From NCBI GenBank assembly GCA_040954595.2, contig CM082588.2, forward strand, positions 8,230,844 through 8,294,843: a DNA stretch of 64,000 nucleotides, read 5' to 3'. This stretch comes from Balanoglossus misakiensis (Eukaryota > Animalia > Hemichordata). A program made the translations under genes and the position numbers. Below, piece by piece: positions 1 through 64,000 of the stretch (position 1 is the first letter of the stretch; every line of letters starts with the position of its first letter). Under the pieces are notes generated by a model. That model did no database searches and had not been told where the DNA came from. It saw nothing but the letters and a program-made list of their open reading frames with translations.

Positions 1-125
1 GTCACAAAACGCCTACAAGTGTACTTGTTGGAAAGACTGAATATTGAATCTCTTAAACAAATGATCATTGATGGTATGCCTTTTTCATATAGAGGGCGCC
101 CTTCCAAGACGACACCAAAATGCTT

Positions 126-292
126 GATCTTGACTCTGACGATGTTCAACTCAATCACCTTACATGACACACCACTGAATGCTTGTTGCCATGGCACTGA
201 TGTTGCTAATTATTTTCCAACTGTTATTGCTCCGGCCAATCAGTAGTGTGTCACGTAAGGTGATTGAGTTGAACGACATCAGAGTCAAGATC
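126..292. mobile_element. Small inverted-repeat element (MITE-like) in MAP3K4 intron
   Basis: 126-178 (gatcttgactctgacgatgttcaactcaatcacc...) is the near-perfect reverse complement of 240-292; ~60 bp spacer. Confidence 0.6.
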
Positions 293-455
293 ATGTGGTG
301 ACCTCGTTGCCGAGGTATCACATTTGGAGTGCTATTGACATGCAAAATTGTAAAATCAATGATAGTAAACCTCGACTCCAGACTCTGTGTGAGTCAATCT
401 AAAACACACTGGGGTCTAGATTCCAGACTATCCATACACAAATAAGTCTACTTAC

Positions 456-3428
456 AACATAGGTAGATTCTGAGCGACTGTGTGGTTCACTCTCATCCAC
501 GGTTGAAAATAAAACTTTGGTCTCTCGACTTTGCACTTCATTTTGTGGGCACTGCAGAACTTGTTTTGCGCGCTGCAGAGTGCCGTCCAAAAGATCGCGC
601 AGTCTTTCCACCATCTTGCGCAGTCCCATCTGTTTGAGACTTTTATCCACAAAATGGCGGTAGATCCACGTGCCGAAGCCCCCCATGTCTCCAACACTGG
701 GTAGACTGTTACGGCTACTGTACGAACTTGTACTCTGGTTCTTCACGGGTGTGCTCGAATCAGAAGGCGTCTCGCTGAAAACCTCCTCAGTGTGACCTGG
801 TTTCTGCAGAGTTGGAATCGTGAAGACATCTTGTGCGTTTCCCTTTGTGGGATCGCAGTCCAGTCCGGGCCAGTTCAAATTTTCGATCTCGTCAACGCCC
901 AGCACTTTGGCCATGACCCGCAGCTTCTGGCTCATGTCGGTGGTGATGTTCAACCACAAGCACATCGTCTCCAGTCGGGTCTGAAATTCCACGCTTGCAT
1001 AGATCGGGTGTTCCTTCTTCAAGGCTCTGAGATTTGGATACAGTCTCTCCACAGCCTCCAGTTCGCTCAGCACTGAAGTGACGTGTAAGAGTGCTTGGCG
1101 TTGCCGGAAGATGTCCTCGGAGGTGATCAAACTAAAAGGAGTAAATGGTTTCCATGGAGGGAAGCAATCGTCTGTGATGGTGCTAATTGGTGACGTAGCG
1201 TCTCGCACACATGTATCATTGCTCAATTCAAGAGTTAAGTTTTCTCTCATGCTGTTGCTGGAACCAACAGTATGAACAGTGTGACCATTTACAGAACTGT
1301 TCAGTGCATCTGTGCTGTGTGGTTCTCTATCGTCATCCGTGGGCGTTACGTTCATAATCATATCACAAGAATGACAGTCACCTCTACTGGCTATTCCTGG
1401 TGTCGATGTCTGTGATATTGAAAGTGTTGGATGCGGCGACGGTGATGATGAAGACATAGCAGCATTTGTTGATGACCGCAATACTGATGTTGTCTGTAAA
1501 GCTGAGGCAGTTTGGGGCTGAGGTTTGACGGGAGTTGACGGAATACGAAAATGACTGATGTTTTCCAGGATTTGCGGGACATGCTTTCTCTTTTCCCACA
1601 GGTACATGTCCTGCTCTTCCATTGTCCTATTGGCCAGCCACGCCTTCAAGGCAAGCCACAGCAACTCCACCCAGCGAGCCTGGGCTACATCCTGCACCTG
1701 CTGTATGCTGACTTTGGCGTCGGGTTTCGGGGTGGTTTTCTTCTGACTTGTACTGCCGATGCTTATCAGCAAGGAGAAAGTTTTGTAGAAATCCACTCGA
1801 TCCTGCGGGCATTCCTCAACTTTTGGACTTGAGACCTGTCGTTTGGCGAGTGTCCGTTCGGCTTTGTCCGGGTGTTTTTCCGGTATGTAGTAATTCAGTG
1901 TTTTGAATCGATTCGGTGAATCAACACTGGACGATAGTATGGTATCGTAGTTCCACTGTGCATGTCCACCGACTGGAAAGTCTGATTCAGCAAACGTTGT
2001 GGCACTTTGTTTCACAGATCTTTGGTGAATTCTCTCTTTGCTGGATATCTTTTTGATCCTACCCGTTCCTTTCTTGTGATTTTGACTCAGTTTAACGTCA
2101 TCAGTCGCAGGTTCAGTGATTAGAATTTTGACGCCTGCCGGCTGGCCTCCTCCCTCGTCCTTTGCACTGTGTTTTCGCTGTTTTTTCGTCTCTGTGGAAT
2201 TCTCAAAGGTGAACTTGGGCAATTTTGTCGTGTATCTGGCTTTTGACGACCGTTTCTTCATTTCTCTGTGGCTGACTGGCGGAGTTGTTCCGTAGTCTGT
2301 GTAGTGACTTTCCATGTCGGGAGAATCATCTTCTTCTTCATCGCCATTTGGGTTTTCTTCATATTCTTTGTCAGAAGCCTCACTCTCCACAGGTTGCTCG
2401 TAACTGAAAGGGGACAACAGGACAAAATACTGTAAAATGGGACATTTTTGCGACAGGAAATTTTCGCTATATCACTATTGGCAACAATTAGTAATTTACG
2501 TGACGATTAATTTTCGTGTTCATTGCATTGTTATCTCCAAAATACATGATTATGCAACTGTTCAATTCAAAAGATGCCACTTTCTGATTGGGTGGTCATG
2601 TAGGCTGCACAGCAGCACTGTAGCTCTGGTTTTGCAGTCTAACATACTGGTATACCAAGGCAAAACCTCGAGCTACTGAACTGCAGCTAGCCCTACTACA
2701 GTAGTACTGTAGCTTTACGATTGCAGACATGTTTATTCAATAGAAACACCACTGCCAAAATCATTGCAGCCAGACCTACTCAGTGTTCGCTGTGTTGGTA
2801 CTGTACATGTATGGTGAGAATGCCCAGCTATCAGTATATCCACTGTGCTGCCTCGGAGCTGGGAGGCGTTGACAGTCATATAAGCTCTGCGTGGCAGGGC
2901 TGTGTGTAGCTCTGCGTGGCAGGGCTGTGTTGTTACGGAGGGCTCGCCGTAACAAGACAGCCCTGCCACACAGCGCTAGACATATCCCTACCACCCTGGG
3001 CTATCAGTATCAGTCATAGCGCACATTACAGCCACACGTTGTACTCGTCCTACGGCTACTACGCTACGAGTCACGATGCACTTGCTGCGGGTCTGTAGCC
3101 CTACCACTCCCCCGGCCGTATGTTGTTGAGACATACATGTCCAGCCGGGGAAGCGGTTGGATGTATGGTACAGTACTCGGTATGGTAGGGCTACGTACTC
3201 GCAACAGTACCAATACATGTGTAGTAGCCTAGGGTTGTATTGCGGAAGTATGTCATGTTGTGTATGCACGATCACGGTTACTAGAAGATACATGACCGCC
3301 CGATTGTAGCAGACTGTTATTTTCATGATATATGTATGCAAAGCTGCCCACCTGTCGTCCTGCATGATGCTTAAAGGATCGTAGTTGCTACAGACGCCGA
3401 ACTCGTCTGTCGCCGGATCTTCCGCCAT
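456..3428 (-). CDS. MAP3K4: Mitogen-activated protein kinase kinase kinase 4 (MEKK4), first two coding exons; gene continues beyond window start
   Basis: Exon 1 is 3428-3352 (ATG, MAEDPATDEFG..., donor AG|gtgggc, phase 2). Exon 2 is 2403-456 (acceptor cctttcag, donor GTT|gtaagt). The phases join in frame (S-YEQPVES). MEKK4 N-terminal motifs: DRVDFYKTFSLLI, ELLWLALKAW, RLETMCLWLNITTDM, IYRHFVDKSLKQMGLRKM. Confidence 0.9.
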
Positions 3429-3432
3429 CTTT
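3421..3432 (-). promoter_or_regulatory. YY1-type motif overlapping the MAP3K4 start codon
   Basis: Minus strand reads AAAGATGGCGGA, matching the YY1 consensus AAGATGGCGG that is common at housekeeping start codons. Confidence 0.45.
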
Positions 3433-5124
3433 CTTACATCTTTTTGACCTCGTATATAACACTATAAGATCAATATCTTGATAGTTGTTCTAAATTTGTT
3501 GATTTAGTTTGTGAAATAGACTTTATTACTATAATATTTAGCGCTCTCCTTTTTAATATACTGTTGATGCAAATATAACATTTACTGTGTTGGCAGAGGA
3601 CGATCTTACGAACGGGACAAAACTGGGTTCCTGAAAGAGGACGACATTTGCGCAGGCGTACTTATGCCCGTCGCAATGGGTAAACACGCACAGAAACTGA
3701 CTTCAAAATACTTTCCAGGGCAGCATTATACATGTATTAAAACACGGTGTGCCCGCGATTAAAAGTTACAACTTACATAGATGGTGTTAGAGACTGTTTG
3801 ATTTTAAGCAGTGGGATTGGAGAGGAAGAAGACGGCCGCGTTATTTTTGATTTCGGTGTTCAGCTAGTTTGAAACTTTACTTTTCTCTCCCCCTATTAAC
3901 TATGGGTGCCTGGGCCAGCTACACTGACAATTGTAGCCCTGATGGGTGATTTGATCGTACTGATGCACGATCAAACCAGCCCACCAAAGCTACAATTATT
4001 AAAGCTAGGGCCTAGGCGTATAGATATGCTCCATTGAAGCTCAGGGAGTCGTCATTATTTACGACGTGGGGGTCACTAAAATGGAAATTTGCACACAGGG
4101 GCGGGGTTCTCAAAAAGTAGTGTTTTCAGACTTATTACTATTAAAAATATGTTCACTTATATGACGGATATGCTGCACAGTGTTTTAATAATATAAGTGG
4201 GTGCGTCCTTTGATGTTATTACAGCGTCATTCATAGAAAACACATTTCTAAAGGTATGTCATTTATTTACAATGTAAAAGCTCACCCCATGTATTTAGTT
4301 TAACACAAAACGCTTTTGTTGTTATTGTTGAAAATTTAATTTAACATCCGGACTTAAATCCACTTATCAACAATGACAATGGTCATTACTCATATACAAT
4401 AGCTGTTGAGACTTAAACTAAAGACTGAACATTTCATCCAGCTATTCAGAGAAGAACAAGAAAGCGGAGTTCAAGTGCTACTTGGGAGAAAAATTCTGAG
4501 AAAAACGTAGCCAAAATGACAATTACTGGGGCTACAAAACTGAGAACAAAATGAGAATTTGCATTCATCCTGAAATTAGCAAACATAAAATATGACACCG
4601 CCGATGAGTTTGAAAAATGTGACCCTCCTCCCTCATTTCCCCCGACCCACCTCAATAAAAAATGAAAGCTCCCTTCAAGGTATACAGTCACCTCCAATTT
4701 ACATATGCCCATTTATGGCTGAAATGGCGTTTTGGGTGCGTTTTGGGTGTTCTAAACATGCCGGGTGATGCGTGTTGTCTGAATATCATTTTCAAGCACG
4801 TGCGTTGCCATTTTGCTACAAATAGACGCGTGTATGCTCTTTTTCATCGATTTCACAGAGTCCCCATCCAAACATTGAAAGATGAGCTTAAGTTTACCAA
4901 TGATATAAATTAAGTTAAATTTTATATTTCAACCAGAAAATGTTCGTAACAACAATTTAATTCTACTCTTCTATACAACCACGGTCACAGTGTGGAGTGA
5001 CCGTGATACAACCACCCAAATATCTATGCACCGTTATCTCACTGATAAGTTTATAGATTCTAGTTCAGTCTGTTACACAAACGCTAAACGTTGGTAACTG
5101 CAGATTTTGATGATAACGTTCACA

Positions 5125-5928
5125 CTATCCGGAGTGGTCACTCTCCAGTAAAATCTGCACTTGGCAGAAAGGCGCCAGAGATTTCCTCCGAATCCGATCT
5201 GGGATTTTCATTTCCCCTTCCTTCGACTCATCATTCTGGTCCACCATCTTGCCGTGGTAGAAGATGAACAGTTGGTCGATGAGACAGAAGGTGTTGTCCC
5301 GAACCATTTTCTCCAGAACGACGTACTCCGCTCCGCCGATGTCCATTCGGACGACGACAAAATCGCTGTGTTTTATATTCGCCTTCATCCATTTACTGAA
5401 ATCAATACTGGGAACCGTGATCAATTCATCAGCCTTGCTCTTCGGCGTTTCACCCTTTTTGCCTTTAGCGTAGTAACCGTGACCTTCACCGGCCTGAGAC
5501 AAGTGGACTCCGAGGTCATCCGTCCACACGGCTGTTTCAGATTGCAACTCAAAAGCATAGCGAGCCTGCAACTTCTTTAAACCTGCGGTGTATTTCGGAT
5601 CAGCTTCAAATGCATACACTCTCCAGTCTTCGGCGTCATACTCATACGGGAATTCGAGAACGGATGCACTCTGACTCTTCTCTCCAGTACCGGGGTCGTA
5701 AAAAGACTGCAGAGCCTGTCCATCATTCGCTCCAACATCGATGAAGACGAATGGTTTGGGTTTTTCCTTCGCCACGTCGTGCTTGGTCGACTTGGGTTGA
5801 GGAGAAGCATCACTTTTTCTGGTAATCTTAACATCATATCGAAAATAACAAACAAGTCCCGCAACAAATACAGCAAAGACGACTATTGAGCGGAACGCAT
5901 AGCCAATATATGTTGTTTTTCGTCCCAT
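5125..5928 (-). CDS. Type II membrane FkbM-family (Methyltransf_21-like) SAM-dependent methyltransferase, single coding exon, 267 aa
   Basis: ATG at 5928 (MGRKTT...). N-terminal TM segment SIVVFAVFVAGLVCYF, motif I VFIDVGANDG, VYAFEAD, and DFVVVRMDIGGAEY...CLIDQLFIFYH. Confidence 0.8.
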   Translation of the reverse strand: MGRKTTYIGYAFRSIVVFAVFVAGLVCYFRYDVKITRKSDASPQPKSTKHDVAKEKPKPFVFIDVGANDGQALQSFYDPGTGEKSQSASVLEFPYEYDAEDWRVYAFEADPKYTAGLKKLQARYAFELQSETAVWTDDLGVHLSQAGEGHGYYAKGKKGETPKSKADELITVPSIDFSKWMKANIKHSDFVVVRMDIGGAEYVVLEKMVRDNTFCLIDQLFIFYHGKMVDQNDESKEGEMKIPDRIRRKSLAPFCQVQILLESDHSG

Positions 5929-6960
5929 GGTTGCTATACACAGATATAAACCCAGCAATATATATATTATGTGCACATGTGTGCGATACCTCTTCGCTGT
6001 CGACGTCACAAAATGTCAGCGAACAAATCCACCGGGTTTGGCGACAGGTTGAAACAACAAAAAATTCAAATTCGCTGTTTACCTATATGATTCTGAAACG
6101 TTTTCACAAGGAGAGTGGACAGAATTAACAGGAGTCGCGCTTTCTGAAATACAGTTGCATGCAAAACATCCACCGTCCAAAATTACACGAAAAATACTGT
6201 CTCTCTCCTTCATAAATTTGCCCAAAATTCAAAGACCCTCCCCTCAATCACCCTCCCCCGGCGAACTACCCTCCCTCGTTAATGGCGCACATGCCCTTAC
6301 ACTATGCATAGACACCGACTGCGTTAACATTTTAGATGCATTTGCTTGGCATGATGCAACAGGTGTTGCCAAACCGAGATTTTATAGTAAATACAGTAAA
6401 ACGATTCGAACTATTTTTTATGGCCGTATATTTCATAACTTTAGGAAAGTATTTGTGACATAGCGAACGTTCCTAAAGGAAGGAATAACGCATTGTAACT
6501 ATTTTTGAGAGAAAATGTGAATAGCAGTGGGAGAAAATTATGATGACGTCGCAAGAGAATTATAGCCAGGGAAACTTTTATTCGATTCATAGGTGCAGTG
6601 TGTGTGTGCGCATGCGTGCGTTTGTTGCCCGCTGGTAGAAATCACCAAGGGATAGGCCTAATGGGATTGTGATTCTAGGTCGAGTAACCAGGGTTTCCTC
6701 AATTCTCTTTATATAGGTGAATATGTCATAAACGACAGCGTATCCAGTCGTTTTTTCTTGTTTTGAATGTATTGCTCTTATCGTCATCATTTTCTCAGCT
6801 CATTAAAAATATACAACTCATCTCCCGAGAGACAGGTCAAAAAGAAGCCAAAATAAGAAGGTACCTTCGCTGGATTTTCCCTTTTGTCTCCCCTTGACGT
6901 CATTTCCCCCTTGCGTTCTATGGCCGGTGTTTTTGAAATGTACCGGTGCCCCTCGGAATA

Positions 6961-7072
6961 CAATCTGATTAAAATCAGATGTAGGGAACGGCGACTTGGT
7001 TTTTTTAGTTTGAGGCGACAGCATAAAAAAAAAACAAGTCGCCGTTCCCTACATCTGATTTTAATAAGATTG
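6961..7072. mobile_element. MITE-like inverted repeat; related arms at ~7504-7545 and ~39812
   Basis: caatctgattaaaatcagatgtagggaacggcgacttg (6961-6998) is mirrored at 7035-7072. Confidence 0.6.
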
Positions 7073-8465
7073 CTCGGAATATGGTGTTTTTTTCACATTC
7101 CCCCTCACCCCAGGATATCATACGGTCAACCCTTGTGTACCGACAAGTTGTGGGGACCACTTTAACTCAAGCTATTCATCCAACTATCTCGCACCTTGGC
7201 ATCTAAAAGGTTGGCCGTTCACATTATCTAGTCACCTGGAAGCGTTCATAGGAGTTTAGTCTCAATGGTCAACAGGCGGATGTTCTAGAGACTCATTGTG
7301 ATGGAAATCAGGAAACTATTTGTCACCGATCCCAGTCTGTCTGGTCACACGCAGCAAGCTCTTGTTTACATGGAGACTCTGTGTGGCAGGGCTAGCCTGG
7401 TCTCCGTACCATGTGTGTTTTAGATGGATACTCACATACACCTTGTGTGTGGGTCTATCTAAAACACACTGGGTATGGAGACCAGGCGAGGCAGGGCTGG
7501 CGACAATCTGATTAAAATCAGATGTAGGGAACGGCGACGTGGTTTTTTGATGCTCCACGCCATAGCATCGCCGTAAGACAGACAGCCCTGCCACGCAGAG
7601 CAAGATCTTTGGCACATATAAAGACGGCATGTTCAAAGCTAATTAAGAATTTCAATTAAAGTAACTCATGAATCTTATTTTCTTTCCGTCTGCTCTGTAA
7701 AGCGACCCTCTAAAGACTGAAAGTAATTTACTCGACATGCAAATATGCATTTACTTGGTAAGTGATAATAAGGGCCAGGAGACAGATGTTTGTCAAGGGT
7801 CAGTCATTTGGAATGATGACGGATGTCTGGGGGAAATGTTACATGGTTTTTCAGAGCCGTTGACGGTGGAGAGAGCAAATTCTAATTTCGTCCTAGATTT
7901 TTCATACCTATTACTTTTTTTCTGATGACCTATCTTTATTGTTTTGATGCTATTAAGCATATTAATTTCAATAAATTTATGTAACCTTACATTTAAATGT
8001 TTCACCCCCTCCCCTTTAAAAAACTAGAGAATTCCTTAGATTGGGTTCGGTTGGATGCACACGAGCACAGTTCTGTTTTCAATGAAGCTATTCTTATATG
8101 TGGTGATATGAACACGGGTTAGCAGCATAAACAGCTTTATATCTTGACTGGGAGGTGGTATGCTGGAATAATTTGACAGATCAAGTTACATTGACTAGTG
8201 TGCGACTGGAATGTTGAAACTGTCTTAGAGGTCAGACGCAAAGACCTGCAGCTGGGTGATATAAGCTACACTACTTCACTGACACGACGCACTGTAAGCA
8301 CAGACAGTAGGAACAGATCGTGTAGCTGTTTGCATCTTAGTACAATCGCGCTCCGGGGTCTATGGTACAATCTACTATTTTAGTGCGACTTATTTCAATG
8401 CAGCGGGTTATGTAATTTGACATTACGGAGCTAGCGTATACCCTGTTCTACATCCAGGCGTCAAG

Positions 8466-9578
8466 ATGGCAGCACGATGGATTGGTGTCTTACTGTTGGC
8501 TTCTTCAGCCCTAGTTTTCGGGTCCGATCAGCGAAGCGACGGGGACGTCAAAATCCCCACCATGAAAGTACAAGAAGTCGTGGAGAACGGGGTTGCTGAT
8601 TTTTCTGGAGTGGTACCGAAACTTTTGAAGTCTTCTTGTGATTTGGCGTGCATGGAAGAGGAGATGAGACAGCTGGAGCGGAGTGGTTTGGTTGATGAGA
8701 TGTATTCCTTTGAAACCCTGCACGAAAATGGCAGCGTTGTTCTGACCAAGGTCAGTGTTGACATCTCAACCATTTCTACGGCGCAGCAGAGAAAATATCC
8801 CGAGGAAAAATCACGGCAGAAGCGAGAGGTTTACGGCTATGATACGCGTTTCCTACTGAGCAGTGAAGAGTACCTGTCGCAGTCTCCCTTCAACACGGTC
8901 GTGAAACTCTCCACCGGGTGTACTGGAACTTTAATCGGGCAGAAGTACGTCCTGACCGCGGCCCAGTGCGTGCATGATGGAGTTACTTACGTGAAAGGCG
9001 CAAAAGATCTGCGGGTCGGTTTTCGTCGTGAACGTGCAGAGGGTGGAGGTCCCCTAAATGATAATCTTGAAGAGAATTTCTACTGGATCCGGGCGATGGA
9101 AGTCAATGTACCGCAAGGTTGGAAGAAACGACAGGGACTGAACGTAGAAGCTGGTTACGATTATGCAGTTATCCGCCTAAAGCGATCCCACGACCGAGAA
9201 TTCATGAACATCGGCGTCAGCAAGCCCGACCTCATCTACCCCGGTCAACGACTTCACTTCTCGGCCTACGATGACGACAACTCGACCGAGCTGCTCTACC
9301 GTTTCTGTCCAGTGAGCAAGGACAACAAGGACCTGGTCTACCATTTCTGTGATTCCAAGCCCAGTGGCATCGGGGCTGGGGTTTACGTCAGATCATGGGA
9401 CATGGCGGCCGGCGACTTTGAGCGGGAAATAATTGGGGTCTTCAACGGCCACATGTGGTTGGACGACCCCGAAGACATGGGTGAATACAACGTGGCCGTC
9501 ATGATAACACCGCTGAAGTACGCCCAGATTTGCTTCTGGTTGGAAGGCGATTTTAGCAGCTGCAGTGGCCATATCTAA
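8466..9578 (+). CDS. Serine protease 23/35-like secreted protein, predicted catalytically inactive
   Basis: Signal peptide, furin site RQKR/EVYGYDTRF, PFNTVVKLSTGCTGTL, DYAVIRL, ITPLKYAQICFW. Single coding exon as in vertebrate PRSS23/35. Triad motifs read LTAAQC and CDSKPSGIGAG. Confidence 0.88.
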   Translation: MAARWIGVLLLASSALVFGSDQRSDGDVKIPTMKVQEVVENGVADFSGVVPKLLKSSCDLACMEEEMRQLERSGLVDEMYSFETLHENGSVVLTKVSVDISTISTAQQRKYPEEKSRQKREVYGYDTRFLLSSEEYLSQSPFNTVVKLSTGCTGTLIGQKYVLTAAQCVHDGVTYVKGAKDLRVGFRRERAEGGGPLNDNLEENFYWIRAMEVNVPQGWKKRQGLNVEAGYDYAVIRLKRSHDREFMNIGVSKPDLIYPGQRLHFSAYDDDNSTELLYRFCPVSKDNKDLVYHFCDSKPSGIGAGVYVRSWDMAAGDFEREIIGVFNGHMWLDDPEDMGEYNVAVMITPLKYAQICFWLEGDFSSCSGHI

Positions 9579-10069
9579 CCGTGACCTCTGCTGTTGTTCT
9601 AATCTACTAGCCGGAACAGAAAAGATGCCGTCGTGGAAAATTCCCCCAGAGACATTGACATTATCCCGTCAAATGTTTCGTTTTAATATAGTTTATGGAA
9701 GTTAGCATCCTCTTTATAAATTTGTCGTAGACTGTTTACTATTATCTCACGTTCCTTGTTCCGATCCAATAGCATTTGATAGTGCTTTACTAACTTTTCA
9801 CATCTCCCTGCATCGTTATTTGCTGGGAAAGTTTTTGAATTAAGTGTACCTAGGTAATACATGTACTTATTTTGTTACTGGTATTTAATTTTAACACGCA
9901 TAAACCTAACAACAAAACAACATTGTCGAAATGTAGGAATGGGTTTTCTTTAACGTGCATAGATGAGGAACGTGCATGGGTCAACACATTCAGGCGACGA
10001 TTTATGTCCACTTACGTCGAATTGGATCCATCAGAAAATATAGTAAGAAAACATGTCAGACAATAATGT

Positions 10070-10480
10070 ATGCCGTATTTTCTTCCAAACTGGATTAGGG
10101 CCTACTGCAATGTTTTACTGTATGGACTTCTTGAATTCTGTATCAATCTACTTTTAAAAATTTCAAATACTGCAGCCAGAATTACTATCCGTTCGAACAA
10201 ATCAAACCACGACATAACCAGTTCATATAGTCTCCATTGGTTACAGTCTGGTCCCTGTATACATTAAGGATCTGATCAAGCGCTATGATATAAGCCTAGT
10301 CGTTCACAGTGCTCTTGCTTATACCCAATAACACACTCAACAAAATATGTGATGGACGTTCTTTTTTCCGTTGTTGTGCCACAGCTTTGGAATTCTCTGC
10401 CATCTGACATTAAACAGGCTTCTTGTCTTGAAATCTTTTAACAAAAATATGAAGACATTCTTATTCGTCAAAACATATGA
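10070..10480 (+). mobile_element. Decayed 3' fragment of an L2/CR1-type LINE
   Basis: Frameshifted remnants NTAARI, LHWL and FSVVVPQLWNSLPSDIKQA, typical of the LINE ORF2 C-terminus; simple repeats follow at 10535-10605. Confidence 0.6.
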
Positions 10481-11454
10481 ACACTGACGTTAATTAACTT
10501 TCAATTGTTGTTTGAATCTGACGCTTTTAACTGTATTGATTGATTGATTGGTTGGTTGGTTGGTTGATTGATTGATCGATCGGTCGGTCGTTCTGTCGGT
10601 CGGTTGACCGATGTTTGCGCATTTATGAGAACTTTTGACTTGACATTTGAATGGGACTTGAGACATCGGGTTTATAATGACTTAATACCAATTAAATCGG
10701 ACACAAGGCCAAATTTGTGTTTACTGGCAGAACATACCTTTGTGCCTTCATCTGCAATTCTAACGTTCTATGCAAATCATTGCATTCAACACCTCTCATA
10801 AGAAAGGCCAGTCTTTTGTATCGAAGCAGTTAAAAAGCTTCGAACTCACCAGGAATGAAATAACAGAGACGTGCAGCATTTAGGTTGAATCGTTTGTCAC
10901 ATTGCGTGTCGTTTTATTCTGTACCGCAGCAACAATACGAGCCTCCAAGAATATTTGTCAAGTCTGGCAATACGATTCTCAATCTGAAATAATCAGGTAT
11001 TCTATTGACTGAGAATGACAGGAAATAGAGTTCCACCCCCCCCCCCCCCACCATTCATTCATACGTCACTGGTTTGGGACACAGGCAGCAGAAGAGACTG
11101 TGTTTCTGCGAGAGATGTTGGACAGCATGTCAAAAGAAGCAGTTCCCCAGTGAAGAACCCCAAACATAGACCGAGGAATAAGGTCAAAGTTCGTGAACCT
11201 TGACCTCATACATCAGTCTATAAATAAGGGTGAATGTGCGATGCCCTTTGGGGTATTGCCAAATGGAAAACACGCGCAATTTTGTGCATTGGGTGCATCC
11301 GCCAGTGGTATTGACACCTATGTTTCTTCCGAAGAATTTATAGAGACCTCTCTTTTCCAGGACATTTCAACAAAAAGAGTCCCTTATTTTTAGAAATTTA
11401 GGACAAAATTAGAGCAAAAATACAAACCCCAATTTACAAAATATGAGACAGATA

Positions 11455-11721
11455 CGCCGCAAGGGAAAAGGGCCCTTATGCAAGTGTACGTCATTTTTAG
11501 TAATTTGCATTTGAATAGGTGACAAAAACACTCAGTGAATTTTATTTGTGGGCTGAGGTGAAAGGTCATATGTCACATTCAATGGGCCACAAATGCCATT
11601 TCCAGGTGTAAGTTCATAGTGAGCGGAACACATATGAAAAGAGGAGCACAGGTACTATCAAAAAATGACAAAAAATAAAAATCGAAAAATCCATGCATAA
11701 GGGCCCTTTTCCCTTGCGGCG
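11455..11721. mobile_element. MITE with 28-bp terminal inverted repeats
   Basis: cgccgcaagggaaaagggcccttatgca at the left end and its reverse complement at the right end. Confidence 0.65.
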
Positions 11722-12113
11722 GCCCAGGGGGTCTGTCTCTGTACACTACAGATAAGTCCAACGAGACCTCATCAGCGTTTTAAATTCCCGGTTTGAAACA
11801 GTTTCTGCATAAAAGGCGAATCAAGCTTTACTTTTGTGAGTTTACAATGACTGATAAATATTCTGACCCATCTTTCATCCTGCCAGTTTTGTTTTGTGTT
11901 GAAAATATACCCGTTTTCTCGGCGATTCTTCGCGAATTTGTAACACGCATGCGTACCAACTTTTCCACTTATACGCATGCGTACCAACTTTTCCACTTCT
12001 AGAAAACAGCAAGTTTAGAACTTTCAGTTTGTTTCTGGTCTTTCCATCAGCCACAACAAAACCGAAGCAATGTGACTGGGCAGGTGGCGAAATAGAAAGT
12101 AGTTGGGAAAAAA

Positions 12114-12323
12114 TCACCCATTGTGATTGTAGGTATTCATTTTCCTTGAACAGACAAAATGGTCTACATGAATAATGTTAGTTCCCCAATTCAGTACATG
12201 AACTTCCTTATAAATCTGTGGAAGTTGGGTTGGGAAGTTGGTAAAGTCATAGAGGCCTATCCCGGTGCTAGTGCTTGGCTGGCTGTCGAGCCAGTCAGAG
12301 AAGTCAACATTCATATTAGGCAT
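12114..12323 (-). pseudogene. Truncated paralogue of the orphan WLDSQPSTS protein
   Basis: MPNMNVDFSDWLDSQPSTSTGIGLYDFTNFP matches the N-terminus of 13175-13615, then similarity is lost. Confidence 0.55.
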
Positions 12324-12429
12324 GCACGCCAGGTACTTTTAGGCACAGAATAATTATAAAAAACAACAACAACACTAATCATTGTGAAGTCGTATGCTTG
12401 GGGTGTTTGCTGTATGTTGCGCTGACATT

Positions 12430-12750
12430 CTTGCAAGACGAAAGAAGTCTCCACAAGCCACTATGTCTTCCAAGTTCTTCTTGTCTTCTCTCCTTTTCCC
12501 TTTGCTTTTCCCGTTTTCTGTCATCGATTGTCCCATTCGTCCGAACGCACAACAGAGGTCTCACTCCTCTCCGTAAAACACACACCGGAATCACGATTTT
12601 CAGAACCGTCTGAATCGCTTTCTGAGTCATACTTTCAAAACGGAGGAAAAACATGGTCGTTCGGAAAGGCGAAGTTTCCACCAGCACCTGTGCTGGGGGT
12701 TGGCTGTCCGGCCACTTAATGTATAGTAGTCGATATTGGTTGAAATGCCA
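12430..12750 (-). pseudogene. Frameshifted paralogue of the orphan WLDSQPSTS protein
   Basis: Pieces in three frames: MVSGISTNIDYY / KWPDSQP / STGAGGNFAFPNDHVFPPF*KYDSESDSDGSENRDSG...GKAKGKG, with in-frame stops. Confidence 0.6.
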
Positions 12751-13174
12751 GACACCATCAGGGCCAAAACGATTTTGAAAAAAAAATACACAAATCATGT
12801 TGCAGTCTTATGTTTAGAAACAGGTATGTAAGGTTTGCGAACGTTTGTTAATTGAGAAGGGTATTGAGAAGAAATCTGACTGAGTACAAAAACTTTAAGG
12901 ACCGGTATTCTCTATATAATTTTGCGGACATGCGTGTTATCCACGTTCACGGAGAACAGGACAGGGTCGTGATGAGAGGGGACTGCAGTTTGAGGGATTG
13001 TCATAATTCAGTGCCAACCATTTGCATAAAGTTTACCTCAATAAAACACATTCCAATAAAAATTGCACAACAACAAGGCTATGTACTTTTTGATTTTTTT
13101 TATTAAAGAGAGAAATGGGTATATATAAGTATGTACAAAGGCAGCGGTCTGGTCAAGTGAACTCTTCCAGAGAC

Positions 13175-13615
13175 TTAATTCGGAGACACACGAATACTCC
13201 TCCTTCCGATCTTCTTCCAAAACCACCGGACAAGACGTTGTCTGAAACAAGGTAGACATCCGGTTGGTTTCTCTTCATCATCTTGAACGGGAACGGAGTT
13301 AGGGGACTCTTCAGTCTTCTTCACCTGGACGACGTCCACCGACTTCTTCCCCTTTCCTTTTCCTTTGCCCTTCTTTCCCTTTCCTTTGCCAGTGTCTTCG
13401 CTGTCCTCCTCGTCGGAAAAGACAAGGTAAAACGGTTCATCATTCACTTCCGTAAAAAAACCGGAATCCTGGTTTCCCGCGTCCTCGTCATCGCTTGACT
13501 CGGAATCATATCCGCGAATAGGCGGCAGGATTGGAAAGTTTGGGGATCTATAAATACCGGTACTGGTACTTGGCTGGCTGTCCAACCACTCGTAATAGTC
13601 TCCGTCTGTACCCAT
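13175..13615 (-). CDS. Orphan 146-aa acidic/basic protein, copy 1
   Basis: Intact ORF. The paralogue at 56661-57095 keeps the frame through several indels and conserves WLDSQPSTS, GCLPCF and the RRSIRVSPN C-terminus. Confidence 0.65.
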   Translation of the reverse strand: MGTDGDYYEWLDSQPSTSTGIYRSPNFPILPPIRGYDSESSDDEDAGNQDSGFFTEVNDEPFYLVFSDEEDSEDTGKGKGKKGKGKGKGKKSVDVVQVKKTEESPNSVPVQDDEEKPTGCLPCFRQRLVRWFWKKIGRRSIRVSPN

Positions 13616-14330
13616 GGGTACGCCAGGTACTACCAGGCAGAGAATGATCGTTAGCGATAAAAAAAATCATGGTGATGTTGTAGGGAAGTGTTGTTGAGTA
13701 TGTTACTCTGAAACTCTTGCCAAACATTCTAATTCTTCTTCGTTCTAAGAACGCGTCTGTGACGTCGCCAAATCATGAACTTCCCATGCTACACAGGGCG
13801 CGCTCAAATTGGCCGAGTGCTTCGCGTGTGCGTTCGTAGGCAGGCAGTGTATTTTCGCCTTTCAAAAGCAAAAGGCGTTGCAATGAGAAACTTATACATT
13901 CCGGATCAAAATTATGTGGAGAATAATTATAATTTTGTGGTTTAATGAGGGGGTTTATTTAAATGCGAAACAAAATAATCACTGCCAGATATGAAAGGGT
14001 AATTTCATCTTTTATTCGCTTTGTATCCTGTCTTTATTTATACTTATACTGTGCGACCGGGTTACTCAATGAGTATTTTGTAACGGGACTCAAAATATAC
14101 AGCATAAAAGAATCTCAATATAAAGATAGCATTTATATTACAAAGAGACCTTTTCTTTTATAAATTGTTCAATTTCATCTCAAAGGTTGTTATATTTGCA
14201 ACATGTCTCAATTCACCGGGTAAAGAATTCCACATGTGTGACGAGTGATATTTAGGTAAAACGTTATACATGTATTTACAATTGGATGAAAGTTGCATGA
14301 GACACTGCAGAATCTCTCACCAAGCTTTAA

Positions 14331-14647
14331 AAAGACAAAGTCTCTCTCTCGCTGCCCTTTTTTCATTAATTATGTTTGATACAAAACACCGTTTATGTTA
14401 TTCTACATGTGGATATATAGTGAATCAACGTTCAACCACAAACAACGTCCATCCCACTTGCAGGCACGAGAGTGAACCATTTATTCATTTTGGTGAGATT
14501 TTTACTCTCATATCCTACAAACAGGATGGAAGTTGTGAGTGGTTCAACGTTGATTCACTATATGTCCACATTTAGATTAACATAAACGGTGTTTTGTATC
14601 AAACATAATTAATGAAAAAAGGGCAGCGAGAGAGAGAGTTTGTCCCT
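14331..14647. mobile_element. TTAA-flanked MITE (Kolobok/piggyBac-type target site)
   Basis: ~60-bp arms at 14342-14400 and 14578-14638, with TTAA on both sides. Absent from the paralogous region near 57485, which lacks ~14015-15168. Confidence 0.6.
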
Positions 14648-16500
14648 TTAATTATGTCATTTAATTTACATAAACAAATTAAGCAGAAACACTTAGGCTG
14701 CATCAATTAATAATCATTCGCGTTTATACGCGTTGCCACAAGATGTTGGAAATGAAAATAGATGTTTAAATAGACTGTATTGTCGAGTCTCATATACCTA
14801 CATATACCAACCCCTGGTCAGCTTAACTTGGTGAAATACCAAAAATGCATTTATACAGATGCTACATTAGGAAAAGTACATAACAAAAGATATCGAGAAT
14901 TAATTATTTGTTTTAAAATTACATGGCTATATGAAGAGAAAAGTCATTGAATTCTCCATACATCACACTGAATGTTTTATCACTATATAGAAGAAGTTCA
15001 CATTTATTGTATGTTGTCCTAACTGGATATCTTGAATAACATGAAAGTTTCTATGCAAATAATTGCAATACAATAAATGTGACAAAAGAAATAAGACAAC
15101 ACACACTGCATCAAGCCCTGAATGAACCAATGACAATCGAGATATTTACTCTGAAAACCAATCATATCAAATTGTCGTCAAAACAGGCAATCAACAAATA
15201 AGTACTGTGACACTATAGTTTACACCACAAGAAAACTGCTGATGGTAGCTATGATGTGTCACACAGAAAAATAAATATGTCACACATCACATTATTTAGT
15301 TATCTGAAATGTTCAAATACAAGTAGTATGGTACAATGGGTATGACTGATCAAATACTTTACACTTGCGTGTCATCTTTTTAAACTTGAAAATGTTAATT
15401 TACCGCCAGCTATCGAAATACACTCACTGAATTGTAAACCACCTATCGTTTGATGGTCTACAGCATGTGGATAGAAAAATGTACAACATGGCAAAGAACA
15501 GTAAGGGCTTACAAGAAGAATATGTGACTCTGCAGAGGGCACTATTTTCTCCTGTACCCAAACTCAACAAGAGTGGACACAGCTTTTCTTACAAATGAGT
15601 TGTGATACCTTTCGTCATCTCTTGGTTCTTACATTTTTCTAAAAATGAAAAATTTCTGTGACAAAATGAGTTTTTCAAAGTAAAGTATGAACATTTTCTT
15701 TGCAATGTTTAAACAAATGCTTAATTCTAAGAAATACAAAACAACAACAGTTGAACACATTCTACAACTGAACTGATACAAGAGAAAACTATCTGCATAT
15801 TGGCGAAATAAATCCAAAAGTAACGAATAGTGCAAACACAAAAACTAATTCAAATTCATCTCCTGTAGAGCACACATGTGGTTATATGACACACAATTTA
15901 TATATCCACACACACAATATTTACTGTGTTATAGGGAAAGCCAAATAACAAATTGTAAATAATATATATAACGCTCGGAAAAATTTAAAGCTAGAATTGC
16001 CGGTTTTCAAGACAACTCCAAAACGTTGCTAACAGTCAGAATGAACATTTCAGGAAACATTTCTAAAATAAGACTTTTCACTGCAGTGTATGCAATTGGT
16101 TGGAAAGTGATGGACGCAACCACAAGATCGTTACAAGTAATTCTTAAAACACGTAGTAACGACACATCCCTCCATTGTTGATTCAAAATGATGTATGCTC
16201 ACAAATTTGTCTGACCAAGCCACTTTCCCCAGCTATACTCAAAGCCACACATGAACGTGTAAATTATTGTGAACTTTCAACTTTAGAAGGGTCGGTTTCG
16301 GTTGATTGGAAAGTACAAAATTTATGACAAACATATTATTACTATGAACAAACGATATTAGACAAAATTACTGAAATAATATTCATTTTGCAGGAGGCCT
16401 GTAGTTGGTTAACATGTTTGAGGCTCCCAGGAAATCGTTCTGTTTTGGTATCCCTAAATGATTTATTTCGTCACTTTCTAATTAGTGGTTTTCTTTACTG

Positions 16501-16790
16501 CTAATTACAAGCTACATTTTTTCTGTTCAGATAACATTGCTTTGTACTCCTGTGCATGCTTGCCCAAGGAATACTCCAGCCACAGGCTTCTGTTATGTTT
16601 AGGTATTTCAGTGCATTGGTAGAATCTTCTTGTGCTTGGTAAACTAGGCCCAGACTATAACATGCCCATAGAATGTGATATGGGTCAGAGAGGGTGCTGA
16701 TCAGATGGGTATATATTTCACATGCATCACTGTAGTTATTCAATAATGCGAGGACATGAACCATGATAAGAGACGCGATGGGATACAATT
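16501..16790 (-). pseudogene. Tandem duplicate of the last IFIT TPR repeats, downstream of the gene A stop codon
   Basis: YSDACEIYTHLISTLSDPYHILWACY duplicates YSDACEIYTHLISTLRDPYLISWACY at ~16970-17050. Confidence 0.7.
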
Positions 16791-16801
16791 AGTAATTTTC
16801 T

Positions 16802-18733
16802 TTATTGCTGATTGCAAAACTGGACCCGTTTCTTTTGTTGAGGGGGCTTTGTTTTCGCTTCCCGTGCCATTTTAGCCCAGGCATACTCCAGACCACACTC
16901 TTCTGCTTTGTTCATGTATTTCAGTGTATTGGCAGAGTCGCCCTTTGCTTGGTAAACTTCGGCAAGACGATAACATGCCCATGATATGAGATATGGGTCA
17001 CGGAGGGTGCTGATCAGATGGGTATATATTTCACATGCATCACTGTACTGTTTCAATAATCTGAGGGCATTGGCCTTCAAGAGAGAAGCATTGGGATACA
17101 AACCACCTGCATATGCAACTGCTTTGTCGAAACACTCTATGGCTTTTAGCAGGCACTGACGATTGCTTTCTATCGGATTGTGTTCGTATTTGGCCACATA
17201 TGTGGCTCCTACGTTCCACGCGAATGATGGATTGTCTGGATCTTGTGCTGCAGCATTGTGAATAACTTGCAGTACTTTCTCTAAGTCTCCAACATTGCTG
17301 TGGCAGTAATGATAACGTGCAGACTCCACCGCGAAATTGGATAAAGGGGTTAATTTGAGTGCTTTCTGGGTGAGTTGACCTGCTTCTTCATAGCGACCTT
17401 CATTGAGTGACAGGTCACTTAAAAGTGCCAAAGCATAGCTGTGATGGGCATTTTTCTTAAGAACCCTCTCAAGCAAATTTCTTTCTTGTGCCATTATTTG
17501 TAAAGCTTCCTGACATTTTGAATCTATACAGACACGATCACGTTTGTACGCAAAAGAGTATGCTTGCCAAAACAGCCAATCTGTTTGTTCTGGAAGTTCT
17601 ACTAAAGCATGATCAAAGCTATCAATTCCCTCATCACACGTTTTTTTGCGAAAATAAACAAGAGAGATACCCTTGTGAGCATATACATACGCTTTCTGTT
17701 TCCCTGACAATTTATCAAGTGACAAAGTTGCTATCAACTTAAGCGTTTCATCAACTCTGTCCATCTCACCCGACATGAAATGAACCCATGCTTTATCTGC
17801 AAGAAGAACCAACTTATCACCAAGTGGACCATCGTCGTCACCATCACAGCTGTCAAGTTCTTTCTGGTTGTCGGTGAGGGCGTCATCAAACCACTTCAAA
17901 GCGGCACTTGGATCTCTCTTGTCTTCCGATCTCAGTTTGGACATGTACAGGTAACCTTTCATAGCTTTATGGGGAACTGGAGAGAACGCCTGGTTGTGAT
18001 ATTTAAGGTCGTTGTCCAAATCCCACTGTAAGCGCTAAGTACATGGACAGACATGTTACAGTGTAATGTGAAAACACAGGTGCTTGTACAGATGCTATGT
18101 TGGTATTTTACTGATTGTAATTAAGGTAGCTAAAAACGATAAGATCTCCCGATTTCACGTCATACGAGCGCTCACACTATGTTCGGGCCTATACCCTACT
18201 GAAACATAAACAGATAAAGAAATCTCTTTATGTGTCAGTGGGGTATAGGCTCGAACTTGTCATATGACGCGAAATCGGGAGATTGTCTAAGCTACTGAGT
18301 TATCATTTATAGCCACCTTCCAATTAATAAAATACCTGTATGTGAAAACATCAGACGCATGATTGGAATGAAATAAGAAGATGTGATTGATGAAGAAAAC
18401 TCTAATGATTGACAAATTTTTAAATATTACACTTTAAATGATGCAAAAAGTGGATATTCAGCATGTTGCTTTTTATATTTCAATTTGCGTCATTATTAAC
18501 ATCTGAGAGGAATACACATTTCCTTGGTTTTCGTGACATTTCAAGAAGTCAGATACAGCTGTTCTGAAACGCTTTAAAATTTCACAAACCTGTACTTCAA
18601 ATGCAAACAAATGTCCTCACCTCAAAACTGTTGTCACAAAATTCTTCGAGTTTCCAGTTAAAGTGGCAGGGAAATCTTTGCAGTATTTCTTCATAGGACT
18701 TTGCTGTATGCTTCAATTCCGTTATGTGTGTAA
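16802..18733 (-). CDS. IFIT-like tetratricopeptide repeat domain (exons 18733-18621 and 18034-16802 of gene A)
   Basis: ILQRFPCHFNWKLEE matches the IFIT N-terminal CHFxW signature; LVLLADKAWVHFMSGE, YVYAHKG and multiple TPR helices follow. Confidence 0.8.
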
Positions 18734-21700
18734 CTGAAAATTCTATTCAATAGTAAAAACAAAGTTTGAGTGATAAACTGATTTCATGATTTTAATTTTA
18801 AATTGAAATTGGTCTATTGAAATGAGCTTTTTTATTGTGGTATCAACATTTTGGGAGAGAGTCGAGTTTGTATCAACCCGTGAATGCAATATATAAGTCA
18901 GCGCAACAACGTAAATTGTCTACCAAAAGAAAATAAACAACCAAAATATCCGGCATCAATATTGAGCGTTTTCGTTCCTTCGGTTTATCGAAGTGACATT
19001 ATTTTGGTAAAATCAAGTGAAATTGACGTAAACTAATAATTTAGTTTTAAAATAAATATGCCGGACCATGTTAAGTATAATCATTTTGCATAGAAGATCA
19101 ATTACAGGAAAAGGGGAAAAAACAAAGTGAAAAGGAAAGGTTTTTAGACCGAACTCTAAAATTCGCCTTTGTTCCTGGACACATGACTGTAATTGAAAAT
19201 AAATTCGGCCTATAATTGAATTTGTTGGGAGCACATTTTATTTATTTGGAGCAGATGATACAACGGATGGATAGATATGTTACAGATAACTGCATTACCT
19301 TCGATGTTCTTGTCTACAGGTGGCACAGTTGCAGTTTTCGTTTGCTGAAGTTCATCGATAGTCTGACGTAACTGTCGGATGCTGTCCTTTAGTTTGATGT
19401 TTTCATCCACGGTCGTACGTAACTCTTGATTTTCCTCTTTCACTTTGATATTTATCATGGTTAGCTTAGAACTTTGGTTTTCACTGCTCTTCAGCATTTC
19501 CTTCAGACGCTGACATGTCTGCTCAGTTTCTTCACTTTTCCCCTTAAGGATAGTATAGTCCGTCTTCCTGGATTGTAGTAGTTCTCGAATCTCCTTGTTT
19601 TCGTTAAAAAGCGAGGTGATGACAGAGAGATAGTTGTCTGTCGAGATTGGTTCCAAGACACGAGCAGCTCCTTCTTTTGAAAAAGATTCCGCCAGAATCT
19701 TGTACGATTCTTTGGTGCCAGTGTTCAAGATGTTGACGCCATTTTGATTGACCAATCTCTTCATTTCTGATGAGAATGTGATTCAACATTGTTATCAAAA
19801 TGTTATTTATTCTCGACATGCAAATCAATGGAAGAATAGTGCGAACCTGTCTCTAAGATCATAATTCCACATGCAAGCAGATAACCCAAAACAATCCATT
19901 TAGAACAATTTTCAGCAGTAAGCTTACTTAATTTAAAACTATTATATTGGCAATTTGTGGGCCTATTTCAGTGAGAAAAATGTCGTAGATCATTTTTTGA
20001 ACGAAAGATGAACATTCTAAATGTAGCTATCAACTACATGTATGTAGTGAACACGACTTTATTAGAGATCTGCAAATGCATTGGTAATCAAGGAGACCAT
20101 GAGTCTTCATCGTTAACATGAGCGTGTTCATTTGTCCAATACAATATTGTTTGGCCAAATTCCCTGCACTACGAGTTTTATGTTGACTTTAAAGGAATGT
20201 TTGTGAACACTGACCTTCTCTATCAAATCTGGATGTCTCTCCCTCTGGTAAGGTGATCGAAGACAGCTGTTGACTATCCAAAATCAAACACCGTCTGATT
20301 CCAAGGACACCAAGAACTTCTGGCCGTTCATCCAACAACGAAGACAGTTGTAGAGGGCGCTGTATTTTTATCAACAGTACGATTGGTGTCTGTGTGTCTC
20401 CCACATCAACATCTATCTCAGCTTCCAAAGTGCCGGAACCACCAAGTAGTTTTGATAAACCGATTCTGTTTTGGCGTGTGGCATAGACAGACCTGTCAGT
20501 CTCTACGGAAACAACTGCGCTCTTGGCATCTACATTCACAAACGACGCAGAGAAAGGCTCAATAAATGATATGCAGTCTCATAAAAGAGTATTTTTCAAC
20601 AGTATTTTTTCTTCTGGTTGAATTCTTAAGTGCTAATGAAAAAATCTTTGAACTCATAGACCGTACGTCAGTTAGAAACAAAAGCAGTCATAGAAACACC
20701 CAACTTGTAAAATAAGTCTTGCCAAATGTAATTACCTTGTTTAGTCAAAATCTTTCCAGGTTCTGTACACTTTTCTCCACACAAACCACAGACCTCAGAA
20801 GATTTCACTTCCGGTACATAGCCTATAATGATTAAAGTTACGAAATCGTCATGACATATATCGTTGAACGCATTGGCAATCTTGACAATAATCCTTAAGA
20901 ACGTGAGTGTACAAATAGAAAGTTTGACAAAGACACATCACAGACACGAGTCTGGAAATGAAATATTAACCAAAGGTTTCAGGTAAAATCCCTCAATTCA
21001 AACGAATACACAATGTTCGGCAACAATAACTACATTGTTAAACTATTAGACTTGCCTTCCTTGATGTACTTCAATTCTGCCAGACATCGTTGATATCTCC
21101 ATGTCTCTATGGTTGTCTTCAGATTAACGTCAGATACATTGAGTTTGTGGAGCAATTCGGGTGTGATCATGTCTGCCTTAAACAGATCTCCCAGTATCCC
21201 TTGCCTGTAGTCACGCCATAGTCTCTCCACTGACTTTGATGTCTGGCATACCAATACAACATTCAGACTGCCCCGCTTGATTTCTTCAATTTGTAAGTTT
21301 CCAACACTGTTGAGATGCTCTTTGACTTTTGGTAAATCGTTTTCAGAGTTGCTGTTGTTGATTATCTCATTTTCGATGAGTTCAACCTGGTCTGGAGTCA
21401 AGGTTGGGCCGGATACCTCCAGGCTAATCTCGATTTTACCTAAAATAACATCACTATATTAGATTCAATGTTTCGGTCTGTTTTCCAAAGTTACTTATTC
21501 AGAATTACTTTTTCGAAATGAAGGTACACAATATACAAAACGTCTGTTCATACAGTTTTAAAGCTTCAATTATTTCAACTTTAATAAGCCCTATCTATTT
21601 CATCTTCTGAAACAATAATATCCATCCCCATGATAGTCCGGCATGCGAAGGTCTTCAGTTATAGAGGAGAACTATTTGATTTCTGGAAAGGGGTGGAGTA

Positions 21701-23630
21701 TGTCACAAGGTTTTTCAGTCACTGTAGGCCTACAACAGTTTTTTTCGATTGTCTGTTTCCCTTTTACTTAAAGTAAAGGCATTGCATAAGCAATTACATT
21801 TCCTCATCATCATCTTCCAACAATTCTTCCTCAAAAAAACCATCCACCCCTAGAAAACAAATGGTTCTCCCCTTATTTGATTAGTTGAAATGACAGTCAA
21901 TTATGCAACAGCCTAGCCTACCCAGCTTAGATTTGAGAGTGTCTTCATGCGTTTGTCCAGCCTCAGGATTTTGTTGGCCACCTTCACCAGTTTTATTCAA
22001 ATCACCACTTTCTGGTCTATTGTTACTGGGGAGATCTTCAACCTGATTTTCTTTTTCGCTTCTACCGGAATTCGAGACTCGTTGTCCTTGGTCACGAACT
22101 GTTTTCTCTTCCCCTATGGACAAATGTGAAAAACTCAATTTACAATCACATTCACACCAATTGCTCAAATGCTTCACATTTAAATTGATTCTGGTAAACC
22201 ATTCAATTGCTTTTGTGTATTAAAATGCATTTTATGCAACGGTAAATCACTGAGAGGCTGTGGCTGTTAATATGTTAATATATTGTCATATTGTCATAAC
22301 TGTGTGTTGTCCAAAGCAACGTATACAGTGCGTGCAACATTCTCTTTATCTATCGCTATTTACCTTTGGAAGGCTCATCTGCAGGGTCATCGCATTCTGT
22401 AGGGCAAAATACACATTCCAACAGCTTGGTGTGATGGTCAGCAATAACACCATTCTCAGCGGATATTTGTAGTGCCGTCTTCAGTTCTTGTGCAGCATTC
22501 TTTGCACGGCCATATTCACTTAGGATATCCATGATAGCGCATACCCACTTTTCTTTTCCGCTGTCAAGACTTTCGCTCGGTCCTACGTCACAAGTTTGTA
22601 CACCAATGGAGGGGAAGTGATCCTTTAGGAATGTTGCCAGACCTGATTGCTCTGGATGTATTGTAGGCACACCAGCAGTGCAGGATAGAAGACCGAATAC
22701 ACCAAATGGGTCTCCTTTAGTTGTGCAATTTATCACGATGTCACACTGCTTCAAATCGTTCTTTAACTGGCTTATCGATGCGTTGTTGGGATACATGTGG
22801 ATATTTAATCGATCGGACATTGTCATCCTCTCTAGCCTCTGTTGACATTCCTCACACGGTTCAGAGGATACATATCCTCTTAACTTCCACTTGATTTGCG
22901 TAGAGAAATACTTGTATATGTCAGCAACTTTCCCCATGCCACGCGCTACTGCTTCAAATTCTTCCAGGTCACGTAGCCCTGTTATGGTATGTACAGATAG
23001 GACATTGATGGTTTTACGTAAACCGGTTTTATTCACGGAAAGATTGCCGACGTCTTTCTTCATGCAGGGAATGTATGCAACGTGCTCCACTTGTGAGTTT
23101 AACAAAGGTTGAATCTTCACCTCAAACTCCTCATATACTGATGGTCCAACGGAGAGACTAACAGAGCACTTTTTCGCATATTCCAGCATTTCATCATCTT
23201 TGGCAGCCAAGTCTGAAGGATCTAGGTTCATGTTTTCCGGTGTGTCAGAATAGACAGGAACAAATTCCGCAGTTGGAAAAACCTCTGCCTGAATACTCTT
23301 TGCTGTACTGGCAGTTCCATCCTTACAAGCAGTACCGTATATGGTCGTAATTGGGTGATATTTCTTTAACTGTTGAAAATAGTGTTCGTGTAAAATTAAC
23401 CAATCACTTGTCGGCTTCCCCTCTTTGGTTGGGAGAATCAGCTCTACTCTATGACACCTTGCTTCTTCAACTTCTTTGTCAGAAGCCTGTAACGCCATGA
23501 AGTAAACCTGGTTGTTTCCATCAGCAAGATCGATGGCCAATTGTCTCTCAGTAAGACATGTTGCAATATTGCGACTTCTCGGCCACCACTCCTCTCCGAC
23601 AACCAACATACGGTTCATCATATGTGCCAT
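16802..23630 (-). CDS. Gene A: GT4-like glycosyltransferase, TRADD-N-like, unknown domain, coiled coil, IFIT-like TPR; ~1352 aa in 8 coding exons
   Basis: Exons 23630-22364, 22113-21922, 21439-21056 (GC donor), 20822-20736, 20529-20215, 19766-19299, 18733-18621, 18034-16802. All have recognisable acceptors and donors; phases 1,1,1,1,1,1,0 sum to 4059 nt with no stop. The first six exons have matching boundaries in gene B. Confidence 0.75.
18121..18320. mobile_element. Degenerate palindromic MITE in the IFIT intron
   Basis: aaggtagctaaaaacgataa / atctcccgatttcacgtcata are mirrored by tatgacgcgaaatcgggagat / ttatcatttatagccacctt. Confidence 0.5.
19299..19766 (-). CDS. Coiled-coil exon of gene A (phase 1-1, 156 codons)
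   Basis: Heptad-rich ENQELRTTVDENIKLKDSIRQLRQTIDELQQ; paralogues at 46313-46780 and 43842-44198. Confidence 0.7.
20215..20529 (-). CDS. Unrecognised 105-aa domain exon of gene A (phase 1-1)
   Basis: Exactly 315 nt with conserved splice positions in all three copies (also 47233-47547 and 45501-45815). Confidence 0.65.
21056..21439 (-). CDS. TRADD-N-like domain exon of gene A
   Basis: IEEIKRGSLNVVLVCQTSKSVERLWRDYRQGILGDLFKADMITPELL fits the GS-strand-LxxLWxxYxxGxL pattern of TRADD-like N-terminal domains. Confidence 0.75.
22364..23630 (-). CDS. GT4 (GT-B fold) glycosyltransferase-like domain of the conflict-system type, gene A
   Basis: MLVVGEEWWP...RQLAIDLA, VSLSVGP, LKNDLKQCDIVI...DPFGVFGLLSCTAGVPTIHPEQSGLATFL, W...I, AQELK follow the layout of animal immune-associated GT4 domains. 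Confidence 0.8.
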
Positions 23631-24464
23631 TTCTAATTGAGAATAAAATATGTTCGTGTTTATAGAGTTATCAGGGAATATTTCCACGGCTCATTGAAAG
23701 AGGAATGCTATGGAAGGTACAATCATTATTGCTGCAGACTCCTTGGCCTGCCACTCGGTGGACTGTCTGTCTCACAAAGCTCCGAGTGAGGGGTAATATT
23801 TCGGATTCGCCGAAACAGTGGATGTTGTAATAGAAATACGTGTTGATACACGAAACGCTTAAAATCCCAGCTTTTCTTAAATAAGGTAAATGAATAGGAA
23901 AGGTCGCAGGTCACTATTTTGAGGTCTTGATATTTTATAATATGGCACTTTATTATACACCTACTGCTGTAACCTATGGAGTTCCGTAATACAATAATTC
24001 GCGGTATCACCGTACAATAATTATTCAAATGAGGACGCGGAGTCCCATAACCCACAGGGTTATGTGGACGCATATTTGACCTTTGACCTCACAGCTGTCT
24101 GATGTAAACAATGATGATATTACACCCTACTCTGACAAAATTGATATAAAAAGTACACAGCCGTTATTAAACAAAATTATTGGTGGCCCAAAATGCGAAA
24201 TAAGTCAAAATCCACGCTGAAATTTCAGTCGAAGGAATCTGTGAACGAACAGGCGAGCGCGTTCATTTCAAGTTCCAGAACGAGCGCAAGCAGCTGCAGC
24301 CTAGAACGTCGCGCGCGAGACAGGCAGTTCGACATCACCTGATGCGCGAGGTGAAGGCGCGTTCGATATGCAAATTACATCATGGCGGTGTCTGAAAACT
24401 AGAAAGTCCGATAGTGGCCAATTTATTCTTTATCGTTCATCAAGAACGTTCAGTAAAGGTGTAT

Positions 24465-24615
24465 AATAATAAGGTTATTCACAAAATACCGGGATTTATG
24501 TCCTCGTACATCGTACGCTTCGGTATTGTCCTCGACGCTGCGCGTCTCGGACAATACCTGCGCTGCACGATGTACTCGGACATAAATCCCGGTATTTTGT
24601 GAATAACCTTATATT
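24465..24615. repeat. Palindromic end of an insertion (~23950-24615) absent from the paralogous region
   Basis: ataaggttattcacaaaataccgggatttatgtcc is mirrored at ~24578-24612; the paralogue at ~51175 is continuous across the site. Confidence 0.6.
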
Positions 24616-24745
24616 ATAAGTCGCCTGTTCGTTTGTCTTAAATTCTACTATTAATAATTTTGTTAAAAAATTTGCGTACGGACTGACGTTGTTCCCCGCA
24701 AAAAACTGGCATTTTCTCCACGTGATATGAATATGAGATTAATAG

Positions 24746-24890
24746 AATCTCACACTCCCAAGGACCTGGGATCGTATTTCTCACACGAGTTGGGGATTTT
24801 TTGTCCCACACGAGCCGCAGGCGAGTGTGGGACAAAATATCCCCGACGAGTGTGAGAAATATGATCCCAGGTCCTTGGTGTGTGAGATTC
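24746..24890. repeat. Hairpin end of an insertion (~24740-25385) absent from the paralogous region
   Basis: gaatctcacac...tgtcccacacgagccgcaggcgagtgtgggaca...gtgtgagattc; empty site near 51305. Confidence 0.6.
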
Positions 24891-26220
24891 TTTTTCTAAC
24901 ACGACCAGAAATTTGCGATATTAACGTTTATTTACAATAAAAGAACTAAATCTACAAAATACCAACTGATAACTGCATGACCAGTCATATATTGATCCGC
25001 CCCGCAAAACATAGTCCCCATTTCATCACGAGTTTACAGTACACGCATGCTATAAAAATGTGCTCAACACATTAAAATATGGAGATTGTTTCCAATGGCA
25101 TAAATTCGCTCGATATCTAGAAAATACAACCGTTTTTTTTAGTCTGTCGCCAACCACGTACACCACTGTCGTCTGCACATGACCTGATCACATTGTAGTT
25201 CCGGTTTGTGTACAACACATCGCACAATTGGATAATATTTGCTTGTTCTGAGGGGTATGAATATCATTATCCAATCAAAGCTCGTGTCAGATAACACTTG
25301 TCTTTGTGCGCATTAACACAGAGTGTGGGATCAATTTGATCCCACACTCTCTATCCCACACTCCCAGCGGCCAGGAGTGTGAGAAAAAATAGTCCCTGTT
25401 GAGAGAGTGTTAACATGAAAACGTTGCTCTATTTCAAATTTGCTTTGCCATCACAATCAATACTAGTAAAAACTGCATTCATATATCACAGTACGGTACG
25501 CTGTAAAGTAGTAAAATTAATGTGTGATTTTTTCCATGAGTACATATATACAAATAATAACATGGAACTACTTTCTACTTGTAAACATTGAACGCCATGA
25601 CTGCTGGAGCTATGCATTATGTCCGGCGAAACACGGTGATTACATAATTATTTTATGATTAATCTTATCATCTCTCTTCAGAAGACTAACATATTTAGTT
25701 GTCGACCTTACAACAACGAAAATTACTCGTTATCGCCAGCTTTCTTGAATTGCGGATGCAATCTCGCGTTGGCGACAATGAAGAACTGACCCCAAATGAC
25801 CTCATTTGCATACTAATGACTGCGTAACTTGGCTAAAAAACAGACCGTCGGCGGGTTGCTTATCACTCTCGCGTCATTCTACTCAAAATCAAGATGAAAC
25901 GATCGAAACTTTCAACTTTCGTCGCTTTTCGAGATAACAATAATAACGGATTTCCATGCCGTCTGCACACTTTTTGTGTGGACGGTACAGTGACTCGCTG
26001 TGCTAGTTAAATAACTGCCACAGAATGACAGCTACACTCGTAAAAAATAACTATGACAACAGTGATGGTAAGGCCAGTATTCTGCTGTTGTTTTACAATG
26101 GCATTCACATGTTAGTGTTTGTGTTTGTGACCAATTCATATACGCCTTCAGCCTTGGCTGTCACAGATATTAACCGTAGGTCATACAGTCCAAAGTACGG
26201 CCACTTGATTAGTGCATAGT

Positions 26221-26773
26221 TAGCTCTGCGTACAGGTCTGTGTGTTCCCGGCGTTACACGGCCTCTACCCACAGCCCTGCAAGGCGCCATAGAAAAAACT
26301 GGTGCTTCTGCGGTCCGGATCCGGACCGCAGCTTTTTCGGCCGAAATTCGATTTTATCGAAGCAAAATCCTTTCCCTGTCTACTTCTACCTCCTAACCGA
26401 CTCCAAATATGATGCGATTAACTTGTCATAACGTCCGAACCACCCGCGTTTGATTTACTTTGTGTGTTTACATGTTGAGATCGCCATATTAAATATAAGG
26501 CTTACAGCGAGTTTATCTCCATGGGTAAATATAACAGTTTTAGAAAGCGAGCGGTTCGGATGTTAGGACAAGTTAATCGCATCATATTTGGAGTCGGTTA
26601 GGAGGCAGAAGTAGACAGGGAAAGGATTTTGCTTCGAAAAAATCGAATTTCGGCCGAAAAAGCTGCGGTCCGGATCCGGACCGCAGAAGCACCAGTTTTT
26701 TCTATGGCGCCTTGCAGGGCTGTGGGTGGAGGCCGTGTAACGCCGGGAACACACAGACCTGTACGCAGGGCTA
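26221..26773. mobile_element. Non-autonomous DNA transposon with ~225-bp TIRs and 9-bp TSD (Mutator-like)
   Basis: TSD gtgcatagt at 26212-26220 and 26774-26782; the paralogous empty site at ~52129 has a single copy. Confidence 0.85.
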
Positions 26774-29700
26774 GTGCATAGTAGGCTGTGGCCACCAACT
26801 GTGGATAGCAACACATGTATGCATCAATAGAATCGAACTGCCAGTAGACGGAGTCATATCGGTTAAGTATATAGTAGGGCATTTCAGGTTATCAGTCATG
26901 CACCTTATTATCAGGCTGTTCCATCTTATGCTGCTGTTGTTGCTACTGCTTATGTGAAAACCAAACCAATGGTTGCAATTGAGACAAGGTATCCAGTTTA
27001 GACAACCACTCTCCTCGATCTCCAGTAACGACGGTAGTTTCACTACAATAACCTGTATAGAATCGAAACGTTCAAAACACTTAATTGGTACTGACGCGTG
27101 CTTTGATGACTGTCTGAACGTTGTCCACACACGCCCTCCCGCTCACATATTTGTAACTAGATTACTTCCTACGACATCTGATGACGTTGTTCAAGACTAC
27201 ATAAAAAGAAGACAGGTATTGATACGAAATGCGAAAACCTGAAAACAAAAATATGAGACTTATTCCTCCTTCCTTATCGCACCAATTTACGACTAGATTT
27301 ATGGCTAAACAATTAACAAAACAAGATTTATGCGAGATTTACAGAAAAACAAATTACATTAATGTGATGAAGCGGAATGTGGAAACTTTACAGAAACATA
27401 ATATGTTAATAAATAATTACACCTTGAGAATGAAAATCTCGGTCACTATAAAATATTTCTTAAATACCATGTCCCTGGCAAATGATTCACTTTAACATTC
27501 ATTAAAACCTGACTCATTTGTCAACGGACATTAAGCCTGTTTACTAAATATCAATTCGACTGCCATCTTCTACTTCTTATATGACCGAAAACTTCAAGAA
27601 TAAATACTTATACTCTACAATATATGGTTATTTTCTGGTATGCGTCTGTTAAAAGCAAGTCATCTCATAACAATAAATCATTGTTCGTTCGTGTATAAAT
27701 CGATCTCACGTGACAGATATACGCCCTTCAACCAGGTTTTACCTTACGCTCTGTACGTTTGCAAATGAAATTTTTACTGTTGTTTCAGAACCTGCCCCGT
27801 CCCTACGCATGGTAATTTCGAGTTGTGCAGACAACTGATTCTCAGAGCAGCTCATTATCGAATTAATTCTAGCGACTAAGTTCTGTCGTGTATTTCGGTG
27901 ATTCCTCACCTGTTGAAGAGTTTCGCCGTCTCTCTGTGTTCAACGATGGTCTTCGAAGATTCAAACCAGAGAGGCTACACAAACGTGTAAAAGACTTGAG
28001 TTACGAATAATCAGGTCTCTGCAGCATTTTCAACTCTTGCGGAACATAATACGTCACACCGCCATTTTGGTCGTCGGACAACAGACAAAAAATGGCCGGT
28101 GTGGTTGGTTATTACCACATCGAGGCTCACGCGGACTTTGAACGTTGGTGTAAATCCTTGTATCAAGGCACATCAACAACTCAGCAAATATATTCCAATT
28201 GGACAAACCAAGGTGGCAAAGTGTCATTTGTTGTATGTCAGTTCATATTGACATAGTGACAATCGGAAATTATAGAAGATTGGGGAATCAGGAATGTATA
28301 CCACTTCCCTATCGAATTCTGTAGGTTTTCATTTCCTTATACTGTTTTAGGAATTCCTAACCCTCTAATATCTGTCAATTTCGTCACAATTAAACCAGTT
28401 GGGATCGTAGTTTTTCTTCTTCGTGTGTTTCATATACGTTGTATGCGTGCAATACTGATCATACGACATAATGAGTACCTTCGTGTTAGTTGTTTGATTC
28501 GCATGTTGAACACAGCTGTCATAATGTTTTACTCTTTCCGCAAAAATTGCAGTACTAACAAACAACCAAACAAACAAATAAACAATCAATCAATCAAAAT
28601 TAAAATCGTGGTAGTCGTCGTGATCCAGCGCTGAACTGTACGATATTCGACATAATTCAAATCAATAAACATTCCGCAAATGTTCTGTTCTCAATTAAAT
28701 ATCACTTCTTGATACAAGTGGGAAGTTTTAAAATTGGATAAAGAATATCAAGAATGTTTAGGTAGGGCATCCATTACTTAACGAATGACATTTTCTGACA
28801 TCACAAGAAGAAAGACAACAAAATCATCTGTGTGTTTAGTAAAAACACACGTCGAGCTAAAATGTCAATTACTGTATTTTTGTCATCTTGAATCACTTTT
28901 AAGTGGTGGCTTTGCTCAATAGCCCCAGGCGAAAAGGCAAAAGATTGTCCGTTCTAGGTCCTAGTTTGTGTGGACTCTGTCAGTAGAAGTCCAACCTTGG
29001 GAAGCAGAAGGAACTTTGTACTGGGAGTTAAATGAGTTGGCCAACAATTGAGTGCAAACCTGTTTGTTTCTTTGAGATACAACGGTGAACTCAATTTAAA
29101 GCGCCAACAGCTGCCAATTTTTGAAGTATTTTTATTGTTTTATTTTCAAACTTAGGGCATATAAATGACCTAACTGATGGGTGAACACAAACCTATTATC
29201 AACTTCTGATTGTTAATTACATTGAAATATGAGCAAATTGAATAGGAATAAGTGCTGCACCCGTTTATTCAGCCGCCAATTGCAAAAGTAAACAAACATC
29301 GAGTCAAAATAGCGTCATTTATCGGCTAAGGATGAGGATCGGAGTATTTGTATGGATTAAATTAGTTTCTATTACTGAAACGTACGGAAGTTGATCAAAA
29401 ACCAGACACTTGTCCCTTTAATAGGTGAAAACAATATGTTGTGGGACATGTGAAAATGTTTAGCATAGCATGTAATCTGTTTCGAATATGTGCGGAATTA
29501 AAGTTGTCAGCGCCAGGGCTAAAACAAATAGCGTTGTGGCAAGATCGATTTGTCAAGTTCATCTTTATTTACATCATTTTGAGCGCTGAATGAGGTGCCT
29601 AAACACAGATACTCCATGTGACTGGGGTGTCTTGACACTGCCTTCTATAGGATTTGCATGACGGCGATTTTTTTTATTAAATTGTTCATAACTTTGGTTT

Positions 29701-30062
29701 ATTCATTGCCCGGTGTCACCAAAAACTAATTAGTTATTGCAATTCCAAAATAGAATCTGTGTACCAAAGCTGATCGAAATCTGATCAGTCGTTCTTGACA
29801 TACGGTGCTAACAGGCAGACACAGACATATTGCAAACACATACACAGAGAACGCACGATAACATCATCACTCACGTGAGGTAAACAAGGTGCGTGCTGTG
29901 ATAGAAGAAAATCTGGTCAACTAGAAATGTAGGTTGTGCACTTAATTAGCATTAAGGGCTGTGGTAGCAGGAATGAAGTAAAACCATACCGAAATATCCA
30001 ATGGGGACAACCATTTGGAAAAAAAGTAGCAACAGGTATAAGATTGAGCTGTAGAACTGCAG

Positions 30063-32303
30063 ATGTCAGTGCCAAAACGCTTCCGTATTAATCATAATAG
30101 GAAGTCAAATAAACCTTGGATAACTACAGGTATCAAAAGGTCAATTAAACGAAAGCATAAATTCTCTAGGGTCTTTAAAAGTTATTATAACCCTGTGGTC
30201 CTAGCAAAATATAAAATTCATCGTAATATTCTTACAAATGTCCTGAAGATAGCTAAACAGAATTATTATTCTGAACAGTTTGAAAAACACTGTGGAAATA
30301 TTAATTAAACTTGGGAAGTTGTCAATGATATTTTAGTCAAGGGGAAAAAGAAAATGGCTTTGCCCAATAATTTGGAAATTTATTCCGAAGATTCTGGTGC
30401 CACCATTACTGTCACAGACCAGCGTTCCATAATTGATGAGTTCAATAAATATTTCATTTCAGTTGGGGAAAAGTTAGCACAAGATAAAAGCTATACTGGA
30501 AACCACAAAAAGTACTTATCTAACATTCCACCAAATTCTCTTTTTCTTCGTGGTGTAACTAATGAGGAAGTTTTATATATTTTAAATAGTTTGGATAAAA
30601 ATAAAGCTGTGGGGATTGATTAGCCCAAAACGTATTCTCTATGCTAAAGATTATATCTCAAGACCACTGACATACTTAATTAATTTAACACTTTCCACTG
30701 GAGTCTTCCCAGATGAGCTGAAAATTGCAAAGGTAACTCCAGTCTATAAAAAAGGAGAAATGTCTGACCCAGGAAATAATAGACCAGTCTCTGTGTTGCC
30801 ACAGTTTAGTAAAGTTTTTGAAAAAATAATTAACAGACAATTAGTTTGTTATTTAAATAATTTTGATTTATTGTACCGTCATCAGTATGGGTTTCGAGAG
30901 AAGTATAGCACAAAACTTGCTATTGTTGATGTAGTCCAAAAAATATCCGAAGAAATCGACTCTGGGAACACTGTTATTGGGATTTTCCTAGATTTAAAAA
31001 TAGCCTTTGATACAGTAAACCATGAAATTTTAATCAGTAAATTAACATGCATATGGAATACGGAGAATTACTTTGGACCTTTTTGGAAACTGTTTATGTA
31101 ATAGAAAATAGTATACTACAGCAAATGACATAGAGTCTACGAACCTACCAATAACATGTGGTGTTCCTCAGGGGTCTGTTTTAGGTCCTTCATTTTTTGA
31201 ATCTATGTTAATGATATTGCAAATTCAACAACTTTCTTTGATACACGTTTATTTGCAGATGATACAAGTCTGTTTCACTCTTTTGACTCTCATGCTATTA
31301 TTGACCCGGAACAAGTACATTGTTGAAGTACATTGTTGACTGGTGTAACACCAACAAATTTACTATAAATACCAAGAAGACCAAATATATAATCTTTCGG
31401 GGGGAAAATACTGCAGTCTTTATACCAGGGGATCACTTTACATAAAGGGAGAGCGTATTGTTGAAGTACAATCCACGACGTACATCGGGACTGTCCTGGA
31501 TAATAAACTTTCATGGAAAGAACATATAGCTAAAATAAATAGAACTGTTAGCCAAAAGGCAGGCATACTTTACATCATGAAATACATTGTTCCCAAAACT
31601 ATTTTGTTATTACTTTACAACTGTTTCATCTTGCCTCATATATTGTATGCTTTATAAGTTTGGGGAAATGCTTATAAATTCCATTTGAAGCCAATACATC
31701 TTACTCAAGAACGGGTAATACGTACACTCACACACTCAGAGAGACTCGAACATACACCTCCATTATTTAATAGGCTGGGAATATTTGATATATATAGGCA
31801 ACATGAGTATCAAGTATTACTATTTTTTTTCGATTGTATTCATAAAAACTTCCCACTAACAATTCCACAGTACTTCGTTAATATTGAACACATGTATCCA
31901 ACAAGGTCAAAAGAAGAAGGGAATCTTCTGCTTCCCAAATACGCCAAAAATGTGGGTCAACATACAGTGAAATACTATGGTGCTCAAATATGGAATCAAT
32001 TTCCGCAACATATCAAATCTGTCTCATCAAAGTCATGCTTTAAAAAAGAATTGAAAAAGTATTATTTATCCATTTGACTGCTGTGTTTTTAGAAGTGAAA
32101 CATACTGAATTTGGATTTTTATGTACAAACTCGCATTAGTATCGCCCTGTATTCTGCAATTGTATTATTTATGGGGGACTGGACTCAACTAGTGTTACAC
32201 TATTTTCTAGTCCCCTCCCATCTTATACCTATTGTATTCTTCATTCCTTTGTTAACTTGTTTATTTGTATCAGAATAAGGGAAATAAACTTATTATTATC
32301 ATT
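30063..32303 (+). mobile_element. 5'-truncated, decayed CR1/L2-group LINE (reverse transcriptase ORF2)
   Basis: KPWIT, RPVSVLPQFSKVFEK, QYGFR, FLDLKIAFDTVNH, GVPQGSVLGP, LFADDT, GAQIWN; several stops and frameshifts; ends in aataaac(tta)n. Confidence 0.9.
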
Positions 32304-33821
32304 GTTACAGGCTTGTCTGGCATCGAGGGCGTAGTATACGACTAGAAATTAGGTACACTCGCTACAACAGGGCCAACAGGGACAGTGGTTTGAGAACAAG
32401 TGTGATGAGTTTGAACACAAATTTCAACTACTTTCAGAACTCATAATGATTCCAATCAAGTCTGTGAATTTAACTGAACAATCCAAAATACTAAAAATGA
32501 TACTATTTGCCTTCTATAGCAATGTCTGTTTTTCCTTATCCCTAATTTCCTACAAGGAAATAACTTCTAAAATAACCACTAAAAGTGACCTCAGATGACC
32601 CCTGCACAGCCACAGAGATCAAATAAATAGATTCGCTGTTTGAATAGTTATTTTGCAGCAAATCTGTTCAACAAGTCATGGTTCAAATGATTCTTTGTGC
32701 ACTTATTGTTTATGTATGTCTAGAATTACAGCAGATTTCAACAAAAAACACTTCTTTCATATGAGAAAAAATGGTCGGAATCCTACCTGTCGTGAGTATC
32801 TCCATCTGTTGCAGTCTGTAAAACATTGACTAGATGAGATGCCCTCTACGGTAGCTTCTTACGTTTATGTGGGTCGGGGTAATTTGGTCCCTGGGACTTG
32901 AAGTGGGTCCAATCGAAACACGTCATTCCTCATTATGAAGAACTAATACAAAGACCTTTTGGTGTATTACCAGCTGCAAATCTTATGGGAGGCATGTGCA
33001 ATATTCATTTATCATTTCTATATTTTCTTCAATGTATTCTACAGTCAGTTTTCATTTATCCTCAGCCGCAAAAGATAGAGTAAAAGCACAACTTTTAAAC
33101 TGAACTGCAGTTGAAAGGTTTTTTTATTAATTTGAATAAAACTCAATGAATTAAACATCATACAACTTGAAAATGAGAATTGTACAATACCATCGACTTA
33201 GTAGCATAATAAAACAATTTCACAGTGGCATCTCATTATTAATAACACTACAACCTGTGTAAACCTAACACCAAAGGGACTGAAGAAATTGTTCAGTTTG
33301 CAGGTGTCCAGTTTATAGAGTTCTTTTAACATGTGGTTATGGCAAAGAGATATGTTTGGTATAGACAGGTTTCCAGATTAGACACAATTCGGTTAAGACA
33401 GGTTTTACTGTATTTAGGCTAAAGTTAGTAAATTCTTATGTTTTGCATCCATGGGTTTTCAGAGGTTTTAGAGAAAAACACACACAGTTTTCTTTCAGAA
33501 ATTTCCCACATCAAGGGTATTGAGTTAAAAAAAAATAAGCCATGACTTTTCTACTGGTACTACAGCAAAATACTTGTTTTTGTGATTTTCTGGCCATCAC
33601 CAAGTTCACGAAAATTTAACATATGCAAAAATGTACAGTAAAATATCCTATCTTTATCAATTATATACACATGAATATAAAAATATAGATATTTGTTCGT
33701 ATGTGCTTCTACATGTTGGTGTAGACAACCTATATATATGAAAATGTTCAGTAACACTGAAAAACACATCTGTTGCCAGAAAGGTCATTACACTAGATAC
33801 ATATAGCATTATTCATATTAA

Positions 33822-34060
33822 AGGGAAACGCTACCTTGCTAGTAAAGGGGTTCATATAAAATCTGTGTAAAAAACTGGAGTGATCTGTGTCATTTTATTC
33901 ACTTTCACTTATTGGTGGCAGTGTGGCGTTGTTCGAGGTATGCAGAGGTCACTTATATGCCATACTGCAACCGATAAATAAAGGTGAGTAAAACTGACAC
34001 AGATCACTCCGGTATTACACAAATTTTTAGAAGCCTTTACTAGCATGGTAACGTTTCCCT
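33822..34060. mobile_element. Degenerate MITE with imperfect arms
   Basis: agggaaacgctaccttgctagtaaagg...ggagtgatctgtgtca is mirrored by tgacacagatcactcc...cctttactagcatggtaacgtttccct. Confidence 0.55.
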
Positions 34061-34257
34061 CAATTCGGCTAACAATATGTTTTTTGTCAAGAATTCCTCC
34101 TCTGGGGAATGAAAGCATAAGGTAGCTGCCAACCATAGATTAAGTGCCATGGGAGTCTTGGCATTGAATTTATTTTTACAATGACCTTTCATGAGAATTC
34201 TGGTATTTCCTTAATCACCGCAACAGTCTGGAGATATGCGGCGAATGCATATGGTTC

Positions 34258-34595
34258 TTAATCTATCTCTGAATATGGCCTTTTTTTCCCACGTCGTTTT
34301 TCTGATTGCAGTTTGTTTACACACTCCTCCACCAATGAGACTAATGCTGGTAGTTCCATGTTTTGAAACAATTCCTTTAGAAGTGTTAAATCGTCATTGC
34401 TGAAATGACCCTTCTCTTTCAAACAGTAAAATATATCTGAGGGAGATTCCAAATCCTGCAATTCTCGTTTTGGTATGAAGTCTTCTCGTAACAGGCCTCT
34501 GAGATCACGCTCATCCTTTCTGTTTAAACGCTTGTCAAGTGTCATGAAAAGGATATTCAGTGGATTTAATTGTGTTGTTTTAAAACACTGTGAGT
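34258..34595 (-). CDS. Death effector domain (DED) terminal exon
   Basis: LNILFMTLDKRLNRKDERDLRGLLREDFIPKRELQDLESPSDIFYCLKEKGHFSNDDLTLLKELFQNMELPALVSLVEE follows the FADD/caspase-8 DED pattern; acceptor cattacag, phase 1. Confidence 0.8.
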
Positions 34596-37500
34596 CTGTA
34601 ATGATAATGTTAGTGTTAATGTTATATCATACAAAGGTAAACATAACAATCAAATTACAGATTTTTCTCAAATCTGATCTAATAGACCATTTTGATATCC
34701 TGGCATATATAGCTTGTATGAGTTTTTTTCCATTGATTAAGGTAGTTGGAAAGGCTAGGGCGTCAGTTAAAATTTCATTTAAAAACACTGAATTTATATC
34801 TAGAAATGTATTAGAGAAAAATTAAACTCATGAAAAATTCGGGGCAATAAACGTGTAACAAGATATGGCTGGTTTTATTATACCTAATTTCATACATCTG
34901 GCAAGGAAGCTAGGGAGCCTTATTTGAGCGCCCTCTAGGAGAAGACTTCTCCTAGGCTATGCGCACAAGGACGGGTTCCCCTAGCCAAGGGCATTTAAAT
35001 GTAACTTGCAAACACTGATTCTTGCAATTTTCAACGATAGATAACCTTGCTTGTTTATTAAAGGCTGCCAAATTATGAACATTTTTGCATTTCTAGGGAA
35101 CCCGAAAAGCCAGCAGAAAAGCGTTTGACCCAGATAAATGCGATCCTTCGCCGTGAACTGCCGCTAAACTTTGCGTATTTCGCTACTTTTCTGCCCTTCG
35201 CCATAATGTAATGGGTTTTATTTGTGATTGAATTGGTATGCCAGATAATTTTTTTATCATGAAACTTTCAGGAAAGGCTCGGGACATCCCAAAGAACAAT
35301 TTTACGGGACAGTTTTTTCTTAAGTTTTCCCGTTGTGTTTTGGCAGCACGTTAAAGTTGTATACAAAATATCAACAAAAACTGTGTTTTCCTGAGTGATA
35401 ACTTTGAAAAAAATAAGTTTATGCTGAAAGTGTCCCGTACATTGCTGGAGGGGTTGCTTAATATTAAAATGAATACAAATTATTCAATAATTTGTGAAAA
35501 CATGTCAAGATTCAATCAATATTTTGTAAAATTATGAATATTTATATTTAGGTGTATCAAATTTCATAATTTTAGCAGATATTTTTACAGTCATATTTTT
35601 CCCTCACTTTTGAGTTTGTTAAGAATACATGCTGCAAATTTCAAGTCATTATCTTTATTCTAACTTGTGAAAATAAATTCACAAACATTGAGAGAATTTG
35701 CTTCAAAAATAGCCTTTCCAACTACCTTAAACTACATAATAGTAGGTTTTAAAATTTCATAATTTAAATTACAGTTAGTTTCATCCCAATTTCAGTGACC
35801 ATAAAAGTTTATCCTGATAGATCTGCAAAACTGTCAAACTGTCAAACCACAATTTAGAGTTGATACATTTTGCAGTAGCATACCATCATGATACTTACCT
35901 CCATTCGAAGAACTGCTACCAACTTGCTTCTCCTAGATGAGAAAAAGAGACACCCAAGTTGTAAATAACAGTGAAAGGGAAAATAATGCAATACGTTTCA
36001 ATTTTCTAAAAACAATTGTGCTTGAAAACTATGCGGTTCTCATTACAGTGATTCCCCATGTCGGCCAAAACTGGCCAATTATACTCAGCCAAGTTGTCGA
36101 CTATTGAGACATTCAGTAGTTGCCTAAACACATTCAATTCCAGATAAAATGCAAGACACTGGATCTCCATGGGCAGGCAATGTACAGATGGGCACTGATA
36201 AAAGCTTAGCAATCATGGGTGAATAAATTGTGACGGGGGTGTGATGTGTGTGTGTGGGGGGGGGGGGGATGTGCACCAAGTGATTACAATGCATTAAAAT
36301 CACCTGGGCAATTGGCCACTGTACTAAGCCAACGACAGGAAAATGCACATACTCATGGTCCACATAAGATACATTGAAATGTGATAAATTGAACCCAAAA
36401 CCTAAATTGAAAATTTTATGACTTGTAAGAATCAGATTACATGCTTTCTCTGCACTCACATCATATAGCACGGACATCTGTTTGTGGTACAACAATATCA
36501 TTTCAATTATTCACAAGCTAATACGTTTAGGTGGGTTCTTACATTTGGCATTGCGAATAACAGCTCAACAGTTGGTGGGTCATCATTTTTCTGAAACAGC
36601 ATACGTCCTTGCAGACCACGACCTCTTTGCCTGTCTTTAACGACAACATCCCAGTGGTTATCACAAAATGGGTAGTATGGTCTCTTGTTCAGCACTGACT
36701 CCAGACCATAATTCCCTTCTGCGGGGACAGTATTTTTGACAACATCTCCGTATTTCAGCTCAATATCAGAACTGTATGTTGTTCTTTTATCAGTGTATTG
36801 TTTATATTTCTCTTCAGTTTGCAATAAATCTGTAATGGATTTTTGTCCTTTGGCCTCCACCAAGTCACATCTTAAGACTGTTGCAGTATCCTTGTGCTCA
36901 AGAAGAAGAATCTTTACAATCTGATTTCCAGACTTCTTGAAGTCTGTGATGGTTGATAGCATGTAACAAATTCGTGGCATGACTTCTTTGATGTATCTTC
37001 CCAACGAATATCTGAAAACAATTCCAGACACTTTCAAGGATTACGAAAATGGTGAAATGCAATCACATGTTCTAGTCTGCTGACCCCACATTTAGAATCA
37101 TAGATTACAGAAGGGGTATGTTATATCACCATTACCTGTGGATACAATAACATCCAATCAAAGGAAGATTGCTTCAGAGCAATATCAACATAGCTGCAGT
37201 CATTACATTGCATTTCCATTTTTACAGAAGAAGACTTCAACCTACCCACTCAGTATCTGAGTGTGAAATTCCACCACATCGCGTTGTACAGTATAAGAAC
37301 AATCCTTGGTAACATCCTTCCAGTCACAATTACCATCTTCATCTTTAAGTATGCACAGTTCTGTATCATCAGATGCAACATGTGGGATGTCTGGTGGCAG
37401 TGGGATGGTTAGTTTTATAGGCTTCTTGAACTTCATTCTTTCCCTCTGGCCTCGATTGATGTACACTATAGATGCGAAGGACACATCGAGAGATTCTCCA

Positions 37501-37794
37501 CCAGTTGGGAAGACACTATCAACTGTGTTATAGCGACAGTCATGGACCTTCAATACGAACAATAAGCCTCATTGAATGTTGTCACTATAGCAGTACATAC
37601 ATGGATACCTGGCTGAATTATCTCCTGTCTAAGAGTTTAACTGCTTATAGCTGCAGCCTGCCATTTTTTTCAACAAAATCAATCAATCAATCAATCAATC
37701 AATCTAGCAACTGATGCAGCTCCACCTTAATCTATTGTCATGTTAATCTCTATGTTGGGTAATAACAGATATGGGTAAATGTTGGTGGTTGTGG

Positions 37795-37828
<34 letters not shown>

Positions 37829-40800
37829 ATTTACCTCTAATATTACAGCCTTTTCATCTTCTACGGCATCTTCTGGAACTTCGATGCTTATCCGTTCGTC
37901 TTTTTTTGAGGTAAATTTTCCACCTTCTTTGCTGATATCAAATGAGTCTTTATAAGGTCTTGATATTGCGATGAAAAGTGAAAAATGGCACACTTCTGCC
38001 TTGATATGATTGTTTTCCTGAATATGAATCAACATTTAATGGAAACACTTTTACTTTTAGTGTGTGGTCAGAAACTTCGTGAACAACTGATTAGCACTTT
38101 TGATTGATGGTGGTATATCTGCTATTTTCTCAGAGACGGTGTTTTGTTTTGCTAAATGGAAGGTCAGTAGGCTGTAATGACTGACAATTTACATGTCCAT
38201 GGATACATACATGCAAATATCCCATACAAATATATATTTACTGAAATGCAATAATGGTAAAGTTATAAGTAGTAAAACTTGACTGTGTAGATCTGTGATA
38301 TATGTACCATACGTACTTCAACAGTTTTCAACTCTTCCCATGTTTCACCATTTTTGCTTGTCAGGATTATCTGTTCTCTCTCAAACGGCTGAACATTTAA
38401 ACACTTCCTCACAAGGTAGACTGGTTTCTTTAGTGTAATGTGATCTGCCTCAATATCAAGGACATCTGACTGATACCATTCAAAGTCTGCAAGAGGGACC
38501 TTGGTGACGTTATGGTTACATGTGACCAATAATGTTGTGTCTTCTTCTACACATGCTGATGGGACTTCGAGTGAAAATCCACATGGTAATTTGTAGGAAC
38601 GTCTTTCCTTTAATGGAAAAGGAAAAAATTATATTACAAAACCAGAAATGGGGCTGGAAATCACCCCCCCCCCTCCCCATTGAATGCTAAACTGTAACTA
38701 AATTCTGTCATAAAACTCGAATGCATTTGCAAGCAAAAGCGAAGTTCCAGAGACCAGATCTATTTTATATAATATTTCAAGGCCTTCAAAAATGAACAGT
38801 TTGAATAGAAAAAGCAATGCATATATGCTAACCTGTCGGGTGCATGCACTGTTGCAAGCTGAAAATAGTACATATCATAGTTTCACAATTTGTAGATGTC
38901 CATTGAAAATTGTTTCAACCCATCTAGAATACTGTTTAAATACAATTTATCAACATAATCAGTACGTGTGGTATGTATTGCAAACAACCTATTCAGAAAG
39001 AATACTTTGTTGTACAAATTCATTAAAATACATCAATTTTACGTCAATCATCATGCCTACCTGATTAGCAGCAATAAGCTGAAGCAATCTTTGGTCTTGC
39101 ATATCCTCTGAAATGCAGATATGTTAGGGTAGTAGTTGTATTTACTAAGATATGATTACTGTTCCTGTTTTAACATAATTCCAGCTTGAAATTGTAAATT
39201 TCTCCGGTTTCAAGTCTGTGAGACTTGCATGGTTTTTTTCACTTGATATGCACTGACCTTCTACATATTTCTGCACGTCATAATACCCTAATTGACTTGT
39301 TATTATTTGTGAATTGATCTGTTGAAGATGCAGAATAAAACATCCACTTTTTGAAATAAACATTTCTGTAGTAATTACTGAGCTCAGAATCCCCTCAAAG
39401 TATATATTTTCAGAAAGATTAGATATAGGGAAACATTTTGGTTATTTCAGTGTGATCATTGTTTACACAACTATCACAATCATAACAGATGGATTAGGTC
39501 GGATTAGAATATATCAATTCACAAAAGTGACAGGAATATACAGGTTCACATCACATCACACCGCATCACATCACACCACATCACATCACATCGCATCGCA
39601 TCGCATCGCATCGCATCACATGTATATAGCACAATTATTTCGCAATGAACGTAAATTACTGGCAAGAAAACCAAAGTGAAACGCAATGTTTTTGATTGAC
39701 TCTGTACTTAATTTTTGCTCATGGACCCCACCGTATACTGTAATAGAAGAACACTCAGTTCCCAGCCTTCGATGGTCAAGTATATTGTCAGAATTGAAGA
39801 TATAGGCAACACCAATCTGATTAAAATCATATGAGAAGATAGGCGCTAGTAGACCATGAGCCAGTAGGGGTTTACCCCCCCCCCCCCCCGGGGGAATTTT
39901 TGAGACAATGTTTTTCTGAAAGCCTATCATATAATGAGTAAAATTCCCTTTGTTTGCCATCTGGGCACCGGGGCGTTTTCGAGTTATTGGCTTCTAAATT
40001 ATATTGGGTAACGTATGTAGAAAAGCCTAAAAGTGCATATAAATTGACGTAGGGGGTAAATTAGTCTTGTAAAATATTGTCTCTCTGAATGTATACCTTG
40101 AACAACAGGGAAGTATTTGGTATCAAAAGAAAGCTTAGTAAACAAGCTTTCCATTAATTACAAAATAAAAGTGATATGACAAATCATGACATCATAGTGA
40201 CGTCATAAGTCAAAATACCCTTACGAAAATGGTGTTCTGTTCACCTATAAATGTGAGGTTTTGCAAAACATGTCTCTGAGCAATTGTACTGTGATGTGTT
40301 TGGTATCAACAGAAAGCTGATTGAGTAAAGTATCTAATTATTGCAAAAAATTGATATAATAATCAATTACGTCATCATTACGTCAAACTTCCAAGTACCC
40401 TTACCAATTAGTGACTATGATGACAAGTTATTACCCTAGGAGATAGGTGCCTTTAAATAAAAAAAATTGGTAAGGAAGGTTTGTGAAGTCCATTCTATGT
40501 AAAAAATAGTGCTGATTCCAAAAAAGGCAGTCTTATTGACCCCACCCAAGACAAAATTGCCATTTTGGCACTTTTTAACCCAAAAAAGGTCATTTTTAGA
40601 ACACACTAAAAACACACTGTTTTCGTCACATTCGAAGATCTGATGACATATGATATGCCTGTTCTATGTAAAATTTGGTTGATATTACGAAAAAAGCAGT
40701 CTGACTGACCCCAAACGAGACAGAATTGCCTTTTTGACCATTTTTTGCACAAAAATGTCATTTTTAGACAAAACTTAAAACACACTCTTCTCTTCATATT

Positions 40801-43800
40801 GATTGATTTGATGATATATGGAAAGTCAATTCTATGTGTAAAATGGTGACTATAAAACATAAAGCAGTCTTTTTGACCCCAATCAATACAAAAATGCCAT
40901 TTTTGGCCACATTTTTGAGGTCAAAAAGGTCATTTTTACAAAAAAAACTAAAAACAAACTGTTTTTTTCATATTCAGAGAACTGATTATGTATGAAAAGT
41001 CCATTCTATGTAAAAAAAAAATCTGATTGACCCCATTCTAGTCAAAATTGCGTTTTTGGCAATTTATTGCCTAAAAAGACCTACTAAAGACAAATTTATC
41101 ATTTTAAACATTTTCTAGAAAAAAAATGTTTGCAACTAAAAATAAATAAAAGTCCATTCTATCTTAAAAGTAGCGATTTTTCCAAAAAAGCACTCTTACA
41201 GACTCCACAGAGGGAAAAATGCCATTTTGGCCACTTTGCTCAAAAAAGGTAACTGTTTGAAACTTCTTTCTTTATTTTCAGAGATCTTATGATGTACGGA
41301 GAAGGTCCAATTTTGTTGAAAGGGAGCCGATTCCCAAAAAATTCTTTTCAGCCCTACAAAATTGTCATTTTGGCCATTTTTGGTCAAAAAGGTCATTTCA
41401 AGAAAAAATGAAAACAAGCTGTTTTCTGCGTATTTAAATGTTTGATTATGAATGGAAAGTCCATTTTTTGCAAAAAATATGCTGATACCAACACAACAGT
41501 CTTATTAAGACCCCACTCAATACAAAATTGCCACTAAGCCATCTTCTAGTCAACAATTGTCTTTTTACGAAAACAACATAATAAATAACCTTCTCCGTAC
41601 ATCATAAGATCTCTGAAAATAAAGAAAGAAGTTTCAAACAGTTACCTTTTTTGAGCAAAGTGGCCAAAATGGCATTTTTTCCCTCTGTGGAGTCAGTAAG
41701 AGTGCTTTTTTGGGAAAAATCACTACTTTTAAGATAGAATGGACTTTTATTTATTTTTAGTTGCAAACATTTTTTTCTCTAGAAAATGTTTAAAATGATT
41801 AATTTGTCTTAACTAGGTCTTTTTAGGCAATAAATTGCCAAAAACGCAATTTTGACTAGAATGGGGTCAATCAGATTTTTTTTTACATAGAATGGACTTT
41901 TCATACATAATCAGATCTCTGAATATGAAGAAAACAGTTTGTTTTTAGTTTTTTTTTGTAAAAATGACCTTTTTGACCTCAAAAATGTGGCCAAAAATGG
42001 CATTTTTGTATTGATTGGGGTCAAAAAGACTGCTTTATGTTTTATAGTCACCATTTTACACATAGAATTGACTTTCCATATATCATCAAATCAATCAATA
42101 TGAAGAGAAGAGTGTGTTTTAAGTTTTGTCTAAAAATGACGTTTTTGGGCAAAAAATGGTCAAAAAGGCAATTCTGTCTCGTTTGGGGTCAGTCAGACTG
42201 CTTTTTTCGTAATATCAACCAAATTTTACATAGATTAGGCATATCATATGTCATCAGATCTTCGAATGTGACGAAAACAATGTGTTTTTAGTGTTTTCTA
42301 AAAATGACCTTTTTTGGGTTAAAAAGTGCCAAAATGGCAATTTTGTCTTAGGTGGGGTCAGTCAGACTGCTTTTTTCGTAATATGAACCAAATTTTACAT
42401 AGAATAGGCATATCATATGTCATCAGATCTTCGAATGTGACGAAAACAGTGTGTTTTTAGTGTTTTCTAAAAATGACCTTTTTTGGGTTAAAAAGTGCCA
42501 AAATGGCAATTTTGTCTTGGGTGGGGTCAGTCAGACTGCTATTTTCGTAATATCAACTAAATTTTACATAGAATAGGCATATCATATGTCATCAGATCTT
42601 CGAATGTGACGAAAACAGTGTGTTTTTAGTTTTTTCTAAAAATGACCTTTTTTGGGTTAAAAAGTGCCAAAATGGCATTTTTGTATTGATTGGGGTCAAA
42701 AAGACTGCTTTATGTTTTATAGTCACCATTTTACACATAGAATTGACTTTCCATATATCATCAAATCAATCAATATGAAGAGAAGAGTGTGTTTTAAGTT
42801 TTGTCTAAAAATGACTTTTTGGGCAAAAAATGGTCAAAAAGGCAATTCTGTCTCGTTTGGGGTCAGTCAGACTGCTTTTTTCGTAATATCAACCAAATTT
42901 TACATAGAATAGGATGTCATCAGATCTTCGAATGTGACGAAAACAGTGTGTTTTAGTGTTTTCTAAAAATGACCTTTTTTGGGTTAAAAAGTGCCAAAAT
43001 GGCAATTTTGTCTTGGGTGGGGTCAATAAGACTGCCTTTTTTGGAATCAGCACCATTTTTTACATAGACTGGACTTCACAAACCTTCCTTACCATTTTTT
43101 TTTATTTAAAGGCACCTATCTCCTAGGGTAATAACTTGTCATCATAGTCACTAATTGGTAAGGGTACTTGGAAGTTTGACGCAATGATGACGTAATTGAT
43201 TATTATATCGATTTTTTGCAATAATTAGATACTTTACTCAATCAGCTTTCTGTTGATACCAAACACATCACAGTACAATTGCTCAGAGACGTGTTTTGCA
43301 AAACCTCACATTTATAGGTGAACAGAACACCATTTTCGTAAGGGTATTTTGACTTATGACGTCACTATGATGTCATGATTTGTCATATCACTTTTATTTT
43401 GTAATTAATGGAAAGCTTGTTTACTAAGCTTTCTTTTGATACCAAATACTTCCCTGTTGTTCAAGGTATACATTCAGAGAGACAATATTTTACAAGACTA
43501 ATTTACCCCTTACGTCAATTTATATGCACTTTTAGGCTTTTCTACATACGTTACCCAATATAATTTAGAAACCAATAACTCGAAAACGCCCCGGTGCCCA
43601 GATGGCAAACAAAGTGAATTTTACTCAGTATATGATAGGCTTTCAGAACAACATTGTCTCGAAAATTCCCCCGGGGGGGGGGGGGGGGGAGATAAACCCC
43701 TACTGGCTCATGGTCTATAGTGATCGTTTTGGCTGTTCTGTTCTCACGGATTTGGCTGTTCTGTTCTCTGCGTAACCAGTCTTGGCTATTCTCGGGTGTA

Positions 43801-46800
43801 CGAGCCATTCGAACAGAACAGCCAACCCTAGATGTACATACCTTCGATATTTCTAACTTTGGGTTCATCTTTTAGTTCGACATTTGTCATTGTTAGTTTT
43901 GAACTTTGGTTTTCACTGCTTTCCAGCATTTCTTTCGGATGCTGACATGTCTGCTCAGTTTCTTCACTTTTCCCCTTAAGGGTCGTATATTCGATCGTCT
44001 TGGATTGTAGTAGTTCTCTAATCTCCTTGATTTCGTTAAAGAGCGAAGTGATGACAGAGAGATAGTTGTCTGTCGAGATTGGTTCCAAAACACGAGCAGC
44101 TTCTTCTTTTGAAAAAGACTCTGCCAGAATCTTGTCCGATTCTTTGGTGCCAGTGTTCAAGATGTTGACGCCATTTTGATTGACCAATCTCTTCATTTCT
44201 GATGAGAATGTGATTCAACATTGTTATCAAAATGTTATTTATTCTCGACATGCAAATCAATGGGAGAATAGTGCAAACCTGTCTCTAAGATCATAATTCC
44301 ATATGCAAGCAGATTACCCAAAACAATCCATTTAGAACAATTTTCAGCAGTAAGCTTACTTAATTCACGGTTACTAGAAGAAGACGGTTAGGAAACTCTA
44401 TTGTTCGGAAGGTGTGAACGAGGTGTTAGCTAGGAGAGTACATGTCCAAACCGCTATGTGGGGTTGTATTGGGGAACGTAGCTAATTTTTGAACCCCTTC
44501 ATCTGCCCTTTTTCGTCAGAGTACAGCGCCACTTTTTTTGTACGAGTTCCATGTAGGCTTATGGAGTGCACGGTCATAGTCTGTTGGGCTTGCGACACTC
44601 TACCATTGTTTCTTGGGTGGTTAACTTAAAATCCAGATTCAAATAGCGTCGAATTTTGAACCCCTAGAATTCAACCCTGATGGTCGCATTTCTGTTTTTT
44701 TTTTTTTAAATATATTTAGATATTTTACACCTTTTTGTATTGCATGGGCTATTTCGTTTATTCCAATTGGAATATTTCGTTGAGATTGCATACCCATTTC
44801 GATACAGTCGTTAACATTATCGATATAGCCTTTGGCGGCCATCTTGTTTGTTTTGGTTCGCATCGAATCTCTAGGGCACAGTCAAGACAAAGAATGTATG
44901 GCTTCATCATGTCCTTGAAAGTTCAAAATTGTCATAAATGTGCTGTGACTTTATAAATTATCCACTCTCTGTTCTGTTTTCCTCAAATCTGGTGGTATAC
45001 GTACTGTGCGTGCAATCAATTCCGTAAACATGAGTATGGTTTGCTTTGGATTGTAGGGGTAATGACGTCATTTTGACCGAGCGGTCAGTTATTCTGTCTG
45101 TTTATTCGTATGGCCAGGCTCGTTAGCACCTGATATCTTTCGTTTACACTAAGTGTTTACCGAGGCGAACATCTAACAATGGAGAAAAAATAGTTTCCTA
45201 ACCGTCTTCTTCTAGTAACCGTGCTTAATTTAAAACAATTTGTGGGCCTATTTCAGTGAGAAAAATATCGTAGATCATTTTTTGAACGGAAGGTAAAAAA
45301 TTCTAAATTTAGCTACCAACTACATGTATGTAGTGAACACGGCTTTATTGGAGCTCTGTACATACATTGGTAATAAAGGAGTCCAGGAGTCTTCATCGTT
45401 AACATGAGCGTGTTCATTTGTCCAATACAATATTGTTTGGCCAAATTCCCTGCACTATGAGTTTTATGTTGACTTTAAAGGAATGTTTGTGAACACTGAC
45501 CTTCTCTATCAAATCTGAACGTCTCTCCCTCAGGTAAGGTGATTGAAGACAACTGTTGACTATCCAAAATCAAACACCGTCTGATTCCAAGGACACCAAG
45601 AACTTCTGGCCGTTCATCCAACAACGTAGACAGCTGAAGAGGGCGCTGTATTTTTATCAACAGTACGATTGGTGTATGTGTGTCTCCCACATCAACATCT
45701 ATCACAGCTTCCAAAGTGCCGGAACCACCAAGTAGTTTTGATAAACCGATTCTGTTTTGGCGTGTGGCATAGACATGTCGATCAACCTCCAAGGCAACCA
45801 TTGCACCATTGTCATCTGCAGGCATAACATTGTATAAAGATCGATAATAGGCAAAATATCTGGAATTGTATGTATTCTCATTAAAATGAGCAAATGTTTT
45901 ACTTAATAGTGCGGGAGTATACTTTTTATGGAAACATTTCAAACAAATTTATTATCAGCTATAAGCATAAGAAACCTTTGAGTGATTTTGGTGTTTCGGT
46001 TTATTGAAGCGACATTCCCTTGGGAAAATCAGTTCAAAGTGATGCAAACTAATAATTTAGTTTTAAAATAAATATGCCGGACCATGTTAAGTATAATCAT
46101 TTAGCATGGAATGTCAATTGACGGAAAGAAAAACAAAGCGAAACATAAGTTTTTTAGATCGAACTCTGATATTCGCTTTTGCATCTGAACCCAACAAGTC
46201 TGTAATAGTAAATAAATCCGGTCTATAATCAAAGTTGTCAGGAGTACATTTTGTTTCATTTGGAGCAGATGATATAACGGATGCATGGATATGTTGCAGA
46301 TAACTGCATTACCTTCGATGTTTTTGTCTACAGGTGGCGCAGTTGCAGTTTTCGTTTCCTGAAGTTCATCGATAGTCTGACGTAACTGTCGGATTGTGTC
46401 CTTTAGTTTGATGTTTTCATCCATGGTCGTACGTAACTCTTGATTTTCCTCTTTTACTTTGATATTTATCATGGTTAGTTTTGAACTTTGGTTTTCACTG
46501 CTCTCCAGCAATTCCTCCAGACGCTGACATGTCTGCTCAGTTTCTTCACTTTTCCCCTTAAGGATAGTATATTCCGTCTTCCTGGATTGTAGTAGTTCTC
46601 GAATCTCCTTGTGTTCGTTAAAGAGCGAAGTGATGACAGAGAGATAGTTGTCTGTCGAGATTGGTTCCAAAACACGAGCAGCTCCTTCTTTTGAAAAAGA
46701 TTCCGCCAGAATCTTGTCCGATTCTTTGGTGCCAGTGTTCAAGATGTTGACGCCACTTTGATTGATAAGCCGCTTCAGTTCTAATGAAAATAGTAACATG

Positions 46801-49800
46801 TGATTCAACATTGTTATCAAAATGTTATTTATTCTCGACATGCAAATCAATGGGAGAATAGTGCGAACCTGTCTCTAAGATCATAATTCCATATGCAAGC
46901 AGATTACCCCAAACAATCCATCTAGAACAATTATCAGCAGTAAGCTTACTTAATTTAAAACTATTATGTTGGCAATTGGTGGGCCTATTTCAGTGAGAAA
47001 AATGTCGTGGATCATTTTTTGAACGGAAGGTAAAAAATTCTAAATTTAGCTACCAACTACATGTATGTAGTGAACACGGTTTTATTGGAGCTCTGTAAAT
47101 ACATTGGTAATCAAGGAGTCCAGGAGTCTTCATCGTTAGCATGAGCGTGTTCATTCGTCCAATAAAGTATTGTTTGGCCAACTTCTCTGCGCTACGATTT
47201 TTCTGTTTAATGTTATGTTGGTGAATACTAACCTTCTCTATCATATCTGCATGTCTCTCCCTCTGGTAAGGTGATCGAAGACAACTGTTGGCTATCAAAA
47301 ATCAAACACCGTCTGATTCCAAGGACACCGAGAACTTCTGGCCGTTCATCCAACAACGAAGACAACTGTAGAGGGCGCTGTATTCTTATCAACAGTACGA
47401 TTGGTGTCTGTGTGTCTCCCACATCAACATCTATCTCAGCTTCCAAATTGCCGGAACCACCAAGTAGTTTTGATAAACCGATTCTGTTTTGGCGTGTGGC
47501 ATAGACAGACCTGTCAGTCTCCACGGCAACAACTGCGCTCTTGTCATCTACATTCGCAAACGACACAGAGAAAGGCTCAATAAAGGATATGCATTCTCAT
47601 AAAAGAGTATTTTTCAACAGTATTTTTTCTTCTGGTTGAATCTTTAAGTGCCTATGAAAAAAAACCTATAAACTCATAGCCTGTCAGCTAGAAACAAAAG
47701 CAGTCATAAAAAAACTCAACTTGAAGAATAAGTCTTGTTCTATGCTGCCATCCATAAATAGTAATTACCTTGTTTAGTCAACATCTCTCCAAGTTCTGTA
47801 CTTTTTTCTCCACACAAACCACAGACCTCAGAAGATTTCACTTCCGGTACATAGCCTATAATAATTAAAGTTACGAAATCGTCATGACATATATCGTTGA
47901 ACGCATTTGCAATGTTAACATTGATCCATAAGAACGTGGGCGTACAAGTGAAAAGTTTGACAAGGTGTCAGTCAGTGCAAAGCATTCACATGAAATACAC
48001 ATGAAATCACTTTGAAATGGGTATGAATACAAGAACTTGAAAGTACACGTATTCTGCTGAAAAACACACACAACAAAGAAACGAGTCTGCAATTGAAAAT
48101 AACCAAATGTTTCAGGTAAACTCCTTTAATTCAAACGAATACACAATGTTCGGCAACATTAACTACATTGTTAAACTATTAGACTTGCCTTCCTTGATGT
48201 ACCTGAATTCTGCCAGACATCTTTGATATTTCCATGTCTCTATGGTTGTCTTCAGGTTAACGTCAGACACATTCAGTTTGTGGAGCAATTCGGGTGTGAT
48301 CGTGTCTGCCTTAAACAGATCTCCCAGTATCCCTTGCCTGTAGTCACGCCATAGTCTCTCCACTGACTTTGATGTCTGGCAAGTCAATACAACATTTTCA
48401 CTACCCCGCTTGATTTCTTCAATTTGTATGTTTCCCACACTGTTGAGATGCTCTTTGACTTTTGGTAAATCGGTTTCAGAGCTGATGTTGTTGATTATTT
48501 CATTTTCGATGAGTTCAACCTGGTGTGGAGTCAAGGTTGGACCGGATACCTTAAGCTTGACTACGATTTCTCCTGAAATAACAATATATTGGATCTAAGT
48601 CAGCCGAACATAAACATAGTCAGTGTTCAGGTCTCTTTTCCGGAACAACATTTCGAAACGCCCTATGCCTACGCGCAGAACGCAAACTGGTAATCTGGGC
48701 GTATGTGTCTCTTCCCATAGGATTACATTGAAAATGGCTAGAAAACTCTATTCTACTATTGTCATTTTCATGATTTTTTTTTCACATAGCTAAGTCAAGT
48801 AAAAATAAATTCATTTGTCAAATAAAATCGTATTGTCACCGCACTGTTTTGAGATAAATTTATTAAATATTTTCCCATAGACAAACTATTTGTGAAAAAA
48901 ATGCTGAGTCAGCAGTTTTCTTCTATTATCGACTATATTCATGGCTCTGTATTTCAAAACCAAGCACGGTGACCCCTACATTTTATTACAGATTTTCATT
49001 ATACATACAAAGGAGAATCCAAAAATCCAAAATTAAAAGAAATGACTATACTTTAAATTTTACTGATCGTACATTGGTACCAATTTTAGAGTTGTTTGTA
49101 AAAGTCATATCAAGAAATTCATCTTCATAATAAGGACCAGGAATATGGAGGGGACGTATAGTCATGTTACCCAGATTCGAGTTGTCAGTGTGTTGAACTT
49201 CATGTGTCTGTCCACTGTCAGGATTTTGCTGTCCGCCTCCACCAGTATTCGGATCACTACTTTCGGACCCGTTGTTGCTAGGGACATCTTGGACTTGCTT
49301 TTCGGTTTGGCTGCTCCCGGAATTCAAAGCTTGTTGTCCTTTGTAATGAAATGTTTTCTCTTCCCCTAGTGACAGGTGTGAAATTAGTACTAGAATTTAC
49401 CATTACCCTTCAATTTAAACTATCGATACATAAACACTTCAACATAAAACTTTACTAGCTTTTGTGAATTGAAATGCTGTTTAACACTACGTTGCAACGG
49501 TTAATCTTTGAGTGGCAAAATATGTCTAATATGGCGATTTACTATGTTTCGTTAAAAGGATCGAATAATATTTCTATAAAAACATATACTTAATCGTCTC
49601 TTTTATGTATCACCACTTACCTTTGGAATGCTCTTCAGCAGGGTCATCACATTCTGTAGGACAACGTACACTTTTCAAAAGCTTCTGGTGGTGGTCAGCA
49701 ATAACACCATTCTCAGCAGATAATTGCAGTGCCGTCTTCAGTTCTTGTGCCGCAGTCTTTGCACGGTCATAATCACTTATGATACCATTGACAGCACGTG

Positions 49801-50890
49801 CCCACTTTTCACTTCCGCTCTTAACATTTTCGTTTGGTCCCACGTCACAGTATGGTACACCGAGTGAGGGGAAGTGTTCTTTTGTGAAGTTTGCAAGACC
49901 TGATTGCCTTGGCTGTACAGTGGGCACACCAGCAGCACAGGATAGAAGACCAATCACACTAAATGGGTCGCCTTTAGTAGTGAAGTTTACCAGGATGTCA
50001 CACTGCCTCAAGTCTTTCTTTAACTGGTTTATTGGTGTGTCGTTTGGGTATAGATTGACAATTAACTGATCTGACTCAGCCATCGTCTCTAGCTTCTGCT
50101 TACACGTTTTATATTGTGCAGGATCTGACGCTATAAATCCTTTGAACTTCCACTTTATGTCTATGGGAATATAACTGTAAGCGTAAGCAAGTTTCCCCAT
50201 GCCTCGAGCTGCTGCTTCGAATTCCTCCAGATCCTGTAGGTCTGATATCGTGTGCACAGATAAGACTTCAACAGTCTTTAAGTCTCTTTTGTTGAGCGAA
50301 ATCTCGTCTACATCTTTCTCCATCCAAGGAATGTACAGAACATTCTCCACTTGCGAGTCTAGCAAAACTCGAATCTTCATCTTCAACTCCTCATGTACTG
50401 TTGGTCCAACAGATATAATGACAGAGGACGTCTCTGCATACTCCAGCATTTCATCATCTTTGGCAGCCAAGTCTGAAGGATCGAGGTTCATGTTTTCCGG
50501 TGTGTCAGTATAGACAGGAACAAAGTCCGCAGATGGGAAAACCTCTGCTTGAATACTCTTTGCTGTACTGGCAGTTCCATCCTTACAAGCAGTACCATAT
50601 ACGGTCGTAATTGGGTGATATTTCTTTAACTGTTGAAAATAGTGTTCGTGTAAAATTAACCAATCACTTGTCGGCTTCCCGTCTTTGATTGGGAGAATCA
50701 GCTCCACTCCATGACGCCTTGCTTCTTCAACTTCTTTGTCAGAAGCCTGTAACGCCATGAAGTAAACCTGGTTGTTTCCACCAGCAAGATCGATGGCCAA
50801 TTGTCTCTCAGTAAGACATGTTGCAATATTGCGACTTCTCGGCCACCACTCCTCTCCGACAACCAACAAACGATTCTTCACCTTTGCCAT
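34258..50890 (-). CDS. Gene B: GT4-like, TRADD-N-like, (unknown domain + coiled coil)x2, ZU5, ZU5, UPA-like, DED; ~1684 aa in 15 coding exons
   Basis: Exons 50890-49621, 49365-49171, 48572-48189 (GC donor), 47855-47769, 47547-47233, 46780-46313, 45815-45501, 44198-43842, 39107-39061, 38607-38317, 38017-37835, 37547-37246, 37011-36543, 35932-35899, 34595-34258. Total 5055 nt with all phases compatible. The 43842/39107 junction is inferred. Confidence 0.6.
34741..35726. mobile_element. Non-autonomous Kolobok-like DNA transposon (TTAA TSD)
   Basis: ttaa|ggtagttggaaaggct ... agcctttccaactacc|ttaa. Confidence 0.8.
36543..38607 (-). CDS. PIDD1-like ZU5-ZU5-UPA module (4 exons)
   Basis: YKLPCGFSLEVPSAC...QSDVLDIE...LKKPV...TWEELKT / AEVCHFSLFIAISRP...GGKFTSKKDERISIEVPEDAV / KFKKPIKLTIPLPP...WKDVT / PFCDNHWDVVV. 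Confidence 0.8.
39548..39620. repeat. (CACAT)n/(CGCAT)n microsatellite
   Basis: Directly visible pentamer array. Confidence 0.9.
39850..43717. mobile_element. Foldback element, ~3.9 kb, with very long inverted arms and ~128-bp internal subrepeats
   Basis: Ends tagaccatgagccagtagggg / cccctactggctcatggtcta, flanked by TAG on both sides. 39850-~41310 mirrors ~41590-43717; the right arm has extra subrepeat copies; no ORF of note. Confidence 0.85.
44366..45223. mobile_element. Non-autonomous DNA transposon, 32-bp TIRs, 7-bp TSD (P-element-like)
   Basis: TIR cacggttactagaagaagacggttaggaaact; TSD cttaatt on both sides; empty sites at ~19927 and ~46949. Confidence 0.85.
48189..48572 (-). CDS. TRADD-N-like domain exon of gene B
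   Basis: IEEIKRGSENVVLTCQTSKSVERLWRDYRQGILGDLFKAD; 384 nt as in gene A. Confidence 0.75.
49621..50890 (-). CDS. GT4-like glycosyltransferase domain, gene B
   Basis: Paralogue of 22364-23630; LKKDLRQCDILV...DPFSVIGLLSCAAGVPTV; donor AAG|gtaagt. Confidence 0.8.
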
Positions 50891-52295
50891 TTCTAATTGA
50901 GAATGAAATATGTTCGTGTTTATACAATATTTCCACGCCTCATCGTAAGAGGAATGCTATGGAAGGTACAATCATTATTGCTGCAGACTCCTTGGCCTGC
51001 CACTCGGTGGACTGTCTGTCTCACAAAGATCCGAGTGAGGGGTAATATTTCGGATTCGCCGAAACAGTGGATGTTGTAATAGAAATACGTATTGATACAC
51101 GAAACACTTAAAAACCCAGCCTTCAATAAAAAGCAACGAACGCAGGACACTTTTGATATTTTATAACATGGCAATTTATAAGTCGTGTGTTCGTTTGTCT
51201 TAAATTATACTGTTAATAATTTTGTTAAACAACTTGCGTATGGACTGACGTTGTTCCCTGCACAAAAACTGGCATTTTCACCATGGCAGGTGATATGAAT
51301 ATGAGATAAAATGGTCCCTGTTGAAAGAGTGTTAAAATGAAAACGTTGCTCTATTTCAAATTTGCTTTGCCATCCCGATCAATACTTGTAAAAACTGCAT
51401 TCATATATCACAGTACGGTACGCTGTAAACTAGTAAAATAAATGTTTTTTTTTTCCATGAGTACATAAAAGCAAATAATAACATGGAACTACTTTCTACT
51501 TGTAAACATGACTGCTGGAGCTACATGTATGCATTATGTCCGGCGAAACACGGTGATTACATAATTATTTTATGATTAATCTTACCAACTCTCTTCAGAA
51601 GACTAACATATTTAGTTGTCGACCTTAAAACAACGAAAGTTACTCGTTATCGCCAGTCTTCTAGAATTGCAGATGCAATCTCGCGCTGGCGACTCTGAAT
51701 AACTGACCCACGATGACCTCATTTGCATACTAATGACTACGTAACTTGGCTAAAAAAACAGACCATCGGCAGGTTGCTTATCACTGTCGCGTCAATCTAC
51801 ACTTAATCAAGATGAAACGATCGAAACTTTCAATTTTCGTCGCTTTTCGAGATAACAATAATAACGGATTTCCATGCCGTCTGCACACTTTTTGTGTGGA
51901 CGGTACAGTGACTCGCTGTGCTAGTTAAAGAACTGCCACAGAATGACAGCTTCACTCGTAAAAATAACTATGACAACAGTGATGGTAAGGCCAGTATTCT
52001 GATGTTGTTTTACAATGGCATTCACATGTTAGTGTTTGTGTTTGTGACTAATTCATCTACGCCTTCAGCCTTGGCTGTCACAGAAATTGACCGTAGGTCA
52101 TACAGTCCAAAGAACAGCCTCTTGATTAGTGCATAGTAGGATGTGGCCACCAACTGTGCATATAGCAACACATGTATGCATCAATAGAATCGAACTGCCA
52201 TTAGACAGAGTCATATCGGTTAGGTATATGTAAGGTCATTTCAGGTTATCGGTCATGCACCTTATGTATCAGGCTGTTCCATCATATGCTGCTGT

Positions 52296-52698
52296 TGTCA
52301 TGTCTCCCAATTGTGGGGTAATACACGTTCTCGGGTGACGGTGATGGTGGTTGATGAAGAGACGGGAACACGTACGGAGTGTAGATTTAAACGCCGATGA
52401 CTTTATTAAGAAAGGCCAGCCGTGGACACATACAGGTCAAGCCGAATTCTCGAACTGAACTCCTTTTTTACTAAGATACAGAATCATTTTTAAACACATC
52501 AAACTGCCCGCCCGGGGTCTTTACAAAACACTATTGTTGTTCGCCTAAGCTGTGAACGCCGGTAGTCAAAATGTAAATTAGTTACAGCTAGCCACCAGTA
52601 TGTAAAATTCTTTATGTGAGTGCATGTGAATTGGTGATTTTGGATGGAATTTCTGGCGTCCCCGCAGCCCCTAACAACGTCATATTGATGTCATGACA
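52296..52698 (-). mobile_element. Solo LTR (TG...CA ends, 4-bp TSD ctgt; Gypsy-like)
   Basis: ctgt|TGTCATG...CATGACA|ctgt; AATAAA on the minus strand at ~52402; empty site at ~26935. Confidence 0.75.
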
Positions 52699-54306
52699 CT
52701 GTTGTTGCTACTGCTAATGTGAAAACTAAACCAATGGTTGCAATTGAGACAAGGTATCCAGTTTAGACAACCACTCTCCTCGATCTCCAGTAACGACGGT
52801 AGTTTCACGACATTAACCGGTATAGAATCGAAACGTTCAAAACCCTTAATTGGTACTGACGTGAGCTTTGACGATTGCTAGTTTGAACGTTGTCCACACA
52901 CGCCCTCCCGCTCACATATTTGTGACTAGATGACTTCCTACGACATCTAATGAAGTTGTTCAAGACTACATAATAAGAAAACAGGTATTGATACGAAATG
53001 CGAAAAACTGAAAACAAAATATGAGACTTATTCCTCCTTCATTATTGAAACACCACACGATCAGTATGCAAAGTTATTGGATACGACTGTTTGGCCTGCA
53101 GGTACTCTCGTGAGAAAACACTACCAACAAAAATCTAAATGACACTTCGCATCGCTTCTTTACCGCGTTCACCTTAAATATATCACAAATCACGCTTTTT
53201 TTATACCGACAACTTTAAGAATTAATACTAAAACCCCACCCACACCCATTTACGACTTATGGCTAATCAACAACAGCAAGATTAATGCGAGATTTACAGA
53301 AAACAAATTACATTAATGTGATGAAGCGGAATGTGCAAACTTTACAGAAACATATTAACCTTCCTACATGACCGAAAATATGTCAATAAATAATCAGAAC
53401 TTGAGAATGAAATCCCGGTCACTATAAAATATTTCTTAAATACCATGTCCCTGGCAAATGATTTACTTTAACATTCATTAAAGCCTGACTCATTTGTCAA
53501 CAGACATTAAGCCTGTATATTACTAAAATATCAATTCGACTGCCATCTTTCTACTTCTTGTATGACCGAAAACTTCAAGAATAAATACTTATACTCTACA
53601 AAATATATGGTTATTTTCTGGTATGCGTCTGTTAAAAGCAAGTCATCTCATAACAATAAATCATTGTTCGTTCGTGTATAAATCGATCTCACGTGACAGA
53701 TATACGCCCTTCAACCAGGTTTTACCTTACGCTCTGTACGTCTGCAAATGAAATGTTTACTGTTGTTTCAGAACCTGCCCCCGTCCCTACGCATGGTAAT
53801 TTCGAGTTGTGCAGACAACTGATTCTAAGAGCAGCTCGTTTTCGATTTAACTCAAGTGACCAGTTCTGTCGAGCATTTTCGTGATTCCTCACCTGTGGAA
53901 GAGTTTCGCCGTCTCTCTGTGTTCAACGATGGTCTTCGAAGACTTAAACCAGAAAGGCTACACGAGTGTTTTAAAGGCTTGGGTTACGAATAATCAGGTC
54001 TCCGCAGCCTTTTCAACTCTTGTGGAACATAAAACGTCACACCGCCATTTTGGTCGTTGGACAACAGACAAAAAATGGCCGGTGTGGTCGTTGGTTGTTA
54101 CCACATCGAGGCCCACGTGGACTTTGAACGTTGGTGTAAATTCTTGTATTAACCTTTTCAATGCCATAGTCAACGTGTCGTCATTTTCCACAAAATTAAA
54201 ACCCCATTTTATACATTTACCATATTTTTCCTCCTAAAATTTTGATCAAGATCTGCAGACAATAGAATATTATGCCCACTTGGTCTAAAATTCAAGGAAA
54301 AAACAG

Positions 54307-54423
54307 TATGTATGTATGTATGTATGTATGTATGTATGTATGTATGTATGTATGTATGTATGTATGTATGTATGTATGTATGTATGTATGTATGTATGTA
54401 TGTATGTATGTATGTATGTGTGT

Positions 54424-54479
<56 letters not shown>

Positions 54480-54527
54480 ATGTATGTATGTATGTCTGTC
54501 TGTCTGCCTGTCTGTCTGTCTGTCTGT
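54307..54527. repeat. Compound (TATG)n/(TG)n/(TCTG)n microsatellite
   Basis: Directly visible. Confidence 0.95.
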
Positions 54528-55432
54528 CCTGGGCGTGGGCCTACATAGAGTGACTTGAGTGGGTTTTTTTCGACTGGATGCTATTTCATTGCATTACTTG
54601 TGAGTGAATTAATTAATTCTGACGACATGTACGTGCAGCGTCATTACCACTATATTATCTGTTCAATATGGCAGTTGCACATACGAATCAAATACATTTT
54701 TGCCAGAAATTTTATCTTTCTGTTCAGAAACAGAGAATGAAGACAGAAGTAGTTGAATTCCAAGGTGTCATTCGACAAGAGTATGATTTTACCCTTCCAT
54801 ACGATCACAGACGATCGACTATAGCCCAGCACTGTCAACTTATTATACTAACACAAGAATATACCAGGTGTTATCTTATTTCTTTGTAAAAAGTCTGTCC
54901 ACGCATCCTGACCATCATCATAAGAGAAGAATGGCAGAACAAGAATGGGCAAAATAGGGCCGTTGCTATGCCCACGAAACATTGTCCGGCACAAATAACA
55001 AGCATAGGTAACACTGTCAAAGTACAGTCGTACGCTATATCTATTCAATTTGCTATACCGGTATCTGTCGACTCTGGATAGCAACCAATGTATGCTTCGA
55101 TAAATTGAACTATAACATACCTAAAACGTATCTAAAAAAAACAGATCCCCACCCCTAGATGTAAATTGTCACGGACAGGTAATGCTTAGTGTCGAAGTCT
55201 AACAGAAATGAATTGCATACAGCCGCAACAGTGACATCTACAGACAAACAGCAAATGATATACAGCTGCAATAATTGTAGTGGGTGCTGCTAGGTTGACT
55301 GGTGTGTTCGCGCCACTCAACCTAGCAGCACCCGCTACAATCATTGCAGCTAAATGATATAATGCCTTGGAACAGAAGTATCAATATAAAGGCAAAATAT
55401 GTGTTTCTCGTTCTGATGAAGGAAGGCCTTTA

Positions 55433-55633
<201 letters not shown>

Positions 55634-56660
55634 GGAAACGAACGTGGATACGTATCTCTCCTGTATTAAATATTGCAGCTATACATTGGTCACTGATTCA
55701 TGGATGCACATTAATATGCAACTTTAGAAAAATCATGTCACCTGAACATGTCAACGCGCTTGGACAGTTATGCGCCATATTGGAGTGCGGCAGCCGCATT
55801 TTGTAGTCCCAATTAGTCGAGAAGAAAACGTGTGAAAATCTTGTACTGAGTAACAATTACAAAGAAACTTTAATCGTTTTTAATGAATAATCACCCATGG
55901 CTACAAACTGTATTTTGTATTCATGAATATTCCGAGGAGCAGCTGATTACCGAATGAATTCAAGCAAATTATTTTGTCATGCATTTCCGTGATAACTTAC
56001 AAATGTACCTGTTGAAGAGTTTCGTCCTCCAGTAGAGTTAAACGATTGTCTTCGAAGGTTCAAGCCAGAGGCAGAACAAACTATTTCCTCCTATTATACG
56101 CACTGACATAAAGGTTGTAAAGCTGCCGTTATATACAACCAGGTCTCATTTGAAACTCTTGCTGGTCGTGGAACGATCACACCATCTTTTTAGTACGCAG
56201 TCGCAGACAACACACAATTTGGGCGTTTCAACGAGGCTCATATGGACTTCGAGCTGAGTATGAAACAAATCAGAAACACGAAACAAGTACTCCCATTGGA
56301 CTATAGACCGAAGGCGGCTCTGCGGCTGGCTCGTGTTGACGTCATCATTCTTTGCTGCGTTCTCGCATTTTCCATTCAGCGCTATCATAGTTTTTAGAAC
56401 CCCCCCCCGGTCGCATATGTAAATTGAACCTTGTTCTCTGGCCTAAGATTGCATTTTAGTCCCCTTGGGAGACTAACCCACTAGTCGCTTGGTGTTTTTT
56501 TGTCTTTTTGAATATTCTCAATACTTTTCGTGCGTTTGTTTGCTTTGAGCGAGTTTCTGGTAATGAGCTGAGTTTCGAATGTAATGATTAGACATTAAAG
56601 GTACATGAGCTGCAACTGGATAAAAAATTAAAGTTTTAAATAATCTCATATTGAAGACAT

Positions 56661-57095
56661 TTAATTTGGAGATACACGAATGCTCCTCCTTCTAAACTTC
56701 AGCATCAACCAACGGACAAGACGTTGTCCGAAACAAGGTAGACATCCGGTTGTTTTTTCTTCTTCGTCCTGAACCTGGTTCGGGGACTCTTCGGTGTTTT
56801 TCTTCTGGGCGACGCCTGTCGATTTCTTTCCCTTTCCTTTTCCTTTTCCCCTTCTCCTTTTCTCGTCCTCGTCCTCCTCGTCGGAAAGGACAAGATAGAA
56901 CGGCTCATCATTCCCTTCCGTATATACTCCGGAATCCTGGTTTCCCGCGTCCTCGTCATCATTGGTGTCCGACTCGGAATCATATCCGCGAATGGGCGGC
57001 AGGACTCGAAAGTTGGAGAAGGCATAAATACCAGAACTGGTACTTGGCTGGCTGTCCAACCACTCGTAATAGTCTCCGTCTGTACCCATGGGCAC
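56661..57095 (-). CDS. Orphan 144-aa acidic/basic protein, copy 2
   Basis: Intact ORF paralogous to 13175-13615. Confidence 0.65.
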   Translation of the reverse strand: MPMGTDGDYYEWLDSQPSTSSGIYAFSNFRVLPPIRGYDSESDTNDDEDAGNQDSGVYTEGNDEPFYLVLSDEEDEDEKRRRGKGKGKGKKSTGVAQKKNTEESPNQVQDEEEKTTGCLPCFGQRLVRWLMLKFRRRSIRVSPN

Positions 57096-58836
57096 GACAG
57101 GTACTACCAGGCAGAGGATGATCGTTAGCGATACGAAAATCTTGGTGATGTTGAGTATGTTACTCTGAAACTCTTGCCAAACATTCTAATTCTTCTTCGT
57201 TCTAAGAACGCGTCTGTGACGTCACCAAATAATGAACTTCCCATGCTACACAGGGCGCGCCCAATTGGCCGAGTGCTTCGCGTGTGCGTTCGTAGGCAGG
57301 CAGTGTATTTTCGCCTTTCAGAAGCAAAGGCGTTGCAATGAAAAAATTATTCATTCCGACCAAAATGTTGCCTGCAAAATTATGTGGAGAATAATTATAA
57401 TTTTATGGTTTAATGATGGGGTTTATTTTAATGCGAAACAAAATAATCACTGCCGGGCATGAAAGGGTAATTTCATCTTTTATTCAAATTGTCGTCAAAA
57501 CAGGCAATCAACAAATTGGTACTGTGACACTATAGTTTACTCCACAAGAAAACTGCTGATGGTAGCTATATGATGTGTCACAAGGAAAACTCAATATGTC
57601 ACACATCACATTCTTTAGTTATCCAAAATGTTCAAATACTAGTAGCATGTTACAATGGGTATGACTGATCAAATACTTTACACTTGTGTGTCATAATATT
57701 TTCAAACTTGAAAATCCCAATTACCGCCAGTCCTCGAAATACACTCACTGAATTGTAAACCACCTATCGTTCGTTGGTCTACAGTATGTGGATAGAAAAA
57801 TGTACAACATGGCAAAGAACAGTAAGGGCTTACAAGAAGAGTATGCATTTGAATCTGCAGAGGGCGCTATTTTCTCCTGTACCCAAACTCAACAAGAATG
57901 GACACAGCTTTCCTTACAAATGATTTGTGATGCATTTTGTCATCTCTTTGTTCTTACATTTTGCTGAAAATGAAAATTTTCTGTGACAAAATGAGTTTTT
58001 CAAAGTAAAGTATTTTTAAACAAATGCACCATTCTAAAAATTATAAAACAACGACAACAGTTGAACACATTCTACAACTGTACTGATACAAGAGAAAACT
58101 ATCTGCATATTGGCGAAATAAATCCAAAAGTAACGAACAGTGCAAACACAAAAAACTAATTCAAATTCATCTCCTATAGAGCACACACGTGGTTATATGA
58201 CACACAGTGTATATATCCACACACACAATATTTTCTGTGTTATAGGGAAAGCCAAATAACAAACTGTAAATAATATATATATAACGCTTGGAAACATTGA
58301 CAGCTAGAATTGCCGGTTTTCAAGACAACTCCAAAACGTTGCTAACAGTCAGAATGAACATTTCAGGAAACATTTCTAAAATAACACTTTTCACTGCAGT
58401 GTATGTAATTGGTTGAAATGTGATGGAAGCAACCACAAGATCGTTACAAATAATTCTTAAAACACACGGTAACGACACATACCTCAATTGTTGAATCAAA
58501 ATGATGTATGCTCACAAATTTGACTGACCAAGCCACTTTCCCCAGCTATACTCAAAGCCACACATGAACGTGTACATTATTGTGAACTTTCAACTTTTGA
58601 AGGGTGGGGTTTCGGTTGATTGGAACGTACAAAATTCATGACACACATATTATTACTGTGGACAAACAATATGAGGCAAAATTACTGATAATATTTATTT
58701 TGCAGGAGGCCTGTGGTTGGTTAACATGCTTGAGGTTCCCAGGAAATCGTTGTTTTTTTTTATATCCCTAAATGATTTATTTCGTCCCTTTCTAATTAGT
58801 AATTTACTCTTTACTGCTGATTACAAGTTAAATTAT

Positions 58837-60041
58837 TTATTTATGTTCAAATAACCTTGCTTTGTACTCCTGTGCATGCTTGCCCCAGGAATACTCCTGA
58901 CCACAGGCTTCTGTTATGTTTAGGTATTTCAGTGCATTGGCAGAGTCATCTGGTGCTTGGTAAACGCGGGCAAGATTATAACATGCATTTAGTATGTGAT
59001 ATGGGTCACGGAGGGTGCTGATCAGATGGGTATATATTTCACATGCATCACTGTACTGTTTCAAGTCTGTGAAGGCATGGGCCTTCCAGAGAGAAGCAGC
59101 GGGATACAAACCACCTGCATATGCAACTGCTTTGTCGAAACACTCTATGGCTTTTAGCAGGCACTGACGATTGCTTTCTATCGGATTGTGTTCGTATTTG
59201 GCCACGTATGTGGCTCCTAGGTTCAACGCGAATAATGGATTGTCTGGATCTTGTGCTGCAGCATTGTGAATAACTCGCAGTGCTTTTCGAAGTCTCCAAC
59301 ATTGCTGTGGCAGTAATAATGACGAGCAGACTCCACCGTGAAATTGGATAAAGGGGTTAATTCGAGTGCTTTCTGGATGAGTTGACCTGCTTCTTCATAG
59401 CGACCTTCACTGAGTGACAGCTTACTTAAAAGTGCCAAAGCATAGCTGCGATGGGCATTTTTCTTAAGAACTCTCTCAAGCAAATTTCTTTCTTGTGCCA
59501 TTATTTGTAAGGCTTCCTTACATTTTGAACTTCCATAGACACGACCACGTTTTCGTGAAAGAGAGTATGCTTGCAAAAACATGCAATCTGTTTGTTCTGG
59601 AAGTTCTACTAAAGCACGATCAAAGCTATCAATTCCCTCACCACACGTCTTTTTAAGAAAATAAGTCAGAGAGATACCCTTGTGAGCATATACATACGCT
59701 TTCTGTTTCCCTGACAATTTATCAAGTGACAAAGTTGCTATCAACTTAAGAGTTACCTCAACTCTGTCCATCTCACCCGACATGAAATGAACCCATGCTT
59801 TATCTGCAAGAAGAACCAACTTATCACCAAGTGGACCATCGTCGTCACCATCACAGCTGTCAAGTTCTTTCTGGTTGTCAGTGAGGGCGTCATCAATCCA
59901 CTTCAAAGCGGCGCTTGGATCTCTCTTGTCTTCCGATCTCAGTTTGGACACGTACAGGTAACCTTTGGTAGCTTTATGGGGAACTGGAGAGAACTCCTGG
60001 TTGTGATGTTTAAGGTGGTTGTCCGAATAACACTGTAAGCG
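58837..60041 (-). pseudogene. IFIT-like terminal exon, second copy, with a 1-bp frameshift
   Basis: Acceptor tgtag at 60042-60043 is in the same position as in gene A. The sequence near 59285 is 1 nt shorter than at 17275, splitting the ORF into 59223-59951 and 58837-59226. Confidence 0.75.
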
Positions 60042-60113
60042 CTACAGTACATGGAAAGGCATGTTACAGTGTCATGTGAAAACCCATGTGCGTGTAAAGA
60101 TGCTATGTTGGTA

Positions 60114-63100
60114 TATGGAAAGCCGTGGCTGTCTTAAGTGACATAAAATTATGTTGACATGGGGATTCTTTATATAATGATGTGCATACGTTATAAGGTG
60201 ATGGGCATACGTTATAAGGTAATGCACATACGTTATAAGGTGATGGGCATACATTATAAGGTGATGCGCATACGTTATAAGGTGATGCACATACGTTATA
60301 AGGTGATGGGCATACGTTATAAGGTGATGCGCATATGTTATAAGGTGATGGGCATATGTTATAAGGTGATGGGCATAAGTTATAAGGTGATGCGCATACG
60401 TTATAAAGTGATGCACATACGTTATAAGGTGATGGGCATACGTCGTTATATGGTGTGGTTACGTTATAAGGTGATGGGCATACGTCGTTATATGATGTGG
60501 TTACGTTATAAGGTGATGGGCATACGTCGTTATATGGTGTGGTTACGTTATAAGGTGATGCGCATATGTTATAAGGTGATGCGCATACGTTATAAGGTGA
60601 TGCGCATATGTTATAAGGTGATGCGCATACGTTATAAGGTGATGCACATACGTTATAAGGTGATGGGCATACGTTATATGGTGATGCGCATACGTTATAA
60701 GGTGATGCGCATACGTTATAAGGTGATGCACATATGTTATAAGGTGATGGGCATACGTCGTTATATGGTGTGGTTACGTTATAAGGTGATGGGCATACGT
60801 CGTTATATGGTGTGGTTACGTTATAAGGTGATGCGCATATGTTATAAGGTGATGCGCATACGTTATAAGGTGATGCGCATATGTTATAAGGTGATGCGCA
60901 TACGTTATAAGGTGATGCGCATATGTTATAAGGTGATGCGCATACGTTATAAGGTGATGCACATACGTTATAAGGTGATGGGCATACGTTATATGGTGAT
61001 GCGCATACGTTATAAGGTGATGCGCATACGTTATAAGGTGATGCACATATGTTATAAGGTGATGGGCATACGTCGTTATATGGTGTGGTTACGTTATAAG
61101 GTGATGGGCATACGTCGTTATATGGTGTGGTTACGTTATAAGGTGATGCGCATATGTTATAAGGTGATGCGCATACGTTATAAGGTGATGCGCATATGTT
61201 ATAAGGTGATGCGCATACGTTATAAGGTGATGCGCATATGTTATAAGGTGATGCACATACGTTATAAGGTGATGGGCATACGTTATAAGGTGATGCGCAT
61301 ACGTTATAAGGTGATGCACATATGTTATAAGGTGATGGGCATACGTCGTTATATGGTGTGGTTACGTCGTTATTAGCTGTGGAAACGCAGCTGTTCCGCC
61401 TGGGGGATATGCTAATTACCCTGCCTCATCCTCATATCATCCTCAGCTTCGTGACCTTAGGAAGATTAATAACAATCCGTCATCGGCGATTCGTTAAACT
61501 TTAAGATAATATTTAAATATTATCATTTCTTTCACTCACTTGGATAAATGTAAATACGGATACGACTGGTTTTTAAATGCTTTATAGCAGCGAATAAGAA
61601 ACTCACGAGAGAAAATTGCTTCAAGGTCAAAGGTTATTGCAAAAACATGTCAATAAAAAAATTATCGTGAATTTCGGATATTTGATGTGATCTAAAAAAA
61701 GCGAAAGCAATATAGGTAAAGTATTTTCATGGGATAGTCTAAATAATTGATTGGATTTCTTATTTTGACTCTATTTGTTCTATTTGCCGATCGTTCTCGA
61801 CTCGATTGTTTGGACATTTGCAATAAACTTTGACCTCGAAGCAATTTTCTCTCGGGAGTTTCTTATTCGCTGCTATAAAGCATTTAAAAACAGAAGTCGT
61901 ATCCGTATTTACATTTATCCAAGTCAGTGAAAGAAATGATAATATTTAAATATTATCTTTAAGTTTAACGAATCGCCGATGACGGATTGTTATTAATCTT
62001 CCTAAGGTCACGAAGCTGAGGATGATATGAGGATGAGGCTGGCGAATATGAGGATGAGGGTAAGGCCAACATTACGACCATGTGAGCATGTGTTACTAAA
62101 TTTTTGAACATCCGGGACACGCAGGGTAATTGGCATATCCCCCAGGCGGAACAGCTGCGTTTCCACAGCTAATAACGACGTAACCACACCATAGAACGAC
62201 GTATGCCCATCACCTTATAACGTAACCACACCATATAACGACGTATGCCCATCACCTTATAACGTAACAACACCATATAACGACGTATGCCCATCACCTT
62301 ATAACGTAACCACACCATATAACGACGTTTGCCCATCACCTTATAACGTAACCACACCATATAACGACGTATGCCCATCACCTTATAATGTAACCACACC
62401 ATATAACGACGTATGCCCATCACCTTATAACGTAACCACACCATATAACGACGTATGCCCATCACCTTATAACGTAAGCACACCATATAACGACGTATGC
62501 CCATCTCCTTATAACGTAAGCACACCATATAACGACGTATGCCCATCACCTTATAACGTAACCACACCATATAACGACGTATGCCCATCACCTTATAACG
62601 TATGCGCACCACCTTATAACGTATGTGCATCACCTTATAACGTATGCGCATCACCTTATAACGTAAGCGCATCACCTTATAAAGTGTTCACATCACCTTA
62701 TAACTTATGCCCATCCCCTTATGTATGCCTATCACCGTTCAACTTATGCGCATCACCTTATAACGTAACCACACCATATAACGACGTATGCCCATCACCT
62801 TATAACGTAACCACACCATATAACGACGTATGCCCATCACCTTATAACGTAACCACACCATATAACGACGTTTGCCCATCACCTTATAACGTAACCACAC
62901 CATATAACGACGTATGCCCATCACCTTATAATGTAACCACACCATATAACGACGTATGCCCATCACCTTATAACGTATGCGCACCACCTTATAACGTATG
63001 TGCATCACCTTATAACGTATGCGCATCACCTTATAACGTAAGCGCATCACCTTATAAAGTGTTCACATCACCTTATAACTTATGCCCATCACCTTATGTA

Positions 63101-63989
63101 TGCCTATCACCGTTCAACTTATGCGCATCACCTTATAACGTAACCACACCATATAACGACGTATGCCCATCACCTTATAACGTAACCACACCATATAACG
63201 ACGTATGCCCATCACCTTATAACGTAACCACACCATATAACGACGTTTGCCCATCACCTTATAACGTAACCACACCATATAACGACGTATGCCCATCACC
63301 TTATAATGTAACCACACCATATAACGACGTATGCCCATCACCTTATAACGTAACCACACCATATAACGACGTATGCCCATCACCTTATAACGTAAGCACA
63401 CCATATAACGACGTATGCCCATCTCCTTATAACGTAAGCACACCATATAACGACGTATGCCCATCACCTTATAACGTAACCACACCATATAACGACGTAT
63501 GCCCATCACCTTATAACGTATGCGCACCACCTTATAACGTATGTGCATCACCTTATAACGTATGCGCATCACCTTATAACGTAAGCGCATCACCTTATAA
63601 AGTGTTCACATCACCTTATAACTTATGCCCATCACCTTATGTATGCCTATCACCGTTCAACTTATGCGCATCACCTTATAACGCAAGAACATCACAGTAT
63701 AACGTGTGCCCATCACCTTATACCGCATGCGCATCACCTTATAACGTATGCCCATCACCTTATACCGCATGCTCATCACCTTATAACGTATGCCCATCAC
63801 CTTATAACATATGTGCATCACCTTATAACGTATGCGCATCACCTTATAATGTATGCCCATCACCTTATAACGTATGTGCATTACCTTATAACGTATGCCC
63901 ATCACCTTATAACGTATGCACATCATTATATAAAGAATCCCCATGTCAACATAATTTTATGTCACTTAAGACAGTCACGGCTTTCCATA
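60114..63989. mobile_element. Foldback element, ~3.9 kb, whose arms are built of a 21-bp minisatellite
   Basis: Termini tatggaaagccgtg.../...cacggctttccata; unit gttataaggtgatgcgcatac at 60180-61370, inverted at 62170-63920; inner palindrome 61423-62039; flanks ttggta/atggta; empty site at ~18100. Confidence 0.85.
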
Positions 63990-64000
63990 ATGGTATGTTA

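Follow-up and report, generated by a model that had tools for sequence, protein, structure and literature searches.

The C-terminal TPR domain of a minus-strand gene in Balanoglossus misakiensis is, by profile comparison and structure prediction, a true IFIT homolog, and it is predicted to be the last module of a larger protein, in which it follows a GT4-conflict domain, a TRADD-N-like domain, a CxxC pair, an ACT/RRM-like module and a coiled coil. The gene (copy C) is one of three GT4/IFIT-type copies (A, B and C) in the window, that is, the whole 64-kb stretch of DNA analysed here. Its eight coding exons, between 23630 and 16802, join in frame into 4059 nt with no internal stop over that length and encode 1352 aa (Table 1); its splicing, like that of paralog B, is predicted from gene models. 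The explanation we favour, to which we give about an even chance, is that the product is an immune signalling protein of the cytosol, built on a constant chassis that carries an exchangeable, IFIT-derived TPR cassette, and that this cassette would engage a protein ligand, or act as a bait, instead of recognising 5'-triphosphate RNA.

Table 1. Features of the fusion gene (copy C), its paralogs and neighbouring elements, in window coordinates.
Feature	Position	Strand	Description
Exon 1	22364..23630	-	ATG at 23630; GT4-conflict glycosyltransferase-fold domain, aa 1-422; PF20706
Exon 2	21922..22113	-	Low-complexity linker, phase 1-1; from splice sites and frame; paralog exon 47% identical
Exon 3	21056..21439	-	TRADD-N-like domain, phase 1-1, GC donor; sub-cut-off PF20694
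Exon 4	20736..20822	-	29 aa; CxxC pair conserved in three GT4-bearing homologs
Exon 5	20215..20529	-	Unnamed alpha/beta module, likely ACT/RRM-like fold
Exon 6	19299..19766	-	Short helices and coiled coil; sub-cut-off coiled-coil-type Pfam matches
Exon 7	18621..18733	-	IFIT first helix and CHFxW motif; aligns with IFIT1/IFIT5 N-terminus in profile
Exon 8	16802..18034	-	Remainder of IFIT-fold TPR domain (IFIT5 residues 33-427), then stop
Partial tandem duplicate of exon 8 3' end	16501..16788	-	Past the stop codon; self-BLAST 77% nt, tblastn 63% aa
Likely ZU5-ZU5-UPA-DED tail	34258..39107	-	Seven exons, predicted C-terminus of paralog B
Foldback element (long inverted repeat)	39850..43717	.	Within predicted intron between B chassis and ZU5/DED tail
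Paralog B chassis	43842..50890	-	GT4, linker, TRADD-N-like, CxxC, module, coiled coil, and a second module/coiled-coil exon pair
Copy A of IFIT TPR exon	58837..60041	-	90% nt identity; frameshift by 1-nt deletion; upstream exons outside the window

All six introns ahead of exon 7 are of phase 1, and the GC donor at 21056, at the end of exon 3, recurs in paralog B. The phase-1 donor of exon 6 (GTAATG) is the attachment point of the C-terminal cassette; exon 7, of 113 nt, has an AG acceptor and a GTGAG donor, codes for PCHFNWKL, is entered from exon 6 in phase 1 and exits in phase 0 to exon 8 at 18034. The original prediction had described this short exon, with its phase-1 acceptor, its in-frame joints and no in-frame ATG ahead of the motif, as part of a protein joining an IFIT domain to GT4 and a signalling adaptor. 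The exon structure is confirmed from the sequence, and the open eight-exon frame and the same order in other acorn worms bear out the union, with splicing that is predicted and an adaptor that is likely TRADD-N. The residues at the junction between coiled coil and IFIT domain, among them the dipeptide I-E where the exons meet, align with three RefSeq models, which come from two further acorn-worm species; because these models align along the whole of the gene model as well as at the junction, the joint of exons 6 and 7 is more than chance. A simple scan found 15 GAAA-NN-GAAA sites in the window and none between 23700 and 28200.

The identity of the C-terminal domain was established by several comparisons. 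The CHFxW motif after the first helix aligns with the N-termini of IFIT1 and IFIT5, and a profile of 21 sequences, built without named vertebrate sequences, matched IFIT1/5 in one continuous stretch with E 3e-71; its best natural non-IFIT match was OGT, at 1e-36 and in several stretches, which one engineered TPR outscored. With a profile made from the fused proteins only, IFITs accounted for six of the seven PDB matches, and among the Atlas matches listed for the cassette all 10 are IFIT-named. The predicted model of the cassette (pLDDT 91) has the three-subdomain IFIT fold, with TM values of 0.71-0.78 to IFIT1/5 versus 0.51 or less for non-IFIT structures and Z scores of 29.9-31.0 versus 21.4 for other TPRs, in a folding alignment whose 32 rows include 8 vertebrate IFITs and may bias the model. 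These alignment-based tests supersede two single-sequence results, namely a search of PDB sequences with exon 8 alone, which rendered no IFIT among 16 matches, and a fold with pLDDT 58 whose TM values to IFITs (0.31-0.37) did not exceed those to other TPRs. The possibility of a generic TPR, set against the proposed IFIT identity from the beginning, was thereby decided in favour of IFIT. The cassette has in common with vertebrate IFIT1 and IFIT5 (PDB 5w5h, 5udi, 4hor, 3zgq) the CHFxW motif, profile homology over the full length and the predicted fold over residues 33-427, but it differs from them in being the C-terminal module of a larger protein, in the intron inside the domain and in the loss of the last TPR of IFIT5 and of the RNA-contact residues. 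Vertebrate IFIT genes are stand-alone and consist of an ATG mini-exon and one large exon (PMC3688568).

The chassis begins with a Pfam match above the cut-off, the domain of exon 1 reaching E 1.1e-33 and 117 bits with PF20706 (cut-off 26); searched against PDB sequences, the same exon gave chance matches only. At the donor-binding motif all three bacterial GT4 relatives have E-x7-E, and all five hemichordate sequences have D-x7-L/M (D-x7-L in the fusion protein), with the Asp of the first position conserved throughout. According to the available part of PMC8760489, GT4 enzymes use both Glu of this motif to bind the nucleotide-sugar donor, and in some of these enzymes one Glu is dispensable. 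MAFFT puts two Arg of copy C near the columns of the pyrophosphate-binding Arg/Lys, in a poorly aligned loop and at positions not conserved in homologs. The motif makes it likely that the GT4 domain is inactive, and with the loss of the second Glu the effector role originally given to it is not supported. Exon 3 is likely a TRADD-N adaptor: PF20694 matches it with E 0.006 and 16.8 bits, below the cut-off of 23.7, and the second copy with E 0.004, also below; it is about 42% identical to Ptychodera models, and a Gly-Ser pair in this sub-cut-off region resembles the uS motif given in the available part of Kaur 2021 (PMC8195603). The module of exon 5 has no Pfam match and is homologous to aa 11-91 of P0006 (E 1e-10), the Atlas model of which gave TM 0.38-0.43 by query with ACT/RRM domains, all below the bar for naming. 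From this model an ACT/RRM-like fold is likely; possibly the module is a second, divergent TRADD-N-type domain.

The best matches of the window protein are hemichordate proteins, in agreement with an invertebrate host, and its domain order and junction recur in RefSeq models of Glandiceps and Ptychodera. The full architecture is found in G. talaboti XP_077977119.1 (1613 aa, complete) and in two P. flava models, and P. flava XP_070559281.1 contains module, coil and IFIT domain without GT4; three of the four GT4-clade RefSeq models (P0001, P0002, P0003) end within the IFIT domain. In a tree rooted on four fish/ray IFITs, the fused IFIT domains form one clade of 6 sequences (FastTree support 1.0) nested within stand-alone hemichordate IFIT-likes; short sequences (P0003, P0016), subsets or isoforms (P0009, P0018, P0155), one with internal repeats (P0153) and near duplicates (P0156-P0158, P0160) were left out. 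A further profile search added only generic TPR proteins (32 matches among 7988 candidates). Outside the fused clade, the cassette is most closely related to stand-alone hemichordate IFIT-likes (among them XP_077997910.1, XP_070570675.1 and XP_006812281.1, under automatic RefSeq names), at 23-33% identity, in which the IFIT domain is N-terminal and followed by about 300 aa, whereas that of the window protein is C-terminal. Two partial Saccoglossus stand-alone models start at the alignment column where exon 8 starts, which suggests a shared intron.

Comparison with the available parts of Kaur 2021 (PMC8195603) places the chassis in a known family, in which, as described there, the TRADD-N region stays constant and its flanks vary. 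The fusion gene shares with the GT4+TRADD-N (DEDD2 clade) proteins of marine invertebrates the position of GT4 ahead of a likely TRADD-N, a variable C-terminal module and lineage-specific expansion in hemichordates, with three copies in the window. It differs in its additional ACT-like module and coil, in the degenerate GT4 motif and in the type of its TPR, those of Kaur 2021 being TTC28-like, with no occurrence of IFIT in the text available. GT4+TRADD-N+TPR proteins occupy at least 8 rows of the available supplement, all from amphioxus, and none of the 24 rows of Saccoglossus GT4/TRADD-N entries there has a TPR tail; a Saccoglossus TRADD-N row ending in '1B-like' carries a MAP1B-like name, not IFIT. 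No published invertebrate IFIT fusion or IFIT cassette was found in the literature searched, a set with most subscription journals outside its scope and the supplement of Kaur 2021 in part. What appears to be new here is therefore the IFIT cassette, the GT4+TRADD-N+TPR architecture being already known from amphioxus.

The cassette lacks the residues with which IFIT5 contacts viral RNA. None of the seven IFIT5 RNA-contact positions (K150, R186, R253, K257, R260, Q288, R294) is kept in it, and those of Q41 and T37 are occupied by Asp, in a mapping made by eye from the profile alignment with a two-residue ambiguity around IFIT5 250-260, one register of which gives Arg at 254. In the part of PMC9677429 available, mutation of K150, R186 or R253 strongly weakens RNA binding by IFIT5. 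The four near-complete members of the fused clade keep 0, 1, 1 and 1 of the seven residues, against 1-5 (mean 3.5) in 10 stand-alone hemichordate proteins and 3-6 in four fish proteins, a contrast between related sequences and hence not an independent test; low scorers outside the fused clade are stand-alone P0007 (1/7) and Conger (3/7). Residues of the R186, R260, Q288 and R294 type, absent from the window cassette, are kept by most stand-alone hemichordate IFIT-likes. Net charge fails to separate the groups, being -10 in the window cassette, Conger and P0007 alike. Mean identity within the fused clade is 0.46 and 0.43 in the N-terminal half versus 0.25 and 0.27 in the tunnel-closing half, with a flatter fall in the stand-alone proteins (0.38, 0.35, 0.33, 0.29). 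As judged from these residues, the cassette is likely a recognition or bait module and not an RNA sensor, and it is their absence on which a likely role in binding a protein ligand or serving as bait rests. Of the viral-RNA sensor originally envisaged, the IFIT fold was recovered in the predicted model and the basic RNA tunnel was not recovered in the alignment. It is conceivable, but unlikely, that a remodelled pocket lets the domain recognise non-self RNA ends and switch on an active GT4 domain, which then glycosylates viral or host targets. The IFIT1/5 fold with its three subdomains is retained in the predicted model, the first-position Asp is invariant, and the available part of Kaur 2021 (PMC8195603), where an effector role is suggested for GT4, lists TRADD-N fusions to RLR, KH, RRM and HEPN domains, but both the contact residues and the second Glu of the GT4 motif are missing.

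Whereas copy C has an IFIT tail, paralog B has a predicted ZU5/DED tail. The two chassis are 80% identical in amino acids over aa 1-904, and neither tblastn nor blastn detected an IFIT exon between 43842 and 23630. The paralog B model has 15 exons and 1684 aa, with no internal stop, AG acceptors and GT or GC donors; its tail contains a DED (E 5.6e-11) and an exon at 37547-37246 that matches ankyrin chains (E 1e-4), the other domains being presumably ZU5 and UPA, to judge by the domain order. The gene models thus predict in paralog B a different cassette at the same phase-1 donor that receives the IFIT cassette in copy C. This arrangement could also be read with the polarity reversed, a GT4 pseudo-enzyme sensing a glycan or sugar metabolite and the C-terminal cassette being the output, as an IFIT-derived protein binder in one copy and a death module in the other, which we regard as decidedly unlikely. 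The predicted DED in the same slot agrees with it, as do, in the available parts of Kaur 2021 (PMC8195603), the Bcl-2 domain in the slot of one Saccoglossus GT4+TRADD-N protein and the designation of the variable C-terminal domains as predicted effectors, but the slot also carries LRR, ankyrin and TPR repeats, which are typical recognition modules. Moreover, it is the concave half of the IFIT cassette that diverges most rapidly. We know of no ligand for GT4.

Between copies B and C, dN/dS is 0.36-0.48 in four of the five chassis exons compared (1.09 in the remaining one, of 84 nt), and purifying selection therefore acts on the chassis. For the IFIT exon, copies A and C give about 0.94 over 250 codons, a value blind to decay versus diversifying selection because copy A is broken. 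It is very improbable that the cassette is a decaying, non-functional side product of tandem duplications in a cluster with rapid gene birth and death: truncated homolog models, the frameshift of copy A, this ratio and the lost last TPR would agree with decay, but the exon is open over 410 codons and encodes a confidently foldable domain, subdomain I is 58% identical to the Glandiceps protein, and the fusion is retained in two acorn-worm genera. Least probable is that the IFIT exons form a separate or shorter transcript, from their own promoter or the ATG near the start of exon 6, and that the long fusion is an artefact of the kind that short RefSeq models (P0001, starting within the coil; P0005, with a different N-terminus) might indicate and of which P0002, which runs into the next GT4 gene so that such models can be chimeric, is an example: exon order and junction are the same in models of two other species, paralog B has Leu in place of the exon-6 ATG, the frame of exon 7 has a stop immediately upstream of the acceptor and its first Met at aa 967, 40 residues past the CHF motif, and the 565-nt intron 6, scanned for coding starts only, holds no ATG mini-exon with a strong phase-1 donor, the feature named beforehand as the sign of an independent start.

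Under the explanation by a protein-binding or bait cassette, a phase-1 intron would have taken in an IFIT gene that stood alone in acorn worms, and the tunnel-lining half of this gene would have diverged fast after capture, on a chassis made up of a likely inactive GT4, a likely TRADD-N adaptor, the ACT-like module and the coiled coil. Binding of a pathogen protein (for instance an IFIT antagonist) or of an attacked host IFIT would alter the state of coiled coil and TRADD-N, with clustering and recruitment of signalling or death adaptors as the outcome, and GT4 would be a scaffold or binder and not a catalytic output. In plants, NLRs carry integrated decoy domains and occur as paired sensor and executor genes. 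By analogy, an IFIT domain without RNA binding could be a bait for viral IFIT antagonists that signals, via the shared coiled coil, with the adjacent ZU5/DED paralog, as an animal integrated-decoy pair, although we consider this unlikely. The likeness would lie in a defence-target domain placed on a signalling chassis, with its original activity lost and a partner gene next to it; unlike plant NLRs, the fusion protein has no NLR ATPase, and both pairing and bait role are hypothetical here. In the literature searched, nothing that links integrated decoys to IFIT was found.

The origin of IFITs has been placed in jawed vertebrates, together with interferon, and acorn-worm candidates were rejected (PMC3688568). 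The present results indicate that full-length IFIT homologs form an enlarged family in acorn worms and that one lineage of them became joined to a probable TRADD-N signalling chassis. Two neighbouring copies that share this chassis and differ in their predicted tails provide a natural domain swap for asking which end senses and which acts, roles that are only predicted in the available part of Kaur 2021. The stand-alone IFITs of acorn worms retain more of the RNA pocket and offer a testbed for whether the recognition of non-self RNA ends by IFITs is older than interferon. If the integrated-decoy pair were true, IFITs would have been viral targets long before interferon.

When the eight exons of copy C, the gene under study, were joined by their coordinates, they rendered 4059 nt coding for 1352 aa with no internal stops under the predicted splicing; each of the six introns that precede the IFIT exon is in phase 1, and the last intron is in phase 0. 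The original prediction placed the PCHFNWKL signature in a 113-nt exon, and its coordinates are correct: this exon is bounded by an AG acceptor and a GTGAG donor, with the reading frame closed immediately upstream. The signature was also said to lack a preceding in-frame ATG, which is borne out: the earliest in-frame Met past the acceptor is aa 967, beyond the motif at aa 927. A search of the 565-nt intron found no ATG mini-exon carrying a strong phase-1 donor. We regard it as highly probable that copy C is a single gene running from GT4 to IFIT, and as very improbable that the IFIT exons and the chassis (the exons from GT4 to coiled coil) are separate transcripts.

Features of the tandem array and its surroundings
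Feature	Position	Strand	Remarks
Copy C, exon 1	23630-22364	-	
Copy C, exon 2	22113-21922	-	
Copy C, exon 3	21439-21056	-	GC donor (GCAAGT) at 21056
Copy C, exon 4	20822-20736	-	
Copy C, exon 5	20529-20215	-	
Copy C, exon 6	19766-19299	-	
Copy C, exon 7	18733-18621	-	
Copy C, exon 8	18034-16802	-	
Copy B, predicted model	34258-50890	-	GT4-TRADD-N-module-coil-module-coil-ZU5-ZU5-UPA-DED; GC donor at 48189
Copy A, IFIT TPR exon	58837-60041	-	frameshifted
Foldback element	39850-43717		~3.9 kb; 737-nt arms, 98% complementarity; internal 169-nt repeats
Acidic, lysine-rich short open frame	13175-13666	-	
Second copy of this frame	56661-57185	-	
LINE reverse transcriptase-like remnant	30048-32077	+	broken frames, by eye; between copies B and C
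Long tandem-repeat array	60103-64000		immediately upstream of copy A
MEKK4 N-terminal exon	399-2471	-	
FkbM-type methyltransferase	5125-6015	-	
Trypsin-like protease	8421-9578	+	

The tail of copy C is an IFIT homolog, as judged by homology and predicted fold. A single-sequence search of the PDB with the TPR exon alone matched no IFIT. A profile of 21 sequences, with named vertebrates left out, matched IFIT1 and IFIT5 at E 3e-71 in one stretch spanning the whole domain, compared with 1e-36 in several stretches for OGT, and only an engineered consensus TPR outscored the IFITs. With a profile from fused proteins only, six of the seven chains matched were IFITs, and the Atlas rows for the tail were IFIT-named chordate clusters in 10/10 cases (0.96-0.97). 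The predicted tail model (pLDDT 91) spans IFIT5 33-427 and fits IFIT1/5 with TM 0.71-0.78 and Z 30-31; the best non-IFIT rows reach TM 0.51 and Z 21.4. Vertebrate IFITs made up eight of the 32 rows of the folding alignment and may have pulled the model to their fold. The view that the tail is not a generic TPR is upheld by both profile search and predicted fold. In a tree of 25 IFIT and IFIT-like sequences, with four IFITs from fish or ray as the root, the domain groups with five relatives in a clade of support 1.0 that is nested among hemichordate IFIT-likes.

Searches with the TPR exon turned up a single protein in a set of 7998 candidates similar in length and two in a set of 7990 longer candidates. 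When all 1.84 billion representatives were scanned, 157 matched, six at E <= 1e-30; of 20 matches checked for taxonomy 14 were hemichordate and three fish or ray, which makes an acorn worm the likely source of the window. The closest, the Glandiceps talaboti RefSeq model XP_077977119.1 (1613 aa), combines GT4 and the middle modules with an IFIT-type tail that is complete. Two Ptychodera flava RefSeq models keep the order of copy C but end inside the tail, and a further P. flava protein (757 aa) has module, coil and complete tail without GT4. Copy C aligns with the acorn-worm homologs along its length at 31-37% identity, the exon 6/7 boundary region being conserved. One retrieved RefSeq model, P0002, continues into the next GT4 gene downstream. 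Six stand-alone hemichordate IFIT-likes (P0007, P0012, P0013, P0015, P0020, P0154) carry ~300 additional C-terminal residues with no Pfam match, and close to the C-terminus of two of these lie N-x-x/R-H-K-H-like motifs that may resemble those of HEPN nucleases; stand-alone proteins of this kind may be RNA sensor-effector fusions in themselves.

GT4+TRADD-N proteins have been described in cnidarians, amphioxus and hemichordates by Kaur et al. (2021, PMC8195603), including eight amphioxus rows with TPR tails; that text speaks of TTC28-like TPRs and never names IFIT, whereas the tail of copy C is of IFIT type. Liu et al. (2013, PMC3688568) restricted IFITs to jawed vertebrates and judged their acorn-worm candidates non-IFIT, and bioRxiv 693333 treats the family as young. 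Many acorn-worm proteins bear automatic IFIT-like names in RefSeq. A literature search of limited coverage rendered no description of invertebrate IFIT fusions. The protein kind, TPR tails included, is known, and the IFIT cassette was not found in the searched literature.

Exon 1 encodes a GT4-conflict domain. In GT4 enzymes the E-x7-E motif binds the nucleotide-sugar donor, a single Glu being dispensable in some of them (PMC8760489). The motif is intact in 3/3 bacterial relatives and replaced by D-x7-L/M in 5/5 hemichordate sequences, so that an inactive or altered enzyme is likely in copy C. Exon 3 is TRADD-N-like, with a score under the Pfam cut-off. Exon 5 has no match in Pfam, and the Atlas model of its homolog shows weak likeness to ACT and RRM domains, the fold class to which TRADD-N is assigned (PMC8195603).

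Copies A, B and C form a tandem array. The chassis of copy B, with its ATG at 50890, is 80% identical to that of copy C and shares the GC donor after the TRADD-N-like exon; its module and coil exons are duplicated, likewise in the Glandiceps protein. A downstream search of copy B found no IFIT exons. Its last phase-1 donor (43842) is predicted to splice in frame, across the foldback element, to seven exons. The resulting copy B model has 1684 aa and canonical sites, and its last domain is a DED (E 6e-11) that follows an ankyrin-like region (E 1e-4). The ZU5 and UPA names are presumptive, assigned by domain order, and an H-F-S tripeptide in the first ZU5-like part resembles the PIDD1 autoproteolysis motif. 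This tail could be a separate gene with a displaced 5' end; if the copy B model is right, the slot behind the coiled coil is exchangeable. The acidic, lysine-rich frame (no Pfam match) lies downstream of an IFIT exon copy in both cases and belongs to the tandem unit. The repeat array occupies the expected place of the small exon and chassis of copy A. The MEKK4, methyltransferase and protease genes are ordinary neighbours.

The IFIT domain of copy C was originally proposed as a viral-RNA sensor, and it is probably not one of IFIT5 type: it retains none of seven IFIT5 RNA-contact residues (K150, R186, R253, K257, R260, Q288, R294; drawn from PMC13197388 and PMC9677429, Table 5), each sequence being scored by profile alignment to IFIT5. 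One is retained in each of its three near-complete clade mates, 1-5 (mean 3.5) in ten stand-alone proteins from hemichordates and 3-6 in four proteins from fish. The positions of IFIT5 T37 and Q41 are Asp in copy C. Structural alignment of the predicted model confirms the register at residue 33; around 250-260 the register carries an ambiguity of two residues, with R253, K257 and R260 absent under both alignments. Two points count against this reading: net charge does not tell the groups apart, and low scores also occur in some of the stand-alone proteins. Within the fused clade, divergence is much faster in the second half of the domain than in its first half.

The likeliest reading, to which we give about an even chance, is that the IFIT domain is a fast-evolving recognition or bait module: it would bind a protein ligand, and the chassis would pass this on by clustering via coil and TRADD-N, GT4 taking a non-catalytic role. 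An RNA sensor coupled to an active GT4 is unlikely, given the absent contacts and the D-x7-L motif; rather less likely still is a scheme in which GT4 senses and the tail delivers the output. Decay of the cassette is improbable. dN/dS is 0.36-0.48 in four of five chassis exon comparisons, and the value of 0.94 for the IFIT exon against frameshifted copy A fits decay and diversification alike. The tail of copy C is not a canonical IFIT, because RNA tunnel and gene layout both depart from the IFIT pattern; it is a real IFIT-homologous domain, placed as a C-terminal cassette on an invertebrate immune protein of a kind already known.

What the first reader, a model, noticed from the sequence alone, without database searches (positions are those of the whole stretch)
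34258..38607. PIDD-like autoproteolytic module ending in a DED, with one intact and one lost HFS site
Seen: ZU5a ends AEVC-HFS-LF (codons at 37987-37979), while the equivalent position after ZU5b reads TQ-ILS-GY, and the terminal domain is a DED rather than a DD. Established: PIDD1 self-cleaves at two HFS motifs, and NLRP1/CARD8 release a UPA-death-fold fragment after ZU5 autoproteolysis. Inference: a single cleavage would release ZU5b-UPA-DED to engage a caspase-8/FADD-type partner, with the GT4/TRADD-N half acting as sensor or tripwire.
Basis: partly seen in the sequence, partly recalled or inferred. Interest (0 to 1): 0.78.

Follow-up and report, generated by a model that had tools for sequence, protein, structure and literature searches.

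The report
Single-cut PIDD-like protein ending in DED
A marine-invertebrate gene, likely from an acorn worm, encodes a PIDD-like cell-death signalling module that keeps only the first of its two self-cutting motifs and ends in a death effector domain, so it likely cuts itself once, and it is predicted to be spliced to a worn-down sugar-transferase front end that may act as a decoy.

Summary
Observation confirmed. The minus strand carries a phase-consistent 15-exon frame of 1,684 aa: GT4, TRADD-N-like, two repeats of an unassigned domain plus helical exon, ZU5, ZU5, UPA, DED. HFS (37987-37979) and ILS (37256-37248) lie in register at the ends of the two ZU5 domains. All eight relatives found are uncharacterised acorn-worm proteins; three also end in a DED. 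In 7 of 7 sequences covering both sites exactly one keeps Phe plus Ser/Cys: site 1 here and in the nearest relative (HFC), site 2 in five others; on the tree this is one lineage change. A site-1 cut gives a PIDD-C-like fragment, which in PIDD1 does not activate caspase-2, and this DED has Gly at the caspase-8 F122 position used for chain growth. A decoy role for the front half gains support: the GT4 lacks several conserved residues, and a tandem paralog joins the same front half to TPRs. The splice joining the halves is unverified. TRADD-N+ZU5+ZU5+UPA+death-domain proteins are in print; the DED ending was not found there. This scan earlier noted related ZU5-HFS-UPA-death-domain genes in sea-urchin DNA. 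New variant of a known kind.

The parts
49621..50892 (-). Exon 1: GT4-conflict glycosyltransferase domain, degenerate at conserved positions; ATG at 50890
   Evidence: Pfam PF20706 E 2e-30; boundaries; consensus comparison by eye
49171..49365 (-). Exon 2: low-complexity linker
   Evidence: phase 1-1; counterpart in paralog
48189..48572 (-). Exon 3: TRADD-N-like domain; GC donor
   Evidence: Pfam PF20694 E 0.004, below cut-off; GC donor conserved in paralog
47769..47855 (-). Exon 4: short linker
47233..47547 (-). Exon 5: unassigned 104-aa domain X, copy 1
   Evidence: no family found
46313..46780 (-). Exon 6: helical, coiled-coil-like exon, copy 1
   Evidence: only weak coiled-coil-type Pfam matches below cut-off
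45501..45815 (-). Exon 7: domain X, copy 2
   Evidence: 87% identical to copy 1; dN/dS 0.44
43842..44198 (-). Exon 8: helical exon, copy 2, 37 codons shorter in frame
   Evidence: dN/dS 0.55
39846..43720 (.). Foldback-type inverted-repeat insertion in intron 8; without it the intron is about 860 nt
   Evidence: arms 95-96% identical; same 3 bases on both flanks; length
39061..39107 (-). Exon 9: phase 1-0 exon, start of the ZU5 module; holds an in-frame ATG (aa 1134)
   Evidence: aligns with the pre-ZU5 segment of relatives
38317..38607 (-). Exon 10: ZU5a, N-terminal part
37835..38017 (-). Exon 11: end of ZU5a and start of ZU5b
37979..37987 (-). Site 1, His-Phe-Ser (aa 1254-1256); predicted cut between Phe1255 and Ser1256
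37246..37547 (-). Exon 12: ZU5b
   Evidence: ankyrin ZU5 hits, best E 1.4e-4
37248..37256 (-). Site 2, Ile-Leu-Ser (aa 1402-1404); His and Phe lost, Ser kept
36543..37011 (-). Exon 13: last ZU5b strand and UPA
35899..35932 (-). Exon 14: short Ser/Gly linker
   Evidence: phase 0-1
34258..34595 (-). Exon 15: DED and basic tail; Gly1606 (codon from 34497) at the caspase-8 F122 position

Best explanation
The gene encodes a ZU5-ZU5-UPA-DED module with an intact HFS after the first ZU5 and a degenerate site after the second; it likely cuts itself once at Phe1255-Ser1256, is predicted to be spliced to a degenerate GT4/TRADD-N front half that likely serves as a decoy, and on loss of that half would free a PIDD-C-like ZU5b-UPA-DED fragment that likely tunes or caps DED complexes rather than starting a caspase-8 chain. 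Shown: the exon chain, folds of relatives, site states, DED residues, the paralog. Inferred, in order: (1) constitutive N-to-O acyl-shift cleavage into about 141 and 49 kDa pieces that stay bound through the last ZU5a strand; (2) attack on or degradation of the front half removes ZU5a; (3) the freed fragment, still carrying ZU5b and lacking the FL Phe, binds DED partners without extending a chain. Step 1 is about 0.75 likely; steps 2 and 3 are analogies.
For: Site 1 is at the canonical position, in register with site 2. The nearest relative P0002 keeps His-Phe plus a nucleophile (Cys) at site 1 and has also lost Phe at site 2; P0001 has lost Phe at site 2. Exactly one Phe+Ser/Cys site in 7 of 7 sequences covering both. 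Models of relatives match ankyrin ZZUD (Foldseek E 4e-20; Z 22.7, rmsd 8.7 over 394 residues), UNC5b and NLRP1/CARD8 FIIND. The buried Phe is needed for cleavage and is Leu in UNC5b (PMC3210808). PIDD1-C alone does not activate caspase-2. The FL motif is used for caspase-8 recruitment and chain growth (PMC3477315); here Gly-Leu. GT4 degeneracy in both tandem copies with dN/dS 0.39. The same front half is joined to a TPR module in the tandem paralog, the constant-front, variable-back pattern of PMC8195603.
Against: No cleavage, expression or binding data. The site pattern is one evolutionary event on 8 rows, not repeated evidence. Four of the five site-2 relatives lack His (TFS, NFS, SFS twice), so their cleavage is unshown. 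Phe-to-Leu at site 2 was never tested in the papers read (Phe-to-His was), so slow cleavage at ILS is possible. Only 1 of 4 family DEDs has the FL Phe, so invertebrate DEDs may bind differently, and the caspase-8 data concern a double Gly mutant. Sources differ on which ZU5 covers UPA. The folds were predicted for relatives P0002 and P0006, not for the window protein; the DED part of the P0002 model has pLDDT under 50. The exon 8-9 splice has no homolog spanning it. The GT4 comparison is by eye and covers only the printed half of the consensus; PMC8195603 treats GT4 as an effector.
Confidence: 0.42

Rival explanations
1. One reading: one cut at site 1, then degradation of the front half uncovers UPA, and ZU5b-UPA-DED oligomerises and nucleates a caspase-8/FADD-type death complex, an NLRP1-like tripwire wired to the DED pathway.
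For: A review says UPA-DD packs on the first ZU5 in ankyrin-B; NLRP1/CARD8 work by functional degradation; the site-1 nucleophile is kept in the nearest relative, whose DED has Phe-Leu.
Against: The site next to UPA is the lost one; PIDD1-C is inactive for caspase-2; attached ZU5 blocks UPA-CARD filaments; Gly at the F122 position and no RxDL.
Confidence: 0.25
2. The ZU5-ZU5-UPA-DED module is a separate gene (about 551 aa from the ATG in exon 9), and the GT4 half is a neighbouring partial duplicate not spliced to it.
For: The GT4 half lies in a segmental duplication whose similarity ends at exon 8; exon 9 holds an in-frame ATG; none of the 8 relatives has GT4 or TRADD-N.
Against: Phases fit (1 to 1); without the insertion the intron is about 860 nt; exons 1-8 show dN/dS 0.34-0.39 against the paralog in five of six exon pairs (1.09 in the 28-codon linker) and have no stop of their own; relatives carry LRR or CARD modules in front of the same segment; TRADD-N+ZU5+ZU5+UPA fusions exist in corals.
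Confidence: 0.17
3. The module is an uncleaved ankyrin/UNC5-like scaffold; the HFS is a remnant without function.
For: The closest solved structures are ankyrins; the nearest relative has Cys, not Ser; PIDD1 processing needs chaperones.
Against: Complete His-Phe-Ser at the canonical place; His-Phe plus a nucleophile kept at about 52% ZU5a identity to P0002; Ser, Thr and Cys all serve as nucleophiles in this chemistry.
Confidence: 0.16

Closest known systems
PIDD1 (LRR-ZU5-ZU5-UPA-DD, two HF|S sites)
   Same: ZU5-ZU5-UPA-death-fold order; HFS at the end of the first ZU5; relative P0003 has the full LRR-ZU5-UPA-DD layout.
   Different: No LRR; GT4/TRADD-N front; DED, not DD; second site lost, so no PIDD-CC-type fragment is expected.
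Invertebrate TRADD-N conflict proteins (Kaur et al. 2021, PMC8195603)
   Same: GT4-TRADD-N front with variable back end in hemichordates, cephalochordates and cnidarians; TRADD-N+ZU5+ZU5+UPA+Death in Stylophora; autoproteolysis predicted.
   Different: No 'UPA+DED' string in the stored Figure 4 data; no GT4+TRADD-N+ZU5 row among those seen; site states not discussed in the passages read; GT4 treated as an effector, while this one is degenerate.
NLRP1 and CARD8 (FIIND: ZU5|UPA-CARD)
   Same: ZU5 self-cleavage at Phe-Ser with a death fold behind UPA; structural matches 7CRV, 7CRW, 7JN7.
   Different: They cut directly before UPA; here that site is lost. Relative P0005 (CARD-ZU5-ZU5-UPA-DED, SFS at site 2) fits this analogy better than the window gene.
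Ankyrin-B ZZUD (4D8O) and UNC5b (3G5B)
   Same: Best sequence-profile and fold matches; Leu at the Phe position of site 2 as in UNC5b.
   Different: They end in DD and are not described as self-cleaving in the passages read; no ankyrin repeats here.

Membership tests
ZU5-ZU5-UPA-death fold (ZZUD-type) module | Two tandem ZU5 domains followed by UPA | tested here: met
   Profile hit to 4D8O E 1e-18; models of relatives; window matches the family HMM at E 1e-170
ZU5-ZU5-UPA-death fold (ZZUD-type) module | C-terminal death-fold domain | tested here: met
   DED above Pfam cut-off
PIDD1 orthologues | N-terminal LRRs | tested here: not met
   No LRR match in the window frames scanned
PIDD1 orthologues | Two HFS sites | tested here: not met
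   HFS and ILS
PIDD1 orthologues | C-terminal DD | tested here: not met
   DED, no Death match at E<=1
PIDD1 orthologues | Descent from PIDD1 rather than ankyrin or UNC5 | not tested
   No PIDD1 ZU5-UPA sequence came up in any call; the tree has no outgroup
Autoproteolytic ZU5 proteins | Phe plus Ser/Thr/Cys before the last ZU5 strand | tested here: met
   Site 1
Autoproteolytic ZU5 proteins | Actual self-cleavage | not testable with these tools
   Needs expression and blotting
FIIND sensors (NLRP1/CARD8) | Cleavage site directly before UPA | tested here: not met
   Site 2 is ILS
GT4-TRADD-N conflict proteins | GT4-conflict domain | tested here: met
   PF20706 106.5 bits, cut-off 26; Atlas hits agree
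GT4-TRADD-N conflict proteins | TRADD-N domain after GT4 | tested here: inconclusive
   PF20694 17.4 bits, cut-off 23.7, E 0.004; 16.9 in paralog; a GS turn is present as described
Active GT4 enzymes | EX7E motif and conserved GG/His residues | tested here: inconclusive
   By eye: Asp309...Leu317, GG and two His absent; some GT4s tolerate loss of one Glu; no structural alignment made
Chain-nucleating DEDs (FADD, caspase-8) | FL hydrophobic motif | tested here: not met
   Gly1606-Leu aligned with F122-L123

The most novel reading that the evidence does not exclude
Acorn worms have split PIDD's two self-cleavage sites between paralog lineages and rewired some to a DED. This gene is an animal integrated-decoy sensor: an inactive GT4 baits pathogen factors, its loss frees ZU5b-UPA-DED, and so NLRP1-style functional degradation is coupled to the caspase-8/FADD pathway, with front and back modules swapped by exon shuffling between tandem paralogs.
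Probability: 0.18. Interest if true: 0.72.

Novelty: new variant of a known kind. Interest (0 to 1): 0.4.

Why it matters
The family offers natural single-site variants of a PIDD-type module (site 1 only here, site 2 only in P0003-P0006 and P0008) with DD, CARD or DED ends, so one can test what each cut does and which ZU5 restrains UPA, a point left open for PIDD1 itself. If the front half is a decoy whose loss frees a DED fragment, functional degradation would extend to DED signalling. Against high interest: domain shuffling of exactly these parts in marine invertebrates is published, and nothing functional was shown here.

Tried and rejected
Word-indexed homolog searches: UPA exon, longer proteins, none; GT4 exon, longer proteins, none; family alignment returned only its own first row. 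These blanks are weak, since known relatives were missed. No genome is held, so other paralogs could not be counted. No RNA holder was listed, so splicing was not checked. Complex prediction of ZU5a with UPA of relative P0006: no verdict, score 0.00, alignment not used. Domain X: no Pfam, NCBIfam, Atlas or PDB assignment; my idea that it is a second TRADD-N was not supported by profile comparison (prob 0.8). GT4 found no solved relative by sequence; a look for the second half of the GT4 consensus in the supplement gave nothing useful. The ankyrin-B structure paper PMC3323988 is not held; two other ankyrin papers did not settle which ZU5 packs on UPA. Rejected: helical exons 6 and 8 as transposon remnants (phase 1-1 splice sites, dN/dS 0.36 against the paralog); positive selection on GT4 (synonymous and non-synonymous divergence rise together after codon 150, which fits mosaic exchange); HFS at aa 1636 as a cleavage site (inside the helical DED). 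Earlier-findings look-ups by full word set, place and sequence were empty.
Full report
Gene model. Reading the minus strand gave 15 exons from 50892 to the stop at 34258 that splice in phase into one frame of 1,684 aa (a first try had one exon end off by a base). Fourteen introns have GT-AG ends except one GC donor after exon 3, which the paralog shares. Order: GT4-conflict (Pfam E 2e-30), linker, TRADD-N-like (E 0.004, under cut-off), linker, domain X and a helical exon twice, then ZU5a, ZU5b, UPA, linker, DED (43.3 bits, cut-off 35.9). Exons 9-15 are backed by relatives: an HMM of 8 relatives without window rows matches aa 1140-1669 in one piece (E 1.2e-170). Exons 1-6 are backed by the paralog. 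The exon 8-9 junction has neither support; it fits in phase, and the 4,734-nt intron shrinks to about 860 nt without a foldback-type insertion.

The two sites. HFS is aa 1254-1256 (37987-37979) and ILS aa 1402-1404 (37256-37248). Aligning the family's ZU5a against ZU5b places them in register. A cut at Phe1255-Ser1256 would give about 141 and 49 kDa; a cut at site 2 would give 33 kDa.

Relatives. An exhaustive search with the UPA exon returned 8 proteins, 7 from Ptychodera flava and 1 from Glandiceps talaboti, all named uncharacterised; the window is therefore likely hemichordate. By Pfam 3 of 8 end in a DED (P0002 just under cut-off, P0005, P0007), 3 in a DD (P0003, P0004, P0006), P0008 has a CARD behind the module and P0001 is short. 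Front ends include LRRs and a CARD; none has GT4. Six relatives plus the window cover both sites. Site 1/site 2: window HFS/ILS, P0002 HFC/SVS, P0003 QLS/HFS, P0004 RLT/TFS, P0005 CLS/SFS, P0006 KLS/NFS, P0008 QLG/SFS; P0001 covers only site 2 (SIS), P0007 neither. So 7 of 7 keep exactly one Phe plus Ser/Cys. On a tree of 8 rows (P0007 left out; P0001 grouped by site 2 alone; midpoint root) the two groups are split by one branch, support 100/99, one change. This is one event, and four of the five site-2 proteins lack the His.

Folds. The family profile hits ankyrin-B ZU5-ZU5-UPA-DD (4D8O, E 1e-18). An AlphaFold model of P0002 (pLDDT 68.9, DED part under 50) matches 4D8O (E 4e-20), UNC5b 3G5B (7e-11) and NLRP1/CARD8 complexes (about 1e-3). 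A model of P0006 (pLDDT 76.2) gives Z 22.7, rmsd 8.7 over 394 residues to 4D8O; the high rmsd means the domain arrangement is not resolved. The spliced window protein itself was not folded.

The buried Phe is needed for cleavage in CARD8 and PIDD and is Leu in UNC5b (PMC3210808, passages), which supports site 2 being dead though Phe-to-Leu was not tested. NLRP1 and CARD8 free UPA-CARD (PMC7794386, passages) and ZU5 blocks its assembly (PMC8081665, passages). In PIDD1, site-1-only protein does not activate caspase-2 (bioRxiv 10.1101/2025.06.23.660994, passages) and is linked to RIPK1/NEMO (PMC9162469, passages; PMC7883297, passages, for fragment definitions). The window protein can make only the PIDD-C analogue. 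Its DED has Gly1606 aligned without gaps to caspase-8 F122 and lacks RxDL; FL motifs recruit and extend caspase-8 chains (PMC3477315, passages). However only 1 of 4 family DEDs has the Phe.

Front half. By eye against the printed part of the GT4 85% consensus in the PMC8195603 supplement, both window GT4 copies lack the GG pair near aa 20 and the His near aa 100 and 128, and have Asp...Leu at the EX7E motif (aa 309-317; motif described in PMC8760489, passages, which notes one Glu can be expendable). They are still conserved (dN/dS 0.39). This fits a binding or decoy role. A tandem paralog at 23632-16802 is an intact 1,352-aa frame with the same front half (74-93% identity in the domain exons) joined through a phase 1-0 exon to a TPR exon: the back module was swapped at a shared phase-1 junction.

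What is in print. PMC8195603 (passages; supplements) describes GT4-TRADD-N proteins in hemichordates, cephalochordates and cnidarians, lists TRADD-N+ZU5+ZU5+UPA+Death in Stylophora and GT4+TRADD-N+TPRs in Branchiostoma, and predicts ZU5 autoproteolysis. In its Figure 4 data 'UPA+DED' occurs 0 times; I saw ZU5 places 1-51 and 61-81 of 96 and GT4-GTase places 1-30 of 176; the file was cut when stored and file 13 was not searched. PMC3210808 includes a dog FIIND sequence labelled DED-containing, so FIIND with DED has been mentioned. Searches listed no paper on this hemichordate family or on single-site ZU5-ZU5-UPA-DED proteins; most subscription journals are not covered, and bioRxiv supplements were not seen. 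Earlier notes of this scan report sea-urchin ZU5-HFS/HFC-UPA-DD genes, unchecked here.

Verdict. A real, apparently intact gene; a new variant within known invertebrate death-fold domain shuffling. The single-site partition, the DED ending and the degenerate GT4 make it a useful test case, but function is untested. Interest 0.40.

Noticed in passing
window 23632-16802, minus: Tandem paralog, intact 1,352-aa frame: GT4-TRADD-N-X-helical exon-TPRs. The phase 1-0 exon at 18733-18621 resembles an IFIT N-terminus (recalled, not tested; one search found only generic TPR matches).
   Followed up: partly
window 13169-28166 against 45978-60114: Segmental duplication, mostly about 90% identical, covering the GT4 front half, a TPR exon and a small acidic frame.
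   Followed up: partly
window 50892-49621 against 23632-22364: GT4 copies are near-identical over codons 1-150 (pS 0.03-0.12) and far more diverged after (pS up to 0.57): mosaic exchange.
   Followed up: partly
window 60041-58840, minus: Second TPR copy split over two overlapping frames, so probably frameshifted; its upstream region is a long tandem repeat (about 60100-64000).
   Followed up: no
window 57185-56664 and 13666-13178, minus: Duplicated small acidic/basic frame with no Pfam family at threshold.
   Followed up: no
window 39846-43720: Foldback-type element with 95-96% identical arms and internal repeats of about 170 bases in intron 8.
   Followed up: partly
window 47547-47233, 45815-45501, 20529-20215: Domain X: 104 aa, three copies under purifying selection, no family assigned.
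   Followed up: partly
window 30048-32077, plus: Broken frames that look like a LINE-type reverse transcriptase between the two paralogs (by eye).
   Followed up: no
window 2471-402 and 6015-5128 minus; 8421-9575 plus: Three long frames that look like a MAP3K4-type N-terminal exon, an FkbM-type methyltransferase and a PRSS23-type protease (labels recalled, not tested).
   Followed up: no
P0005 (XP_070531668.1): CARD-ZU5-ZU5-UPA-DED with SFS at site 2: predicted to free UPA-DED, a closer NLRP1/CARD8 analogue with DED output than the window gene.
   Followed up: partly
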